Shown here piece after piece: positions 1 through 55,721 of a stretch of 55,721 nt of DNA. The DNA comes from Nitrospirota bacterium (GTDB lineage Bacteria > Nitrospirota > Nitrospiria > Nitrospirales > UBA8639): the NCBI GenBank assembly GCA_003696975.1, contig RFGT01000122.1, positions 1 through 55,721 of the forward strand, given 5' to 3'. The notes under the pieces are model-generated. The model saw nothing but the letters and a program-made list of their open reading frames with translations, was not told the DNA's origin and did not search any database. A program made the translations under genes and the position numbers. Position 1 is the first letter of the stretch. Every line of letters starts with the position of its first letter.

Positions 1-2
1 CT

Positions 3-1091
3 TCTACGCCTTCTCATGTTGAGCGAATAGATTCTTCCGGACATGAGGTCCAAGGCTTTCCTCCGGAATCCGATCTTCGCGCCCAACGGATCCAAGCCTT
101 CGAACATCGTCGCCGTCAACTGCTGGACGCGGAACGGCGGTATCAAGAAGTACTTTTGGAAAACAAAACTCTGATGCGGGAAGTGCTGTGTGGCTATGTC
201 CGCGGAATGCGACGGGCCGAGCAGCTCTTGATGGTCCTAGCCGATATTGTGTGTAACGATGGCGCTCTGGTGGCTTTAATGAACCTCATGGGAACCCAAG
301 ACATTGGTGACGAATTCTTTTACCATTCCTTGAATACCGCCATCCTCAGTATGGTGGTCGCTCGAGCGCTGGAGTTCTCCCAAGATGATGTCCATACTGT
401 GGGGATGGGCGCATTGTTCCACGACATCGGGGAGACCACGGACACCGGAGAAATTTTGTACAAGGGCGGCAATTTATCTCGCAAGCAACGGGAAGCTCTC
501 AGGCGCCATCCTCAGGTGGGCAAACGGATGGTAGAAAAAGGCTTTAACTTTCCCCAACCTGGACTCGACATCATCCTTCAGCATCATGAACGCCTCAATG
601 GCTGTGGCTATCCCTACGGCCTAACTGATGAACAGATCCATCTCTTTACGAAAGTGGTGATGGTTGCCGATACTTATGATGATCTGTGTAATAACCCGGT
701 GCTGGAGAAAAGCCTGACCCCCTATGAAGCTATGTGTGCCCTCTATGCCCGACGGCGTTCGGAGTTTTGGGAAGAGGCCGTGGTGGCAATGATTGGGAGT
801 TTGGGTGTCTATCCTCCAAGTTCGGTTGTCGAACTCAGCAATGGCGCAATCGGAGTGGTCTGCACGATTAACCCGGAAAACCGGCTCCGACCCCTCGTCC
901 TCCTCTATGAACCACACACTCCTCGGCAGGAAGCTCTTATTCTCAACCTGATGGAAGAACCCACCTTGCACATCAAGCGGGGACTCCGGCCAAGTCAACT
1001 GCCCCGTGACGTCTGGGACTATCTCAACCCGCGGAACATGATCCGCTACTTTGCCTATACTCCGACAGAGCCTCAGACTCCTGCCATTTAA
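3..1091 (+). CDS. HD-GYP domain protein (predicted cyclic-di-GMP phosphodiesterase), N-terminus probably outside window
   Basis: The HD-GYP signature is intact: HDIGE ... HHERLNGCGYPYGL. The ORF track starts at TTG 156, but the same frame stays open back to nt 3 and reads like protein (EHRRRQLLDAERRYQEVLLENK). The gene is therefore probably 5'-truncated by the window edge. Confidence 0.75.
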   Translation, partial: STPSHVERIDSSGHEVQGFPPESDLRAQRIQAFEHRRRQLLDAERRYQEVLLENKTLMREVLCGYVRGMRRAEQLLMVLADIVCNDGALVALMNLMGTQDIGDEFFYHSLNTAILSMVVARALEFSQDDVHTVGMGALFHDIGETTDTGEILYKGGNLSRKQREALRRHPQVGKRMVEKGFNFPQPGLDIILQHHERLNGCGYPYGLTDEQIHLFTKVVMVADTYDDLCNNPVLEKSLTPYEAMCALYARRRSEFWEEAVVAMIGSLGVYPPSSVVELSNGAIGVVCTINPENRLRPLVLLYEPHTPRQEALILNLMEEPTLHIKRGLRPSQLPRDVWDYLNPRNMIRYFAYTPTEPQTPAI

Positions 1092-1470
1092 GTTTTCTGG
1101 CTCTTCTGGATCTGGTGTGGGGAAAAGGGGTGCTGAGTGGTGGCCTGCGCGCGATCAACAGGTTCCCCCGGAGGGAGAGGGCATGCGGTGTGAGACTGTG
1201 TGAGGCGCGTGCCTACCCACACGCTTTCCCACTGAGCCAGTTTTCTTAAGCCACGTTCTTCTGCGAAAATTTTTAAGTTTTTCCCCTCGAGGTCCGATAC
1301 ACCGTGAGACAACACGGCATCGGATACGCGGTTGCCTTTCCGTTATGCCATTTGTAAACGGTGGGTTTGTCCCAGAGAGACATTAGCGCCGCCACTCCGA
1401 CGACCAAGGGGATCACTGCATAGATGCACGAAAACGCCATCAGAGGCACTTCTCCGGATGAGCAGCACGC

Positions 1471-1968
1471 ATGCCCTTCCCTTCGATTCTCGTTGCCAAT
1501 GACAATACCGACGAATGTTTGTTGACCCTGGAAGCGTGGGAAGAACAGGGGATTGGAGATTGCCTCCAGTTCGCCAAAACTTTTGCAGATCTTTACAATC
1601 TGCTGACCCCACGTGGGCACTGGCCTGTCTCGTTCTCCCGCTCCTCACGACCATGGACCATCCTCCTTGATGCCAGAATTTTACCGGACGGGGGCACACA
1701 CTCTCTGGCCATCCTTCACGCTGCCTTACACGCCAACGACGTCTGTTATGTCCTCCTTGATCCCTCCTCCCCACGAGTGTCCGACCCTGACCGCGTTGTT
1801 GCATCGAGGCCCTTTATCTTGATTCCCAAACCCGGTGATCCCTCCGCCTATCTGCAGTTAATGAAAGAGTTGTGCCATGCCTACATGAAGGCGCATGCGC
1901 TGACGGGAAATGACCTCTTCAAGATTTTTCCCTGTTGCTCCGAACAGAGGGATAATCCTCACACATAA
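1471..1968 (+). CDS. stand-alone receiver (REC)-like domain protein, possibly a pseudo-receiver
   Basis: It shows a CheY-like beta/alpha pattern: ILVANDNTDE ... ILLDARILPDGG ... VCYVLLDPSS. This is weak by-eye similarity only. The competing antisense ORFs (1273-1804) show no recognisable features. Confidence 0.45.
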   Translation: MPFPSILVANDNTDECLLTLEAWEEQGIGDCLQFAKTFADLYNLLTPRGHWPVSFSRSSRPWTILLDARILPDGGTHSLAILHAALHANDVCYVLLDPSSPRVSDPDRVVASRPFILIPKPGDPSAYLQLMKELCHAYMKAHALTGNDLFKIFPCCSEQRDNPHT

Positions 1969-2041
1969 CCAGGCTCAACCGCTCAGGTACCTCCTGTCTT
2001 CCCAGCGGCAGGTGTATTGGAACGAACGGAGCATTAATTTG

Positions 2042-3403
2042 ATGGAGGAGAGTCCAACAGATGTTTCAAGACCCCTAGAGACGTTCATGCGAACCTCTGT
2101 TTCTTCCCCTACAGTCATACCGCGGAGCCGGCAGGCAGACTCTTCCCCACTCTGCCTCTGCCTTATTACCTGTGATCCTACGCTTTTGACTCTCCTGTAC
2201 CGTTCCCTTCCGAGCCGGAACTCGTTTGGTCCTATACGTCTGGAGACCCACACATCTCTTCTGCTTCCTCTCTCATCAGATCAGCCCATCGATCTTCTGC
2301 TTCTTGATGAAGCCAGCGTCACCGCCTGGGGACCTGAAGAATGGGACCAGCTTCGCGCTCGAACGAGGGACCTACCTCTGCTATTGCTGACAGACGAGCA
2401 TCATTCACACCCGATGCCCTGGCAAGATTATTCCATTCTCATATATGAGACGCTTCCTAAATCGCAACTTACTGCCTTCACCTTAGAGCAAGCATTGAAA
2501 TACTGCTTGACGCTCCATCGCATGCAGCAGACTTCCATCACTCCATCCAGCACAGGGGCTACGAGCGTGGATCCTAAACGGCTCGCCCAGCTCCAACACG
2601 AAAAGGAATTACTGGAGCACACACTGCAAGGCTCCATCGAAGCGATGAGCCAAGTCCTTTCTCTTATGAACCCTGACGCATTTGGCCGATCAGCGCGCAT
2701 CAAACGGTACGTGACCGCCATGGCCAAACATCTGGGGTTACCCGATATTTGGAAGTTGGAAATTGCTGCGCTTCTCTCTCAAATTGGGTGGGTCGCACTC
2801 CCCGCGGAGATTCTTTTTAAAGTATCCCGCGGAAGGCCGTTAACTCCCAAGGAAGAAACTTTGTATCGTCAGTACCCTCAGGTGGGAGCGTCTATCCTGC
2901 GGAAAATTCCTCGCATGGACGAAATCGCTGAAATTATCGCATACCAGGAGCATACCTGTGATCAAAGTCATCCCTCAGGAGGAGAAGCCTCTCCTGCTGA
3001 GGCTGTTCCACTAGGAGCTCGCCTCTTGAAGGTGGCTATTGATATGGATGCCCTCGAATCCACAGGCCATACCAAGCACCAAGCCTTGATGGAATTGGAA
3101 GCTCATGCCAGCCGCTATGACCCCCGAGCGCTCAAAGCCTTATGGGCGGTCTCTTCCACCGCTATGCGGTTTAAACACCTCATGGTTCCTCTACACGACT
3201 TGGCTCCACCCATGATCTTAGCTGAACCGATTCGCGCGAAATCCGGTGCGGTCATTGTTCCAAAAGGGCTCCCTGTTACCTTCACCCTGTTAACAAGACT
3301 TCATAACTTTGTGCTGTTTCAACAGATTCAAGAACCCCTCTCAGTCCTCGTTCCTGTGACCACACTCCAGGAAGAGCTCCAACTGGAAGGACCCTCATCC
3401 TAA
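2042..3403 (+). CDS. receiver-like domain fused to a degenerate HD-GYP-type domain
   Basis: The longest ORF starts at 1910 and overlaps the previous gene by 59 nt. An ATG at 2042 avoids that overlap. The N-terminal part is REC-like (PIDLLLLDEASV ... LPLLLLTDE). In the C-terminal HD-GYP-family domain the HD dyad is replaced (LLSQIGWVALP) and GYP is absent (YQEHTCDQSHPSGG). Confidence 0.7.
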   Translation: MEESPTDVSRPLETFMRTSVSSPTVIPRSRQADSSPLCLCLITCDPTLLTLLYRSLPSRNSFGPIRLETHTSLLLPLSSDQPIDLLLLDEASVTAWGPEEWDQLRARTRDLPLLLLTDEHHSHPMPWQDYSILIYETLPKSQLTAFTLEQALKYCLTLHRMQQTSITPSSTGATSVDPKRLAQLQHEKELLEHTLQGSIEAMSQVLSLMNPDAFGRSARIKRYVTAMAKHLGLPDIWKLEIAALLSQIGWVALPAEILFKVSRGRPLTPKEETLYRQYPQVGASILRKIPRMDEIAEIIAYQEHTCDQSHPSGGEASPAEAVPLGARLLKVAIDMDALESTGHTKHQALMELEAHASRYDPRALKALWAVSSTAMRFKHLMVPLHDLAPPMILAEPIRAKSGAVIVPKGLPVTFTLLTRLHNFVLFQQIQEPLSVLVPVTTLQEELQLEGPSS

Positions 3404-3507
3404 GGCGGCTTTCCTCTGGGCTCGATTGATGGCTTGAAGTGATTGAGAGAGACCTTGGAGAACAGAGGGTGATGGAACAGGATGACATATCTGGGCAGTA
3501 AGAAAGG

Positions 3508-3582
3508 TGGAGCCGGCGAGTGGGATCGAACCACCGACCTGCGGTTTACGAAACCGCTGCTCTGCCTCTGAGCTACGCCGGC
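3508..3582 (-). tRNA. tRNA-Thr (anticodon CGU)
   Basis: The reverse complement reads GCCGGCGTAGCTCAGAGGCAGAGCAGCGGTTTCGTAAACCGCAGGTCGGTGGTTCGATCCCACTCGCCGGCTCCA. It has a 7-bp acceptor stem GCCGGCG/CGCCGGC, a GGTTCGATCC T-arm, an anticodon stem GCGGT/ACCGC with loop TTCGTAA (anticodon CGT), and an encoded CCA. Confidence 0.9.
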
Positions 3583-4017
3583 CCGCGGAAAGGGAGAAAA
3601 AGTTGTTAACGGAGCACGGGTGAAGCGCAACGGCATCTTATTGTCTGCCAACAGGGATGTCAACTCATCCGTCAGATGTAAAAACTAGGATTTCAGTTGA
3701 CGGACAGTGTCAGGAGCTGACAGTGTCAAGGCGGCCCCTCAAGTCAGGCCCACAGTCGCGGGCGGGTATCCAGAATGTTTCGCATCGGCAGGACTCCCGC
3801 CTGACGGGAATGACGCCAAGACCTCTTCCTATTCTGGTTTCTCCTCGTCAAGACGCGTTCACACATCATTAGAACCATCTCGATCATAACGCGTGCCACT
3901 ACCTGAGAAAGAGGCGATTCAGTCACGATAGTCGGCCAACCTTTAAAAATTGTGAGACAGGTTCTCATTTCAGCAATGCGTTGACAGAAATTTAAGCCTT
4001 GGAGTACGGTCGGACGC

Positions 4018-4908
4018 ATGGGATCTCCGCTCTTTGGCTTGGACTCCAGGCGTCAAGTCAATTGGGTTGTTCTCGCGGATCTCATCCGTCTCTCGAACCA
4101 AACCGGCACGTGGCTTCTCATGTTCCCCTCGTTGTGGGCTCTTGTTCTGGCTTCTCGCGGCAAACCTTCCCCATTACTCTTGGCGATCTTTATGTTAGGA
4201 GCCTTTATTATGCGGAGTGCCGGTGTGGTGATGAACGATCTCGCAGACCGGCAAATCGATCGTCAGGTGACACGCACAAAAACCCGTCCCTTGGCTCGAG
4301 GAGCGCTGTCCTTGCGGCAGGCTGTCATTGTACTAAGCGGTCTCTTGGTTTGCGCCGCCGCTTTGGTGAGTCTGCTTGATCCCCTCGTCATCGCATTAAG
4401 CCCAATCGCCTTGGTCCTCGCCGCAATCTACCCTTTCACCAAGCGATTCTTCGCCTTCCCCCAGCTTTTTTTGGGATTGGCATTCGGGTGGGGAACACTT
4501 ATGGCCTGGGCGGCAGTACGCCACACGCTTGAACTCCCGGCTTGGTTGCTTTTTGCTGCCACGGTCTGCTGGGCATTCGCCTATGACACGATTTATGCTC
4601 TCCAAGACCAAGAAGATGATCGCCGAATCGGCGTCAAATCATCCGTCCTAACTCTTGGGCCTTGGGCTTGGATAGCCATTGCCGTCGCTGAGGCCATCAT
4701 GCTGATACTGTTAGCCACTGTGGGTTATAGCCTGGACCTTAACATAGGCCACTTTCTTGTTCTGAGCGGACTGGCGGGATTTCTCTGGTGGCAAATTTTC
4801 TCTCTGCGACAAGGGACCGTTACTTCTTCTCAGGCCTTTTCCCTGTTCCGCCAACATGTGTGGGTCGGAGGAGCCATCTTGGTCGGCCTATGGGTTGGCT
4901 CAGTGTAA
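4018..4908 (+). CDS. ubiA: 4-hydroxybenzoate polyprenyltransferase (UbiA family)
   Basis: Both UbiA signature blocks are present: NDLADRQIDRQVTRTKTRPLARG and YDTIYALQDQEDDRRIGVKSS. The protein is multi-pass hydrophobic. The motifs fit UbiA (ND..DR..D..V.RT..RPL..G) better than haem O synthase CtaB/CyoE. Confidence 0.85.
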   Translation: MGSPLFGLDSRRQVNWVVLADLIRLSNQTGTWLLMFPSLWALVLASRGKPSPLLLAIFMLGAFIMRSAGVVMNDLADRQIDRQVTRTKTRPLARGALSLRQAVIVLSGLLVCAAALVSLLDPLVIALSPIALVLAAIYPFTKRFFAFPQLFLGLAFGWGTLMAWAAVRHTLELPAWLLFAATVCWAFAYDTIYALQDQEDDRRIGVKSSVLTLGPWAWIAIAVAEAIMLILLATVGYSLDLNIGHFLVLSGLAGFLWWQIFSLRQGTVTSSQAFSLFRQHVWVGGAILVGLWVGSV

Positions 4909-4919
4909 AAGGTGCGTTC

Positions 4920-5960
4920 TTATTCTGGCGGAGGAATAGGGTGATCCGGTCTGGGAGCTCGGAGTGTGTCGAGGAACATTGTGAGGGCAATGGCATCGGA
5001 TTCACTGATCCCCAAGTTGGGCATCCTCGTGTGCTTCTTAATGCCTTGCGGATAGAGAATCCAGCGGTAAATCCAGGTCTTGTTTAAACGAAACCCTGCT
5101 CGATCCAAAACGGGCCCTACAACCCCTCCCTCTCCTCCAATGCTATGACATGCATGACATCCATACTTATTGAAATACAGATGCTTACCCTGCCGTGCAA
5201 GGGTCGCCCGTTCTTCCTCGGAAAACGATGAGAAATCAGGAGGAGAAATTTGAGTCCGTTTGGGGCGCTTGGTAAAATTTTCAAGCGCTTGCTTGGCAGC
5301 CTCTAACTTGGCTACAGCTCGTTCATAGGTTTCCTCTTCAGGCAAAACAACTTCTTCGTACTCTTCATCGTCGTCGAAATTTTCCTCGTCCGCTTCTTCA
5401 GCCCTGGCAGCCTCTTCTTCCTCCAGTTTGGCGAGAGCCGCTTCCATCGCCTGTTTGGCTTGATCGTGTTCCTGCTGTGCCGCAGCCAGTTCAGCCTCGA
5501 GTTGCTTGCGCCGACCTTCAACATCGTAGGTGAGCGACCCACCATGCAGTCTGCGTACATACCCGACGATTGACCACAGTTCTTTTTCCGACAAGGTATA
5601 CTTAAACGTGGGCATCGTCGCGACGGCAAAATAGTCTTCATCGTCTATGACTGCCGGGTCCGTGGTATCTCGCATGTCTCGGGAGATCGTGTTGAAAATC
5701 TCTTCATCGGAGAAGGTGGACATAGTCGACGATTCCGAAAGGTCCCGAGGGCGCGGGTCCGGCATATGTTCCCAATTGTAGCCTTCTCCTTGCCGTCCAT
5801 TTTCGCCATGGCAGTGCATGCAGTAATGTTCATAGAGCTTTCGGCCCCTTGCGGTCATTTCATCCTCAAACAGCACACACCCATTGATCCCCAGAAGCCC
5901 CACGACCAGAGCTCCCACCAGTCCGACCATAGCCCGCTTGAGACCGCTCCATTCCTTCAT
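4920..5960 (-). CDS. membrane-anchored dihaem c-type cytochrome with an acidic coiled-coil linker
   Basis: It has an N-terminal TM segment (AMVGLVGALVVGLLGI) and two CxxCH motifs (CMHCH, CHACH) in separate class-I-like domains. The domains are joined by a roughly 90-aa Ala/Glu-rich helix and acidic stretch (EEEEAARAEEADEENFDDDEEYEE). It is the last gene of the minus-strand operon. Confidence 0.85.
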   Translation of the reverse strand: MKEWSGLKRAMVGLVGALVVGLLGINGCVLFEDEMTARGRKLYEHYCMHCHGENGRQGEGYNWEHMPDPRPRDLSESSTMSTFSDEEIFNTISRDMRDTTDPAVIDDEDYFAVATMPTFKYTLSEKELWSIVGYVRRLHGGSLTYDVEGRRKQLEAELAAAQQEHDQAKQAMEAALAKLEEEEAARAEEADEENFDDDEEYEEVVLPEEETYERAVAKLEAAKQALENFTKRPKRTQISPPDFSSFSEEERATLARQGKHLYFNKYGCHACHSIGGEGGVVGPVLDRAGFRLNKTWIYRWILYPQGIKKHTRMPNLGISESDAIALTMFLDTLRAPRPDHPIPPPE

Positions 5961-5964
5961 GGCC

Positions 5965-6828
5965 TCAACCCCGCCGAAGTTTTCGAATCAAGAAAAATTC
6001 AAACGCTGCCGCAATGGCAATGCCTAACACGACATACCCATAAATGGAGTTGTCCGGTGGAGGCTCAGCCCGAATGTACCACCATGATGAGACGGCTTTC
6101 TGCGACCCTTTCTCTTTGACACTTCCATCAGGGAGAAGCTGGCCATCCCAAAAGGCAAAAGCCACGTTGGTCCATTTTCCCGGTATGATCTGGACGTCAT
6201 GTTCATCCGAGGTTTGCAAAGGTCGTGAAAATATCACGCGCCACGTACCATCCCTCCAAGCTCCCGTCGCGGAGACGTCTTGGTGTTTTTGGGCGTGAAG
6301 GGTTTTGAACCCCTTGGCATTCATATCCACCGCCGAACCTTGACTGTTTTTCCAATACCAAATATTGACCTCTCCGCCTTCGACCTGCAGCATTTCCTGA
6401 GCATGGGCAAAGTGAGACTTTTTATCCCCCACCATAAACTCCAACGCGGCTGCGTCAGCGTCATCTTCCGTGGGATCTTGATATTCCAGTAAGATGGCCA
6501 ATTCCTGACCATTGTGCAGGCCGCGTACCTTTACAGATTTGACCGTCACTTCTTGAATACGTTGAGGCCAATGCACTTGCGGGGCCAATTGAAACTCCGA
6601 TGCGGGAACGGTATCCCATGTAGGAGCAAATGGATCATCGGTAGGAAGCGGGCCATCGGATAAATACAACCGGACCGCAACACTTGCCTCTTTCTTCTCA
6701 GGGTCGGGATCACCCCCCCATGCGGGGAGACCGTGCCCCGCTACGATGGCTGCGGTTATCAAGATCCCCAGGAGTCGTCGGTGGACCATATATCCCTCAG
6801 TTTTCCTCATCGGTATCGCACTTCCCAC
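5965..6828 (-). CDS. EB_dh (ethylbenzene dehydrogenase gamma / NxrC-like) haem-b-binding domain protein with C-terminal TM anchor
   Basis: The body reads like the EB_dh family of type II DMSO-reductase gamma subunits (WDTVPASEF ... VKVRGLHNGQELAILLEYQD ... NIWYWKN ... GTWRVIFSRPL ... VAFAFWDG). It has a signal-like N-terminus (start may be the ATG at 6789, MVHRRLLGILITAAIVAG). A C-terminal hydrophobic helix follows (IYGYVVLGIAIAAAFEFFLI). Confidence 0.7.
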   Translation of the reverse strand: MGSAIPMRKTEGYMVHRRLLGILITAAIVAGHGLPAWGGDPDPEKKEASVAVRLYLSDGPLPTDDPFAPTWDTVPASEFQLAPQVHWPQRIQEVTVKSVKVRGLHNGQELAILLEYQDPTEDDADAAALEFMVGDKKSHFAHAQEMLQVEGGEVNIWYWKNSQGSAVDMNAKGFKTLHAQKHQDVSATGAWRDGTWRVIFSRPLQTSDEHDVQIIPGKWTNVAFAFWDGQLLPDGSVKEKGSQKAVSSWWYIRAEPPPDNSIYGYVVLGIAIAAAFEFFLIRKLRRG

Positions 6829-6833
6829 CCGCT

Positions 6834-7565
6834 TTATTCCTCTTCTTCCCAGGTTCGCGGAGATTGTCCAGCCCCGTCATATTCCCCCATGATGATTTTC
6901 CAAATCCATTCATCCGAGAGTTCGAATTCCCAACGAGGCATGGCAGACCTCCAAGGCATGGCTTCCACAGGGAGTCCGACACCACCCTTTTTGATTCGCC
7001 AGAAGAGATAGGATTCTTGGAGCTGCGCAATAGTTCCTGGATCCCTGAAGTTGGCCGGCGGAGGGTTAAACCCGACTGATGCAGGGCCTTTTCCATCAAA
7101 GTTTGCCCCGTGGCAGGGAGAACAAAAGGCGGCATAGAGCCCTTTTCCCACCGCGATGTTCTCCGGAGTCTTCGGGTAGGGATTGGATAATCCCACAAAC
7201 TCTCCCGGCGGCGCGGGATGAATAGTACGATTCTCCACAGGAGGCTGGTCACTCGGAACCAATCTCGTATAGGTCTGCCAACCCACGAGCAGAGGAAACA
7301 GAATGAGGACCAACATTCGAGCGGTTCTAGCCATTCCCACTTGGCCCTCTCCCGTCAAAAATCGCGTGATGGGCCCCATGAACGCATTGAGGGATTCGCC
7401 GCTTATGGTGTAAAAAATCAAAATCGCGCTTAACGTCAGTGCGAGATAAAGATAGATCAGACTCGCTGGGAGAGGCGCGGTAAACAAAGGCAGAACAAAC
7501 TTTAAAACGACATACATCCCCACCAATATTACCGCCGCTGTCGCGAGTGGTCCTTTCATTGGCAC
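6834..7565 (-). CDS. monohaem c-type cytochrome with three N-terminal TM helices
   Basis: Three hydrophobic segments are followed by a soluble domain with one CxxCH (CSPCH). The gene sits 5 nt upstream of the next gene. Confidence 0.8.
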   Translation of the reverse strand: MPMKGPLATAAVILVGMYVVLKFVLPLFTAPLPASLIYLYLALTLSAILIFYTISGESLNAFMGPITRFLTGEGQVGMARTARMLVLILFPLLVGWQTYTRLVPSDQPPVENRTIHPAPPGEFVGLSNPYPKTPENIAVGKGLYAAFCSPCHGANFDGKGPASVGFNPPPANFRDPGTIAQLQESYLFWRIKKGGVGLPVEAMPWRSAMPRWEFELSDEWIWKIIMGEYDGAGQSPRTWEEEE

Positions 7566-7637
7566 GCTCCTCTGTTCGCAAGCTTGAGTGACAATCTGAC
7601 AGCTCGTTTGCTACTTAGGTGCCCGTCGCTTGACTCC

Positions 7638-8243
7638 CTACCGGTCGTGAGAGACCACAGCCACTTGGACCTCATCTTCTTGTGTGCCCATCTTGAGAAC
7701 GTCTTCCACCTTAATACTAATAGGGGCTCCACTCATCTTTTGGAGAAACGCGATAACGGAATAAATCTCCTGTTTCGTGAGCCCAATTGGATCCTTGTTA
7801 ATGTATGGCATGCGGGCCGGATATTCCTTCGGGGGTCCATTGTGCCGGAAATCGAGATAAATATAGGCTTGAGGTTGAGTGAGACTTTCATAGATAAACT
7901 CGGGGGTCAACTTGGCACCAATCCCTTTCAAGTCAGGACATCGAGCGGACTCACTCGGGCCAATGGAATGGCAGAGGGCACACTGCCCCTTACTGAAAAA
8001 GATCTTCTGTCCAATAGCCGCCAAATCGTCCGGTGTTTTAACCTTGGTGATGTCAAACGTCTCAATGGCTGGAGGAAGCGAAGGCATCTGGGGAACTCCT
8101 AAGGCAATTAAGCTGAACGTCCCCAATACAATCACCACAAATCCCACGACTCGGACGAACATCGCACGGATGAACAACAGAATAGCGATTCCACATCCTA
8201 CGACAATCAAACCAATCAATTGGAGCAAGGCGACTTCGCTCAT
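7638..8243 (-). CDS. monohaem c-type cytochrome with two N-terminal TM helices
   Basis: Two hydrophobic segments (LLQLIGLIVVGCGIAILLFI, VVGFVVIVLGTFSLIALGV) are followed by CALCH. Confidence 0.8.
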   Translation of the reverse strand: MSEVALLQLIGLIVVGCGIAILLFIRAMFVRVVGFVVIVLGTFSLIALGVPQMPSLPPAIETFDITKVKTPDDLAAIGQKIFFSKGQCALCHSIGPSESARCPDLKGIGAKLTPEFIYESLTQPQAYIYLDFRHNGPPKEYPARMPYINKDPIGLTKQEIYSVIAFLQKMSGAPISIKVEDVLKMGTQEDEVQVAVVSHDR

Positions 8244-8320
8244 GTATTCAGATTTCCTCTCACGGTATATACTGCCTGTTTCGCAGGCTTATCGTATCTC
8301 CCACCAGTTTGTGCCTTAGG

Positions 8321-10264
8321 CTACCGTTCATGGACACGAGGAGCTCCCCCAGCCATGGCAGGAGCCATCCCTCCGGGGACATCAACAGGTTCTGAGCGGG
8401 AAATCGGTTTTCCCGGCTCATGCTTCCCTTTGTCACCCATTGTGGCTACCCAGAAAATGAAGGCCACCAACAAGCAAAAGACAAACGTGTTGAGCGACAT
8501 AAACGCGGCGGCATATCCCAGCGCCGGAGAGTAGGCATATTCCGAGGTGTCGCGCATCACACCGTAGATATGCCAGTGGACGCGGGAAGAGGATCGGGCA
8601 TAGCCCATTAGGGACATTAACAGGATCACCATCACAGCGTTCGACACCAAGCAATACCCTGCTCGCACGGGCATTTGGCCCCAGATCATCTCCGCGGTCG
8701 TTTTGGCACTTTTCATCAGCAGTGCGGTCAACGGAGTAAAGGTCAACATAATGAACAAGACAATGAGCACCTGGGCCACCGAGAAGTAATTGATGCGGAT
8801 GATCGCGGGAACAAAATAGCCCCACACGCCAAGGATGATGACCGCAATGCCAGCCAGAATCAGCAGAGCCCCCATGACGGCTTTGGCGAGTCGCGCCCAC
8901 GTGGCGGTCTCTTGCTTGCCTGCACGCCAATACATAATAAAACTCATGAATGTGACCAAGATCATCAGGTTGGACACTGTCATCTTGGCGGACATTACAC
9001 CAAATACCCCAAGCAGGGGATGGTGAGTGCCTCCCATTTTCCTTGCCTCTTCAAGACTTGCCACGAGGGAATGGGGAGTCATCCACACGCCCAGGCAAAC
9101 CATCAGCACAATGAGCATGGCAAGAATGGGCTTTCGGTATTGGTGCTCAGCGCCGGGGATTCGGTGTGTGATCCCCATCCAGAAATAATAGTTGGCCCCT
9201 AGGAACAATACGCCGATCAGCATAGCCTGGAGAATGAAGAGCCACGCCAGGAATCCACCCATGAGGGTAATCCCCATCTGCTGATTGTATTGATAGATTT
9301 CGCGCATCAGCCAGTAGCCTGCGAAGGGCAGCGGGAGCATCCCAAAGACCCCAATAAAATTCCCGACATAGCCCATCCAGTCATAGTGCTCTCGCTCTTC
9401 GCGAGACCCCGCCAAGAGGTACCGAATACCCGCATAGGCTCCGCAAATGAATCCCCCTAATACCACATTCGCGATCAAGCGATGAATATTGACCGGCCAC
9501 CAGGTAGGATTCCAGGTGGCGGCCCAGGCCTTTTCGATCGCGGTTCCTTCCGCGATTACCACGGGGCTCGCCTGAAAGGTAGCCCATGCGTTGGGGACGA
9601 TCATGATGAAAAAGGCGAAAATATTAAGCAAGAATCCGAGAACGAGGTGGAACCCCTTTTTGTTCCCCTGCATGGCATCCCATCCGTACCAGTACAGATA
9701 CAGGGTGGCCGTTTCCAACAAGAACAAGATGCAATACACGATAAATGACGGGAAAAAGATGTCGGTGAGATAGGCCATGAGCTTGGGATAAAACCCGATC
9801 AACAAAAACAGCAAGATCCCCCCAAACAATGCTGTCGTGGCATAGGCCGACGTCAACAATTTGGTAAATTCTTTCGCGAGCTTGTCATATCGAGGATCTT
9901 TGGTTTTCCAACCTACCAACTCACATACCCAGGCAAAAATGGGAACTCCCAGCACAAATCCAGCCAACAAGAGATGTTGCTGCGCGATGACCCAGATAAT
10001 ATTGCGACTTCCCAAGCCCGGAATATCGCGATATTCGACACTCATTGCCTTTTCCGCTCCGCTCTGCGCCATGGCAACCGCGGAAAGCACAAAGAGAGCG
10101 CCCACCACTATCACAAGCCCGAGAATGAGGCTGCCTCTCCCTGATGGCATCCAGTGTCTCCAGCTAGTCCTTGCATTGTCCTGGTCCATATCGCCTTCCC
10201 TCATAGGCATGGAACCGTTAATGCTCATGATTGCCATGACTATGGTCATCATGAGAGTGGGCAT
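8321..10264 (-). CDS. cytochrome bd-like oxidase, CydA (subunit I) homologue, extended form (paralogue A)
   Basis: CydA-like landmarks are present: AQQHLLLAGF (TM1 His), FLLETATLYLYWYGW (TM3 Glu), NIHRLIANV (TM5 His). I count about 13-14 hydrophobic segments by eye, against 9 in canonical CydA. The Q-loop looks collapsed. The start is uncertain: 10264 overlaps the upstream gene, and alternative ATGs exist, e.g. 10210. Confidence 0.8.
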   Translation of the reverse strand: MPTLMMTIVMAIMSINGSMPMREGDMDQDNARTSWRHWMPSGRGSLILGLVIVVGALFVLSAVAMAQSGAEKAMSVEYRDIPGLGSRNIIWVIAQQHLLLAGFVLGVPIFAWVCELVGWKTKDPRYDKLAKEFTKLLTSAYATTALFGGILLFLLIGFYPKLMAYLTDIFFPSFIVYCILFLLETATLYLYWYGWDAMQGNKKGFHLVLGFLLNIFAFFIMIVPNAWATFQASPVVIAEGTAIEKAWAATWNPTWWPVNIHRLIANVVLGGFICGAYAGIRYLLAGSREEREHYDWMGYVGNFIGVFGMLPLPFAGYWLMREIYQYNQQMGITLMGGFLAWLFILQAMLIGVLFLGANYYFWMGITHRIPGAEHQYRKPILAMLIVLMVCLGVWMTPHSLVASLEEARKMGGTHHPLLGVFGVMSAKMTVSNLMILVTFMSFIMYWRAGKQETATWARLAKAVMGALLILAGIAVIILGVWGYFVPAIIRINYFSVAQVLIVLFIMLTFTPLTALLMKSAKTTAEMIWGQMPVRAGYCLVSNAVMVILLMSLMGYARSSSRVHWHIYGVMRDTSEYAYSPALGYAAAFMSLNTFVFCLLVAFIFWVATMGDKGKHEPGKPISRSEPVDVPGGMAPAMAGGAPRVHER

Positions 10265-11159
10265 CTGGCGTGGCAGACATCGATGTCTGCTGCGCTGCTC
10301 CTTCCACCGCGGAGGAGCGAGATGATTGGGCTGATTCAGCTTTGCTTCTTCCTCCTGATGAGGAGGCCTGCTCCTTCGTCAACTCTTCTAAGGTTAGCTC
10401 AGCTTGCGCGATGACTTGTTCTGCCTTGGTAATCACTTCCTTGGGATTGACCGGTTTCTCTTTTTTGGCCACATGGACAAATTCGTAGTCTTCATGGGGA
10501 TGAGGAGTGCTGACAGGCAAGAACCCCCAAAATAGCAAGATCAAGACTGTCCCCACCCCTACAAACGCTGTCAACATAAGCGGTTGATCCGAAGGAATTC
10601 TGAGCAGATCCCAGCGATAGACGACCTCTTGTAATGGCCCTTCTACTGGCTGTCCAGCACGAACGTGACGGTTGGCCAGAAGCCCCAACCCATACAACCA
10701 TCCCATTAACATAAGGAGAAATACCACAGCCGCGACACTCCCCCAGAGGGTCAGCTCCAAGGCAATTTGTTCGGCAATAGGGAGAGCCGGTATCACACTT
10801 TCTTTAAGAAACGCGACAAAGCTCTTGGCCACCGATTCAGCGGTATGAGCTACCCCCCCTATCACAAGATACATAACCGGGAGATAGACAACACTCCACA
10901 GGGCCCATTGCCACCAGAGGGTTACCCCAAGTTGCGCGGGAGGTTCGATTCTCAATCGCTCAAGAAATACGGTCCTGGCGCATAATCCCAATGCCCATAT
11001 ATCGATAGGAATTGACACGAGCAACAGAATTGCCAATCCCAATCCTTCCCACGGATGCAGACCGGCAGCTAATAGAAGCAACGCAATGGCCAGCTTGAGT
11101 GGAAATCCTGTCCAGAAGGTCGGCCAGACAATTAACAAGCCTAGCTTGATGTTTCCCAT
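10218..11159 (-). CDS. polytopic membrane protein of unknown function with His-rich C-terminal tail
   Basis: About 6 hydrophobic segments are followed by a helical/disordered soluble tail ending in PDAHSHDDHSHGNHEH. I recognise no family. It lies between the cytochrome b gene and bd-like paralogue A, with a 13-nt gap on the upstream side. Confidence 0.6.
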   Translation of the reverse strand: MGNIKLGLLIVWPTFWTGFPLKLAIALLLLAAGLHPWEGLGLAILLLVSIPIDIWALGLCARTVFLERLRIEPPAQLGVTLWWQWALWSVVYLPVMYLVIGGVAHTAESVAKSFVAFLKESVIPALPIAEQIALELTLWGSVAAVVFLLMLMGWLYGLGLLANRHVRAGQPVEGPLQEVVYRWDLLRIPSDQPLMLTAFVGVGTVLILLFWGFLPVSTPHPHEDYEFVHVAKKEKPVNPKEVITKAEQVIAQAELTLEELTKEQASSSGGRSKAESAQSSRSSAVEGAAQQTSMSATPDAHSHDDHSHGNHEH

Positions 11160-11172
11160 CAGCCCGTTTTGA

Positions 11173-12285
11173 TTACTCCAGAAATTCGCGATTGATAATC
11201 GCCGACACGGTGAACACCAAAATACCTGTCATCACCACAATCCAGCCAATCAACGCCACCGGCCGTTTAAAAATATTGCGTTCAGGACTCCGGTCAATAA
11301 AGGGAAGCGCAGCCAGAAACGCCAAAAATGCTCCGGGGATGGCCACAGCACCAAGAAATTGTCCAAATTCTCCGGAAAAAACTTTCAGGCGCAACATTTG
11401 GAACAAAAACAAAAAGTACCATTCCGGTTCAGGATGATAATCCCCGGGATCCGGTGTAGCTTCTTCAAGCAACGTCACCGGCTCAATAAATGCCAGCGTG
11501 CAAACAATAAGAAATACCGTGGCCATTGCCACAATATCTTTCCAGACTTGCCGCGGAAAAAAATAATCCGTCTTTGCCTTTAACTCTTCCGGCGTCCCTC
11601 GAAACGGACCGGCTGGACCAGCTTTTCTGAATAAAAACAGATGCAATCCCGCTAGTCCCATCAAGGCTGCGGGAAGAATCATGACATGAATTACGAAAAA
11701 CCGGCTCAACGTCATTTGTCCTGGGGTCGGCCCCCCTTTCAAAAACCGGCTCAAGAAATCCCCAATGAGCGGGGTCTTGTCCATAATCTCCACACCAACC
11801 ACGGTTGCCCAGTAGGCGCGTTGATCCCATGGAAGCAAGTACCCGGTAAACCCAAAGGCCATCACTAATCCAAATAAGGCTAACCCCACTAGCCAAATCA
11901 GCTCCCGCGGTTTCTTATAGGCACCCCAGAGAAAGACTTGAGACATATGGGCATACACCATCACCACCATGGCTGAAGAGCCCCAAAAATGGTAGCTCAA
12001 TAGAAACCACCCGTAATCCACTTCATGAATAATGTATTGCGTGCTGGCATAGGCATGATCTGTACTGGGCACATAGTAAAACATCAAGAGAATGCCGGTA
12101 ATCGCCTGCATAATAAAGATAAAAAGCAGACACGAGCCAAATACATACGCCCAACGCGACCCGCCAGGAACGGGTTCATTCAACATCTTGGCTTGAATTG
12201 TCTTCAAGCCGACCCGTTCATCGACAAAGTCGACAACTTTTTCGAAGAGGCTTTTTTCAGCGATGTCAGCCTTGCCATTCATCAC
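11173..12285 (-). CDS. cytochrome b (fused b6-like N-terminal part plus subunit-IV-like C-terminal part)
   Basis: Two bis-His pairs are present on the B and D helices (HFWGSSAMVVMVYAH; HVMILPAALMGLAGLH). The PEWY Qo motif is present (PEPEWYFLF), as is a typical N-terminal region (WAYVFGSCLLFIFIMQAITGILLMFYYVPS). Confidence 0.9.
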   Translation of the reverse strand: MMNGKADIAEKSLFEKVVDFVDERVGLKTIQAKMLNEPVPGGSRWAYVFGSCLLFIFIMQAITGILLMFYYVPSTDHAYASTQYIIHEVDYGWFLLSYHFWGSSAMVVMVYAHMSQVFLWGAYKKPRELIWLVGLALFGLVMAFGFTGYLLPWDQRAYWATVVGVEIMDKTPLIGDFLSRFLKGGPTPGQMTLSRFFVIHVMILPAALMGLAGLHLFLFRKAGPAGPFRGTPEELKAKTDYFFPRQVWKDIVAMATVFLIVCTLAFIEPVTLLEEATPDPGDYHPEPEWYFLFLFQMLRLKVFSGEFGQFLGAVAIPGAFLAFLAALPFIDRSPERNIFKRPVALIGWIVVMTGILVFTVSAIINREFLE

Positions 12286-12313
12286 GATTGCTCAGTCGCC
12301 CTTAAAATTTCTC

Positions 12314-13258
12314 CTACAAGAGCCGAATCTGATCCTTCACCCCTGCCTTGTATTCAATGTCGATCACCTTGATCTCACCTGCCGCATCAACTTTCATGGG
12401 CAGCACATCCAAAGGCCGGGGAGCTGGCCCATCCAGCACTCTTCCTGCCGCGTCATAAATACTCAAGTGGCAGGGGCACAAAAATACTCCATCAGGAAAA
12501 TTCTTGGTTCGGCGCCACTTGTAGCCACATCCCAGATGGGGACACTTCCCTGAATATCCTATATACGGAGCAGTAGCCTTGTTGACCCAGATGACATTGC
12601 CCTTTTCATCGTAAAATTTTTTATCTTTCCCTCCATAGACCGCTTGTTGGATCTCAGGCGTGGCCTTGACTACCCAAACATTTTTCTCAATCTTCTGTTC
12701 CGGCATGAAGGCTTCTTTCAATCCCCGAATAAATTTAAACTGATACCCAATTCCCTCTTTTTTGATCTTTTGAACATTGCCAACAGAAAACCAAGAATTG
12801 TCGAACGGCCGATACATTGGCTTCATCAGATACTTCAGGACCGGATACACCAAAGGAAGGGCAATCAAGGCGCCAATAGCCTGAGTCATATTGGCAAAAA
12901 AAGTTCGCCGGGGAACATCACGTTCCAATTTGGGGAACGGCACTAAAACTTCGCCAGGCTCCACGTGCAATCGATCTTCCAAATGCGCAATCTCCACATC
13001 TTTGATGGTGACATATTCGTCTCGCTTCAGAACCGGAAACTGCTGGAAATCAGCAGCGGTACACCGCAAGAGGATTTCTTCTTCGTTGACAACTTGCTGA
13101 ATTTCCCTGACAGGAACCTGTCGCTCATATCCTTGACCATTGGCCTCCTTTACCACCACATGACTGACTTCATGCGACAAGGGATCGACAATAACCTTAG
13201 AGATACGGCCGACTTCTCTGTCAGCGCACCTGGCTTTCGCGGTAATTTTGGGCTGCAT
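12314..13258 (-). CDS. Rieske [2Fe-2S] protein with N-terminal PRC-barrel-like extension
   Basis: Rieske boxes CPHLGC and CPCH are present. A twin-arginine-like anchor PRRTFFANMTQAIGALIALPLV sits at about residue 116. It is preceded by about 110 aa resembling a PRC barrel (REVGRISKVIVDPLSHEVSHVVVKE ... QVPVREIQ). An in-frame TTG at 12928 would give a conventional short Rieske protein. Confidence 0.85.
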   Translation of the reverse strand: MQPKITAKARCADREVGRISKVIVDPLSHEVSHVVVKEANGQGYERQVPVREIQQVVNEEEILLRCTAADFQQFPVLKRDEYVTIKDVEIAHLEDRLHVEPGEVLVPFPKLERDVPRRTFFANMTQAIGALIALPLVYPVLKYLMKPMYRPFDNSWFSVGNVQKIKKEGIGYQFKFIRGLKEAFMPEQKIEKNVWVVKATPEIQQAVYGGKDKKFYDEKGNVIWVNKATAPYIGYSGKCPHLGCGYKWRRTKNFPDGVFLCPCHLSIYDAAGRVLDGPAPRPLDVLPMKVDAAGEIKVIDIEYKAGVKDQIRLL

Positions 13259-13299
13259 ATGACAAGCACCACTCCATCAAGTCGGGCAAGTCCAGCGAA

Positions 13300-14124
13300 T
13301 TATTGCATTTTAATGGGACGGGGTGTATTGACTGACGTATCTTTTAGCGTTGAAAGAAAAGCCACCAAGGCGTCAATTTCTTCCGGGAACATGAGGTCCT
13401 TATATTTATTAGGCATCTTGCCTTTTTTGTATGCCTTTTCGAAGCCCTCAGCCATCCAACTCTTAGGATTAAGGATCTTCTGGCGGATCTGTTCCGGCGT
13501 CATGAGATTACCGATATTGTCCAAAGCAGGCCCTCGTTTTTTCCCACCCTGCCCAAACAACTTATGGCAGTTGTAACACTCCTGAAGTTCCCATTGTTCG
13601 CGTCCTAAGGCAACCAGATCACCGGATGTCGCAGACGACGTGGGACTACTGGCCTCAGTTTCTACTTTTACTTTGGCCACAACTTTTGCCCCTCCGCCTA
13701 AGGCAGCGAGTTGTTTGGCAATGGCTTGAGCCTTTTCGTCGAGCGCTTTCGCGCGCGCCAACAGTTCTTCCACTTTACCCTGCTTGGTTCGCGCCCGCCT
13801 GGCTTTCAGCAATTTCTCGATTTTCCCTTTTTCGACTTCTGGGTCATATTGCGGCAACCACGTGGCTCCGGCAATATAGACGCCCGAAATAATCACGTAA
13901 AATAGGATAAGCCCTACTACAGCCTTTGAGCCTTCCAGTCGCTTCATGGACGGGGCGTCCAAGAGAATAAAGACAAACGCTCCAAGCATGGCGTATATGA
14001 AAAACATGACCTGGAAGACTGGCGGGAAATGCGTGAGTTTCGCCACGACGACCAGCACAATTCCCACCAGAACCCCAAAGACCAGTTTCTTAACCACGAC
14101 TCTGGCAAATCCGTTCTGAACCAT
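13300..14124 (-). CDS. membrane-anchored monohaem c-type cytochrome with coiled-coil spacer
   Basis: The longest ORF (to 14226) overlaps the upstream gene. An ATG at 14124 (MVQNGFARV) lies 20 nt after the upstream stop. The protein has three hydrophobic segments, a Lys/Ala-rich helix, then CYNCH. Confidence 0.8.
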   Translation of the reverse strand: MVQNGFARVVVKKLVFGVLVGIVLVVVAKLTHFPPVFQVMFFIYAMLGAFVFILLDAPSMKRLEGSKAVVGLILFYVIISGVYIAGATWLPQYDPEVEKGKIEKLLKARRARTKQGKVEELLARAKALDEKAQAIAKQLAALGGGAKVVAKVKVETEASSPTSSATSGDLVALGREQWELQECYNCHKLFGQGGKKRGPALDNIGNLMTPEQIRQKILNPKSWMAEGFEKAYKKGKMPNKYKDLMFPEEIDALVAFLSTLKDTSVNTPRPIKMQ

Positions 14125-14143
14125 ACGTGCTTTTCTCCAACAC

Positions 14144-15895
14144 TTACTCCGCTCCGGCCGGAACAGGAGCCCCTGGTGCGACAGGCGATTTCGCCTCCGA
14201 CGCCCGCAGGGTGATGAGAATGGCAAAACTCACAACAATATAAAAAATCAGCGTCAATCCCGTAATCCACCACGCGGAGTAGGCCAACGTAGGCGTATAC
14301 GATTCAGCCGTGAAGTCCGGCAATAGATTGTACACGTGATAATATTTCCTCGTTAATGATCGTACTGCTCCCATCAATCCCATCGTCCAAATAGCACTGA
14401 ATGCCAGAAACACCAGCACGAACTGAGAAGCAAAATCGATCTTCCCCCAAATAATCGTGCCCCGGCGAATAGCGCGATTGTATAAGATATAGTTGACAAC
14501 CGTGAGAAATACCAGCGTAAATGCCGCCGCATTCTTGGCTGGCATGAGCGCGAGCTCGCTTGCCCACGAAGGCAACTCCAACTCCTCCGTGGCCAAAGCC
14601 TGGGTAGCCACAAATCCATGGGGGGTCATCCAGATGGCATTAGCCACCACAATCATGAAGAAGCCCACCTTGATCATGGTAAATGACGAAACAGTAAAGT
14701 TTCTTAACCCAGGTAGCTTGCTCAGCACCGGAGGAAGAATAACAAGTAAAGCCAACACGATCAGCGATTGCCACTCCGGAGGCGGAAACACTTTCCATGT
14801 GAACCCCATGATCGCCGGCATTCCAATAACCGCCACTACGACAAGTCCGGAAATACGCACCCGTTCGACTCCCTCAATCCGCTTCATGCTCAGCCAGATA
14901 TAGTAATTACTGGCCAAAAAGATCAGCCCCACCATTGCCCCTTGCATTTCAAAGAACATGGACAGTTGATCGGCCATCATGTAGGGACAGATGGAGGCGT
15001 CATAGTCACACAATTCATACGCCAGCAAATATCCCATGAATGGGAGCAAGAGCAAGGCCCCAACTCCAATGAGATTTCCCACGAATCCCATCCAATCGTA
15101 ATAGGAACGCTCTTCGTCTGATTTGGCCCCCATGTACATGTAGGCGGCAATCAGTCCGGCAATGAATCCTCCAAACGTTACGTTACCCACCAAGCGGTGG
15201 AGGTTGAGCGGCATCCAACTATAGTTGGCCATCTTGTCCCACAGTCCAGCCGACTGGATGAACTCGACCAGCGAAATCCCTTCTGCGGATTTCGCTGGTG
15301 TATTCATAAACGCCGTCGGCCCGTCAATGACGAACAACGTCAGAGTTCCTATGAGATTTAACAATACACCAAGGGCGATATGACGAGCTTTCTTCTCCCC
15401 TTTCAAGGAATCCCAGGTATAGAAATAGGTGTACAGCACAATCGTCTCGGCAATAAACAAAACCGGATAAATCAAGGCAAACACTAAGAAGAAATGCTTG
15501 ATGAGCCAAGTGGTAAAATCGGGATACGTTGCCAGTAAGACAAAGATGAACAACCCGCCCGTCAACGCCGTCATGCTGTAGAGGATGACCGTGACTTTTG
15601 TCACTTCTTTGGCTAATCGATCATATTTGGGATCACGATTCCGATAGCCCAACCACTCAGACACAACCGCAAAAATCGGAGCGCCCAAGATGAACGCCGC
15701 AAACAAGATGTGAAGCTGCGCCACAATCCATACCCCTGTCCGATTCCCGGTATACGGAAATTCGCTTGGTGGGGGTTCCGGAACCTGAGCATACACTGCC
15801 CCTATGCTTCCGAGCACAAGGAGCCCCATCATTATTCCTAGCAGGAGGCTACGCGTCATTGTTCTCAAGGGTTGTGGCCCTCCTTCTCTTCTCAC
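14144..15895 (-). CDS. cytochrome bd-like oxidase, CydA homologue (paralogue B)
   Basis: It carries the same landmarks as paralogue A (VAQLHILFAAF, FIAETIVLYTYFYTW, NLHRLVGNV, WMTPH). It lacks the extra His clusters of A. The start is uncertain (GTG 15895, TTG about 15868 or ATG 15859; a GGAGG lies between them). Confidence 0.8.
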   Translation of the reverse strand: MRREGGPQPLRTMTRSLLLGIMMGLLVLGSIGAVYAQVPEPPPSEFPYTGNRTGVWIVAQLHILFAAFILGAPIFAVVSEWLGYRNRDPKYDRLAKEVTKVTVILYSMTALTGGLFIFVLLATYPDFTTWLIKHFFLVFALIYPVLFIAETIVLYTYFYTWDSLKGEKKARHIALGVLLNLIGTLTLFVIDGPTAFMNTPAKSAEGISLVEFIQSAGLWDKMANYSWMPLNLHRLVGNVTFGGFIAGLIAAYMYMGAKSDEERSYYDWMGFVGNLIGVGALLLLPFMGYLLAYELCDYDASICPYMMADQLSMFFEMQGAMVGLIFLASNYYIWLSMKRIEGVERVRISGLVVVAVIGMPAIMGFTWKVFPPPEWQSLIVLALLVILPPVLSKLPGLRNFTVSSFTMIKVGFFMIVVANAIWMTPHGFVATQALATEELELPSWASELALMPAKNAAAFTLVFLTVVNYILYNRAIRRGTIIWGKIDFASQFVLVFLAFSAIWTMGLMGAVRSLTRKYYHVYNLLPDFTAESYTPTLAYSAWWITGLTLIFYIVVSFAILITLRASEAKSPVAPGAPVPAGAE

Positions 15896-15912
15896 ATGAC
15901 CTAGATTGAGAC

Positions 15913-16392
15913 TTAATCGTTGTCAGGAACCCATGCTTTTTTCTCGGGATCGTATTTCAAGCCCTTCAAGCCAAAGGTCGCTTCATAGGCAATCACTTTC
16001 CAGCGTTCATCTTCCGAAAGCTTTGTTTTCCAAGGCTTCATTTTCGTGCCTTTCACCCCTTCGGAAACACGCCAAAACCATTGAGAATCTGAAAAGAGTT
16101 TCATGTGCTCCGTTTGGCGGAAATCTCGGGCGCCCGCCTTCACAGGTTTTCCATCTTTTCCATGACAGCTTGCACAATTGACGTCGATATTCTGGGCCCC
16201 CGTGAAGATGGCTCTCCCCTCTTCTATGATTTTGGGATTATTCCAATAATCCGGCGGCATATGTTTGTCCGCATACTCTGGTGGCGGCGGTGGCGGCGGT
16301 GGCGGCGGGCCAGCCTCACCGCAAGCCGAAAGGGCGAACCCAACAAGGCCAAGTGCAACCATCATGTAGAGACGTCTTCCCCTGTTTCCCAT
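15913..16392 (-). CDS. lipoprotein-type monohaem c-type cytochrome with poly-proline tether
   Basis: It has a signal peptide with lipobox (GFALSAC), a run of ten Pro, then CASCH. A GGAAGGAG Shine-Dalgarno lies about 13 nt upstream of the ATG. It is the first gene of the respiratory operon. Confidence 0.8.
   Translation of the reverse strand: MGNRGRRLYMMVALGLVGFALSACGEAGPPPPPPPPPPEYADKHMPPDYWNNPKIIEEGRAIFTGAQNIDVNCASCHGKDGKPVKAGARDFRQTEHMKLFSDSQWFWRVSEGVKGTKMKPWKTKLSEDERWKVIAYEATFGLKGLKYDPEKKAWVPDND
16280..16306 (-). repeat. perfect 3 x 9-nt tandem repeat (GGTGGCGGC)3 encoding the Pro10 linker
   Basis: Read directly: ggtggcggc ggtggcggc ggtggcggc. It lies inside CDS 15913-16392. Confidence 0.9.
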
Positions 16393-16513
16393 AGCGTATC
16401 TTCACTCCTTCCTAGCTTTTTAGGGATTATGACCCTCTTTCAAACAAACCACCTGTCTCTCTCCAGACGCACATCTTGTTCCAACAGCAACAGACAAATG
16501 CGATTCCGACAAT

Positions 16514-17113
16514 TCACGATTTCGCTTTCGTTTTCCCTTTTCCTCCTTTGCCCCCCTTTCCACCCTTGCTCTTGCGTTTGAGCATCATCCTGAAGAGACC
16601 GAGCGCAACTGCCACGCTTCCGCCGATCACTCCATACAACGCCCATCCTCTACTTGGAAGCGGTGCACATTTGCCACCAAGTTGCACAGCCAGAACACGT
16701 TCTGTTGTCTTGTCATGGGGATCGAAATCCACCCGTGCATGCTTTTCATATTCCAAGGCGCGAATGAGTAAAGGATCCCCTTGATTCTCATCATGTAAGT
16801 GGAGCACCACTTTAAAGCGGCCATCCGTATCGGTAACGTCACTCCCTCCAACGGACGCTCTGGTATCTTTGACGATGACTTTAAGTCCCTCAAGGCCTTG
16901 CCCATCTTCCCCGCACACCCGGCCCGTTACCGTAAAGCGATGGTCCACTTCATGAAGCGCCCTCGCTTGGGTAATAGGCAAACTTGCCAGAATGGCGCAA
17001 ATGAAAATGCGGGTGACTGTGGTCGTTCCGGGATATCCCAATGGTCTGCCACGCTCCCTGATCCACCCATGGTTTCCACATTGTTCCTGGAGAGCCCAGT
17101 GGCACCACCTCAA
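16514..17113 (-). CDS. hypothetical exported protein: carboxypeptidase-regulatory-like beta-sandwich, C-terminal TM anchor and Lys/Gly-rich tail
   Basis: FTVTGRVCGEDGQGLEGLKVIVKD ... TDTDGRFKVVL resembles CarboxypepD_reg-type domains. A C-terminal helix (LYGVIGGSVAVALGLF) is followed by KRKSKGGKGGKGGKGKTKAKS. The start is uncertain (a TTG at 17041 would expose a signal peptide). Confidence 0.5.
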   Translation of the reverse strand: MRWCHWALQEQCGNHGWIRERGRPLGYPGTTTVTRIFICAILASLPITQARALHEVDHRFTVTGRVCGEDGQGLEGLKVIVKDTRASVGGSDVTDTDGRFKVVLHLHDENQGDPLLIRALEYEKHARVDFDPHDKTTERVLAVQLGGKCAPLPSRGWALYGVIGGSVAVALGLFRMMLKRKSKGGKGGKGGKGKTKAKS

Positions 17114-17265
17114 TCCTTACGCAACCTCAGCTCATGAGAAAAGGCAGGCAGTTGCAGGCAAAAGGTCCGTGACTTCTAGCATACCGAGATTTCCTCTGTC
17201 AATAATAAGACCAGCGTCATTCGTGCACGAAATGCGTGTCGATGCGACAAACGGCAACACAAAAG

Positions 17266-17631
17266 TTAGGTCTTCGGCCGGTAGATTTTTTGCGTTTCTT
17301 CCTGTTTTTTCCGCTGCCATGCTTCCCAAGACCTTCCAAATGCCATGTCTTCACCGGAAAATATAATGGCGGTAATCTGGTGATAGGGAACACGCCGGCG
17401 GTCAGGAGTACTGGCGAGCATAATGTCAAGATAAGGACAGGGGGAATGCGGTTGGCGATTGTACACATATCCCACGAGAGATTCGCCAGTTTTCAATTTG
17501 AGAGTCACGTCACCTCGATAATCAAACGCCCGCTCCACGATCCCCGCCAACTCCGCAGGGGTCTTGGGATGCACCACTGTGCCGTGCCAGCTCGCTGGTT
17601 CCGTCTCCAGCGAAAAGTGTTTCGACATCAC
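17266..17631 (-). CDS. hypothetical protein (121 aa), no recognised family
   Basis: The ORF is co-directional and follows hpnH after a 57-nt gap. Its composition is protein-like. No motif is recognised. Confidence 0.45.
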   Translation of the reverse strand: MMSKHFSLETEPASWHGTVVHPKTPAELAGIVERAFDYRGDVTLKLKTGESLVGYVYNRQPHSPCPYLDIMLASTPDRRRVPYHQITAIIFSGEDMAFGRSWEAWQRKKQEETQKIYRPKT

Positions 17632-17688
17632 TCTCCTCTTACGAGAGACGAAAAGGTCCCATCCCTTCGTTCAAGCAATGCCGCTTGC

Positions 17689-18699
17689 TTAGGTAGGGAA
17701 CAAGGTGGCACGTACCGTCCCCGTAAAACCTGACCAGGAGCTGAACGTTTCCTCAACGGCGGAGGCTTCGTATCCACAATGCACCATGCAATCGGCACAT
17801 TTTGGATTGCGTCCGGTTCCATAGCGGTCCCAATTCGTTTCCTCCATTAGTTCCCGGAATGTTTCAGCATATCCGTCTTGCAAGAGGTAACAGGGCCTCT
17901 GCCATCCGAAGATGTTATATGTGGGATTTCCCCATGGCGTACACTGATAGTCCCGTTTGCCCATCAGAAACTCCAAAAACAGCGGAGACTGATTGAATCG
18001 CCATGATCGTTTTCGATTGGCAAGCAACCGAGCAAATAATTCCTGTGTCCGATGCCGTGTCAAAAATCCATGCTGATCTGGCGCCTTTTCATAACTGTAG
18101 CCTGGAGAAATCATCATCCCTTCGACGCCGAGTTGCATCATTTCATCAAAAAATTCCCGCAACCGTTGAGGGTTGGCACCGTTAAAGACCGTGGTATTGG
18201 TCGTCACCCTGAATCCTCGTGCCAGTGCCGTTCGAATCGCCCGCACGGCAATATCGTAGACCCCCTCGCGACAGACGGCCAGATCATGCTCTTCCCGCAG
18301 GCCATCCATATGAATGCTGAACGTGAGATACTTGGAAGGGGTATATTCGTGGATCTTGCGCTCAAGCAACAATCCATTGGTGCAAAGATAGACATACTTC
18401 TTGCGTGCCACGAGTCCTCGCACAATTTCCGGCATCTCCGGATGGATGAGAGGCTCGCCCCCAGGAATACTGACGATGGGCGCTCCGCATTCTTCTGCAG
18501 CAGCCCAACATTGTTCCGGAGTCAATCGACGATCGAGAATATGCTCCGGATATTGAATTTTGCCGCATCCCGCGCAGGCGAGATTGCAGCGGAAAAGAGG
18601 CTCCAACATCAATACCAGGGGATAGCGCGTTTCTCCTTTAAGCTTTTTGGTGAGCACGTACCTCGCTACCGTTGCCATCTGAGACAAAGGCACAGCCAT
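17689..18699 (-). CDS. hpnH: radical SAM adenosylhopane synthase (hopanoid side-chain biosynthesis)
   Basis: The radical SAM cluster motif CNLACAGCGK is present, with an HpnH-like N-terminus (ARYVLTKKLKGETRYPLVLMLEPLFRCNLAC). The ATG at 18699 is preceded by GAAGGAG at 7-nt spacing. shc and hpnG lie in the same block. Confidence 0.85.
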   Translation of the reverse strand: MAVPLSQMATVARYVLTKKLKGETRYPLVLMLEPLFRCNLACAGCGKIQYPEHILDRRLTPEQCWAAAEECGAPIVSIPGGEPLIHPEMPEIVRGLVARKKYVYLCTNGLLLERKIHEYTPSKYLTFSIHMDGLREEHDLAVCREGVYDIAVRAIRTALARGFRVTTNTTVFNGANPQRLREFFDEMMQLGVEGMMISPGYSYEKAPDQHGFLTRHRTQELFARLLANRKRSWRFNQSPLFLEFLMGKRDYQCTPWGNPTYNIFGWQRPCYLLQDGYAETFRELMEETNWDRYGTGRNPKCADCMVHCGYEASAVEETFSSWSGFTGTVRATLFPT

Positions 18700-18754
18700 A
18701 TAAAAGCTCCTTCTCTTGCTGAGCGGCACACATGCGGTTTACGACAAAAGCTCG

Positions 18755-18830
18755 TGGAGGCGCCGGGCGGGTTCGAACCGCCGCATCGCAGTTTTGCAGA
18801 CTGCTCCCTTAGCCACTTGGGTACGGCGCC
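18755..18830 (-). tRNA. tRNA-Cys (anticodon GCA)
   Basis: The reverse complement reads GGCGCCGTACCCAAGTGGCTAAGGGAGCAGTCTGCAAAACTGCGATGCGGCGGTTCGAACCCGCCCGGCGCCTCCA. It has an acceptor stem GGCGCCG/CGGCGCC, an anticodon stem GCAGT/ACTGC with loop CTGCAAA, a GGTTCGAACC T-arm, and an encoded CCA. Confidence 0.9.
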
Positions 18831-18901
18831 CCGGGAGGGATTATAACGAGCCTGCTTTCACCAAAACAAGCCACACTGTGAGTTGCGGGGAGATTGTTGT
18901 C

Positions 18902-20065
18902 TCAGAAGGGAAGCATGGGGAGCTCTCGACGAGATGGGATCGATGGGTTTTCAGGAAGGGCGGTCAGTTGTGTAGCTCCCGTCGAAGAAGGGGCAGGGGC
19001 TTCATGGTTCTTCGCCAACAGTTCGACTTCTTCCACAAGCCGATCGATCAACTCCTCCGACCGCACCTTTCGCACGAGCTTGCCTTTTTTAAATAAAATG
19101 CCCATCCCTTGACCGCCGGCAATACCCACATCGGCTTCTTTGCCTTCGCCGATTCCATTCACCACGCATCCGAGCACCGAGACATTGAGAGGCGCGCGAA
19201 TATGGCTCAACCGTTTTTCCAATTCGTTGGCCATCCGAATCACATCAATTTCTACTCGGCCACAGGTCGGGCACGCAATCACATTCACCCCTCGGTGCCG
19301 AAGCTCGAGTGCCTTCAGAATCTCGAATCCCACACGCACTTCTTCAACTGGATCCGCAGCCAACGACACGCGAATCGTGTCGCCAATTCCTTGCGTCAGA
19401 AGCCAACCGATCCCGATCGCTGACTTCACCGCCCCCGTCATGGCCGTTCCAGCCTCGGTAATACCAAGATGAAGTGGATAGTCGGCTTGCTGGGCAAACA
19501 TCCAATAGGCATCCACAGCCGTATGGATATCAGAGGCCTTCAACGAGACCTTCATATTGGTGAAGCCGATATCTTCAAGCGCACGCACCGCATTGAGGGC
19601 TGACTCCACCAATGCTTCCGCCGTAGGATACCCGTATTTTTCAAGTAGGGGCCGTTCCAAAGATCCTCCATTCACGCCAATCCGAAGAGGAATCCCATAG
19701 TCAGTCACCGCCTTGACAATCTCTTGTACCTTCCACCATGGTCCAATGTTTCCGGGATTGATGCGCACACAATCAGCAGTCTTCGCAGCTTGCACCGCTA
19801 AGCGATAGTCGAAGTGCACGTCGGCGATCAAGGGAACAGTCATTTCCGCCTTGATACGAGGCAGCGCGGATGCGGCTTCCCTATCAGGGACTGCCACTCG
19901 AATTAATTCGCACCCTGCTTGCTCGAGTTGACGAATTTGGGCCACGGTCTCCTTGACGTGACCGGGGTGAGGCACAGTCATAGATTGGACAGAAATGGGA
20001 GCCCCTCCTCCGATTTTGACCGAACCTACCTGGATCTGTCTGGTCTTTCGACGCGTAATGTACAT
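18902..20065 (-). CDS. ispG: 4-hydroxy-3-methylbut-2-en-1-yl diphosphate synthase (MEP pathway)
   Basis: The N-terminus is typical of IspG (TRQIQVGSVKIGGGAPISVQSMT). Cluster cysteines are present (IACPTCGR ... GCVVNGIGE). Confidence 0.9.
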   Translation of the reverse strand: MYITRRKTRQIQVGSVKIGGGAPISVQSMTVPHPGHVKETVAQIRQLEQAGCELIRVAVPDREAASALPRIKAEMTVPLIADVHFDYRLAVQAAKTADCVRINPGNIGPWWKVQEIVKAVTDYGIPLRIGVNGGSLERPLLEKYGYPTAEALVESALNAVRALEDIGFTNMKVSLKASDIHTAVDAYWMFAQQADYPLHLGITEAGTAMTGAVKSAIGIGWLLTQGIGDTIRVSLAADPVEEVRVGFEILKALELRHRGVNVIACPTCGRVEIDVIRMANELEKRLSHIRAPLNVSVLGCVVNGIGEGKEADVGIAGGQGMGILFKKGKLVRKVRSEELIDRLVEEVELLAKNHEAPAPSSTGATQLTALPENPSIPSRRELPMLPF

Positions 20066-20075
20066 AAGCGTTGTG

Positions 20076-21974
20076 CTATTCCTGCGTTACAAACGAACGG
20101 GACACGAGCTTGGCGTGAAAACGCTTTGCCTGCTCCGCGATCCCTTCGGCGGTTAATCCGTACTTTTGTCGCAACAGGTCTTGCGGCCCTTGTTCGATAT
20201 ACCAGTCAGGAAGGCCAAGACACTTTGTGGGGACATGGATATCTTCCTCAGAAAACATCTCCAGCACCGCGGAACCAAACCCTCCCATTCGCGATGCTTC
20301 CTCGATAGTCAGCACCCCCCTTACCTGCCGAGCTATTTGGCCAAGCAATTCGCGATCAAGGGGTTTGACAAACCGCGCATTGACCACAGCTATGGACAGT
20401 CCGTCTTGCTCAAGGGACTCGGCCGCACTCATGGCTTGGTGCACCGTAATGCCGATGGCGATCAAGGCGAGATCATGCCCTTCTCGTAAGACTTCCGCCT
20501 TCCCAATGGGAAGCACCATGGGGATGGGATCCATGTCGACTCCCAATACGATCCCCCGAGGATATCGGACGGCAGCCGGACCATGGTACGCCACGCAGGT
20601 CTTCACCATATGCTGCAGTTCATTTTCATCTTTGGGCGCCATGATCACCATATTGGGCATATGCCGCAGATAGGCGAAATCGAACGCGCCATGATGGGTT
20701 GTTCCATCTTCGGCCACTAGCCCGCCCCGATCGATACAGAATGTGACCGGTAAATTCTGCATCGCCACATCGTGAATCACTTGATCGTAGGCCCGCTGGA
20801 GAAACGTGGAATAAATGGGCACTACGGGTTTCATTCCCCGTGCCGCCAATCCAGCGGCAAATGTGACAGCATGTTGTTCAGCGATGCCTACATCGTACAG
20901 CCGATCAGGGAACACTTTCTCAAACGCCGCCAAACCCGTTCCCTCAATCATAGCCGCGGTAATGGCCACAATCCGTGAATCTTCCCGTGCAAGTTTCACC
21001 AAGGTATTGATGGCCACTGCACTGTATGAGGGTTTGGCCGGCCGATGCACCGGTTGGCCAGTCCGGAGGTCAAATGCAGAGCACGCGTGAAACCACACGG
21101 GATTGGTCATGGCGGGTTCATAGCCATATCCTTTTTTGGTGATCACATGTAGTAATGTCGGGCCTTTCAATTTGAGTACGTTCTGCAACGTGGGCAAGAG
21201 ATGCTCGAAGTTATGTCCGTCGATCGGTCCCACATAGCGGAATCCAAGTTCCTCAAACAGCAGGCCCGGGAGAATCAAGCCCTTGGCCAACTCTTCGGCC
21301 CGCACAGCCATTCGTTTAACCGATTCTCCAATTTGGGGAATCGCCGCGCACAACTGTGCCGCCTCTTCACGCAGCCGTACATAGAATTCGCCCGTGAATG
21401 TCCGGTTGAGATAGGCGGAAATCGCGCCTACGTTTTTGGAAATGGACATTTGGTTATCGTTCAAAATGACCAGCAAATCCCGCCGCAGCGCTCCAGCCTG
21501 TTGGAGCCCTTCCAATGTCATCCCCGCCGTAAGAGCCCCATCCCCCACCACACACACAACCTTGTGGGACAACTTTTGGTGCTCACGGGCCTCAACAAAC
21601 CCAACAGCCGCGGAAACACCTGTACCGGCATGCCCAGCATTGAAGGTGTCATAGATGCTTTCCTCACGCTTGCAAAAGCCACTCAGCCCCCCAAACTGTC
21701 GAATGGTGTGGAACTGCTCGCGCCGGCCAGTCAACAACTTATGGGCATACGTCTGGTTGCTGGTATCCCAGACGATCAAATCATCCGGTGTCTCAAGCAG
21801 ATAATGCAGAGCCACGGTCAGCTCCACCACACCCAAGTTCGACGCCAAATGCCCTCCTACCTGAGAGATAACCGAGAGAATGCGCTCCCGAATCTCTTGG
21901 CAGACCTGGGGGAGCGCTTCCGGCGGAAGCTGTTTCAGATCAGCGGGGTTGTTAATTGTACTGAGATATTTCAT
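20076..21974 (-). CDS. dxs: 1-deoxy-D-xylulose-5-phosphate synthase
   Basis: The full-length protein resembles DXS: GGHLASNLGVVELTVALHY, the TPP motif GDGALTAGM ... NDN, and IAEQHAVTFAAGLA. Confidence 0.95.
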   Translation of the reverse strand: MKYLSTINNPADLKQLPPEALPQVCQEIRERILSVISQVGGHLASNLGVVELTVALHYLLETPDDLIVWDTSNQTYAHKLLTGRREQFHTIRQFGGLSGFCKREESIYDTFNAGHAGTGVSAAVGFVEAREHQKLSHKVVCVVGDGALTAGMTLEGLQQAGALRRDLLVILNDNQMSISKNVGAISAYLNRTFTGEFYVRLREEAAQLCAAIPQIGESVKRMAVRAEELAKGLILPGLLFEELGFRYVGPIDGHNFEHLLPTLQNVLKLKGPTLLHVITKKGYGYEPAMTNPVWFHACSAFDLRTGQPVHRPAKPSYSAVAINTLVKLAREDSRIVAITAAMIEGTGLAAFEKVFPDRLYDVGIAEQHAVTFAAGLAARGMKPVVPIYSTFLQRAYDQVIHDVAMQNLPVTFCIDRGGLVAEDGTTHHGAFDFAYLRHMPNMVIMAPKDENELQHMVKTCVAYHGPAAVRYPRGIVLGVDMDPIPMVLPIGKAEVLREGHDLALIAIGITVHQAMSAAESLEQDGLSIAVVNARFVKPLDRELLGQIARQVRGVLTIEEASRMGGFGSAVLEMFSEEDIHVPTKCLGLPDWYIEQGPQDLLRQKYGLTAEGIAEQAKRFHAKLVSRSFVTQE

Positions 21975-22184
21975 GATTGCGAATTCCTTTCATGGAACAA
22001 ATATGCAGCCCCGACACCTCTTCGCTTTTCCATCGTAACCGACGTTGATTTCGAGAGGCAGTCTCCCACACCAACACCACGCTGTCAAGGTGAAAAGGCC
22101 CCCTTCCCTCGGGTCCTCTCACCTCGAAAAGGCCCTTGTGACCGTTGTATGCAGACCTCAGGGGACCAATGCATGCTGACATGG

Positions 22185-22823
22185 TTAAGAGGCCTGCTTT
22201 GCGCGAGTTTTTTTCCGCAATTTTTCGAAGAGGCCCTCCATCGAGGAATCTTTAATAATCCTTGTGAACTGTCCGCGAAAGTTTTTGACAAGACTGACAC
22301 CGTCAATGACGACATCATAGACACGCCAGTCCCCCGATTTCTTGAGCAGACGATATGACAAGGGAACCTCCAGCTTTTCAGAGATGACTTTCGTTTGAAC
22401 TTCAGCATACTTGTTCCCCTTTTGGCGTTCGCGGAGATACTCCACTCGCTCTCCCGAGTATCCATCAACATTCTTGGCATAGGTTGCGGATAGATATTGC
22501 TTAAACAGAGCGACAAACTCTTGCTGTTGCGCGGGGGTCAGCGTATGCCAATACCGTCCCAAGGTCCGCTTACTCATTTCCTCATAATCAAATCGTTTAG
22601 ATACGACCTCCTCCAATAACTGTCGACGCTCTTGCGCTCGTTCAGGCTGCTGCAAGGCTTCATCCTGCAAGATAGCCAGGACTTGATCGACGGTTTCTTT
22701 GACTGCTGCCGTCGCCGACCCTCCACCGGCTACCGCAAGAGCGCACATCCCCACCCAGAGACTGGCTGCTCCACACCACACCACTAGGGATTTCACGTGG
22801 AGTTCAATCCACCCTCGCTTCAT
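22185..22823 (-). CDS. MlaC/Ttg2D-family periplasmic lipid-binding protein (HpnM-like)
   Basis: It matches the Tol/Ttg2D pattern: FDYEEMSKRTLGRYWHTLTPAQQQEF ... YLSATYAKNVDGYSGERVEY ... DWRVYDVVIDGVSLVKNFRGQF. The ATG at 22823 has a GAGGTGG upstream. The longest ORF begins at GTG 22841. Confidence 0.75.
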   Translation of the reverse strand: MKRGWIELHVKSLVVWCGAASLWVGMCALAVAGGGSATAAVKETVDQVLAILQDEALQQPERAQERRQLLEEVVSKRFDYEEMSKRTLGRYWHTLTPAQQQEFVALFKQYLSATYAKNVDGYSGERVEYLRERQKGNKYAEVQTKVISEKLEVPLSYRLLKKSGDWRVYDVVIDGVSLVKNFRGQFTRIIKDSSMEGLFEKLRKKTRAKQAS

Positions 22824-22914
22824 GGCACCCACCTCTTCCACCGTTGGTTAGGCTATTAGGACGTTTAGGACCTTTCGTCCTCGACGTGCCCCTTTTCCCT
22901 AGTCTTTCCAGCAA

Positions 22915-23358
22915 CTAGTCGACATTGCCGTGAATAAACTGGCTAATGACGTCTTCCAAATCAATCCCCGGTTCGGTATCCACGATTGTATCGCCTGGTT
23001 TGAGAGGGTCACCCGCTCCACCTGGCGAGATTTCCATAAACTTTTCACCGATAATTCCGCGTGTTTTGATGGAGGCAATGGCATCGCTATACAGTTGAAC
23101 GTCCTGGCGAATGGCCAGAGTCACCGAGGCTTGATAATCCTTGAGCTGAATCCTCTTGACCCGCCCAACCTCCACCCCAGCGATCTCAACGGGAGCACCT
23201 GGTTTCAAACCGGAGGTTGAGGTGAAGTCAGCGTAGATCTCATAATAATTCCCTCCTACCACCTCTAATTTTCCCAACTTGATTGCCAGATATCCCAAAC
23301 ACAGGATGCCGACCAACACAAACCCGCCCACGGTCAACTCAAGTCGACTATACTCCAT
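22915..23358 (-). CDS. mlaD: MlaD-type MCE-domain protein
   Basis: It has an N-terminal TM segment (LTVGGFVLVGILCLGYLAI) and a single MCE domain (GLKPGAPVEIAGVEVGRVKRI). Confidence 0.85.
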   Translation of the reverse strand: MEYSRLELTVGGFVLVGILCLGYLAIKLGKLEVVGGNYYEIYADFTSTSGLKPGAPVEIAGVEVGRVKRIQLKDYQASVTLAIRQDVQLYSDAIASIKTRGIIGEKFMEISPGGAGDPLKPGDTIVDTEPGIDLEDVISQFIHGNVD

Positions 23359-23458
23359 ACCTTAGCCTATTGTCTGCATTCCTACCAGACTTCTCCCTAC
23401 CAGATAGGTTCACGTACCCGCCGTTCAGGTTCACCACACTTCCCTTAACGGACGCTCC

Positions 23459-24217
23459 TCAGGCATCCACCGGAACGCTCATTCCGCCATCCATGACGCT
23501 GAGAAATTCTCGCACGTCTGGATGTGATAACCGCGGAAATTCATGAGACGGGGCCATGGCAATAATCTGCCCGTGCTTGAGCATAGCCACCCAATCCGAA
23601 ATCGAGAAAATCGCGGGAATGTCATGACTCACCATAACCGCCGTGAATCCAAACACCTTGTGCATCGCGCGAATAAGATCGTGAATGGTCTTGGCCATCA
23701 GGGGATCCAGCCCTGTAGTCGGTTCATCAAACAGAATAATTTCCGGCCCCATTACCAGGGCACGCGCCAGACCCACCCGCTTTTTCATTCCCCCGCTCAA
23801 CTCAGCGGGAAACTTATGCCCCATTCCCGTCAACCCGACTCGTTCCAGCATATCATTGACCACTCGCGGCACTTCGCGCTCAGGTACAAGTCGTTTTTCT
23901 CGCAGAGGGAAGGCGACATTATCGAACACTGTCATGGAGTCGAATAGCGCGGCAGATTGAAACAGCATCGCAAACCGCTTGCGCACCTCATTCAGGGCTT
24001 TCCCTGTCAACCGCGACAGTTCAACGCCATCCACCCATATCTCCCCACGGTCCGGTTTCATCAGACCAATAATGTGTTTCAGGAGAACGCTTTTCCCCTC
24101 TCCACTTGGCCCAATGATGGTGGTCAATTGCCCGGTGGGAATTGTCAAATTGACCCCACGCAGGACGACCTGTTTCCCAAAGCTCTTCTCGACCCCCTTG
24201 AGGGTGATCATAGACAA
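23459..24217 (-). CDS. mlaF: MlaF-type ABC transporter ATP-binding protein
   Basis: Walker A GPSGEGKS, signature LSGGMKKRVGLARAL and Walker B ILFDEP are all present. Confidence 0.9.
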   Translation of the reverse strand: MSMITLKGVEKSFGKQVVLRGVNLTIPTGQLTTIIGPSGEGKSVLLKHIIGLMKPDRGEIWVDGVELSRLTGKALNEVRKRFAMLFQSAALFDSMTVFDNVAFPLREKRLVPEREVPRVVNDMLERVGLTGMGHKFPAELSGGMKKRVGLARALVMGPEIILFDEPTTGLDPLMAKTIHDLIRAMHKVFGFTAVMVSHDIPAIFSISDWVAMLKHGQIIAMAPSHEFPRLSHPDVREFLSVMDGGMSVPVDA

Positions 24218-24259
24218 GTCGCTCTTGCTTGCAAAAACGGCCCCGGAGGTTCACCGATT

Positions 24260-25072
24260 TTACAGGAGAACGGACGTCAAAAAATAATCCCACACCAGAA
24301 TCAGGACCGAGGTCAACACCACGGCCTCGGTCGTGGCTTTGCCTAATCCCTCTGCACTCATTTGCGTATAAAATCCTTTATAACAACAGACCCAACTCAC
24401 GATCACCCCAAAACTCACCGCCTTGAGCAATCCCCCATACACATCTCGCCATTCCACCGCCGACTCAACCGAACTCCAGAAAGAGCCGGCACTCGCGCCC
24501 AGCAACTGCACTCCCACAACATAGCCTCCCCAAATCCCCACCACATCAAACATCGAGACAAGCAGCGGTACCACAAGAATTGCCGCCAGCATCTTGGGGG
24601 TGATCAGATATTGGACAGGGTTGACCGCCATGGTCTCTAAGGCATCGATTTGTTCGGTAATGCGCATAAGTCCAATTTCTGCCGTCATTGCCGATCCCGA
24701 TCGTGCGGTTACCATGAGGGATGCCAACACTGGCCCCAACTCTCGAATCATGCTGAGAGCCACGGCCGAACCTAACAGGGCTTCAGCCCCAAATTTTCTC
24801 AAGGAATAGTAGCCTTGGAGCGCCAACACCATCCCCGTAAAAATGGCGGTCAGCACTACGACAAAGGTTGTTTTAAACCCAATGACATGCAGTTGCTTGA
24901 GAATCTCGCGAGGACGAAACGGAGGACGTAGCGCCCACAATCCGACCTGAAGCAAAAACAGAAACATTCGTCCCATTTCCTGGATGACCCAAAGACTGAC
25001 TCGACCCGTCTTCCCTGGAAGCGCAATTACAACAGTTTTGAACGGTTGCACCGCTCTCCTGCTCCTTCTCAC
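24260..25072 (-). CDS. mlaE: MlaE-type ABC transporter permease
   Basis: The sequence is MlaE-like (ILKQLHVIGFKTTFVVVLTAIFTGMVLALQGY ... ITEQIDALETMAVNPVQYLITPKMLA). The longest ORF (to 25162) overlaps hpnG by 94 nt. A GTG at 25072 overlaps the hpnG TGA as GTGA and gives a typical product of about 270 aa. Confidence 0.8.
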   Translation of the reverse strand: MRRSRRAVQPFKTVVIALPGKTGRVSLWVIQEMGRMFLFLLQVGLWALRPPFRPREILKQLHVIGFKTTFVVVLTAIFTGMVLALQGYYSLRKFGAEALLGSAVALSMIRELGPVLASLMVTARSGSAMTAEIGLMRITEQIDALETMAVNPVQYLITPKMLAAILVVPLLVSMFDVVGIWGGYVVGVQLLGASAGSFWSSVESAVEWRDVYGGLLKAVSFGVIVSWVCCYKGFYTQMSAEGLGKATTEAVVLTSVLILVWDYFLTSVLL

Positions 25073-25857
25073 GAGACTCGCCGAAGAAAGGCGCTGAAAA
25101 ACGCGGTCAGTGTGGATGAGGCGCATCGCATTTGGTCTTTGAGGCGAGAGAAGCCACGCCACATTTGAGGATGGGTTCCCACCAGTCCTGCCCCTTTAAG
25201 CCATCCCCAGCACGACTCTCGAAACACATTCAGGTCCAACGGGAGATCTTCTGTCCACGTATCCGAAACACTCCGTACTGCCACGAAAGGAATGTTTCGT
25301 TCCTGAGCCACCTGACTGATGGCAGCACTTTCCATGTCGACCGCTACTCCACCCGTCTGATTCGCCAAGGCTCGTTTCTCCACAGCCTGCCATACCATAT
25401 GCGGAACCGTGAGAAGCGGACCTTGCACAACATTCTGACCTAACTCTTGTGCGGTCTGAAGCGCGGCAGCTTCAAAGAAGGGATGCGGTGAACCCGCTGG
25501 ACAGGCTGTTCCACTGTCTCCAGCCTGAGAGCAGGTCAGGACATGGAGGGGGATCACCAGATCACCGATCTTGGCTGGGACGAGAGCACCAGCAAACCCT
25601 GAGGAAATTAGGAGGTCCCACGAACCGGTCTCCACGATGGCCCGGCAGGCCACCTTGGCATTGGCCGTCCCGATGCCTGTCTGTATCACGAGCACATGCA
25701 GAGACGGCGTCCAACTCTCAACACCTCGAATTCTCAGCCATGACCTGGTCCTAGTCGGCGAGGGTACAGCCCGACGAATGGCTGCAAACTCCCACCGTGT
25801 CGCCGTAGCAATGACCAGGCGAATCAGGGGTGCCCTCCCCTTGTCTCGCGAACACAC
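25069..25857 (-). CDS. hpnG: hopanoid-associated nucleoside phosphorylase/nucleosidase (PNP_UDP family)
   Basis: It has an MTA/SAH-nucleosidase-like fold signature (LVIQTGIGTANAKVA ... VAVDMESAAISQVA ... FVAVRSVSD). It lies immediately downstream of shc. Confidence 0.75.
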   Translation of the reverse strand: MCSRDKGRAPLIRLVIATATRWEFAAIRRAVPSPTRTRSWLRIRGVESWTPSLHVLVIQTGIGTANAKVACRAIVETGSWDLLISSGFAGALVPAKIGDLVIPLHVLTCSQAGDSGTACPAGSPHPFFEAAALQTAQELGQNVVQGPLLTVPHMVWQAVEKRALANQTGGVAVDMESAAISQVAQERNIPFVAVRSVSDTWTEDLPLDLNVFRESCWGWLKGAGLVGTHPQMWRGFSRLKDQMRCASSTLTAFFSAFLRRVS

Positions 25858-25881
25858 GCGGTCCGCCGTATCGGGTCACAT

Positions 25882-28059
25882 TCACGGCGAGGTCGTCTTT
25901 CGCTTGGCGCGTGCCACCTGTCGCAACTCATCTGCACGGGTCTGCCCCTTGGTTTTCATATTTCGATACATGGCCAAGGCCCAAAAGGGGAAATATTGAC
26001 TATACCCCCAGTAACGCAAGTAAAACACGCGGGGAAATCCCGTACCGGTATGAAATGGCTCGTACCAGGTCCCATTGTCTTGTTGATGACGGAGCAAGAA
26101 ATTGACGCCGCGCACCACGCTCAATGAATCTGATACCCCTGCAGCCAATAGGGCCATCAACGCCCAGGCGGTCTGGGAAGGCGTACTTTGTCCTTTCCCT
26201 GCCCAAGCGGGATCAGCATATGACAGGCACGATTCCCCCCACCCCCCATCGACATTTTGCACAGACTCCAACCAAGCCACCGCTTTTTTGATCCATGGAG
26301 CCGACATATCTTCACCGATGGCCCGCAATCCACTCAAGACACACCAGGTCCCATAGATATAATTTACACCCCATCGTCCATACCAGCTTCCATTGGGCTC
26401 CTGTACGCGACGGAGAAACTCCACTGCCGGCCTTACTGCCGGATGCGAGCGGTCATACCCCAAGGTTCCTAACATTTCCAAGCATCGGCCCGTAAGGTCA
26501 GCCGTGCTAGGGTCGAGCAAGGCCTGATGGTCGGCAAAGGGAATTTTATTGAAAATCAACCGGTTGTTATCCTTATCATACGCACCCCATCCTCCGTCCG
26601 AGCCTTGCATCGCCAACACCCACTCTTTGCCTCGCCGAATCGCTTCATCATAAGTATCAGCAGGATGAACCGGGGACAACTTGGCAAGCGCCATAACCAC
26701 GGCCGCGGTATCATCCACATCAGGATACCACTCATTTTCAAATTGAAAATACCAGCCACCGGGTTGCGCATTGGGTGACGACATGATCCAGTCGCCCACC
26801 GACCGAGTTTGTCGAGACCGCAGCCATGTTTGAGCCCGCTGAAGCGCAGGATGAGACAAGGGATAACCCTGTTCAACAAAGGCATTGATGGTGAGTGCCG
26901 TATCCCACACAGGCGAGTGGCATGGCTGCAAGTGAAGCGTGGCCGGGCGTCGTCCATCGGAACTTCCAGGCACTTCAATTTCCAAGGCTTCAATTTCCCG
27001 AAGTGCTTTCTGCATGAGAGGATGGTCAGCCGGATAGCCCAAAGCCCAGAGCGCGAAAATGGAATTGGCCATCGCCGGGTAGATAGCTCCCAGCCCTCCC
27101 TCTCCCCGCATATGATCCACCATCCAGGTTTCGGCCTTTTTCAGCGCCTTTTCCCGTGCCGTACGAATGGGATAGCGCTCGTACACTTTCAGCACGCGAT
27201 CTACCCAGACAAAGAAATTGCGCCAACTGAACCATGCCGAATCTTTTTGAAATGGAGGATTGTCCCGATAGCGAATACTCGAACGGGGTTGGCAGTACAA
27301 CTCCTCAATGCCTTGTTCCGGGGGAATTTGGCAGACCGGCCGGTGCGCAAAAACAATCAGCAGGGGAATGATTACGGCCCTCGACCAATAGGAGACGGTG
27401 TAGAGGTTGAAGTAAAAGCGGGTAGGGGCCAGAATAATTTCCGCTGGCATACTGGGAATACCTTGCCAATCATATTGGTCGAAAAGAGCCAGCGTAATCT
27501 TTGTGAAGACATTACTGGCCACAACGCCGCCCATGGCGAGGATCGCATTCCGGGCTTTTTGTAAGTCCGGATCCTGTGAATCCACTCCTGCCAATTTCAA
27601 GGCAAAATAGGCTTTCACTGAGGCGCTAATCTCCGCAGGCCCCCCGGCATAAATCGGCCAGCCCCCTTCGGGCAACTGAGTCATTCGCAGATATTCGACG
27701 GCCTTGCGCTCCCGTTCGTGATCTCTCACGCCAAGAAATCGCCGGAGCATGAGGTACTCCGACGTCAACGTCGTATCGGCTTCCAGTTCATACACCCAAT
27801 AACCTTGGTGGGGATTCTGTTGGGCCAACTGCCACGCCCCACTTTTGGTCAAGGCCTCATCCAAGGCCTCGGCATGTCCTCCGACTGCATGAGCGACCTT
27901 GCTTGGCGACGTCTCAAGAGCAACCGTGGGATGGGGATTATGCGAGACCAGCTTCAACGGAGGGGGTCGCCGTTTAGATGAGGTCGAAGGCCTTTCTCCA
28001 GGCCCAGATGAGAAAAGACTATCTGATAGACGTTCAAGAAGATTTTTGAGAAGATCCAT
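25882..28059 (-). CDS. shc: squalene-hopene cyclase
   Basis: The catalytic DxDDTA motif is present (YPDVDDTAAVVMAL). Repeated QW motifs occur (Q..DGGWG, Q..NGSWYGRWG, Q..DGGWGE). The length is typical apart from an N-terminal extension. Confidence 0.95.
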   Translation of the reverse strand: MDLLKNLLERLSDSLFSSGPGERPSTSSKRRPPPLKLVSHNPHPTVALETSPSKVAHAVGGHAEALDEALTKSGAWQLAQQNPHQGYWVYELEADTTLTSEYLMLRRFLGVRDHERERKAVEYLRMTQLPEGGWPIYAGGPAEISASVKAYFALKLAGVDSQDPDLQKARNAILAMGGVVASNVFTKITLALFDQYDWQGIPSMPAEIILAPTRFYFNLYTVSYWSRAVIIPLLIVFAHRPVCQIPPEQGIEELYCQPRSSIRYRDNPPFQKDSAWFSWRNFFVWVDRVLKVYERYPIRTAREKALKKAETWMVDHMRGEGGLGAIYPAMANSIFALWALGYPADHPLMQKALREIEALEIEVPGSSDGRRPATLHLQPCHSPVWDTALTINAFVEQGYPLSHPALQRAQTWLRSRQTRSVGDWIMSSPNAQPGGWYFQFENEWYPDVDDTAAVVMALAKLSPVHPADTYDEAIRRGKEWVLAMQGSDGGWGAYDKDNNRLIFNKIPFADHQALLDPSTADLTGRCLEMLGTLGYDRSHPAVRPAVEFLRRVQEPNGSWYGRWGVNYIYGTWCVLSGLRAIGEDMSAPWIKKAVAWLESVQNVDGGWGESCLSYADPAWAGKGQSTPSQTAWALMALLAAGVSDSLSVVRGVNFLLRHQQDNGTWYEPFHTGTGFPRVFYLRYWGYSQYFPFWALAMYRNMKTKGQTRADELRQVARAKRKTTSP

Positions 28060-28267
28060 TACCCTTGGCTTCTCTTCCTTTTTGACTTGTTCCCCTATGG
28101 GGATGGGCGGGAAACTGAAGACACACGAAGAATTTGTTATGTATGTGGGAATGCTTACTGCAGTGGGCTTATAGCAAAACCTCTCTTTCCTGTCAAGAAA
28201 AGATACTGTGCAGGAGGTGCTAAAAATTGAAGGGGTGCGGGAGAGAGTTCATTACGGAAGCGCGGAC

Positions 28268-28813
28268 TTACTGCGAGACGTCATTGATCACGTTGACCAG
28301 GGTCTTCTGTTCATTGATCGTCCATACGTCACAGGTAGGATCGCCATCAATATTGCCAATAGCCACAGCCGTAAAGCCCGTTGGTGATACCTGATCCAAC
28401 GTTGAAGCCGTACACCCCGGAGGAAGCTTTCCCGATTTTGCCTTTCCCAGTTCATAGTAGTACCGTTGAGACGAACCGGTAACCGCAAACCCGATCGCAT
28501 TAAAATCGTCAATATAGGTGTTGTTTTCTGCAAAGTAGGCAATCTCCCCGGTATGAATGGCCACAAGATTGGTCTTCGCCTCAGTCTGTTTGGCCCGAGC
28601 CTGGTATCGCATGAAGTTGGGAATCGCCACCAGCGCCAGAATGCCAATAATAGCCACCACGATCATTAACTCCGTCAAGCTAAAGCCGGTCTGGTTAAGC
28701 TGAAGAGTGTATCGCTCTCTTCGCTCACGGGGTTGAGCATCTACTCGCGGCAAGTTGTCGAGCTTTTCGCTGTACCTGCTCGTCCTTCTCATGATCTCAA
28801 TACTAACGCCCAT
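28268..28813 (-). CDS. type IV pilin-like protein
   Basis: A prepilin cleavage/methylation site G|FSLTELMIVVAIIGILALVAIPNF is present, with Glu at +5. A C-terminal Cys pair is present (PPGC ... DPTC). The leader is unusually long and charged if an ATG start is used. Confidence 0.7.
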   Translation of the reverse strand: MGVSIEIMRRTSRYSEKLDNLPRVDAQPRERRERYTLQLNQTGFSLTELMIVVAIIGILALVAIPNFMRYQARAKQTEAKTNLVAIHTGEIAYFAENNTYIDDFNAIGFAVTGSSQRYYYELGKAKSGKLPPGCTASTLDQVSPTGFTAVAIGNIDGDPTCDVWTINEQKTLVNVINDVSQ

Positions 28814-28822
28814 TATTCTGCC

Positions 28823-30739
28823 TCATGGATTCCTATTCGTTGCCCGACCGCCAGGGTCGGCCGAAAATTGACTTACGGTTGGCGGCGCAGCGGCTTCGCG
28901 ATCCCCATCATCACCCACGGCGGAAGGCGTCTCGAACCCTTGCTCGCGATACCGCTGACGCAACCGCTCATTTGAAGGATCGACCTTTAAAGATCGCTCC
29001 CATGCTTCCCTCGCTTTCTCACGCTGGTTCTGTTGGAGGTAAACCTCCCCCAGGTGCTCGAAAATGACTGGATCATCTTTGACTAGATCGGCAGCCTGCT
29101 TGAGTTTCTGAAGTGCCTCATCGAGCTTACCCATCTTGAACAAGGCCCATCCCAGGCTATCGATGTAATATCCGTTGTGCGGTTTCAACGCCACGGCGCG
29201 CTTGGTCAAAGTCACGGCTTTCTCAATGTGAATGCCGCGGTCAGCATAACTATACCCGAGATAATTCAGGGCATCAGCATAGTCAGGATTTAACGCAAGC
29301 ACAGCTTCCATTTCACGCACCACATCGTCAAAACGATTCAATTTGTCGTAGGCGACCCCCAGGTTAAACCGAAGATCGACATTTTGGGGATGGAGCTTGA
29401 TTCCCTCTTCAAACGTGTTTTTGGCACGTGCCGGCTGTTTAGCCTGCAAATACGTCAACCCGAGAAGCAGAAATGAATCCGGATTCCCCGGGTTCAGCGC
29501 CACAGCTTGCTGGAGATGCGGAATAGCCTCTTCATAGCGTTTCAGGCGATAGAGGAGAAACCCTAAATGCACCCGACTGTCATAAAAGTTTGGTGAAAGG
29601 GCGATATTATCGGTGTACGTTTGGATCGCACGATCGTAGTCCTGAATTTCTTCATACATCAGGCCCAGATAATCGCGAATCCGAAGTTCGGCAGGATGGG
29701 CTTGGACAATGGCGTGCAATTCTGCAATCGCTTGATCATACCGTCCCATTTGACCATAGACTAACGCTCTTCGCACTTTTGCGCTCAAATCATGCGGGTT
29801 GTTCTCAATGAGGTGGGTAAGCTCTTGCAAAGCCCGATCGTAGGCCTTCTCCTGAATCAACAAGCGAATCAACTCCTGCCGAACTTGTCGGCGCGGCATA
29901 CGAGCCGTATGCAAGTATTGATCAAGGACCTGAATGGCTTGGGCAACCTGCCCTTGTTTTTCAAAGAGAGCCCCAAGGGCTTGATAGATCGGGGCCTGTT
30001 GAGGAGCACGAACCAAGGCCTTCCGATAGGCCTCAACAGCACGATCCCAGTTCCCTTGCCGTTCAAAAACTTTCCCGAGATAGAACCATCCCACATGCGA
30101 AATGGAATCACGTGCAAGGCCCTGTTCAAAAACTTGCTGCGCCTCATCAAGGCGATCTCTGTTCAAGAGAAATATGCCTTTTGCGTAGTAATTGTGGGCA
30201 TCTTGAGGATCGCGGTGAATCGCGTGATCGAAGAACTCCACTGCCCGTTCGGCTCGACCGGCTCCCGCATACATTTTGGCAATCGCTCGCAACCTCTTAG
30301 CCTCCTCGACCTGATCAGGGGAAATCTGATCAAGCACCTCTACCGTGGCTTGCATTTCGCCACGCGAGAAATACAAGGAGGCCAGACGCAGACGCAGATA
30401 CACGGAATCCGGGTCATAGCGAAGCCCTATTTGATATTCCGTAAGAGCCGAGCCATAATCATGCGCGAGCTCGGCAAGGGATCCTCGTAAAAAATGGAAA
30501 TAGGCCTGGGCAGTTTCCCGGGTTTCCTCTTGAACCGTCTCATTGTGATGGTGGACGGGAATTCCGTCAGGCAGCGCCGCACACGACACGATCAGGAGAG
30601 GAAGGGCTCCCCACGAAAACAAAGCATGCTCCCATTGCCGGCAGCGCCACCGGATCCATACGTGGTGACAGCTCATCAACAGCATCTGTTTCATCCCTTG
30701 CCCCTTCTTCTTCGGAATACAATCCATAGGGGTCCGCAT
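28823..30739 (-). CDS. TPR-repeat protein, possibly a lipoprotein
   Basis: Many consecutive 34-aa TPR-like units are visible (e.g. AxxYYxxGxxLLxxxxLDEAxxxFEQxLxxDP). The N-terminal hydrophobic segment has a possible lipobox (LLIVSC). The start is uncertain. Confidence 0.75.
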   Translation of the reverse strand: MRTPMDCIPKKKGQGMKQMLLMSCHHVWIRWRCRQWEHALFSWGALPLLIVSCAALPDGIPVHHHNETVQEETRETAQAYFHFLRGSLAELAHDYGSALTEYQIGLRYDPDSVYLRLRLASLYFSRGEMQATVEVLDQISPDQVEEAKRLRAIAKMYAGAGRAERAVEFFDHAIHRDPQDAHNYYAKGIFLLNRDRLDEAQQVFEQGLARDSISHVGWFYLGKVFERQGNWDRAVEAYRKALVRAPQQAPIYQALGALFEKQGQVAQAIQVLDQYLHTARMPRRQVRQELIRLLIQEKAYDRALQELTHLIENNPHDLSAKVRRALVYGQMGRYDQAIAELHAIVQAHPAELRIRDYLGLMYEEIQDYDRAIQTYTDNIALSPNFYDSRVHLGFLLYRLKRYEEAIPHLQQAVALNPGNPDSFLLLGLTYLQAKQPARAKNTFEEGIKLHPQNVDLRFNLGVAYDKLNRFDDVVREMEAVLALNPDYADALNYLGYSYADRGIHIEKAVTLTKRAVALKPHNGYYIDSLGWALFKMGKLDEALQKLKQAADLVKDDPVIFEHLGEVYLQQNQREKAREAWERSLKVDPSNERLRQRYREQGFETPSAVGDDGDREAAAPPTVSQFSADPGGRATNRNP

Positions 30740-30742
30740 CCA

Positions 30743-32095
30743 TTATATCTCTTCTCGCCTTTCCAAGTCAGCAAATTTGGCATACCGTTCATGAAAGTAG
30801 AGCTGCCGTTCGCCGGTGGGTCCGTTGCGATGTTTGCGGATGAGGATGTCAGCGATTCCCTTTTCCTCTGTGTCAGGATTATACACTTCATCTCGGTAAA
30901 TAAACATCACCACGTCGGCATCCTGCTCGATGGCTCCTGACTCGCGGAGATCAGCCAGCACAGGAATAGGTGGCTTGCGGTTTTCGACCGCCCGGCTCAA
31001 CTGCGATAAGGCCACCACGGGGATATCCAACTCTTTGGCCAGAGCCTTAAGCGCCCGACTAATATCGGAAATTTCTTGTTGCCGGGATTCGGCATCGCCC
31101 CGTCCCTGCATCAACTGCAAGTAATCGATGATCAACAAATCAAGCCCATGTTCCGCCTTGAGGCGGCGGGCTTTTCCGCGCATCTGCTGCACGGTCAAAT
31201 TTCCGGAGTCATCGATGAAAATGGGTGCCCGCTCTAACCGATCAGCCGCGTCGCAGAGATAGCGCCAATCTCTCTCTGTCAGTTGCCCTGTGCGTAAGGC
31301 ATGAGAGTCAAGATGGGCTTGGGAACTGAGCATGCGCAACACCAGTTGAGCCTTGGACATTTCCATGCTGAAGATGCCGACCGTCCGATTCGCTCGAATA
31401 GCAGCATGCTCCGCAATGCCTAATGCCAGGCTGGTCTTGCCCATACTCGGACGCCCGGCAATGATGATGAGATCCGAGGGCTGAAGCCCGGCGGTCAATT
31501 CATCAAGCCCCGCAAACCCTGTGGGGACACCCGTAATCTTTTCTTTTCGACTGTATAACCGATCGACAAGTTCAAGGCTTTCCTTAATGACCTGAGTAAC
31601 GGGCACAAACGAGCGATCCAATCTGCCTTGAGCCAACTTAAAGATTTCTCGCTCGGCAAATTCTAAGAGGGCATCCGTTTCTCCACGTTCCTCATAGCCC
31701 CGGCTGACCACTTCCGTCGCCGTCCGAATCAGCCCGCGCAGCAAGGCCTTTTCGCGAATGATCTTACAGTGATATCGAATATTGGCGGCGCTTGGGACAG
31801 CTTGGACCAGTTCAGCCAAGTAGGCCGCACCTCCGACACTGTCCAGTTGGCCTTTGGACTTCAGATAGTCGGTGAGGGTAATTTGATCCACCACCTCACC
31901 ACGCTCGGACAATTCCAGCATGGCCTGATAGATCATCCGGTGAGCGCCTCGGTAGAAATCCTCTTCGGTCACCAACTCAAGGGCTTTGCTGAGCGCAGCA
32001 TTATCGAGCAAGATCGCGCCCAGTACGCATTGCTCCGCTTCGAGATTTTGGGGAGGTAGACGCAGTTCGGACAATTCAGGAGCGGGCATAGACAT
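30743..32095 (-). CDS. dnaB: replicative DNA helicase
   Basis: The N-terminal motif LPPQNLEAEQCVLGAILLD, Walker A GRPSMGKTSLAL, Walker B LLIIDYLQLM and the C-terminal region IIRKHRNGPTG are present. I prefer the ATG at 32095 to the longest ORF (32170). Confidence 0.95.
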   Translation of the reverse strand: MSMPAPELSELRLPPQNLEAEQCVLGAILLDNAALSKALELVTEEDFYRGAHRMIYQAMLELSERGEVVDQITLTDYLKSKGQLDSVGGAAYLAELVQAVPSAANIRYHCKIIREKALLRGLIRTATEVVSRGYEERGETDALLEFAEREIFKLAQGRLDRSFVPVTQVIKESLELVDRLYSRKEKITGVPTGFAGLDELTAGLQPSDLIIIAGRPSMGKTSLALGIAEHAAIRANRTVGIFSMEMSKAQLVLRMLSSQAHLDSHALRTGQLTERDWRYLCDAADRLERAPIFIDDSGNLTVQQMRGKARRLKAEHGLDLLIIDYLQLMQGRGDAESRQQEISDISRALKALAKELDIPVVALSQLSRAVENRKPPIPVLADLRESGAIEQDADVVMFIYRDEVYNPDTEEKGIADILIRKHRNGPTGERQLYFHERYAKFADLERREEI

Positions 32096-33443
32096 GACGA
32101 TGTAACCAGCTTGGTAATTCGTGAACCGCAAGATATGGGCTACGCTCCCAAGAATTCTCGTCGGTGGCATTTAAGACGAAGGTCTGAGGGGAAGCTTTTG
32201 CCGCCAAGCATATGACGGCAGGAATACCTGCCTGCCGCGCCCGATGGCGGAGACGTTCACGGTGAGCAGCCCCATGGGTGGCTCCCTGCTCTTGGAGCAC
32301 CGTAAGGCCTTGAGCCCGAAGCAGTTGGGAGACTTTAAATGCCACTCCATATTGAGCTATTGAGCTGACTACCAGCACGGGAGGCAGGTCATTCTGTTCC
32401 TGGGTAACCAGTGCTTGTCTCGCACGAAAAAGTCGATCCACATCCAAGGCAAATCCCGTTGACGGGAGGTCCCGGCCAAAACGGCCAATGAGATGGTTAT
32501 AGCGTCCGCCTCCGCCGAGTTCACAGCCCAGTCCCTCTGCAAATACATCAAACACGAGCCCGTCGTAGTACTCGAATCCACGGAATTCGCCAAGATCAAT
32601 CAGGAGATGGTCCTGAAACCCTGCCTGTTTCAAAAGATGATACACCATGTCAAGCCGTTCAATCGGCTCGATCAGGGCCCGATTGTTTCCCGCAACTCGC
32701 CTCCCCCAGGACAGCACTTCTTCCCGCCCGTATCGATCTGGAGTCTCCAGAATTGTATGGGCAATTTTCGAGTCAATCCCTTCAGCTCGCAGGATGGCCT
32801 CCAGTTTGGGAAGATCCTTGTGGGCCGCAGCCATTTTGGCTTGCTGTTGGCCCTGTGCCGATAAGCCGGATTTTTCGAGCAGAGCCTGGTAGAACCCTAC
32901 ATGTCCCAATGAGACCTTGAACGCCTCGAGTCCCAAACCTCTCAGCAGTTCGAGTAGTAAGGCCAAGATCTCCGCATCCATCACGGGGGTATCCGAGCCA
33001 ATGAGTTCCGCTCCCACCTGAAAAATTTCTCGCTCACGCCCGGCATGAACTGGCTCCGAGCGAAAGACCGTGGTCCGATAGCACAGCCGAATCGGGAGCG
33101 TTTGCCCCGCCAGACCCATGGCCACCATTCTGGCAATTTGTGCGGTGACATCGGGCCGCAGCACGAGAATACGCCCCGTGGACCAATCGGCGAACTTGTA
33201 GCACGTCTCCAATGCCTTGGAAGAGAGTCCAGCCGCCAACACGTCAAAATATTCAAATGTCGGAGGAATGATCTCTTGATAGCCCCATTTGATAAAGTTC
33301 TCAAACATGGCCTGCTCCAGCAGCCGAACTCGCTGTGCAGCCTCAGGCAGGAGAGTTGCCATACCGCTGGGGATCAAGGCCTTTGAGAGTCGCCGTGAAG
33401 GCTGGTCACTCGTTTCGGTACGGGAGAAAACGCGGCGGGCCAT
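32076..33443 (-). CDS. hisZ: ATP phosphoribosyltransferase regulatory subunit (HisRS paralogue)
   Basis: It is HisZ/HisS-like (LLPEAAQRVRLLEQAMFENFIKWGYQEIIPPTFEY ... RLCYRTTVFRSEP ... REIFQVGAELIG). The ATG at 33443 avoids overlap with serA. Confidence 0.75.
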   Translation of the reverse strand: MARRVFSRTETSDQPSRRLSKALIPSGMATLLPEAAQRVRLLEQAMFENFIKWGYQEIIPPTFEYFDVLAAGLSSKALETCYKFADWSTGRILVLRPDVTAQIARMVAMGLAGQTLPIRLCYRTTVFRSEPVHAGREREIFQVGAELIGSDTPVMDAEILALLLELLRGLGLEAFKVSLGHVGFYQALLEKSGLSAQGQQQAKMAAAHKDLPKLEAILRAEGIDSKIAHTILETPDRYGREEVLSWGRRVAGNNRALIEPIERLDMVYHLLKQAGFQDHLLIDLGEFRGFEYYDGLVFDVFAEGLGCELGGGGRYNHLIGRFGRDLPSTGFALDVDRLFRARQALVTQEQNDLPPVLVVSSIAQYGVAFKVSQLLRAQGLTVLQEQGATHGAAHRERLRHRARQAGIPAVICLAAKASPQTFVLNATDENSWERSPYLAVHELPSWLHRHVYARS

Positions 33444-33462
33444 GAATAAATCACCATGTGGC

Positions 33463-35064
33463 TTACAGCCCTTTGGACAAATCCACAAGACGGACGGAGA
33501 GGATATCAGGTTGGCATTTGATTTGTTCTACTACATGCACCGGGGGGAGCTCATCAAGGCCGATAATCAACAGGGCCCGGCCTCCTCGTTGCGCACGCGA
33601 ACACTGCATCCTCGCGATATTAATCTGTTGGTCGCCCAACACCCGGCCCACCGACCCGATCACCCCGGGCCGATCCACATTGTAAATCAAGAGCATGAAG
33701 CCTTCCGGAACCACTTCGACCGCATACTCATTGCTCTCCACAATGCGGGGATCTTTCCGGTGATACAATGTGCCGGCTAGATGATGCGATTGCGTACCTG
33801 TCTCGACGCGCAACCTGATGAGGCTGGTGAAATCCCCAGCATCACTGGTTTTGATCTCCTTGACCTCGATACCCCGCTCTTTTGCGATGACTGGCGCATT
33901 GACGTAATTCACCACATCTTCAAGGATCGGGGCGAAAAGCCCTTTGAGTACGGCCACCGTCAGTGGGGCCACGGAGAGATTGGCCACTTCCCCGGCATAT
34001 TCCACGCTGACACGCTCAAGCCCACCATCGAGCAACTGGGCTTGAAACAGCCCCATCCGCTCGGCCAAGCCCAAATAGGGCTGGAGTTGAGATAGGAGTT
34101 CGGAAGGCACGGAAGGAATGTTGACAGCACCGCGGGCAATCCCCCGTGTGAAATAATCGACAAATTGTTCGGCGATCCCAATCGCCACATTTTCTTGTGC
34201 TTCTTCTGTAGACGCTCCAATATGGGGAGTACAGATGAAATTCTCCAGCGTGAGCAGGGGATGATCAGGCTTCACGGGTTCTTCCTCGAAGACATCGAAC
34301 GCCGCAGCAGCCACCTTCTTCCGCCTCAAAGCCTCATACAAATCCCCTTCATGCACAATCCCGCCTCTGGCACAGTTGACGATCATGACCCCCTCTTTCA
34401 TCTGCGCAATTGTGTTGGCATTGATCAGGGCCTTTGTCTCCGGGGTCAATGGAGTATGCACAGAGATAAAGTCTGCCCGGCGGAAGAGCTCAGCCAACTC
34501 GACCAGTTCAATGCCCAGTTGGCGTGCCCGCTCCGGGGCTAAGTAAGGATCATAGCCGATGACATGCATGGCCAACCCTTGGGCTAATTTTGTCACATAC
34601 GTGCCAATCTGGCCGAGACCAATCAGGCCCAAGGTTTTGTTGTACAGCTCCACGCCCATAAACCGTTTCTTTTCCCACTTGCCGGCCTTCAAGGAGGCCG
34701 TCGCTTGGGGAATCTTCCGGCTCATTGCCACCAGCATGGCAATGGTATGCTCCGCGGTGGTGATCGTATTACCCCCTGGGGTATTCATGACGACAATTCC
34801 CCGCCGGGTCGCGGCTTCACTGTCCACATTGTCGAGCCCCGTGCCTGCCCGACCAATAATTTTCAGCTTCGCAGCAGCCTGTATTACCTCGGCTGTCACT
34901 TTCGTCGCTGACCGCACAATCAACCCATCATACTCGGGAATGACCTGGATCAACTCGTCTTTCGTCAAGTCAGTCTTAACGTCGACGGCGAATCCCGCCT
35001 GTCGGAGGATATCCACCCCTCGCGCTGACAAACTGTCGCTCACCAAAATTTTCATAGGTCGCAT
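33463..35064 (-). CDS. serA: D-3-phosphoglycerate dehydrogenase (long form with ACT domain)
   Basis: The Rossmann motif GLIGLGQIGTYV and catalytic region (NCARGGIV ... TPHIGAST) are present. A C-terminal ASB/ACT region follows (GFMLLIYNVDRPGVIGSVGRVLG). Confidence 0.9.
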   Translation of the reverse strand: MRPMKILVSDSLSARGVDILRQAGFAVDVKTDLTKDELIQVIPEYDGLIVRSATKVTAEVIQAAAKLKIIGRAGTGLDNVDSEAATRRGIVVMNTPGGNTITTAEHTIAMLVAMSRKIPQATASLKAGKWEKKRFMGVELYNKTLGLIGLGQIGTYVTKLAQGLAMHVIGYDPYLAPERARQLGIELVELAELFRRADFISVHTPLTPETKALINANTIAQMKEGVMIVNCARGGIVHEGDLYEALRRKKVAAAAFDVFEEEPVKPDHPLLTLENFICTPHIGASTEEAQENVAIGIAEQFVDYFTRGIARGAVNIPSVPSELLSQLQPYLGLAERMGLFQAQLLDGGLERVSVEYAGEVANLSVAPLTVAVLKGLFAPILEDVVNYVNAPVIAKERGIEVKEIKTSDAGDFTSLIRLRVETGTQSHHLAGTLYHRKDPRIVESNEYAVEVVPEGFMLLIYNVDRPGVIGSVGRVLGDQQINIARMQCSRAQRGGRALLIIGLDELPPVHVVEQIKCQPDILSVRLVDLSKGL

Positions 35065-35078
35065 ATCCTTACTTTGAG

Positions 35079-36227
35079 TTAGCCTTGTCCTGCACGCAAA
35101 AGCTCTTGCGCTCGCGCCACGCCTTGCCCCAAGGCAACGGGATGCCCCAAATCTTTCAACACCATTTCCACTGCAGCCATGGCCATGATCACATCGAACC
35201 GATCCACATACCCCATATGGGAGAGCCGAAAAATTTTTCCCCGCAAATGATCCTGCCCTCCCGCAGCCGTAATCCCATATTGCACTCGCAACTGTTTATA
35301 GACAGCTTGCCCATCAATGCCTGGTGGAGCAGTAATGACCGTTAATGCATCACTGGGAACTCCTTTAGGAAAGAGTTCCAACCCTGCAGCCCTAACCGCC
35401 TCGCGCAGGGCATAAGCCAACCGGCTTTGACGCCCGAACATCGCCTTTAAGCCTTCAGCCTTCATCATGCGCAAGACTTCTTTGAGTCCGAGAATCATGG
35501 AAACTGCTGGCGTATACGCTGTCTGATTGTTAACCTGGGCGTCTCGTTCCTTGATGAAATTGAAATAAAACGCGCTATTTTTCGCCCGTTCTGCAAGCCG
35601 CCATGCTTTTGGACTCACGCTGACGAAGGCCAAGCCTGGGGGGAGCATAAAGGCTTTCTGAGACCCGGCGACAACCACGTCCAGCCCCCAGGCGTCTGTC
35701 TGAATATCGAATACCCCCAATGCGGTAATGGCATCCACGACCAAAATCGTTTCATCACGAGGACGAACAATTTCAGCGAGGGTTTTCACGTCATGTGCCG
35801 CGCCAGTAGACGTCTCGCTGGCCTGCACATACACAGCCTTAATCGTTGGATCCTGCCGCAGGGCTTCAGCCACAGCTTGTGGATCCACAGAATGGCCCCA
35901 TTCCACGCGAAGTTCCACGACCTTGATCCCAAACGTTTGGCAAATTTTTCCCCACCGCTCTCCGAACTTGCCGCCATTGACCACCAGCGCTTTATCACCA
36001 GGCGAGAGAAAATTCGCGACCGCCCCTTCCATGGCTCCGGTCCCAGACGACGCCAGGATCAACACTTCGTTCTGGGTCTGAAAGACCCACTTGAGATCAT
36101 TGCGAACTTGGCCAAAGAGTTCGGCAAATTCCGGCGCACGGTGATGGAGTACAGGTGCGGCCATCGCCAACAGCACTTCCGGGGGAACCTGGGTCGGCCC
36201 AGGAGCCAACAGGTAACGTTTCATCAT
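35079..36227 (-). CDS. class V aminotransferase (serine-pyruvate/phosphoserine aminotransferase type)
   Basis: It is AGXT-like: LLAPGPTQVPPEVL with the PLP-lysine region AGSQKAFMLPPG. Its position immediately upstream of serA suggests a role in the phosphoserine pathway. Confidence 0.85.
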   Translation of the reverse strand: MMKRYLLAPGPTQVPPEVLLAMAAPVLHHRAPEFAELFGQVRNDLKWVFQTQNEVLILASSGTGAMEGAVANFLSPGDKALVVNGGKFGERWGKICQTFGIKVVELRVEWGHSVDPQAVAEALRQDPTIKAVYVQASETSTGAAHDVKTLAEIVRPRDETILVVDAITALGVFDIQTDAWGLDVVVAGSQKAFMLPPGLAFVSVSPKAWRLAERAKNSAFYFNFIKERDAQVNNQTAYTPAVSMILGLKEVLRMMKAEGLKAMFGRQSRLAYALREAVRAAGLELFPKGVPSDALTVITAPPGIDGQAVYKQLRVQYGITAAGGQDHLRGKIFRLSHMGYVDRFDVIMAMAAVEMVLKDLGHPVALGQGVARAQELLRAGQG

Positions 36228-36442
36228 GGGAACTTATCTCCTTGATAACACGAAATGCCCTCAAAAGGAGGGAACAATATCGACGGTTGTTACGCAGGGG
36301 AATGTACGCTAACACATGGTCTACCCCTCGTCAAGAAGACACCGGTAACGGCGACAGAATAGCGGCCCTTTCCCCTCTTGTCAGCTTGCCGACATTGCTC
36401 GTAGAATGCACCCTCTGTGAGACTCCCAGACTAGAGGCTAGC

Positions 36443-36712
36443 ATGGAAGGACTGCGTTTTGAACGACGAGGTGACGAACATCACTACAAGGTCATCCTTC
36501 ACGTGGGAGATTGCTACGTTCCCGTCAGTGATGACATTGTAGATGAGTTGAAACACCACAGCGCCAAACTCGGAGACGGGTTGCTCGGCTTTTTTCTCGA
36601 AAAGGTGGGATATTCCTCCTATCTCAGGGATCAGATTCAGCAGGAACTCAGTAAACTCGGCGATCCGGCACAACAAATTTCCACCATCCGGCAGGCGCTT
36701 CTTCAATTATGA
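36443..36712 (+). CDS. hypothetical small protein (89 aa)
   Basis: The ATG at 36443 lies inside a longer ORF (36155-36712) whose 5' part overlaps the aminotransferase start on the other strand. No motif is recognised. It is the only plus-strand ORF in this gap. Confidence 0.35.
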   Translation: MEGLRFERRGDEHHYKVILHVGDCYVPVSDDIVDELKHHSAKLGDGLLGFFLEKVGYSSYLRDQIQQELSKLGDPAQQISTIRQALLQL

Positions 36713-36760
36713 TGAGATGATTGGAACGCGTGATAAGGTTTGAGAGCAGCGTGTGCGTAT

Positions 36761-37843
36761 TTACTCATGATATCCACCGACAACCTTATCGATAAAGTTC
36801 AGAATGGCTGTTTTCTTGGCGGAATCTTTCTCTAATTCCAGCGCTTGCCGATAGTGCGCAGCCGCCATTTCGGGCTTGCGTTTCTTGTCATAGACCCGCC
36901 CTACTCCAAAGATCGCACTGGCATCCTGGGGATTGGCCTTGAGCGCCTTACTGAAGGCATCCAATGCGGCATCCACCTGACCACGATCAAAAAGGATCCA
37001 TCCCACGGCCGTCGCGGCTGGGCCGAAGTCCGGAGCGAGGCGAAGCGCTTCTTCATATTCCCGCAACGCCAAATCCCGTCGGCCTTTCTGTTCATACACA
37101 CCCCCTAGTGCAAAGCGTACTTCTGCGTCGTTGGGGTTCAATTTTAACGCTTCTTTGTATTCTTCAATAGCAGCTTCAAGTTTCCCCTGTTCAGCCAGGG
37201 CACACGCCAGGTTGGAATGTCCCAGAGGATCAGTGGGGCGCAACTTGATCAGTTCACGATACTGGGGAATCGCCATCTCCAATTGGCCTTGTTCCTGATA
37301 GGCCACCCCAAGATTCAAGCGGGCAGCCACATAAGAGGGGTCCAGCTTCACGGCTTGGCGGTAAGCTTTGATCGCTTGGTCGCTTCGTCCCATCCGCTGG
37401 TAGATCTGAGCCATGAAAAAGTGGGGGTATGGCGACCGCGGAAGCAAGCGCGCGGCTTCCTCGTACGCGGGAAGGGATTGCTGGGATTGGCCGGACTGAG
37501 CGAGAAACAATCCTCGAATCAACCGCAGGTGTCCCTCTGGCGGATATCGATTTTCGATCTCGTCAATCCAGGTTCGCACCGTCTCAATATCCTGTGGTGT
37601 TTGGAGAGCTTTGGCATGGAGCTTCCAGGCTGCGGCAAAATCTCCTTGCAGCAGGGCCACGACGTTTAAGACGAAAGAAGCGCAGGGGGATGAATGAGGC
37701 CCATCCGCCCATTGCTGTGCCAAGTCTCGCACGGCGTCCCACTCCCCGCGAACCAGCGCTTCTGCCACGAGGTCAGAAACCCTCTGCTGCATCCTGTGTC
37801 CGTGCACGTCGTCTTGGTGTGAGGATGGTTCGTGTCCAGTCAT
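36761..37843 (-). CDS. TPR-repeat protein
   Basis: At least 7 consecutive TPR units are visible (e.g. AIKAYRQAVKLDPSYVAARLNLGVAYQEQGQLEMAIPQYRELIKLRP). Confidence 0.75.
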   Translation of the reverse strand: MTGHEPSSHQDDVHGHRMQQRVSDLVAEALVRGEWDAVRDLAQQWADGPHSSPCASFVLNVVALLQGDFAAAWKLHAKALQTPQDIETVRTWIDEIENRYPPEGHLRLIRGLFLAQSGQSQQSLPAYEEAARLLPRSPYPHFFMAQIYQRMGRSDQAIKAYRQAVKLDPSYVAARLNLGVAYQEQGQLEMAIPQYRELIKLRPTDPLGHSNLACALAEQGKLEAAIEEYKEALKLNPNDAEVRFALGGVYEQKGRRDLALREYEEALRLAPDFGPAATAVGWILFDRGQVDAALDAFSKALKANPQDASAIFGVGRVYDKKRKPEMAAAHYRQALELEKDSAKKTAILNFIDKVVGGYHE

Positions 37844-37858
37844 GCGGAAAGTTCTCCT

Positions 37859-39370
37859 TCACCGGGTTAAGGCATCCTCCACATCCGGTGGAGTCGCCTG
37901 GATCCATTCACCAAGCATGGGATAGCGGGCTTGGATATGGCGTTTCATCAACCAGGCAACAGTCCGATACGACCAGTGCCCTTTCACGCCGGATCGCAAC
38001 TTGATAATGTATTCTGCCTCAGCCACGTCCATTTTAAACAGACACCGAACGCGAAATCCAAATGGTATCGCATAGAGAGCCGCTTCCTGGTTGAAAGCCC
38101 GCAATTGCTCAATATCCTGCTTAACGGCATCCATGGCCTGACAATATTCCTGATCCAATCCTGTTTCCCGCAAAAGCGGCGGCACCTCATAGCCATGTAG
38201 GGTGGTAAAATTCTGTGGGATTTGCTGGCAGCGCCGGTGCCGGTGCAAATCCCGCCACCCGCCAATATCCATCAAAATATCGAATAAGAACGCATACCCG
38301 CTGCGAAACTCTTTGATCAACTCCTCGTGCGGTCCGCGGCGTCGTAGGGCAATCTCAATCGTTTCGCGCTTGGTTTTCTCGTGCCACCCTTGTACCAGCT
38401 CCAGAATACACCGATACGGCACGTGACTCACCCGGTAGAGCAATGTGGCCACCAATTCATCAACCGGATGATGAGGAGGGATGAAGTCCACGGCGCAGGG
38501 CTCGCCCCAGGCCGAAGGATGATCCAAGCCTGCTTGCTTCACCACGGTTTTGGCATACTGAGCCAAGTCGCGGTACACCTCGGCTTGATATGGACTAGGG
38601 GCTGCATGTCGCGCCAACGTCGGTGCGATGGGCTCAGGTGGGCCAGGGTCGACTCCCATGAGGGAAGCCCACAGCGTTGAAGGAGGCTTGGCACATACGG
38701 TTTTCAGGTCTTCGCCAATGGCTCGTAACTCGGGCAGTTGCGCAGAGAGTAATCGAGTGATCTGCTTTTCCAGCGTCCGAATGCTTGTCACCTGCCCGAC
38801 ATTGGTATAGGCGGCCAGTGGTAAGAGATATCGAGTCACATCATAGGACCGAGCGGCGAGGGTGCGCTCATAGTCTGCGGCCTTCATCTCCTCTGGTTTG
38901 GGATAGCGCTCAGCCAGATAGCGCCGAAGGGGCTCGGAGAGTCCTCGATAGACATTGAACAAACTGCCCAAAATCCCTCGGTAGACACCCTCCACTTCCG
39001 TGTCGGCAATGGCCTCTGGCACGTAACACCCCGTGACAGCAAAATTCTGATACCGTGTGGACTTCTCTTGGCCATCCCACAAGGGTTCATCTTCCAGGCG
39101 AATGGCAGCCAGTTCCGAGATATTTTCAAAACAGATGGTCACATGCCCCAAGTCCGCAATAGAGGCATGGCCATAGGCAAAGTAAAACTGTTCCCAGAAT
39201 TTTTCTGAGGAATGGCTGTGAACCCAGCGCAAACTGTCTTCGATGGAATCCGAGGAGCGGCTGTAGCGAGCCAAGGCGTACGCTGCTTTTTCCGGGGGCA
39301 TAGGCGCCAGCGCTAGCACGCGGCGAGCTCGTGGGTGATACATCCGATCCTCGCTGTTCCGTTGGTTCAA
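37859..39370 (-). CDS. ThyX (Thy1)-family protein, long tandem-domain form with divergent signature
   Basis: There are two Thy1-like halves. The first reads YGHASIADLGHVTICFENIS ... QEKSTRYQNF ... ARSYDVTRYLLPLAAYTNV. The second reads FDILMDIGGWRDLHRHRRCQQ ... ALYAIPFGFRVRCLFKMDVAEAEYIIKLRS. The canonical RHRxxS reads RHRRCQ. Confidence 0.6.
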   Translation of the reverse strand: MNQRNSEDRMYHPRARRVLALAPMPPEKAAYALARYSRSSDSIEDSLRWVHSHSSEKFWEQFYFAYGHASIADLGHVTICFENISELAAIRLEDEPLWDGQEKSTRYQNFAVTGCYVPEAIADTEVEGVYRGILGSLFNVYRGLSEPLRRYLAERYPKPEEMKAADYERTLAARSYDVTRYLLPLAAYTNVGQVTSIRTLEKQITRLLSAQLPELRAIGEDLKTVCAKPPSTLWASLMGVDPGPPEPIAPTLARHAAPSPYQAEVYRDLAQYAKTVVKQAGLDHPSAWGEPCAVDFIPPHHPVDELVATLLYRVSHVPYRCILELVQGWHEKTKRETIEIALRRRGPHEELIKEFRSGYAFLFDILMDIGGWRDLHRHRRCQQIPQNFTTLHGYEVPPLLRETGLDQEYCQAMDAVKQDIEQLRAFNQEAALYAIPFGFRVRCLFKMDVAEAEYIIKLRSGVKGHWSYRTVAWLMKRHIQARYPMLGEWIQATPPDVEDALTR

Positions 39371-39504
39371 CCTGCATTCGGAAAGAAAGCCACTATACGT
39401 CCTGTCTTAGCCAATCTCAAGTCATCTCATTGCGAGACCGATCTTTGCTCACAAGAAGCAATCCCTTGAAACCACGCAGCGCTCTCGATAGACTCCGCCC
39501 CCGC

Positions 39505-40887
39505 ATGCAACCTTTGCAGACGTCTATGCCTACCGAACGGCAATCGATTCATGGGCAGTGGTCCTCACGCTGGACGTTCATCATGGCTGCCACAGGGGCG
39601 GCCGTGGGGCTCGGAAATATTTGGAAGTTCCCCTATCTTACGGGTGAGCATGGAGGAAGCGCGTTTGTTCTCGTCTACATCGTCTGCGTAGCGGCGCTCG
39701 GGATTCCTATGATGATGGCAGAAGTCATGCTTGGCCGGCGTGGCCGGCAAACACCGGTCAATACCCTTCGCACGTTGGCTGCCGAAGCCAAGGTGAGCCA
39801 GGGATGGCAGGTGATTGGTTGGTGCGGCACACTCGCTGGCATGCTCATCCTCTCCTATTACAGCGTTATTGGGGGTTGGACCCTTGCGTATATCCTCTAT
39901 TCAGCCACGGGGACATTCTCCGGCATAACCGGTGAAGGAGCTTCCGCGTTGTTCAACCAGTTCGTCCAGAATCCTGCCGCACAAATTGGCTGGCACACGG
40001 CTTTCATGATCATGACCATGTATATCGTGGCCCGAGGCGTCCAAAGCGGATTGGAAAAAGCCGTGCAATATCTGATGCCCGCGTTGTTTGGACTGCTGTT
40101 GGTCCTCGTCGCCTATGCCACTACCACCGGTTATTTCTGGCAGGGACTCACGTTCCTGTTCACTCCGGACTTCAGCCAGCTTTCTGGAACCAGCATGCTC
40201 ACGGCCATGGGACAAGCCTTTTTCAGCCTCAGTCTCGGCATGGGCACGATCATGATCTATGGATCCTATGTGCCTAAGGGGACATCGATTGCCAGCACCT
40301 CCGTGTCTATTGCTCTGTCTGATACGCTGGTAGCCTTGCTCGCCGGTATGGCCATCTTCCCGATCGTCTTTGCCAATGGACTAGAACCGAGAGCGGGCCC
40401 CAGTCTGATCTTCGAGACCATTCCGGTGGCATTTGGTCATATGACTGGTGGGCTCCTTTTCGGCACTCTCTTTTTTCTCTTGCTCTTGGTAGCCGCGTGG
40501 ACCTCCTCAATCTCCTTGATCGAACCCGCTGTGACCCTCTTGATCGAGAACTACCGCATGACCCGCCTTCGGGCCGCATGGTGGTGCGGGATGGTAACCT
40601 GGCTGCTGGGATTCGGAACAGCCTTTTCGTTCAATCTCTGGGCTCAGGTCAGGGTCTTCGGCATGACATTTTTTGACAATTTGGACTTTCTGACTTCCAA
40701 CCTCATGCTCCCCTTCGGTGGAATTCTGATCGCCATTTTTGCAGGATGGCTTCTGAGCCCGGACACAAGCCGTACCGAACTCAACATTGCCAGTCCATGG
40801 GGGTATTCGCTCTGGCGCGTGTTGATTCGCTATGTGGCGCCGGTTGCCGTCTCTGTTGTTCTTCTCCATGCGATTGGCGTGTTGTGA
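39505..40887 (+). CDS. sodium-dependent transporter, SNF (neurotransmitter:sodium symporter) family
   Basis: The N-terminal signature WSSRWTFIMAATGAAVGLGNIWKFPYLTGEHGGSAF is present, with about 11-12 hydrophobic segments. I prefer the ATG at 39505 to ORF-track start 39331, which overlaps the ThyX-like gene start. Confidence 0.9.
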   Translation: MQPLQTSMPTERQSIHGQWSSRWTFIMAATGAAVGLGNIWKFPYLTGEHGGSAFVLVYIVCVAALGIPMMMAEVMLGRRGRQTPVNTLRTLAAEAKVSQGWQVIGWCGTLAGMLILSYYSVIGGWTLAYILYSATGTFSGITGEGASALFNQFVQNPAAQIGWHTAFMIMTMYIVARGVQSGLEKAVQYLMPALFGLLLVLVAYATTTGYFWQGLTFLFTPDFSQLSGTSMLTAMGQAFFSLSLGMGTIMIYGSYVPKGTSIASTSVSIALSDTLVALLAGMAIFPIVFANGLEPRAGPSLIFETIPVAFGHMTGGLLFGTLFFLLLLVAAWTSSISLIEPAVTLLIENYRMTRLRAAWWCGMVTWLLGFGTAFSFNLWAQVRVFGMTFFDNLDFLTSNLMLPFGGILIAIFAGWLLSPDTSRTELNIASPWGYSLWRVLIRYVAPVAVSVVLLHAIGVL

Positions 40888-40902
40888 TCCGCGGGTCGAT
40901 GA

Positions 40903-41616
40903 CTACTGATGTCTCCATAACCCCATGACCAGCAACCCTGATCCGACGAGCAGTACCGCAGATGGTTCCGGTACGACCGACACAGCCGGTTGGGGTAGCG
41001 GAGGTGAAGGGAGATCAATGGCATGACTACCAAGTCCATCGAAGGTATCCACGCTATACCCCTCCCATTCTACCGAGGGATCGAATGGATTCGAGCCGTC
41101 CGGATCACCGGCTATAATTGAGGGCTTTCGCCTCAAGGTATGATCTTTGGTGCTGGTGAGCCCCGTTCCCCAAGCCGAGCCCGGATCGAACCCGATTTGT
41201 CCAATGACGTCAATAGGACTCCCGCCTTTCAACAGGGCCACGGCATCGTCCCCATTGAAAAAGGACGCCGTCGCCGTTTGATCGGCTTTAGCCAAAATAG
41301 CCGAAGCCGCTCCATCGTCGGCGAGGACGAAGACCTCGTTGCTGCCAACCACGCCCGTCAAGGAGATGGTCGTGTTCGCCGTACTGTTCCCATTGAAATA
41401 AAAGGCCACGCTGTAGCCACCAGCAGCTAAATCGATCGCACTGCCTGTGCCGTTGAAGATCTCCAGTGCCTTGTTGTTGCTAGAGCCTTCGATATATTCA
41501 GAGAAAAAGAGCTCTGTGGGCATGGACCAAGCCGGCGCAACCAATCCTCCAAACCCACTACCCACGCTGAGCATTATAACGAAGAGATGGTGCACGGTCG
41601 ATGAATAGAGTCGCAT
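40903..41616 (-). CDS. secreted lamin-tail-domain (LTD) protein with PEP-CTERM sorting signal
   Basis: It has a signal peptide and an LTD pattern ([36 protein letters not shown] ... VFVLADD ... [10 protein letters not shown]). The C-terminus is [23 protein letters not shown] (PEP motif, TM segment, basic end). Confidence 0.8.
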
Positions 41617-42162
41617 GAGAATCCTCTCTTAATTTTAGAGTTGCATTGGTTATGTTCACGAGCCCCTCTCCCATAGCCACTCTGCTTGCTTGCATGTCGG
41701 CTTTTAGGGTAATGGGCTAACTATTCACTCACTCCAAGCGAGTTTAATGCCATCAAGGGGAGAACTACGTACTTTGGAGAATATAGCATGTATGAAAGGC
41801 GGACCCTTGGCGGGATAATACGTTTTGCACAAGCGCACAGGAGGGGAGCCTTACTAAACCTTAATTGTTGGCCCATGGCATACTAGCCCATTTCTGTTAA
41901 CAGGGCCGACAGCATTCCACAGATTGGTGGGAGGATCATGAGAGAAAGCTCTACAATCTTCACGGGTTTCCAACAATTCCCGCATCCGTCAAGTTCTCTG
42001 ACACCTGACCAAGCATCTACACCAGAACACTGCCAGCCAGCGCTTCATGACAAGAACCTCTATCCTTCACTAACCGGTCAGCAGACCAAAGCCCATGTCA
42101 AGGAGCAAACTTACGCATCAGACTGGGTAAGGTCTACCAATGGTAGGTGCCCCATATCATGA

Positions 42163-42963
42163 TCATGTTTCATGGACCACGGGATTAGTCAATGCACCAA
42201 TCCGCTCGATTTCAATGGTGACAGTGTCTCCATCACGGAGAAAGACTGGAGGAGTGCGCGTAAAGCCTACGCCATGCGGCGTGCCAGTGAGAATGACTGT
42301 TCCTGGCAGTAAGGTCGTCCCTTGGCTGAGAAAGCTGATCAATGTCGGTACATCAAAAATCATGTCTTCGGTGGTCCAATCCTGCATGACCGTTCCATTG
42401 AGCACGGTTTTGATCCGCAAGGCATTGGGTTGCGGAATATCTTCACTGGCGACCAAGCACGGACCTAAGGGGCAAAACGTGTCGAACGACTTCCCCCGGC
42501 ACCATTGCCGGCCGCCACGGTCTTTCTGCCAGCGGCGAGCACTCACATCATTGGCGCAGGTATAGCCTAAGACATAAGATAATGCATCCTGGCGGGAAAC
42601 ATTTTTCGCGGGCCGCCCAATCACCACCGCTAATTCGCCTTCATAGTCCACCTCGTTGGGAGCAACCGCAGGAATCACGATGGGATCGCCGGGATTATTC
42701 AGCGCATTGGCAGCCTTGATGAACAGGACCGGATATTCGGGCACCGTGGCTCCCGTCTCTTGGGCATGGAATCGGTAATTGAGTCCAATACACAAAATGG
42801 TTGGCGGGCAAACTGGTGCCAGGAGTTTCGCCACCGAAACGACTCGGTCGGTCACGCGGTAGCCCCCCCATATCTCTCCTTCAATGAGCCGTGCGGACTG
42901 CGTATCTATCCATTCCCCATAGCACACTATCCCGTTTCGATCGCGGAATCGGATAATTCTCAC
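42163..42963 (-). CDS. fumarylacetoacetate hydrolase (FAH) family protein
   Basis: It has FAH-family C-terminal domain features (ILCIGLNYRFHAQE ... VDYEGELAVVIGR ... GYTCANDVSARRWQ ... GTPHGVG). Confidence 0.85.
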   Translation of the reverse strand: MRIIRFRDRNGIVCYGEWIDTQSARLIEGEIWGGYRVTDRVVSVAKLLAPVCPPTILCIGLNYRFHAQETGATVPEYPVLFIKAANALNNPGDPIVIPAVAPNEVDYEGELAVVIGRPAKNVSRQDALSYVLGYTCANDVSARRWQKDRGGRQWCRGKSFDTFCPLGPCLVASEDIPQPNALRIKTVLNGTVMQDWTTEDMIFDVPTLISFLSQGTTLLPGTVILTGTPHGVGFTRTPPVFLRDGDTVTIEIERIGALTNPVVHET

Positions 42964-43259
42964 GGTCGCTCTACCTGTCTTATTCTGCTAAGTTCGCGAA
43001 GCCCGCAACCATGGTTCGCGCACCGCGCGAACAGGCACTGCAGATTTTCGGCTCATCCCAACCTAACGCCTTATAACCTGAAATGTCTGAATTGACAGCC
43101 GCCCCCCACTGGGAATGGGTATAGATCCACTCTCCAAAGCATAGCATACAACTTGATGAAGAAAGCCCTCTTCAAATCATCGACTCACAAGAGTACAGTA
43201 CACTGCATGCTGCAGCCAAGTACTTTCCAACACGTTGCTTCTCCACCGGCCTTGTCGCG

Positions 43260-44414
43260 GTGTTCTCTCGCGTCCTCGCTATGTCGGATCCCTTAGCATT
43301 TAGTTGCCCTCCTTCGGAGCCTCCTACCCTGATAGTACATCTCTCTGGACAGTGGACACTCTACGACTCTCTTCCTACAATTCACGATGTTGAACGCCAA
43401 CTCGAACGAATGCCTTCTCTGCAACGTGTGGCATTCGATGCTCAGCACCTCGCGCAGTGGGACAGCAGCCTTCTGGCCTTTTTGCTGAAGGTCCAAGAGT
43501 TGTGCCGCACTCGTGAACTCACCGTTGATCTTACAGGACTGCCACATGGGATCCAACGATTGATCGCTCTGGCGACCGCAGTTCCCGAACGGAGCAGTCC
43601 CAAGCGAGTTCAACCTCGCGAATCATGGATTGCTGCAATCGGGACTCTGGTCCTCTCCATTCTGGACAGGGCGCAACATCTACTCCAGTTTCTTGGTGAA
43701 GTCATGTTTGCCTTGGGGCGTTTCGTTCGCGGGCAGGCTCGATTCCGCCGCGCCGATCTGGCCCTTCTCGTTCAGGACTGTGGAGCCCAGGCTCTTCCTA
43801 TTGTCACGCTAATCAGCTTTTTGGTGGGGCTCATTTTGGCCTTTGTTGGCGCGGTTCAACTACGCCAGTTCGGTGCTCAGATTTATATCGCCAATCTCGT
43901 TGGATTAGGCATGGCTCGGGAAATGGGCGCCATGATGACCGCGGTCATCATGGCGGGTCGGACAGGATCGGCATTCGCCGCGCAACTTGGTAGCATGCAT
44001 GTGAACCAAGAAATTGATGCGTTTCGGACTATGGGCATCGCTCCCATGGAATTTCTTGTCCTGCCTCGCATCCTCGCTCTCACCCTCATGATGCCTCTGC
44101 TCTGCCTGTACGCAGATCTCGTCGGCATTCTCGGTGGAGCCTTTGTCGGAGTAACCATGCTTGATCTTGGAGGACTCCAATATTTCCAGCAAACACGGCA
44201 AGCCCTCACATTGACAGACTTTTTCGGAGGCCTGTTCAAGAGCCTCGTGTTTGGGGTCGTTGTTGCTCTCATTGGGTGTCTGCAGGGTCTGCGCTGTGGC
44301 AACAGCTCTGCGGCCGTGGGCATGGCTGCCACTTCGGCAGTTGTGCTCAGTATTGTGGTGATCGTGATATGTGATGCCCTGTTAACCGTTCTCTACGACA
44401 TTCTTGGAATATAA
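43260..44414 (+). CDS. MlaE-family ABC permease with N-terminal STAS-like domain
   Basis: The N-terminal roughly 110 aa are STAS-like (LIVHLSGQWTL ... VAFDAQHLAQWDSSLLAFLL ... LTGLP..IQRLIALA). The MlaE core follows (IVTLISFLVGLILAFVGAVQL ... NQEIDAFRTMGIAPMEFLVLPRILA). The start is GTG 43260 or ATG 43281. Confidence 0.8.
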   Translation: MFSRVLAMSDPLAFSCPPSEPPTLIVHLSGQWTLYDSLPTIHDVERQLERMPSLQRVAFDAQHLAQWDSSLLAFLLKVQELCRTRELTVDLTGLPHGIQRLIALATAVPERSSPKRVQPRESWIAAIGTLVLSILDRAQHLLQFLGEVMFALGRFVRGQARFRRADLALLVQDCGAQALPIVTLISFLVGLILAFVGAVQLRQFGAQIYIANLVGLGMAREMGAMMTAVIMAGRTGSAFAAQLGSMHVNQEIDAFRTMGIAPMEFLVLPRILALTLMMPLLCLYADLVGILGGAFVGVTMLDLGGLQYFQQTRQALTLTDFFGGLFKSLVFGVVVALIGCLQGLRCGNSSAAVGMAATSAVVLSIVVIVICDALLTVLYDILGI

Positions 44415-44430
44415 TATACATCTGCCCACC

Positions 44431-45210
44431 ATGCCGCACTCCGCTTCACGTTCAAACCACGCTGTTCCTCAAATTGTCGTGGATCACTTGACATTGGCCT
44501 ATGGCGAGACGGTTATCCAGCAAGATCTCTCCTTCACGGTCTCCCGCGGCGACATTTTCATCATCATGGGAGAAAGCGGGTGCGGGAAGAGCACCTTGCT
44601 CCGGCATATGGTCGGCTTGGACCGTCCTCAGCAGGGAGATGTCTTCTATGAGGGAAAGAGCTTTTGGACGGTTGATGCCGCTACCCAAGCTCGCATGATG
44701 CGGCGGCTCGGCGTGCTCTTTCAGAGCGGTGGGCTGTGGAGTTCCCTAACCCTGGGGGAGAACGTCGCCCTTCCCCTTCAACTGTACACCAGGCTCCCCG
44801 AGCATGATATCTGCGAATTGGTCGCCCTCAAATTGGCCCTAGTTGGTCTTAGCGGCTTTGAGGAGTATTATCCTTATGAACTGAGCGGAGGGATGCAAAA
44901 ACGTGCCGGCCTGGCTCGGGCGATGGCCCTGGATCCGGATATCCTCTTCTTCGACGAGCCCTCAGCCGGCCTTGATCCCATGAGCTCGCGTTTGCTCGAC
45001 GACCTTATCGTTGAACTGCGCGATAGCCTTGGGGCGACCGTAGTAGTGGTCACCCATGAGTTAGAAAGCATTTTAGCTATTGGAACCAACTCCGTATTTT
45101 TAGATGCTGATACGCAGACTATGATTGCTTCAGGGCCTCCCCGTGTGCTCTTGCAGGAATGTCCACACCCTAAGGTCCAACAATTTCTCCGACGACGCGC
45201 TCCAGTTTGA
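44431..45210 (+). CDS. ABC transporter ATP-binding protein (MlaF-like)
   Basis: Walker A GESGCGKS, signature LSGGMQKRAGLARAM and Walker B ILFFDEP are present. I prefer the ATG at 44431 to the overlapping TTG at 44404. Confidence 0.9.
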   Translation: MPHSASRSNHAVPQIVVDHLTLAYGETVIQQDLSFTVSRGDIFIIMGESGCGKSTLLRHMVGLDRPQQGDVFYEGKSFWTVDAATQARMMRRLGVLFQSGGLWSSLTLGENVALPLQLYTRLPEHDICELVALKLALVGLSGFEEYYPYELSGGMQKRAGLARAMALDPDILFFDEPSAGLDPMSSRLLDDLIVELRDSLGATVVVVTHELESILAIGTNSVFLDADTQTMIASGPPRVLLQECPHPKVQQFLRRRAPV

Positions 45211-45272
45211 GGGTGGAATATGACAAGCATACCAGCCTGTTCCTCTTGGTGTTTCCAATTCATGCCCAAGCA

Positions 45273-46439
45273 ATGGGTATGCTCATGAGCCGTCGCGCGA
45301 ATCCCACGCTAATCGGCCTGTTTGTACTCGGGGCACTCGTGCTTCTGTTTATAGGGGTCATCGTGTTTGGGGCGGATATCTTCTTGTCCAAGCGCATTCC
45401 CTGGGTCTTATATTTTGAGGAGTCCATCAAAGGCTTGCACGTCGGTGCACCAGTCAATTTCCGCGGGGTGAAAATAGGAGTCGTCACTGACATCAAAGTG
45501 GTGTTGGACCCCAAGACCAATTCCATTCGCACTCCCGTGTATATTGAGATTGAAGAAGCCCGGATCACACAGACCAGAATTCCCGTTACCGACAAACGGG
45601 GAGTTATTCATCGACTCGTGAACGCGCTCTTCTCGATGGAACTGGACACGTTTGAGAGTCGACAGCAAGTGCAAAAGTTAATCCAGCAGGGACTCCGTGC
45701 CCAGCTTGAAATGCAAAGTTTCGTTACCGGAAAACTCTCTATTGGGCTGGACTTTCATCCCAACACCCCCATCACGCTGCATCACTATGATGACCCCTAT
45801 CCCGAATTTCCGACGATCCCCACACGCTTTGAAAAATTGACAACCACACTGGAAGACGTGCCCATTGACCAGTTGGTGACAGGTATTATTCGAGCCATTC
45901 ATGGTATCGAGCGCTTAGTCACTGCTCCGGAATGGCTACAGACGCTCACCGCGCTGGAGGCAACCTTGCAGAGTTTTCAGGATCTTGCGCAAACCCTGGA
46001 GACGAATGCGGACTCGCTTTCCGCTCGTCTCGAGCATGCGATCGAGGCTGGACAAGGGGCCTTGGTCCAACTCGAGAAAACCCTCGCTTTGGAAGAAGGC
46101 CAACCTGGCCGTCTAGCCCGTAAGTTCGAAGAGGCTGCCGATGCTGCCCGTGCAGCCATGGATCAAGCTCATGTCGCATTGGCTTTCCAAGAAGGCCCAA
46201 CAGCGCAGTTGATCGAGGAGCTGCACGATACTACCCAAACGGCCCAAGCCACGCTCCGGCAAGCGCAAAAAACTCTTGTGGCCGCTCAGCACATGGTTGA
46301 CGAGCGCTCTCCTTTAGGCTATGAACTGACAACCACCCTTCATGAGCTGGCAGCCGCAGCCCGAGCGATCCGCCACATGGCCGAGTACCTTGAACGACAC
46401 CCTGAGGCTTTATTCTATGGGAAGACACCAAATCCCTAA
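45273..46439 (+). CDS. MCE-domain protein with long C-terminal helical region (PqiB/MlaD-like)
   Basis: It has a TM segment (LIGLFVLGALVLLFIGVIVF) and an MCE domain (GLHVGAPVNFRGVKIGVVTDI). About 200 aa of Ala/Glu/Leu/Gln-rich helix follow. The start is one of the ATGs at 45273-45285. Confidence 0.8.
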   Translation: MGMLMSRRANPTLIGLFVLGALVLLFIGVIVFGADIFLSKRIPWVLYFEESIKGLHVGAPVNFRGVKIGVVTDIKVVLDPKTNSIRTPVYIEIEEARITQTRIPVTDKRGVIHRLVNALFSMELDTFESRQQVQKLIQQGLRAQLEMQSFVTGKLSIGLDFHPNTPITLHHYDDPYPEFPTIPTRFEKLTTTLEDVPIDQLVTGIIRAIHGIERLVTAPEWLQTLTALEATLQSFQDLAQTLETNADSLSARLEHAIEAGQGALVQLEKTLALEEGQPGRLARKFEEAADAARAAMDQAHVALAFQEGPTAQLIEELHDTTQTAQATLRQAQKTLVAAQHMVDERSPLGYELTTTLHELAAAARAIRHMAEYLERHPEALFYGKTPNP

Positions 46440-47100
46440 ACGGCTATTTCACGGAAATTGGAAACAAGTGGTTACGATCGCGGCGGTCCTCGGCATCAGC
46501 GCCGCCTGTGTGGGGTGCGCTGAAACCCAACCCTCTCGGTTTTATCTTCTTCAGCCAGTAGCCCCTGTTCCTCCACAACCCGTGTCACTTCCTGCTGGAT
46601 TGGCCGTCGGCCTTGGACCAATTGAGCTGCCCGAATACTTGGATCGTCCTCAAATGGTTACCTTCCTCAGCCTCCATGAAGTCCATCTCGCGGAATTCCA
46701 CAACTGGGTTGAGCCCCTCTCTGACATGATTCCTCGCGTCCTTGCCGAAAACTTGACCCGCCTGCTGAACACCGAGGCTGTATTCATTTATCCATGGAAA
46801 CGCGCCAATCCGGTGGCTTACCATATTCCTGTTACCTTCATCCGCTTTGATGCCTCGCAACGTGGCGAGATCTCGCTTGTAGCAAGATGGGCCATCCTAA
46901 CCGGTCTAGACCGGCAGACACTGCTGCAAAAACGATCCGAAATCCATCTCCAGGCAAGAGGAAACACCCATGAAGCATTGGCCGCCGCATTAAGTGAAGC
47001 ATTAGCCCGCTTCAGCCAAGAACTTGCCAAGGCCGTGCAAGCCCTGGCTTCACGCTCGTCTTTACCCACCAACGAGAGAAGCCATGCACGACCGAGTTGA
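46417..47100 (+). CDS. ABC-type transport auxiliary lipoprotein (PqiC/DUF330-like)
   Basis: It has a lipobox (LGISAACVGC) followed by SRFYLL, and its size and position after an MCE gene fit the family. It overlaps the preceding gene by 23 nt if the ATG at 46417 is used. Confidence 0.65.
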   Translation: MGRHQIPKRLFHGNWKQVVTIAAVLGISAACVGCAETQPSRFYLLQPVAPVPPQPVSLPAGLAVGLGPIELPEYLDRPQMVTFLSLHEVHLAEFHNWVEPLSDMIPRVLAENLTRLLNTEAVFIYPWKRANPVAYHIPVTFIRFDASQRGEISLVARWAILTGLDRQTLLQKRSEIHLQARGNTHEALAAALSEALARFSQELAKAVQALASRSSLPTNERSHARPS

Positions 47101-47129
47101 GTTCACGGTCCATGGGCATCTCGTGGACC

Positions 47130-47780
47130 TCAGGAAGGAAAAGAAAGACCGAGTTCGGCTGCCGATGCCGTCGTGGCACCGGCCTGACGCATCGCCTCCA
47201 AGGCTTTCTCACAGTCCCCAGGGTGAACCTCAACGCCTTGGATGGCATCAGTCAGCACAATAGTCCGAAACCCTAGGCGGCAAGCATCAATCACTGTCTG
47301 CTTGACGCAGTAATCCGTCGCCAACCCCAGCACACAAACGGTGCGCACGCCTAAATCGTGAAGCCGTTCCTGGAGAGAGGTGCCATCAAATCCGGAGTAC
47401 GCATCCGCTCGCGGATCCGTTCCTTTCGACACTACCATCGTACCAGGCGGCATCACCAAATCAGGATGGAATTGTGCTCCCCAGGATCCCTGCACACAGT
47501 GAACCGGCCAAGGCCCTCCCTGTTCACGAAAGGAGCAATGGTTGGCAGGATGCCAATCTCGGGTGGCGATCACAGGCAGTCCTTGCTCGTGAAACCACCG
47601 AATATAGGCATTAATCTTGGGAATGAGCTGATGGGCCTCCTTCACGCCCAATGCGCCCCCGGGGAAAAAGTCATTCTGGAGATCAACCAAGACCAACCCG
47701 CTTTCCTGATCCAGCTGCACGCCGGATTGTTGGGTCGTGGGCTCCGACTGGACGGTCTGTTGGAGCTTAGTCAGCTTCAT
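47130..47780 (-). CDS. pncA: nicotinamidase/pyrazinamidase (isochorismatase family)
   Basis: LVLVDLQNDFFPGGALGV, the metal/His region (TRDWHPANHCSF) and the catalytic Cys context (LGLATDYCVKQT) are present. The start is ATG 47780 or TTG 47825. Confidence 0.8.
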   Translation of the reverse strand: MKLTKLQQTVQSEPTTQQSGVQLDQESGLVLVDLQNDFFPGGALGVKEAHQLIPKINAYIRWFHEQGLPVIATRDWHPANHCSFREQGGPWPVHCVQGSWGAQFHPDLVMPPGTMVVSKGTDPRADAYSGFDGTSLQERLHDLGVRTVCVLGLATDYCVKQTVIDACRLGFRTIVLTDAIQGVEVHPGDCEKALEAMRQAGATTASAAELGLSFPS

Positions 47781-47825
47781 GACAGCACGGAACTCCTCGT
47801 TATGGCTCGCAAGCCATTGCCACAA

Positions 47826-48740
47826 TCACGCCACAATCTCCGTACCGATCCCTTTGTCGGTAAAAATTTCCAACAAGATGGCATGGGGCACCCGGCCATC
47901 AATAATATGAGCTTTGTGCACTCCTGATTCAATCCCCGTGAGACAGGCCCTGACTTTCGGCAGCATCCCTTCGCGAATAATGCCTTTTTTCACCATCCGC
48001 TCCACATCTTTTCGGGACACCGTGGAAAGATGATGGCCATCGGCATCTCGAATCCCCTTGACGTCCGACAGCACCAATAGCTTCTCCGCCCGCAGAGACG
48101 CGGCAATGGCGCCAGCCACCAGGTCCGCATTAATATTATGTGTGCGTCCTTTCCGGTCGACTCCAATCGGAGCAATCACCGGAATGAAATGATCCTGCTG
48201 GAGTTTGATCAGGACATGGGGATCGATTTTTTCCACTTCCCCTACCAACCCGTAGTCCTCATCGGACGAACCGTGATCTTCTTGCGTCAATCCGTGAGCC
48301 CATGCCTTGGCGCTAAAGGGTTTCGAGAGAATCAAATTTCCATCTTTGCCGGTCAAGCCGACGGCCTTGGCCCCATGCTGATTGAGCAGGGTCACAATGC
48401 TCTTGTTGATGGTTGCGCCCAGGACCATTTCTACGACTTCCATGGTTGCCGGATCTGTGACGCGAACCCCCCGCTTGAAGGTAGGCTGAATACCCAGCCG
48501 AGAGAGAAAATGATCGATCTGGGGACCGCCACCATGGACAATCACGGGGTTTAATCCTACATATTTCAGCAAGACCACATCTTCGGCAAACCCCTCTTTG
48601 AGTTCTTCCTGGGTCATAGCCTTGCCCCCGTATTTGATGACGAAGGTCTTGCCGGCAAACGTCCGGATATACGGGAGGGCCTCCACTAAAATATCGGCTT
48701 TTTTAATCAACTGATTCATGAGAGCATCCTTGTCTGTCAC
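47826..48740 (-). CDS. argB: acetylglutamate kinase
   Basis: FVIKYGGKAM, VIVHGGGPQI and the INADLVAGAIAA motifs are present. Confidence 0.95.
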   Translation of the reverse strand: MTDKDALMNQLIKKADILVEALPYIRTFAGKTFVIKYGGKAMTQEELKEGFAEDVVLLKYVGLNPVIVHGGGPQIDHFLSRLGIQPTFKRGVRVTDPATMEVVEMVLGATINKSIVTLLNQHGAKAVGLTGKDGNLILSKPFSAKAWAHGLTQEDHGSSDEDYGLVGEVEKIDPHVLIKLQQDHFIPVIAPIGVDRKGRTHNINADLVAGAIAASLRAEKLLVLSDVKGIRDADGHHLSTVSRKDVERMVKKGIIREGMLPKVRACLTGIESGVHKAHIIDGRVPHAILLEIFTDKGIGTEIVA

Positions 48741-48744
48741 ACAC

Positions 48745-50151
48745 CTACAGGATATACCGGCTGAGATCGTGATCGATTACAATGTCCTTGAGCTGTTCCC
48801 GAACATAGGCCGCATCAATGATGACTTTCTTTTCACGGGATTCTTGAGCTTCAAATGACACCTCCTCCAGAAGCCGCTCAACAATGGTAAATAATCGGCG
48901 CGCTCCAATGTTTTCCGTCTGCTCATTGACCTGGGCTGCAAGAGCTGCAATCTCTTCGAGTCCATCGGGCGTGAATTCAAGGTGGATTCCTTCAGTGGCC
49001 AACAGGGCTTGATATTGCTTGACGAGAGCATTGCGGGGTTCGGTTAGGATGCGGATCAAATCGGCTTTGGTCAAGGGCTCCAGTTCAACCCGAATGGGGA
49101 ACCGGCCTTGCAGCTCCGGAATAAGATCAGCGGGCTTGGCCACATGAAACGCTCCCGCAGCAATAAACAGGATATGATCCGTTCGCACTGGCCCATACTT
49201 GGTATTGACTGTCGAGCCCTCAACAATCGGGAGGAGGTCCCGCTGGACCCCTTCGCGAGAGATATCCGGTCCCATGGTTTTCTCCCGACCCGCAATTTTG
49301 TCGATTTCGTCAAGAAACACAATCCCCGACTGCTCCACCCGCTTGATCGCCTCCTTGGTCACTTCATCCATGTCAATCAACTTTTGGGCCTCCTCCTGGG
49401 CAAGATATTTCAATGCATCTGGAACCTTCATGACCCGGTTCTTCTTCTTTCCAGGGAGGAGCCCCCCTAGCATTTCCCTGAGACTATTCTCGAGTTCCTC
49501 CATCCCTCCGACATGAGAAATGATTCCCACCGGCAACCCTCGTTCTTTGACCTCGATTTCCACAGTCCGTTTATCAAGCTTGCCTTCCCGCAGTTGCAAG
49601 CGCAGCTTGGACCGCGTCGTTTCCCGCCTTTCGGCTCTTGCAGAATCCGCCTCAGCCTCTTCGCCGTCACCTCCCAAGCCATGGGGTCGTTGCGACGGCG
49701 CTGGAGGCAAGAGCAGATCAAGCAGCCGCTCTTCAGCCAACTCCTCAGCTCTGTGGCGAACCTGCTCCAAGGAAGCGGCTTTAACCATGTTCACCGCCTG
49801 TTCGGTTAAATCGCGAATAATGGATTCCACATCGCGTCCGACATAGCCCACTTCGGTAAACTTGGACGCTTCTACCTTGATGAACGGGGCATTCGCCAAT
49901 TTAGCCAAGCGCCGGGAAATTTCTGTCTTCCCCACACCAGTGGGCCCGATCATAATGATGTTCTTTGGGAAAATTTCTTCTCGAAGTTCGGGGCTTAATT
50001 GTTGACGTCGCCATCGATTCCGTAGAGCGATGGCTACCATGCGTTTCGCATCCCGTTGGCCAATGACATAACGATCCAATTCCTCCACGATCTGCCGGGG
50101 AGTCAGCTCATCAAGCGTGCGAGCGGGCAACGTCGTCTCATCGGGTGCCAT
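48745..50151 (-). CDS. hslU: ATP-dependent protease ATPase subunit HslU
   Basis: [34 protein letters not shown], Walker [16 protein letters not shown] and Walker [11 protein letters not shown] are present. Confidence 0.95.
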
Positions 50152-50687
50152 TATCCAGATAACTCCTCAATTAGAATATGCTCATTCGTATAGATATCAA
50201 TGCCTCCAGCAATACGAAGCGCTTCTTCCACTATCGCTCGCGCTTCCAATGAAGAATGGGCCAGCAACGCTCTTGCTGCCGCGAGAGCGTAGGGACCACC
50301 TGATCCGATTGCTAGAATCCCGTCCTCCGGTTCCACTACATCCCCGGTTCCAGAAATCACGAACGACTGCTTGGCATCGGCAACGGCCAGCAACGCCTCG
50401 AGCCGCCGCAATACACGGTCCGTTCGCCAATCTTTTGCCAATTCCACCGTGGCGCGAGTAAGATTGACGCGATATTCTTCAAGCGTGACCTCAACCTTTT
50501 CGAACAAGGTAAAGGCATCAGCCGTTGCGCCCGCAAACCCCGCCAACACCGTTCCTTGATACATGCGGCGCACCTTCCGCGCATTGCGTTTCATCACCGT
50601 CGTCCCCACTGTCACCTGTCCGTCCGCAGCCATGGCCACTGTCCCGTTCCGGCGTACGGACACAATGGTGGTCGAATGGAATTTCAT
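50151..50687 (-). CDS. hslV: ATP-dependent protease subunit HslV
   Basis: The N-terminal catalytic Thr context ([10 protein letters not shown]) and [14 protein letters not shown] are present. It overlaps hslU by 1 nt and xerC by 4 nt. Confidence 0.95.
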
Positions 50688-51655
50688 GCCCCTCCGCTCG
50701 GAAGAGCCACCGCATCCGGCGGCGCGACCTTCGCACGGGGATGCGCCTGATCATACACGGCCATCAATTGATCCATGGCCAGATGCGTGTACTTTTGGGT
50801 CGTGCTAAGCGAGGCATGCCCTAGTAAGTCCTGAATGACACGAAGGTCCGCTCCTTCATCGAGAAGATGTGTGGCAAAGGAATGTCGAAGAGCATGAGGG
50901 CTTACTCGACCGCGCAACAATCGTTGCGCATAATGCTTGACAATGCGCTCGATACTGCGAGCCGACAACCGCCCCCCTCGGAGATTGCGAAAGACGGGTA
51001 TCCGTAATGGAGCAGGCCTTACCTGACCGTTTTCCTCGATGGTCAACCGAGGAGGAACGCGATCCCGATATGCCTGAATCGCCTGAATGGCCATCTCTCC
51101 CAATGGAACAAGTCGCTCCTTATTACCCTTTCCTTGCAATCGGACCAAGCCTTCATCCAGATCCACATCCTTCCAATCGAGAGCCACAATCTCGCTGACC
51201 CGAGCTCCTGTCGAGTACAGTGTTTCCAAAAGAGCCCAATCACGGACGGCTTTCACCCCTTGAGCCTGCCCGGGAAACTCCATCAAGCGATTGGCTTCAT
51301 CCTTAGTCAAGACCACAGGCAAATGTTTCGCTTTGCGCGGAGTGCGGACGGCTTGAGCGGGATTGTAGGTCGCCCAGTTTCGATGGACCAAAAACGCATA
51401 CAAACTTCGAAGGGACGACACCTTCCTGGCCTGGGAGGACTTCTTCTGGCGTTTCATCCCCAGCCAGGCAAGATACCGACGAATGATCCCCTCATCAATC
51501 GACACCGGGGTGAGTGAAGCCGGTGTTTCAGCCTTTTCCTGGCATACAAATTCCAGAAATTGGCGGAGATCTGACCGATAACTCCGAATGGTTTCCGGGG
51601 AGGCACCCCGCTCACGCTCTAGGTAGGTCAGAAAAGCGCGAATTGCGTTTTCCAT
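50684..51655 (-). CDS. xerC: tyrosine recombinase XerC/XerD type
   Basis: The tyrosine recombinase catalytic set is present ([38 protein letters not shown]). It sits in a housekeeping trmFO-xerC-hslVU context. Confidence 0.9.
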
Positions 51656-52944
51656 ACCTGAAACTCTTGGAGGGCGCGTTGTCGGATTGCCTGGCGTTTT
51701 TGTTGACGGTCTCGCAGGCGATAGGGAAGCGGGGGAAACAAGCCAAAGTTCGTATTGATCGGCTGAAAGTGTCGAGGATCGCTCGTCGTAAGATAGGTAA
51801 TCAGCGCACCATGGGCAGTCGTGGGAGGCGGAACCACCAAAGGAAGTCCTTGAAGACCACGAGCAGCGTTGATGCCGGCTAAGCCGCCCATGGCAGCAGA
51901 CTCCACATACCCTTCCACCCCTACTAATTGTCCCGCCAGAAAGATTTTCTCTCGAGCCTTAAGCTGGAGCGTATCTTTTAAGACGGCTGGAGCGTTTACA
52001 AACGTATTGCGATGAACGCTGCCATAACGGAGAAATTCTGCCTGTTCCAATCCGGGAATCATGCGAAACACGCGCCGTTGCTCAGGGTAAGTCAATTTGG
52101 TCTGAAAGCCCACTATATTATAACAGGACCCATGCCGATTCTCTGCCCGAAGTTGCACCACCGCATAAGGCAAGATTCCTGTGCGAGGATCTGGCAGTCC
52201 CACGGGCTTCAATGGACCAAACAAGAGTGTCTGACGGCCGCGCTCAGCCATCACTTCAATGGGCAGACACCCTTCGAAGTAAGGAATCTGTTCAAAATCT
52301 TTGGCCTGCACTTTCTCGGCTGTAAGCAGCGCCTCATAAAAGGCATGATATGTCGGCTCGTCCATAGGACAATTCAGGTAGTCCTCGCCGCCCTTGCCGT
52401 AGCGAGAGGCACGGAACACGGTTTCCATATTAATGGATTCGGCATCGATGATCGGGCTAATAGCGTCATAAAAGGCTAAATTCTTCGATTGGGTCAGCGT
52501 TCGCAAGGTGTTCGCGAGCTTCTCGGATGTTAGGGGTCCTGTGGCAATAATGCTGAACGCATCAGATGGGATCTCATCAACTTCTTCACGAAGAATTCGG
52601 ATATTCCCATGGCCCTCCAACGCCGCGGTAATCTCCCGCGCAAAACACTCCCGATCGACAGCCAATGCCGAGCCTGCCGGCACCTTGGCGTGTTCCGCGG
52701 CCTGGAGAATCAGAGAATTCAGCATGCGCATTTCCTCTTTTAAAATCCCTGGTGCACTGCAGGGATCATTCGACCCTAACGAGTTTGAACACACCAACTC
52801 CGCTAAATATCCGGTCTTATGCGCTGGGGTGCTTTCTTTGGGCCGCATCTCATAGAGGATGACCTTCATCCCCCGATTTGCGGCTTGCCAAGCAGCCTCG
52901 GAACCCGCTAATCCCCCGCCTACAATGACGATTTCTGGTCGCAT
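51628..52944 (-). CDS. trmFO: methylenetetrahydrofolate--tRNA-(uracil-5-)-methyltransferase
   Basis: The FAD motif IVIVGGGLAGSEAAWQ is present, with full-length Gid/TrmFO-like sequence (LAELVCSNSL, LFLAGQLVGVEGYVESAA). Confidence 0.95.
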   Translation of the reverse strand: MRPEIVIVGGGLAGSEAAWQAANRGMKVILYEMRPKESTPAHKTGYLAELVCSNSLGSNDPCSAPGILKEEMRMLNSLILQAAEHAKVPAGSALAVDRECFAREITAALEGHGNIRILREEVDEIPSDAFSIIATGPLTSEKLANTLRTLTQSKNLAFYDAISPIIDAESINMETVFRASRYGKGGEDYLNCPMDEPTYHAFYEALLTAEKVQAKDFEQIPYFEGCLPIEVMAERGRQTLLFGPLKPVGLPDPRTGILPYAVVQLRAENRHGSCYNIVGFQTKLTYPEQRRVFRMIPGLEQAEFLRYGSVHRNTFVNAPAVLKDTLQLKAREKIFLAGQLVGVEGYVESAAMGGLAGINAARGLQGLPLVVPPPTTAHGALITYLTTSDPRHFQPINTNFGLFPPLPYRLRDRQQKRQAIRQRALQEFQVWKTQFALF

Positions 52945-53085
52945 ATCACACCGTTTCTTATTGTCGAGAGAAAAAATTGTACGTACCCCTGGAAAACCCT
53001 GTCAAGAAAATGATCACACCATTTCGCACTGATGGATTCTCTCTCTACGAGAGCCTAGAAGCTGTGGGGTTACCCTTATCTTATG

Positions 53086-53937
53086 CTATGCTCGAGCGGG
53101 GCGGAGTCCAAGCTGGTGCACGAGAGGGCTTAAGGCTTCAATCACTTGACCGTGGCATTTCCCGTTCGTGGCCACCAGACCCTGTGTATTCTTGAGGTTC
53201 CCTGGTTGATATCGTAGAGGCTCCCCAAGAAGATTGGTCAATTGGCCGCCCGCGCCTTTGAGAATGGCCTCAGGACCGCACGAATCCCAGGCGCTAGTAT
53301 AAGGTCCTGGTTCAACATAGAGATCCGCAATCTGCTGCACAATCAGTCCAACTTTCAACCCTACACTCCCGCAGGGAATCTCTTGAGCGACCCCTAGATG
53401 CTCGCGGATTTGATCTAAACGGGCATGGCGATGCGAACGCGAGACCACGAGTCCAAGATTCGACAGCTTATGTTTGTCGGAGACCTGCACAGGTCGCGGC
53501 TCCCCCGGTGGAACTTCCATCCAGGCCCCCTGCCCCACGACGCCGCTGTACAGAATACCCTTGTCGGGACCGAAGACCACTCCAAGTCGTGCCTGTCCGT
53601 GAATGGCCAATCCAATCATGACGGCAAATTCTCCGTTTTTGGCGATAAATTCCCTTGTCCCATCAAGGGGATCCACATACCAAATGCGTTCCACTTGGTT
53701 GGAGACCACAGGCACAGGGCTTTCTTCCGCAACAATGAGATCCCAAGGAAACCGCTGCCTCAACCCCTCGACAATGAGGGTATTCGCACGACGGTCGGCT
53801 TCGGTCACTGGGTCTCCCTTTCCCTTGTAAGCCACGGTAAAATCGGTGGCATAAATTTCCATGATAAGCGCCCCAGCCTCTTTTGCGAGTTGAACCGCCA
53901 CCGTGAGCTCCTCTGCCAGGTCAAGCGTGGAGGTCAT
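53086..53937 (-). CDS. inositol monophosphatase family protein, CysQ-like 3'(2'),5'-bisphosphate nucleotidase
   Basis: IMPase motifs are present: DPVTEADRRAN, WYVDPLDGTREF and a C-terminal WDSCGPEAIL-type motif. Confidence 0.8.
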   Translation of the reverse strand: MTSTLDLAEELTVAVQLAKEAGALIMEIYATDFTVAYKGKGDPVTEADRRANTLIVEGLRQRFPWDLIVAEESPVPVVSNQVERIWYVDPLDGTREFIAKNGEFAVMIGLAIHGQARLGVVFGPDKGILYSGVVGQGAWMEVPPGEPRPVQVSDKHKLSNLGLVVSRSHRHARLDQIREHLGVAQEIPCGSVGLKVGLIVQQIADLYVEPGPYTSAWDSCGPEAILKGAGGQLTNLLGEPLRYQPGNLKNTQGLVATNGKCHGQVIEALSPLVHQLGLRPARA

Positions 53938-55721
53938 GATTCACGCGCTCCTATGGGCAGGGCCTCATGGACTACTTCATGAGGTGCCTGAGAAGAAGAT
54001 GCCAGAGAAGTTGGCATGTGGCGAACCGCCACCCCTTCAAGTCCTTCTTCAAACCACCGGCAAATGTGGGGATGGCACGTGAACACCAGAATCTGATGAG
54101 TGGCAGCAACTTCCCCAAACACTTGAATGGTGGCCTTCGCCCGGTTTGGGTCGAAGTTGACGAAGATATCATCTACGATCAGTGGGAGTGCCCCCGCATG
54201 TTTGGCATACTCTCGAATGAAGGCCAACCGCATTGCCAAATACAACTGTTCCGCCGTTCCTCGGCTCAAGCACTCTGTTCCACGGACCCGTCCATCCGCC
54301 ATTTCAAGCTCCAAGCGCATCTCGCCAAGCGGTACGCGAATGTTGACATATCGCCCTCCTGTCATCATCAAAAAAAATCGAGAAGCATCCCGTAAGACCG
54401 CCGGTTGTCGCTCCCGCTCGTAGATCTGGCGCGCCTTTTCCAATAAATGCGAACAAATAGCCCGGACAGCCCATCGGCTGGCCTGTTGTTCCAATTGAGC
54501 AAGTAAGGTTTGATGCTCGAGCATTGCGGCAGAGAGTCGCTCGTTCTGCTCGAGATTCTGGAGCTGTTGAGTTACCCGACCCTTCTCTTGCAATTTTTGA
54601 GTGAGCAGATCTCGCAAGCGGGGAATCCGTTCCTTCGTGACTTCTTCATATTCGCGCTCTAACTCACTCTGAGTCTTGACGGCAAATATATGTTCCATCT
54701 CCTGATAGCGATCGCTTGATCCCGCACGAACCTGCAAGGCAACCTCCAGTTGACGCTGCTGCCGTTCAAGCTCTACTTGGCGATGATACAGTCCGGCCCG
54801 TTGCCGGAACGTTTCGGCATCATGCGCCCCTCCTGCCTGTAACAATGCCCGCCATTGCTCACGGTATCGTGTTTTTTCAGCTTCATAGGTATCAAGTTCT
54901 GCCTGCTTCTCTTTCAGGAGCTCTCTCAGACGATCCAGCTCCTGCTGGACAGCCAAATTCCGATCCAGTGCCTTGCGAATCGCCATCAATCCAGTCGTCC
55001 AATCCTCTTCGCCCACAGGATCCCATCCGCATTGCTGCAGCACGGCATTTAGCCGTCGGACTCCTTCCTGAACTTGGGCCTCGACCCGGCGGAGCTCTTC
55101 AACAGCATCCCGCCATTCTCCCAATTGCACCTGGGCTCGTTCTGCGCCCGTGAGCACCTCCAACGCCCCATCCGGGGTGAGTTCGTCTGGTAGGCCAAGT
55201 TCAATCAAAAACCGTCGCCACGCTTCCAGAGCTTCGGCAAAGGCCTGCTCGGCACGCTGACGAATCTGCCGTGCCATCTCCACCTTTTCCAGAAGTTGGA
55301 CGAGATGTTCCTCTTCATCCTGAATGCGGAGTTCAAGATCGTTTTGTCGCTCCACCAATCGGCGTTCGGCTTCGAGAGCACGAAGCATCCCTTCGGCCGA
55401 CTCCAGAGACCGTAACTCCACCCCCAGACTCTCTTGACTGAGTCGGCTCATTTCCCGTGCGAGGCTGGTTTCCTCCTCACTGACAGCCGTCTGCACCTGC
55501 TTCGCACGGTCACGTTGCTCTTTCAACGATCGCAGAAGCTTTCGGAGATCGAGCAATCGGGCACGCCGCTGTTTCTGGAGATCATAGCGGCGCCAGGTCA
55601 GAAACCCCACCCCAACAATACCCGCAAGAGTGATCATGCTGGCCAGGAGAACATGCAACGACGAAAGGCCCAAGACACCAGCAGGGACAATGACTAACCC
55701 CCCGAGGATGAGCAATACCCA
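53934..55721 (-). CDS. SbcC/YhaN-like coiled-coil ATPase, C-terminal part (N-terminus outside window)
   Basis: The frame is open to the window edge. Two adjacent hydrophobic segments are followed by about 400 aa of Glu/Leu/Gln/Arg-rich coiled coil. An ABC-type signature (LSRGTAEQLYLAMRLAF) and Walker B/D-loop (LPLIVDDIFVNFD) follow. A Walker A motif is expected upstream, outside the window. Confidence 0.65.
   Translation of the reverse strand, partial: WVLLILGGLVIVPAGVLGLSSLHVLLASMITLAGIVGVGFLTWRRYDLQKQRRARLLDLRKLLRSLKEQRDRAKQVQTAVSEEETSLAREMSRLSQESLGVELRSLESAEGMLRALEAERRLVERQNDLELRIQDEEEHLVQLLEKVEMARQIRQRAEQAFAEALEAWRRFLIELGLPDELTPDGALEVLTGAERAQVQLGEWRDAVEELRRVEAQVQEGVRRLNAVLQQCGWDPVGEEDWTTGLMAIRKALDRNLAVQQELDRLRELLKEKQAELDTYEAEKTRYREQWRALLQAGGAHDAETFRQRAGLYHRQVELERQQRQLEVALQVRAGSSDRYQEMEHIFAVKTQSELEREYEEVTKERIPRLRDLLTQKLQEKGRVTQQLQNLEQNERLSAAMLEHQTLLAQLEQQASRWAVRAICSHLLEKARQIYERERQPAVLRDASRFFLMMTGGRYVNIRVPLGEMRLELEMADGRVRGTECLSRGTAEQLYLAMRLAFIREYAKHAGALPLIVDDIFVNFDPNRAKATIQVFGEVAATHQILVFTCHPHICRWFEEGLEGVAVRHMPTSLASSSQAPHEVVHEALPIGARES

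Follow-up and report, generated by a model that had tools for sequence, protein, structure and literature searches.

We analysed a 55,721-nucleotide stretch of DNA from a Nitrospirota bacterium (GCA_003696975.1 RFGT01000122.1:1-55721; hereafter the window), in which an earlier note, made from the sequence alone, had described eleven co-directional minus-strand genes at positions 4920-16392. All eleven open reading frames (ORFs) are present there, and we refer to them as g1 to g11 in the order of transcription (Table 1). Pfam searches bore out the note's gene assignments (two CydA-like proteins, a Rieske protein, a cytochrome b, an EB_dh protein and five c-type cytochromes), and its count of six CxxCH motifs was right, with one each in g1, g3, g8 and g9 and two in g11. 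When the longest ORFs are taken, the intergenic gaps from g1 to g11 are 17, -83, 41, 28, 13, -47, 77, 72, 5 and 4 nt. The spacing of 4-77 nt that the note gave is correct once the starts of g3 and g7 are moved to plausible internal ATGs: an ATG at 14124 gives g3 a 19-nt gap in place of the overlap, and an ATG at 10204 or 10189 does the same for g7 with a gap of 13-28 nt. The corrected g7 start agrees with the lengths of its homologues (618-634 aa), the longest ORF being 647 aa. Upstream of the cluster, 121 nt separate it from a gene for a 199-aa protein. No cydB-like gene was found among the scanned window ORFs of at least 200 aa or among any of the cluster ORFs, and no haem-copper oxidase (COX1) homologue among the same window ORFs, in agreement with the note, which had seen neither. 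Promoter and terminator consensus scans of positions 3300-18000 gave counts close to those expected from shuffled sequence and did not delimit an operon convincingly; as these scans were uninformative, a single transcript for g1-g11 is only putative.

Table 1. Genes of the respiratory cluster, in the order of transcription, with their positions in the window and the main evidence for each assignment.
Gene	Product	Position	Strand	Evidence
g1	Monohaem cytochrome c, signal peptide and lipobox-like LSAC	15913..16392	-	Pfam Cytochrome_CBB3 E 5.5e-10; CxxCH at aa 73
g2	CydA-like 'bd-like B' (bd-like_1 / OR-N1 type)	14144..15895	-	Pfam Cyt_bd_oxida_I E 9.7e-17; 583 aa
g3	3-TM membrane-anchored monohaem cytochrome c	13300..14124	-	Pfam Cytochrom_C E 1.7e-11; CYNCH; three hydrophobic helices
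g4	Rieske [2Fe-2S] protein, N-terminal extension	12314..13258	-	Pfam Rieske E 3.9e-07; TIGR01416 E 2e-17
g5	Fused b6/subunit-IV-type cytochrome b	11173..12285	-	Pfam Cytochrome_B E 3e-50; Cytochrom_B_C E 9.5e-09
g6	Conserved 5-TM membrane protein, 313 aa	10218..11159	-	No Pfam or NCBIfam match
g7	CydA-like 'bd-like A' (bd-like_2 / Nide0901-like / OR-N2 type), putative terminal oxidase	8321..10204	-	Pfam Cyt_bd_oxida_I E 2.6e-19
g8	Membrane-anchored monohaem cytochrome c	7638..8243	-	Pfam Cytochrom_C E 1.8e-08
g9	3-TM monohaem cytochrome c	6834..7565	-	Pfam Cytochrome_CBB3 E 1.1e-07; CSPCH motif
g10	EB_dh haem-b protein, signal peptide and C-terminal TM helix (alt_NxrC_1 type)	5965..6828	-	Pfam EB_dh E 1.1e-22; TIGR03477 E 9.3e-31
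g11	Dihaem cytochrome c, acidic coiled-coil linker	4920..5960	-	Pfam Cytochrome_CBB3 E 3.1e-16, two stretches; CMHCH and CHACH

The earlier note had named conservation of the eleven-gene order as a check. The order g1 to g11 was identical in 48 of the 48 genome loci, a count that takes in only loci holding all eleven genes and includes Candidatus Nitrospira defluvii (FP929003.1), and such an arrangement is far beyond chance. The genome scan was seeded with an alignment of seven g7-clade sequences, one of 17 sequences from both paralogue clades being too diverse for this purpose. The flanking genes, encoding HpnH and UbiA, are also syntenic with the loci of relatives. A haem O synthase beside the cluster would have had implications for the cofactor of the oxidase; the UbiA neighbour was rejected in this role, as it scores as a 4-hydroxybenzoate polyprenyltransferase. 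Proteins of the cluster are 75-90% identical to Nitrospirales proteins; g5 is the most conserved (77-92% identity), and g7 shares 85-89% identity with proteins from Nitrospira/Nitrospirales MAGs, with best genome matches of 87-89%. Compared with the N. defluvii locus (L031), the individual proteins are 40-87% identical. The cluster look-up gave CBK40660.1 as the N. defluvii orthologue of g2, and we take the N. defluvii locus tags Nide0896 and Nide0901 to be g2 and g7, respectively. These similarities place the host within the Nitrospirales, in a marine or sponge-type lineage distinct from N. moscoviensis and N. defluvii.

The locus is an orthologue of a conserved Nitrospirales respiratory cluster, and both its composition and the idea of a supercomplex have already been published. 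The note had rated it as the best candidate in the window for an undescribed system, a rating that finds no support: the cluster is conserved across Nitrospirales, and published work has already described it, shown its transcription and classified it. In N. moscoviensis it consists of CIII_1, bd-like_1, bd-like_2 (putative complex IV), alt_NxrC_1 and c-cytochromes, is highly transcribed under nitrite oxidation and has been proposed to form a III-IV supercomplex that docks nitrite oxidoreductase (NXR) (Mundinger 2019, PMC6606698). The two CydA homologues have been classed as OR-N1 and OR-N2 (Murali et al. 2021, bioRxiv 10.1101/2021.01.16.426971; 2025 Nitrospirales survey). We assigned these labels to g2 (OR-N1) and g7 (OR-N2) from gene order, Nide0901-type orthology and the literature, not from the Murali HMMs; the order of g7, two cytochrome c genes and an NxrC-like gene is the layout published for bd-like_2.

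The match of the 647- and 583-aa proteins to the CydA profile, on which the note had made its reading depend, was clear, with PF01654 scores of 69.6 bits for g7 and 61.1 bits for g2 against a gathering score of 26.2. The two proteins are 34% identical over their full length. The Pfam match of g7 spans only profile positions 8-241 of 418 (the N-terminal half), phmmer alignments of g7 to solved CydA proteins stop near residue 216, and the canonical quinol-binding Q-loop region, between TM6 and TM7, does not align in g7. Q-loop residues have been reported absent in the bd-like type (Murali et al. 2021; Lücker et al. 2013). g7 His97 and g2 His62 align with Geobacillus thermodenitrificans CydA His21, the equivalent of Escherichia coli His19; g7 His261 aligns with E. 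coli His186, and g2 His233 with g7 His261. The equivalent of G. thermodenitrificans Glu108 is kept in both proteins. Where canonical CydA has its second proton-channel glutamate (E. coli Glu99, G. thermodenitrificans Glu101), both have a conserved tyrosine, and the two haem ligands in the C-terminal part of canonical CydA (Met393 and Glu445) could not be placed by alignment. Within the g7 clade, His97, His206, His261, His415 and His565 are invariant down to 45% identity; the g2 orthologues have invariant His62, His172, His233 and His520, and no equivalent of the g7 HH pair. A Cu site has been proposed for Nide0901 (Lücker 2010, as relayed by later papers, including Mundinger 2019, PMC6606698). 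A crude hydropathy scan found at least 12 helices in each of g2 and g7, and an AF2 model of g7 of moderate quality (pLDDT 65, pTM 0.70) has about 14-15 long helices. The ten best fold matches of this model in the PDB were all CydA chains (probability 1.00). No OR-N-type structure was found in the PDB copy to April 2026, and no biochemical, complexome or cryo-EM work on OR-N or Nitrospira bd-like proteins was found in the literature.

Between the two CydA homologues lie the Rieske and cytochrome b genes. The g4 translation has CPHLGC and CPCH boxes, and that of g5 has H-x13-H and H-x14-H pairs and a PEWY Qo motif. Judged by the cluster-binding boxes, the four-histidine spacing and PEWY, g4 and g5 encode a putative functional b6-type Rieske/cytochrome b complex. 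The note had called g4 a PRC-Rieske protein; the Rieske part stood, but PRC was weakly supported, the PRC-barrel match (E 0.024) scoring 15.1 bits against a cut-off of 21.2. No homologue of cytochrome c1 or f was found in the cluster, and g3, directly upstream of the Rieske gene, is a candidate for the c-subunit of this complex. g6, for which no match was found in Pfam or NCBIfam, occupies the same position in all 48 full loci, with a conserved TPHPHE motif. Among the loci compared, only this one and one other (L003) have its His-rich tail. The g6 of lineage I/II Nitrospira has an insertion of about 30 residues and a CC motif, both of which are missing here.

The gene that follows g7, g8, is fused to the C-terminus of distant g7 homologues (P0122, P0124 and P0132), and g8 is 51% identical to residues 654-783 of P0122 (E 5e-43). 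On this comparison, g8 is probably a subunit of g7 and its point of electron entry. The fusion in distant relatives and the restriction of the CydA profile match to the N-terminal half of g7 point to cytochrome c as the g7 donor. Manganitrophaceae/Troglogloeales loci have g1-g7-g8-g9-g10-g11, without g2-g6, repeated in tandem, with a g1-like gene directly upstream of g7, and g9 accompanies g7-g8 in every locus, Manganitrophaceae included. As the Manganitrophaceae keep g1 and g7-g11 alone, the cluster looks modular, and these comparisons speak for an assembly from modules rather than an indivisible unit of 11 subunits. This bears on a speculation made for N. moscoviensis (Mundinger 2019), in which all eleven products would form one obligate III-IV supercomplex, with OR-N1 and OR-N2 as a CydAA'-type heterodimer replacing CydAB. 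The tight, co-directional packing of the genes, their invariant order across Nitrospirales, the 34% identity of g2 and g7 with the interface-proximal His19 equivalent kept in both, and the high co-expression in N. moscoviensis (Mundinger 2019, PMC6606698) are all consistent with such a complex. However, four genes separate g2 from g7, each of the two has its own flanking c-cytochromes, the g7 module of Manganitrophaceae is present and multiplied with no g2, Rieske or cytochrome b gene between g1 and g7, and OR-N2 often occurs without another CydA-like protein (Murali et al. 2021, bioRxiv 10.1101/2021.01.16.426971). We consider an obligate supercomplex possible but doubtful. The supercomplex and branched-chain ideas of the earlier note match published proposals (Mundinger 2019, PMC6606698; Yu et al. 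2021, on a related cluster in Manganitrophus), but a single indivisible unit is disfavoured.

A point that the note had missed concerns g10. It matched PF09459 (EB_dh) with 81.7 bits against a cut-off of 33.3, and its best solved relatives are Kuenenia NxrC (7b04_C, E 1.3e-13) and EbdC (2ivf_C, E 1.9e-11); its TIGR03477 score, 106.8, is below the cut-off of 169.85. It has a C-terminal TM helix at aa 262-280 and agrees with the published alt_nxrC_1 entry (1 SP, 1 TMH, 30.5 kDa), which is treated as an 'alternative' NxrC and not a core NXR subunit (Mundinger 2019, PMC6606698). By homology and the literature, which together make up the link to NXR, we identify g10 as a predicted membrane-anchored alternative NxrC. 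No nxrA or nxrB was found in the window. If g10 is an alternative NxrC, a periplasmic nitrite oxidoreductase is the likely electron source, and the cluster would then not be the self-contained system that the note had suggested.

Taken together, we think it fairly probable that the cluster consists of two adjoining modules, an OR-N2 module (g1 and g7-g11) and a Rieske/cytochrome b module (g2-g6). In the first, g10 and the c-cytochromes g8, g9, g11 and g1 would accept electrons from periplasmic nitrite oxidoreductase and pass them to the OR-N2 CydA homologue g7, which would reduce O2 at the haem site inherited from cytochrome bd and would thus be a cytochrome c oxidase, not a quinol oxidase. 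In the second, the b6-type Rieske/cytochrome b (g4 and g5) would connect the quinone pool with cytochrome c, with g3 as the likely c-subunit. During nitrite oxidation this module may run in reverse, driven by the proton motive force (pmf), to supply low-potential reductant, and it may run forward when the cells grow on H2, formate or storage compounds. The remaining members, g6 and the OR-N1 paralogue (g2), would be accessory subunits.

An oxidase role for g7 is supported by the retained equivalents of E. coli His19 and His186 and of G. thermodenitrificans Glu108, and by the five invariant histidines. Against it stand the tyrosine at the second proton-channel glutamate position in both paralogues and the related bd-like proteins in NXR clusters of strictly anaerobic anammox bacteria, proposed to be quinone- rather than O2-linked (Lücker et al. 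2013). On the same grounds, the bd-like proteins might instead be non-oxidase haem membrane modules that connect periplasmic carriers (NXR, cytochrome c) with the quinone pool, much as alternative complex III does, for the benefit of reverse electron transport, a reading raised for the bd-like protein of the NXR cluster shared with these anammox bacteria (Lücker et al. 2013). The reduction of O2 would then fall to canonical CydAB or cbb3 in genomes that have them; additional canonical oxidases are in fact present in about half of Nitrospirales genomes (2025 Nitrospirales survey). We find this unlikely, given that the canonical Q-loop region is unalignable, with its residues reported missing, that the OR-N type is the sole oxidase in some cultured Nitrospirales (2025 Nitrospirales survey), that the cluster already has a dedicated quinone-reactive Rieske/cytochrome b complex and that the ligand equivalent to His19, on the O2-binding haem, is invariant.

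The side-by-side placement of oxidase-like and quinone-reactive modules in one conserved cluster also recalls a branched or bifurcating machine, comparable to the scheme proposed for the Manganitrophus TO_2 cluster (Yu et al. 2021), in which electrons at the potential of cytochrome c would be divided obligatorily inside a single complex, with a downhill branch through a bd-like protein to O2 and an uphill branch through Rieske/cytochrome b to quinone. But the cluster lacks the ion-pumping Mrp-like subunits that the TO_2 proposal needs, the modules separate in relatives, and plain pmf-driven reverse flow through a bc complex accounts for the same genes without coupling; we hold this scheme to be improbable. 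We give equally little credence to a more elaborate version, in which the OR-N2 module, OR-N1 and Rieske/cytochrome b would form one NXR-docking assembly that splits nitrite electrons obligatorily between O2 and quinone, so that exergonic reduction of O2 directly drives the uphill reduction of quinone. Its catalytic site would be non-canonical, rich in His and possibly Cu-containing. If true, it would be a fourth kind of terminal oxidase, at work within a confurcating or bifurcating machine of respiration.

Among nitrite oxidisers, Nitrospira are the most widespread. Because most of them lack a haem-copper oxidase, as do most Nitrospirales (literature including Mundinger 2019, PMC6606698, and the 2025 Nitrospirales survey), the identity of their O2-reducing enzyme is a real question, for which this cluster is the leading candidate. 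If an OR-N CydA homologue does reduce oxygen with electrons from cytochrome c, it would be a new enzyme class for aerobic respiration and would account for the coupling of nitrite oxidation to energy conservation. The locus itself brings no evidence of a new kind to this question; it adds one more orthologue of a cluster found in essentially every Nitrospirales genome, and its value is one of annotation, not discovery. Our additions to the published work, all minor, are the OR-N2-cytochrome c fusion in distant relatives, the occurrence of g1 and g7-g11 as a module alone in Manganitrophaceae, and the finding that no OR-N-type structure is in the PDB copy searched.

Among known systems, the cluster of N. 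moscoviensis and N. defluvii (Lücker 2010; Mundinger 2019, PMC6606698) has the same gene content, order and flanking genes, and N. moscoviensis alt_NxrC has a signal peptide and a C-terminal TM helix, as g10 does. g2 and g7 show no difference in kind from OR-N1/OR-N2 as defined by Murali, Gennis and Hemp (2021): they share the four-helix core at the CydA N-terminus, including the equivalent of His19, about 14 TM helices and the lack of an alignable Q-loop region, and they are a paralogue pair of less than 40% identity within one Nitrospirota operon, beside alternative electron donors. With canonical CydAB(X) (E. coli 6rx4, G. thermodenitrificans 5doq) they share the first six or so helices, two haem-ligand histidines and one channel glutamate. 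In contrast to it, there is here no CydB or CydX and no alignable Q-loop/quinol site, about five extra helices are present, c-cytochromes are associated (and fused in some relatives), and Rieske/cytochrome b genes adjoin. g10 shares the EB_dh domain of NxrC and EbdC (7b04_C, 2ivf_C), the haem-b subunits of type II DMSO reductases, but differs in having a C-terminal membrane anchor and no adjoining nxrAB. Candidatus Manganitrophus TO_1 (bd-like clade I, two cytochromes c and a periplasmic cytochrome b; Yu et al. 2021) has the g7-g8-g9-g10 order in common with this locus, with 58-64% identity in g7. In Manganitrophaceae this module stands alone and in tandem, directly preceded by a g1-like cytochrome c, whereas in Nitrospirales g1 is separated from g7 by g2-g6.

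All eleven genes of the respiratory cluster (minus strand; g1 to g11 in transcription order) were confirmed at the places where the earlier note had put them, and Pfam and NCBIfam supported its gene calls, apart from g6 and half of a 'PRC-Rieske' label: the Rieske assignment of g4 held, and the PRC match on its N-terminus was sub-threshold (E = 0.024). The two large membrane proteins described as CydA-like, g2 (583 aa) and g7 (647 aa as longest ORF, 8321-10264), both matched Cyt_bd_oxida_I above the gathering score (Pfam E-values of 9.7e-17 and 2.6e-19). The Rieske/cytochrome b complex is b6-type: its cluster boxes are intact, and PEWY is present alongside the H-x13-H and H-x14-H pairs of ligands. 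The nearest solved relative of g10 was Kuenenia NxrC, the gamma subunit of nitrite oxidoreductase (NXR; 7b04_C, 1.3e-13). Six CxxCH motifs were confirmed (g11 has two; g1, g3, g8 and g9 have one apiece), and the reported lack of cydB-like and haem-copper oxidase genes was borne out among the window ORFs scanned.

Positions and assignments of cluster genes and other features in the window
Feature	Position	Strand	Assignment	Evidence or remark
g1	15913-16392	-	cytochrome c	first gene
g4		-	Rieske protein	Pfam/NCBIfam
g5		-	fused b6/subunit-IV-type cytochrome b	Cytochrome_B 3e-50
g6	10218-11159	-	no Pfam/NCBIfam family	at this position in 48/48 complete loci
g10		-	EB_dh / type II DMSO-reductase gamma-type haem-b protein	EB_dh 1.1e-22; TIGR03477 9.3e-31
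g11	4920-5960	-	dihaem cytochrome c	last gene
UbiA-family gene	4018-4908	+	see text	TIGR01474 274.2 bits (cut-off 275.45)
199-aa ORF	16514-17113	-		weak CarboxypepD_reg match; 121 nt upstream of g1
Upstream set	17689-28059	-	HpnH, IspG/GcpE, DXS, squalene-hopene cyclase; Mla-type transporter genes	hopanoid/isoprenoid set
503-aa ORF	37859-39370	-		two stretches matching ThyX (Thy1) profile
593-aa ORF	53934-55715	-		TTG start; near window's end; no Pfam match at E 1e-5

Gaps between successive genes, taken from the longest ORFs, were 17, -83, 41, 28, 13, -47, 77, 72, 5 and 4 nt. The two overlaps arise because the longest ORFs take upstream in-frame start codons; starting g3 at ATG 14124 gives a gap of 19 nt, and starting g7 at ATG 10204 or 10189 gives 13-28 nt and agrees with homologues being 618-634 aa long. 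Elsewhere the window holds isoprenoid/hopanoid, Mla transporter and housekeeping genes. The 503-aa ORF, roughly double a typical ThyX in length, may therefore be a fusion or a tandem form.

We then compared the eleven proteins, by tblastn and blastp, with 80 loci that the g7-clade alignment had picked out when GTDB was scanned at one genome per species. Almost all of these loci were from Nitrospirales, and g7 itself shared 85-89% identity with proteins encoded in Nitrospira and Nitrospirales genomes and MAGs. The order g1 to g11 was colinear in all 48 loci having all eleven genes, Ca. Nitrospira defluvii (FP929003.1) included, and was the same in every locus long enough to hold the region; a separate contig look-up found this order and the flanking genes identical in a 4.7-Mb genome. 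Cytochrome b was the most conserved protein (77-92% identity) and g6 the least (33-59%). HpnH lies upstream, syntenic with the cluster across Nitrospirales, and the UbiA-family gene is the convergent downstream neighbour in all loci extending far enough. We considered this neighbour as a haem O synthase and rejected it, as it scores as 4-hydroxybenzoate polyprenyltransferase instead; it may be linked to the unusual benzoquinones/plastoquinones reported in nitrifiers (PMC12324825). In most lineage I/II loci the 199-aa ORF has a counterpart in the same place (34-48% identity), but none was detected in the closest marine relatives; the ORF might belong to the unit as its twelfth gene.

Aligned from end to end, the two CydA homologues share 34% identity. 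Proteins of this kind have been placed in the cytochrome bd superfamily, in an OR-N family without the quinol site; its OR-N1 and OR-N2 types have 14 transmembrane helices, occur in one operon and share up to 40% similarity (Murali, Gennis and Hemp 2021). On alignment to solved CydA, g7 His97 and g2 His62 correspond to G. thermodenitrificans His21 (E. coli His19), g7 His261 to E. coli His186 and g7 Glu184 to G. thermodenitrificans Glu108, while at Glu101 both paralogues have a conserved Tyr; when the paralogues are aligned with each other, g2 His233 falls on g7 His261. Even in g7-clade members at only 45% identity, His97, His206, His261, His415 and His565 are invariant, and His293 (99%), His398, His414 and His563 are also conserved among 80 closer relatives. 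Of the five core histidines, four have counterparts in g2, which lacks the His414/415 pair. The Pfam match of g7 is confined to profile positions 8-241; canonical CydA's Q-loop and C-terminal helices are thus left unaligned. Modelled with AlphaFold2 (pLDDT 65, pTM 0.70), g7 has about 14-15 long helices; the only PDB chains that the model matched were those of CydA, at E 1e-6 to 1e-4, and their TM-scores were low, as would be expected for a partial match.

The conserved membrane protein g6 carries, after its last transmembrane helix, a conserved PV(S/T)TPHPHE motif, followed by CC in lineage I/II, N. defluvii included, which is a possible metal site. Its C-terminal His-rich tail, HSHDDHSHGNHEH, was found only in the window and one scan locus (L003) and is specific to this lineage.

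Three distant g7 homologues, P0122 (807 aa), P0124 (889 aa) and P0132 (784 aa), carry at the C-terminus one or two cytochrome c domains that are homologues of g8; over residues 654-783 of P0122 the identity is 51% (E 5e-43). This Rosetta-stone evidence supports g8 as a putative g7 subunit through whose c-haem electrons would enter. Directly upstream of g7 in Manganitrophaceae and Troglogloeales loci lies a g1-like cytochrome c gene, with g2-g6 absent between them. The g7-g8-g9-g10(-g11) module occurs in two to three tandem copies in L072 (2220-17566), and also in L076, L077 and L079. Because g1 and g7-g11 can stand without g2-g6, the Nitrospirales cluster looks like two modules, g1 + g7-g11 and g2-g6. 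With such a build, an obligate heterodimer of OR-N1 and OR-N2 is less persuasive. A 2025 survey of Nitrospirales considered a NIDE0901-like OR-N2 subunit with an OR-N1-type CydA the likely terminal oxidase of most genomes (PMC12342949).

The homologies, the conserved ligands, the synteny and the fusion are direct observations here, and transcription of the cluster is taken from the literature. As most likely we infer a path in which periplasmic NXR, encoded outside the window, would dock at the anchored NxrC-like g10, which with the c-type cytochromes would form the electron entry. Electrons would then pass to the OR-N2 protein g7, where O2 would be reduced at the bd-derived haem site. The Rieske/cytochrome b complex would join cytochrome c to the quinone pool; it would run backwards during nitrite oxidation and forwards when the donors are of low potential. 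The idea of a branched or bifurcating chain has already been raised in print for a related Manganitrophus cluster.

The literature yielded no study of the Nitrospira complex by biochemical, complexome or structural means, and the PDB to April 2026 contained no OR-N-type structure. The underlying question keeps its interest, and the window makes it no more testable than the many existing genomes do. The g7-g8 fusion, modularity, g6 motif and g10-NxrC match are minor additions of this analysis. The earlier note had ranked the cluster as the best candidate for an undescribed system, a claim we do not uphold: it is a known, conserved and already classified Nitrospirales cluster with a published supercomplex hypothesis. 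Mundinger et al. 2019 (PMC6606698) described the region in N. moscoviensis, with several c-type cytochromes, a second bd-like oxidase (named bd-like_1), as well as two cytochrome c genes that separate bd-like_2 from alt_nxrC_1; the latter encodes a membrane-anchored alternative NXR gamma subunit (30.5 kDa, signal peptide, one transmembrane helix). They proposed a III-IV supercomplex to which soluble NXR may dock via alt_NxrC_1. The window's g7-g8-g9-g10 match that description exactly, which identifies g7 as bd-like_2 (Nide0901-type) and g2 as bd-like_1.

Follow-up and report, generated by a model that had tools for sequence, protein, structure and literature searches.

The closest described relatives of the gene analysed here are OR-N2 (Murali, Gennis & Hemp 2021), NIDE0901 of Nitrospira defluvii (Lucker et al. 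2010) and 'TO_1' clade I of Ca. Manganitrophus. OR-N2 operons encode several cytochromes c and an EbdC homologue, which is a hallmark of these operons, and OR-N1 operons carry petA/petB (Murali et al.). Membrane helices instead of the Q-loop have been reported for bd-like proteins (Lucker 2013), and a copper site was proposed for NIDE0901 in 2010 (Lucker et al., as relayed in PMC8026999, PMC10579370 and PMC12342949). NIDE0901-like OR-N2 and OR-N1 proteins likely form the terminal oxidase of most Nitrospirales (PMC12342949), and in many of these bacteria no further oxidase could take electrons from cytochrome c (PMC12342949, PMC10579370). Our searches found no OR-N structure in the PDB copy searched and no cryo-EM paper on OR-N in the literature.

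Here we analyse two bd-like genes, paralogues A and B, in a window of Nitrospirota DNA (the whole stretch under study, 55,721 nucleotides; Table 1). We regard it as fairly probable that A is the Nitrospirales orthologue of the OR-N2-type, NIDE0901-like oxidase subunit and that it works, as a whole, in the mode proposed below. The orthology with NIDE0901 is drawn from synteny, from descriptions in the literature and from 83% identity to the Nitrospira moscoviensis protein.

Table 1. Genes of the conserved cluster and features of paralogue A, by position in the window
Feature	Position	Strand	Evidence or remark
Dihaem cytochrome c	4920..5960	minus	Two CxxCH; weak NCBIfam cytochrome c matches, all below curated cutoffs
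EbdC/NxrC-like periplasmic haem-b protein (EB_dh/DOMON), C-terminal anchor	5965..6828	minus	Pfam EB_dh 1.1e-22
Second membrane-anchored cytochrome c	6834..7565	minus	Pfam; syntenic in 49/49 loci
Membrane-anchored monohaem cytochrome c, downstream of A	7638..8243	minus	Pfam Cytochrom_C; fused in A-homologues
Paralogue A, OR-N2-type (NIDE0901-like) CydA homologue	8321..10264	minus	647 aa, ATG start, 14 TM helices
A H563-W564-H565, periplasmic beta-hairpin directly after TM13; B has Y-Y-H	8570..8578	minus	AF2 model, alignment
A residues 424-559, two consecutive TM hairpins (424-482, 487-559)	8588..8995	minus	Each aligns to the B TM7'/TM8' hairpin
A residues 395-423, periplasmic loop with T396-P397-H398, E406, H414-H415-P416	8996..9082	minus	Coil and short helices, pLDDT 82-84
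A H414-H415 pair; B has E, L there	9020..9025	minus	A-B alignments
A residues 340-394, inserted TM hairpin replacing the Q-loop	9083..9247	minus	AF2 helices 340-368, 372-394
A residues 310-339, short conserved periplasmic segment (PFAGYWLMREIYQYNQQMGITLMGG) at the canonical Q-loop start	9248..9337	minus	DSSP helices 312-326, 328-335
A H261, E. coli His186, haem b558 ligand	9482..9484	minus	HMMER, hhalign; 94% conserved, diverse set
A E184, E. coli Glu107; Glu99 position is Tyr177	9713..9715	minus	HMMER, hhalign; fits OR-N2 signature
A H97, E. coli CydA His19, active-site haem ligand	9974..9976	minus	hhalign; 90% conserved, diverse set
Polytopic membrane protein, overlaps A start	10218..11159	minus	No family match; position kept in 48/49 loci
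Cytochrome b	11173..12285	minus	Pfam
Rieske protein	12314..13258	minus	Pfam
Membrane-anchored cytochrome c	13300..14226	minus	Pfam
Paralogue B, OR-N1-type CydA homologue	14144..15895	minus	583 aa, 14 TM helices; AF2 model pLDDT 84.8
Cytochrome c, first gene of the conserved cluster	15913..16392	minus	Pfam, synteny

Family assignment and gene cluster

A first-pass annotation, made from the letters of the sequence, had described A as an extended CydA homologue. The open reading frame is real, lies on the minus strand and contains every motif that the annotation had quoted. Its match to the Pfam profile PF01654 scores 69.6 bits (cutoff 26.2) and covers only residues 92-327, and its AF2 model (pLDDT 86.5, pTM 0.85) retrieves canonical CydA chains as all ten of its best Foldseek matches (E 1e-8 to 2e-5, TMt 0.5-0.6). 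The profile match, the CydA fold and the equivalents of His19, His186 and Glu107 found with HMMER and hhalign place A in the PF01654 superfamily.

Within this superfamily, A shares with OR-N2 14 transmembrane (TM) helices, the absence of both a Q-loop and a haem-c motif (no CxxCH in A), the equivalents of H19, E107, H126 and H186, a Tyr at the position of E99 and a Ser at that of E445. The residues Y177, E184, H206, S558 and W564 of A reproduce the OR-N2 signature of Murali Supplementary Table 6, and its operon, which encodes multiple cytochromes c together with a haem-b protein resembling EbdC/NxrC, has the composition found in OR-N2 operons and conserved across Nitrospirales. Nothing substantive sets A apart from OR-N2; the membrane protein encoded upstream carries a His-rich C-terminal tail (HSHDDHSHGNHEH) that is specific to the closest clade.

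Relatives of A are encoded in 535 species-level genomes, all of them Nitrospirales or labelled as such, and the best 80 of these 535 are 77-90% identical to A. A is one more member of a known set of orthologues, and its identity to database entries does not exceed 90%. The order of 11 genes around it is kept in 48 of the 49 related loci with full flanks, including that of N. moscoviensis NSP M-1, which is fully syntenic. A is flanked by four c-type cytochrome genes and the EbdC-like gene, whose product also matches TIGR03477 (9e-31), below the curated cutoff of that model (106.8 versus 169.85 bits). Judged by their domains, the cytochrome b and Rieske genes are a complex III-like module.

Cytochrome bd core

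The CydA landmarks listed in the first-pass annotation hold up in a profile alignment to E. coli CydA (hhalign), in which H97, E184, H206 and H261 of A correspond to H19, E107, H126 and H186 and Y177 corresponds to E99. H97 lies in AQQHLLL (at residue 94), E184 in FLLETATLYLYWYGW (at 181) and H261 in NIHRLIAN (at 259), and REIYQYNQQMGITL stands at 321. The O2-site residues H97, E184 and H206 are 68-97% conserved in a diverse set of homologues.

Canonical CydA (E. coli 6rko/6rx4, G. thermodenitrificans 5doq) is homologous to A over TM1-TM6 and has the same four residues, His19, Glu107, His126 and His186. Unlike canonical CydA, A has no Q-loop or quinol site, five extra TM helices, Tyr for Glu99, no adjacent cydB or cydX and, presumably, cytochrome c partners in place of quinol; Met393 and Glu445 are not conserved, in a region where the alignment is uncertain. 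The C terminus is not alignable to canonical CydA: Pfam scans of C-terminal fragments of A for TM7-TM9 of canonical CydA gave no match, an hhalign comparison using a C-terminal sub-alignment paired the last TM helix of A with the E. coli TM7 region near Met393 without significance (Prob ~1%), and an HMMER alignment of the RxxWH of A with the GRQPW of 9r2g, part of the canonical ExGRQPW motif, agrees with Murali Table S6 but was also non-significant. We therefore treat both equivalences as uncertain, with M428 or N432 at the Met393 position and, by a weak alignment and Murali Table S6, Ser558 at that of Glu445. A canonical quinol-oxidising bd oxidase (qOR) was considered for A and rejected, given the absent Q-loop, Tyr177 for Glu99 and, on that weak alignment, Ser558 for Glu445.

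Replacement of the Q-loop

The alignment of A to canonical CydA stops at TM6, and no Q-loop of normal length appears in it, which agrees with the first-pass claim that the quinol-binding loop is missing. The segment after TM6, put there at about a dozen residues, is in fact about 30 residues long (310-339) and forms two short helices according to DSSP of the AF2 model; it is followed by the TM hairpin and a 29-residue loop in which T396, P397, E406 and P416 are invariant or nearly so.

The four or five additional helices of the first-pass annotation are present, and number five, but by their positions in the AF2 model they are insertions rather than an extension of the C terminus. The first is N-terminal (44-73), the next two stand where the Q-loop would be, and the remaining two (457-518) separate the equivalents of TM7 and TM8. 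The charge distribution used for the topology has 20 K+R inside versus 11 outside. In Smith-Waterman alignments the two consecutive hairpins of A match residues 444-530 of B with z=9.1 and z=15.0, a score reached by none of 500 shuffles, and match each other weakly (z=2). An internal duplication of a TM hairpin in A is plausible from these alignments.

Paralogue B

Paralogue B is 34% identical to A and fits the published OR-N1 type, whose operons carry petA/petB. The two proteins have the same fold, the same number of TM helices and the same N-terminal haem and proton-channel residues, B keeping the equivalents of H19, E107, H126 and H186 together with H426 and H520; the TPH motif (H398 of A) and the SxxRxx[W/Y]H motif (H565 of A) are also common to both. 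They differ in the place of the Q-loop, where B has four TM helices and A two, in the number of TM7'/TM8' hairpins, one in B and two in A, and in their surroundings, B adjoining the Rieske and cytochrome b genes whereas the neighbour of A is EbdC.

The B motifs that had been set against those of A read as claimed (WMTPH at 422, LPSWASE at 441, RKYYHVYN at 516). The histidines said to be missing from B, however, are so only in part: H414, H415 and H563 of A align to E, L and Y, but H398 and H565 are unchanged.

Electron donor and proposed working mode

The proposal that A takes electrons from cytochrome c rather than quinol is supported by the lack of a Q-loop, by the c-type cytochromes around A and by gene fusions in two deeper relatives. 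In P0122 and P0124 a homologue of the separate cytochrome c encoded downstream of A is fused to the C terminus of the oxidase; the fused domain matches that cytochrome c with 51% identity (E 5e-43) in P0122 and with E 1e-17 in P0124, and the fusion recurs in two independent assemblies. Fused CxxCH domains occur in P0122, P0124 and P0132. Such a fusion argues that haem c, not quinol, is the electron input. Cytochrome c as the donor of A is thus supported by gene content and fusion, and the downstream cytochrome c is likely to be the electron-entry subunit. OR-C proteins, in which CydA carries a fused haem-c domain, resemble A in having no quinol site and in their presumed cytochrome c donor. 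Membership of A in OR-C was rejected, as A has no CxxCH motif and 14 TM helices versus about 8.

A keeps the N-terminal four-helix module for O2 reduction (H97, E184 and H206) and the b558 ligand H261, and in place of the lost Q-loop it has a TM hairpin between two periplasmic segments of about 30 residues. In the proposed working mode, electrons, ultimately from nitrite oxidation, would be delivered by periplasmic or membrane-anchored cytochromes c and the NxrC/EbdC-like haem-b protein encoded directly downstream, and O2 would be reduced at the haem site that corresponds by homology to the active site of bd oxidases. O2 reduction by A is suggested by the conserved bd active-site residues together with the absence, in the literature, of other oxidases from many Nitrospirales. 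A would probably work with or beside paralogue B (OR-N1) and the Rieske/cytochrome b module encoded in the 11-gene cluster.

A quite different role, which we consider very unlikely, is that A is not a terminal oxidase but serves as the membrane module in a device resembling alternative complex III or working in reverse electron transport, exchanging nitrite-derived electrons between the cytochromes c or the NxrC-like protein and the quinone pool in concert with the Rieske/cytochrome b pair. This possibility has been raised for bd-like proteins in NXR clusters (Lucker 2013), and the Rieske, cytochrome b and OR-N1 genes do belong to the same conserved cluster as A. Further, P0122, a 60%-identical relative, has genes for two MrpD-like antiporter subunits and a cytochrome b in its cluster, an arrangement discussed in the literature for bifurcating or reverse electron flow. 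Yet every canonical quinol-binding element is missing from A, the O2-site residues are conserved to the extent given above, and many Nitrospirales would be left without any oxidase accepting electrons from cytochrome c.

Extra histidines

Beyond the ligands of the bd core, A carries five further histidines in three motifs: WMTPH at 394 (H398), GGTHHPLLG at 411 (H414 and H415) and SSRVHWHIYG at 559 (H563 and H565), the last within a family-wide motif S558-x-x-R561-x-x-W564-H565. In the AF2 model all five lie in periplasmic loops or beta segments, none inside a TM helix; by the model and the K+R tally they are all periplasmic, so the objection that they might map to opposite membrane faces does not apply. 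They adjoin those TM ends at which canonical CydA has Met393 and Glu445, as far as the model and a weak alignment allow the two to be matched.

The five histidines are invariant in 121 close orthologues from Nitrospirales, which is weak evidence because 62% of the core columns are invariant there as well; only the diverse homologue set discriminates among levels of conservation. In that set the values are 87% for H415, 71% for H565, 68% for H398, 35% for H563 and 23% for H414, so that H415 is the sole extra histidine to equal the known haem ligands in conservation, and H414 and H563 are at or below the median column. The conservation that the first-pass annotation had proposed to score is thus complete among close orthologues (121/121) and, in the diverse set, strong for H415 but weak for H414 and H563. 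H398 and H565 occur family-wide and H415 is kept throughout the OR-N2-like clade, whereas H414 and H563 are confined to Nitrospirales and a few relatives, with F/Y/Q/S and D/N/Y/F, respectively, outside the Nitrospirales sub-clade. The latter two tend to occur together (P0121, P0122, P0124 and P0126), and in P0122, P0124 and P0126 they are co-retained at 46-60% identity.

In columns 414 and 563, one sub-clade, including P0157 and P0179, carries Q and F, respectively. From this pattern we infer that the published Gln/Phe substitutions may be those of columns 414 and 563, a mapping that keeps this standing because P0157 is from Nitrospira, not Nitrospina. P0157 comes from a Nitrospira MAG and does not lie within a cytochrome c cluster.

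The extra histidines are most likely replacement or additional P-side cofactor ligands, as haem axial ligands or as electron or proton relay residues. Somewhat unlikely, in our estimate, is a narrower reading that takes H414 and H563 for surface residues specific to the lineage, playing no cofactor role, and H398, H415 and H565 for the only functional ones. Average or lower conservation of H414 and H563 outside the Nitrospirales sub-clade would fit it, as would the composition of A, at whose His content an HH pair and an HxH motif are each expected about 0.3 times; strict invariance in the 121 orthologues and co-retention in the three deeper relatives speak against it.

A third reading follows the proposal of 2010. 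H398, H414 and H415 would form a CuB-like copper site beside a high-spin haem whose ligand is H563, and H565 would bind a low-spin haem, making A a convergent cytochrome c oxidase of haem-copper type on a bd fold. We think this unlikely, and hold the related arrangement in which H398/H414/H415 or H414/H415/H563 bind copper beside the His97-ligated haem to be just as doubtful; a three-His copper site in A is a minority possibility. The linear order H...H...HH...HxH does resemble that of the haem-copper ligands (helices II, VI, VII and X), and the invariance of the five histidines in 121 orthologues, their common membrane face and the co-occurrence of H414 and H563 speak for such a site, as does the Q/F sub-clade if its inferred match to the published pattern is right.

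Against this, the fold of A is that of cytochrome bd, and bovine COX1 (7vuw_N) is matched by Foldseek with prob 0.12 and TM 0.13. The candidate ligands are in extramembrane loops and a beta-hairpin, not in TM helices, and H398 and H414 are 16 residues apart, compared with about 50 between the corresponding histidines of haem-copper oxidases. B has two of the histidines, H398 and H565, without the others, and the low conservation of H414 and H563 in the diverse set, like the limited weight of invariance in the close set, bears on the copper site too. A Pfam scan of 30 ORFs, all within the first 44.4 kb of the window, detected no copper chaperone gene. With haem-copper subunit I, A shares only the linear order of histidines and the presumed substrates, cytochrome c and O2; the folds are unrelated, and the histidines differ in spacing and in their location, TM helices in the one and loops in the other. 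Membership of A in the haem-copper oxidases was rejected on the 12-TM fold (COX1 TM 0.13) and on the location of the histidines.

Implications

The idea of a copper site dates from 2010, and its proof would be the new part. If true, an O2-reducing centre of haem-copper-like type would have arisen independently on a bd scaffold, giving respiration a third architecture for the reduction of O2.

Among nitrite oxidisers, Nitrospira dominate in soils, oceans and wastewater plants. A conventional cytochrome c oxidase is missing in most of them, which makes the bd-like protein the foremost candidate for the role of terminal oxidase. For the OR-N2-type subunit that we favour for A, the residue-level results presented here, namely the tiers of histidine conservation, the periplasmic location of these residues, the fusion with cytochrome c and the helix insertions of OR-N1 and OR-N2, may aid the design of biochemical tests.

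Identity and gene context of paralogue A

Paralogue A is an already known feature: its residues fit the OR-N2 signature in Table S6 of Murali, Gennis & Hemp (bioRxiv 10.1101/2021.01.16.426971), and the gene content of the cluster that it shares with B, the OR-N1-like second CydA homologue (34% identity to A), matches their description too, in which petA/petB accompany OR-N1, and OR-N2 comes with an EbdC homologue and multiple cytochromes c. All motifs quoted for A in the first-pass annotation were found (residues 94, 181, 259, 321, 394, 411 and 559), as were WMTPH, LPSWASE and RKYYHVYN in the corresponding positions of B; the observation is confirmed and its interpretation in part supported. 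Both proteins match PF01654 (Pfam), in A over residues 92–327 only, and profile alignment with Escherichia coli CydA pairs H97 with His19, Y177 with Glu99, E184 with Glu107, H206 with His126 and H261 with His186.

Database homologues of A number more than 3,400; the best 120 are 79–90% identical, and the named organisms among them are Nitrospira or Nitrospirota. Species-representative genomes, when scanned, yielded 535 stretches with a relative. The top 80 of these, including an N. moscoviensis protein (83% identity), are labelled Nitrospirales, Nitrospira or Nitrospirota, bar one 'Nitrospinota' MAG. Of the 49 loci that have full flanks, 48 keep an 11-gene order: cytochrome c, OR-N1 (B), cytochrome c, Rieske, cytochrome b, membrane protein, OR-N2 (A), cytochrome c, cytochrome c, EbdC-like and dihaem cytochrome c.

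Features of the window around paralogue A
Feature	Position	Strand	Remarks
UbiA-family prenyltransferase	4018–4908	+	E 1e-59; divergent, adjoins dihaem cytochrome c at cluster end
Paralogue A	8321–10264	-	ORF, 647 aa
Hairpin region of A, residues 424–559	8588–8995	-	
Polytopic membrane protein	10218–11159	-	313 aa; directly upstream of A, overlaps A start by 47 nt
Cytochrome c	13300–14226	-	longest ORF, TTG start; overlaps end of B by 83 nt
Paralogue B	14144–15895	-	ORF, 583 aa
Small protein	16514–17113	-	just upstream of cluster; CarboxypepD_reg-like domain, C-terminal TM helix, (KGG)n-rich tail
Isoprenoid and hopanoid block	17689–28059	-	adjoins respiratory cluster
Thy1/ThyX-domain ORF	37859–39370	-	503 aa, TTG start; domain match at residues ~361–484 only

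The polytopic membrane protein, whose gene position is kept in 48 of 49 related loci, had no Pfam or NCBIfam match. Its His-rich C-terminal tail (TPDAHSHDDHSHGNHEH) is peculiar to the clade closest to the window, of marine or sponge type: of the 36 loci examined, 14 carry it, and N. moscoviensis lacks it. The protein may act in metal binding or in assembly. The cytochrome c gene that overlaps B probably starts at an internal Met (MVQNGF...), which would make it shorter than tabulated, and the Thy1/ThyX ORF has either a long N-terminal extension or an over-called start. The UbiA-family prenyltransferase may have a bearing on the unusual quinones that nitrifiers are reported to have. The isoprenoid and hopanoid block holds a radical-SAM/DUF3463 protein (HpnH-like), MlaC, a PNP_UDP_1 phosphorylase-family ORF and squalene-hopene cyclase, along with IspG-like, Dxs-like, MlaF-like and MlaE-like ORFs named by eye from their translations.

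Fold and helix arrangement

A confident AlphaFold2 model of A (input alignment of 47 sequences; pLDDT 86.5, pTM 0.85) has 14 TM helices (44–73, 86–121, 124–158, 160–193, 203–232, 255–284, 288–309, 340–368, 372–394, 424–447, 457–482, 487–518, 533–559 and 582–612), the number published for both OR-N1 and OR-N2 (bioRxiv 10.1101/2021.01.16.426971). Its significant Foldseek matches in the PDB, which holds no OR-N-type structure whether searched by sequence or by fold, are canonical CydA chains only (E 1e-8 to 2e-5, TMt 0.5–0.6); haem-copper oxidase subunit I stays at noise level (prob 0.12, TM 0.13). The five helices beyond canonical CydA do not form the C-terminal extension first described: one is N-terminal, two (340–394, flanked by periplasmic segments 310–339 and 395–423) take the place of the Q-loop, and the remaining two separate the TM7 and TM8 equivalents. 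The reported collapse of the Q-loop is right in substance, as A has no quinol-binding loop, but 'replaced', the description of bd-like oxidases by Lucker et al. 2013, suits A better.

B reaches 14 helices by another arrangement, with four at the Q-loop position (including 350–391, which A lacks) and a single TM7'/TM8' hairpin, whereas A has two helices there and two hairpins, 416–496 and 497–575. Each hairpin of A aligns to B residues 444–530 (z = 9.1 and z = 15.0) and the two align weakly to each other (z = 2), a pattern that suggests an old tandem duplication in OR-N2; we found no description of it in the OR-N literature examined. Separately, the residue of B that pairs with E. coli Glu107 is a Glu (E150, FIAETIVLY), as it is in B-like representatives, whereas Table S6 of Murali et al. 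gives Gly (G140) for the N. inopinata protein that serves as their OR-N1 reference; the discrepancy reflects either a different alignment in the table or variation within OR-N1 at this proton-channel site.

The extra histidines and the copper-site hypothesis

With topology taken from CydA homology and the K+R tally (20 inside versus 11 outside), H398, H414/H415 and H563/H565 all lie in periplasmic loops: H398 directly after the invariant T396–P397, the HH pair just before P416 and about nine residues ahead of TM10, and the HWH in a small beta-hairpin immediately after TM13. Conservation of these residues, on which the proposed metal site was staked, holds in true orthologues and only partly in the wider family. 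All five are invariant in 121 close orthologues, but this carries little weight, as 62% of the core columns of that set do not vary. Among 31 diverse non-B-like representatives (50%-identity clusters, 26–75% identical to A), H97, H206 and H261 are conserved at 90%, 97% and 94%, H415 at 87% (91st percentile of core columns), H565 at 71%, H398 at 68% (substitutes mainly R, K or S), H563 at 35% (mainly D, N, Y, F or G) and H414 at 23% (mainly Y, F, Q or S). H565 is part of a motif shared across the family, S-x-x-R-x-x-[W/Y]-H. The full five-His set does not extend beyond Nitrospirales and a handful of deeper relatives (P0121, P0122, P0124 and P0126).

The first-pass annotation re-derived a copper-site hypothesis that is attributed to 2010 and repeated in a 2020 N. 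marina preprint and in papers of 2023 (PMC10579370) and 2025 (PMC12342949). By that account, related bd-like proteins have Gln for one CuB His and Phe for the high-spin haem His; one sub-clade in our alignment shows just these residues, with Q at column 414 and F at column 563. From this substitution pattern, the published assignment appears to be H398/H414/H415 for CuB and H563 for the high-spin haem. A literal haem-copper-oxidase-like site is made somewhat less likely by our results: A has a fold unrelated to that of haem-copper oxidases, the candidate ligands lie in loops and not in TM helices, two of them (H398 and H565) also occur in B, a protein not regarded as a copper binder, and in B-like sequences, and two others are poorly conserved beyond one sub-clade. 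A copper site that arose convergently in the Nitrospirales sub-clade is a minority possibility. It is also attractive to see H398, H415 and H565 as substitutes for lost haem ligands, because canonical Met393 and Glu445 are both absent from A and these histidines lie at the corresponding periplasmic helix ends, although sequence comparison failed to establish the C-terminal equivalences with canonical CydA.

Electron donor

The suggestion that cytochromes c donate electrons to A is supported by gene context and by Rosetta-stone fusions. Three or four A-homologue representatives carry C-terminal CxxCH domains. In P0122 (60% identity to A, all five His kept), the fused domain is homologous to the product of the cytochrome c gene that directly follows A (51% identity, E 5e-43), and this fusion was seen in two independent assemblies; P0124 has two fused domains homologous to the cytochrome c encoded downstream of A. 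P0122 (L082 8001–10424) comes from a hydrothermal-vent 'Nitrospinae' bin, and its cluster, with two MrpD/NuoL-like antiporter subunits, a cytochrome c-EB_dh fusion, dihaem cytochrome c and cytochrome b, resembles the 'TO_2' complex of Ca. Manganitrophus. The fusions support haem c as the direct electron input.
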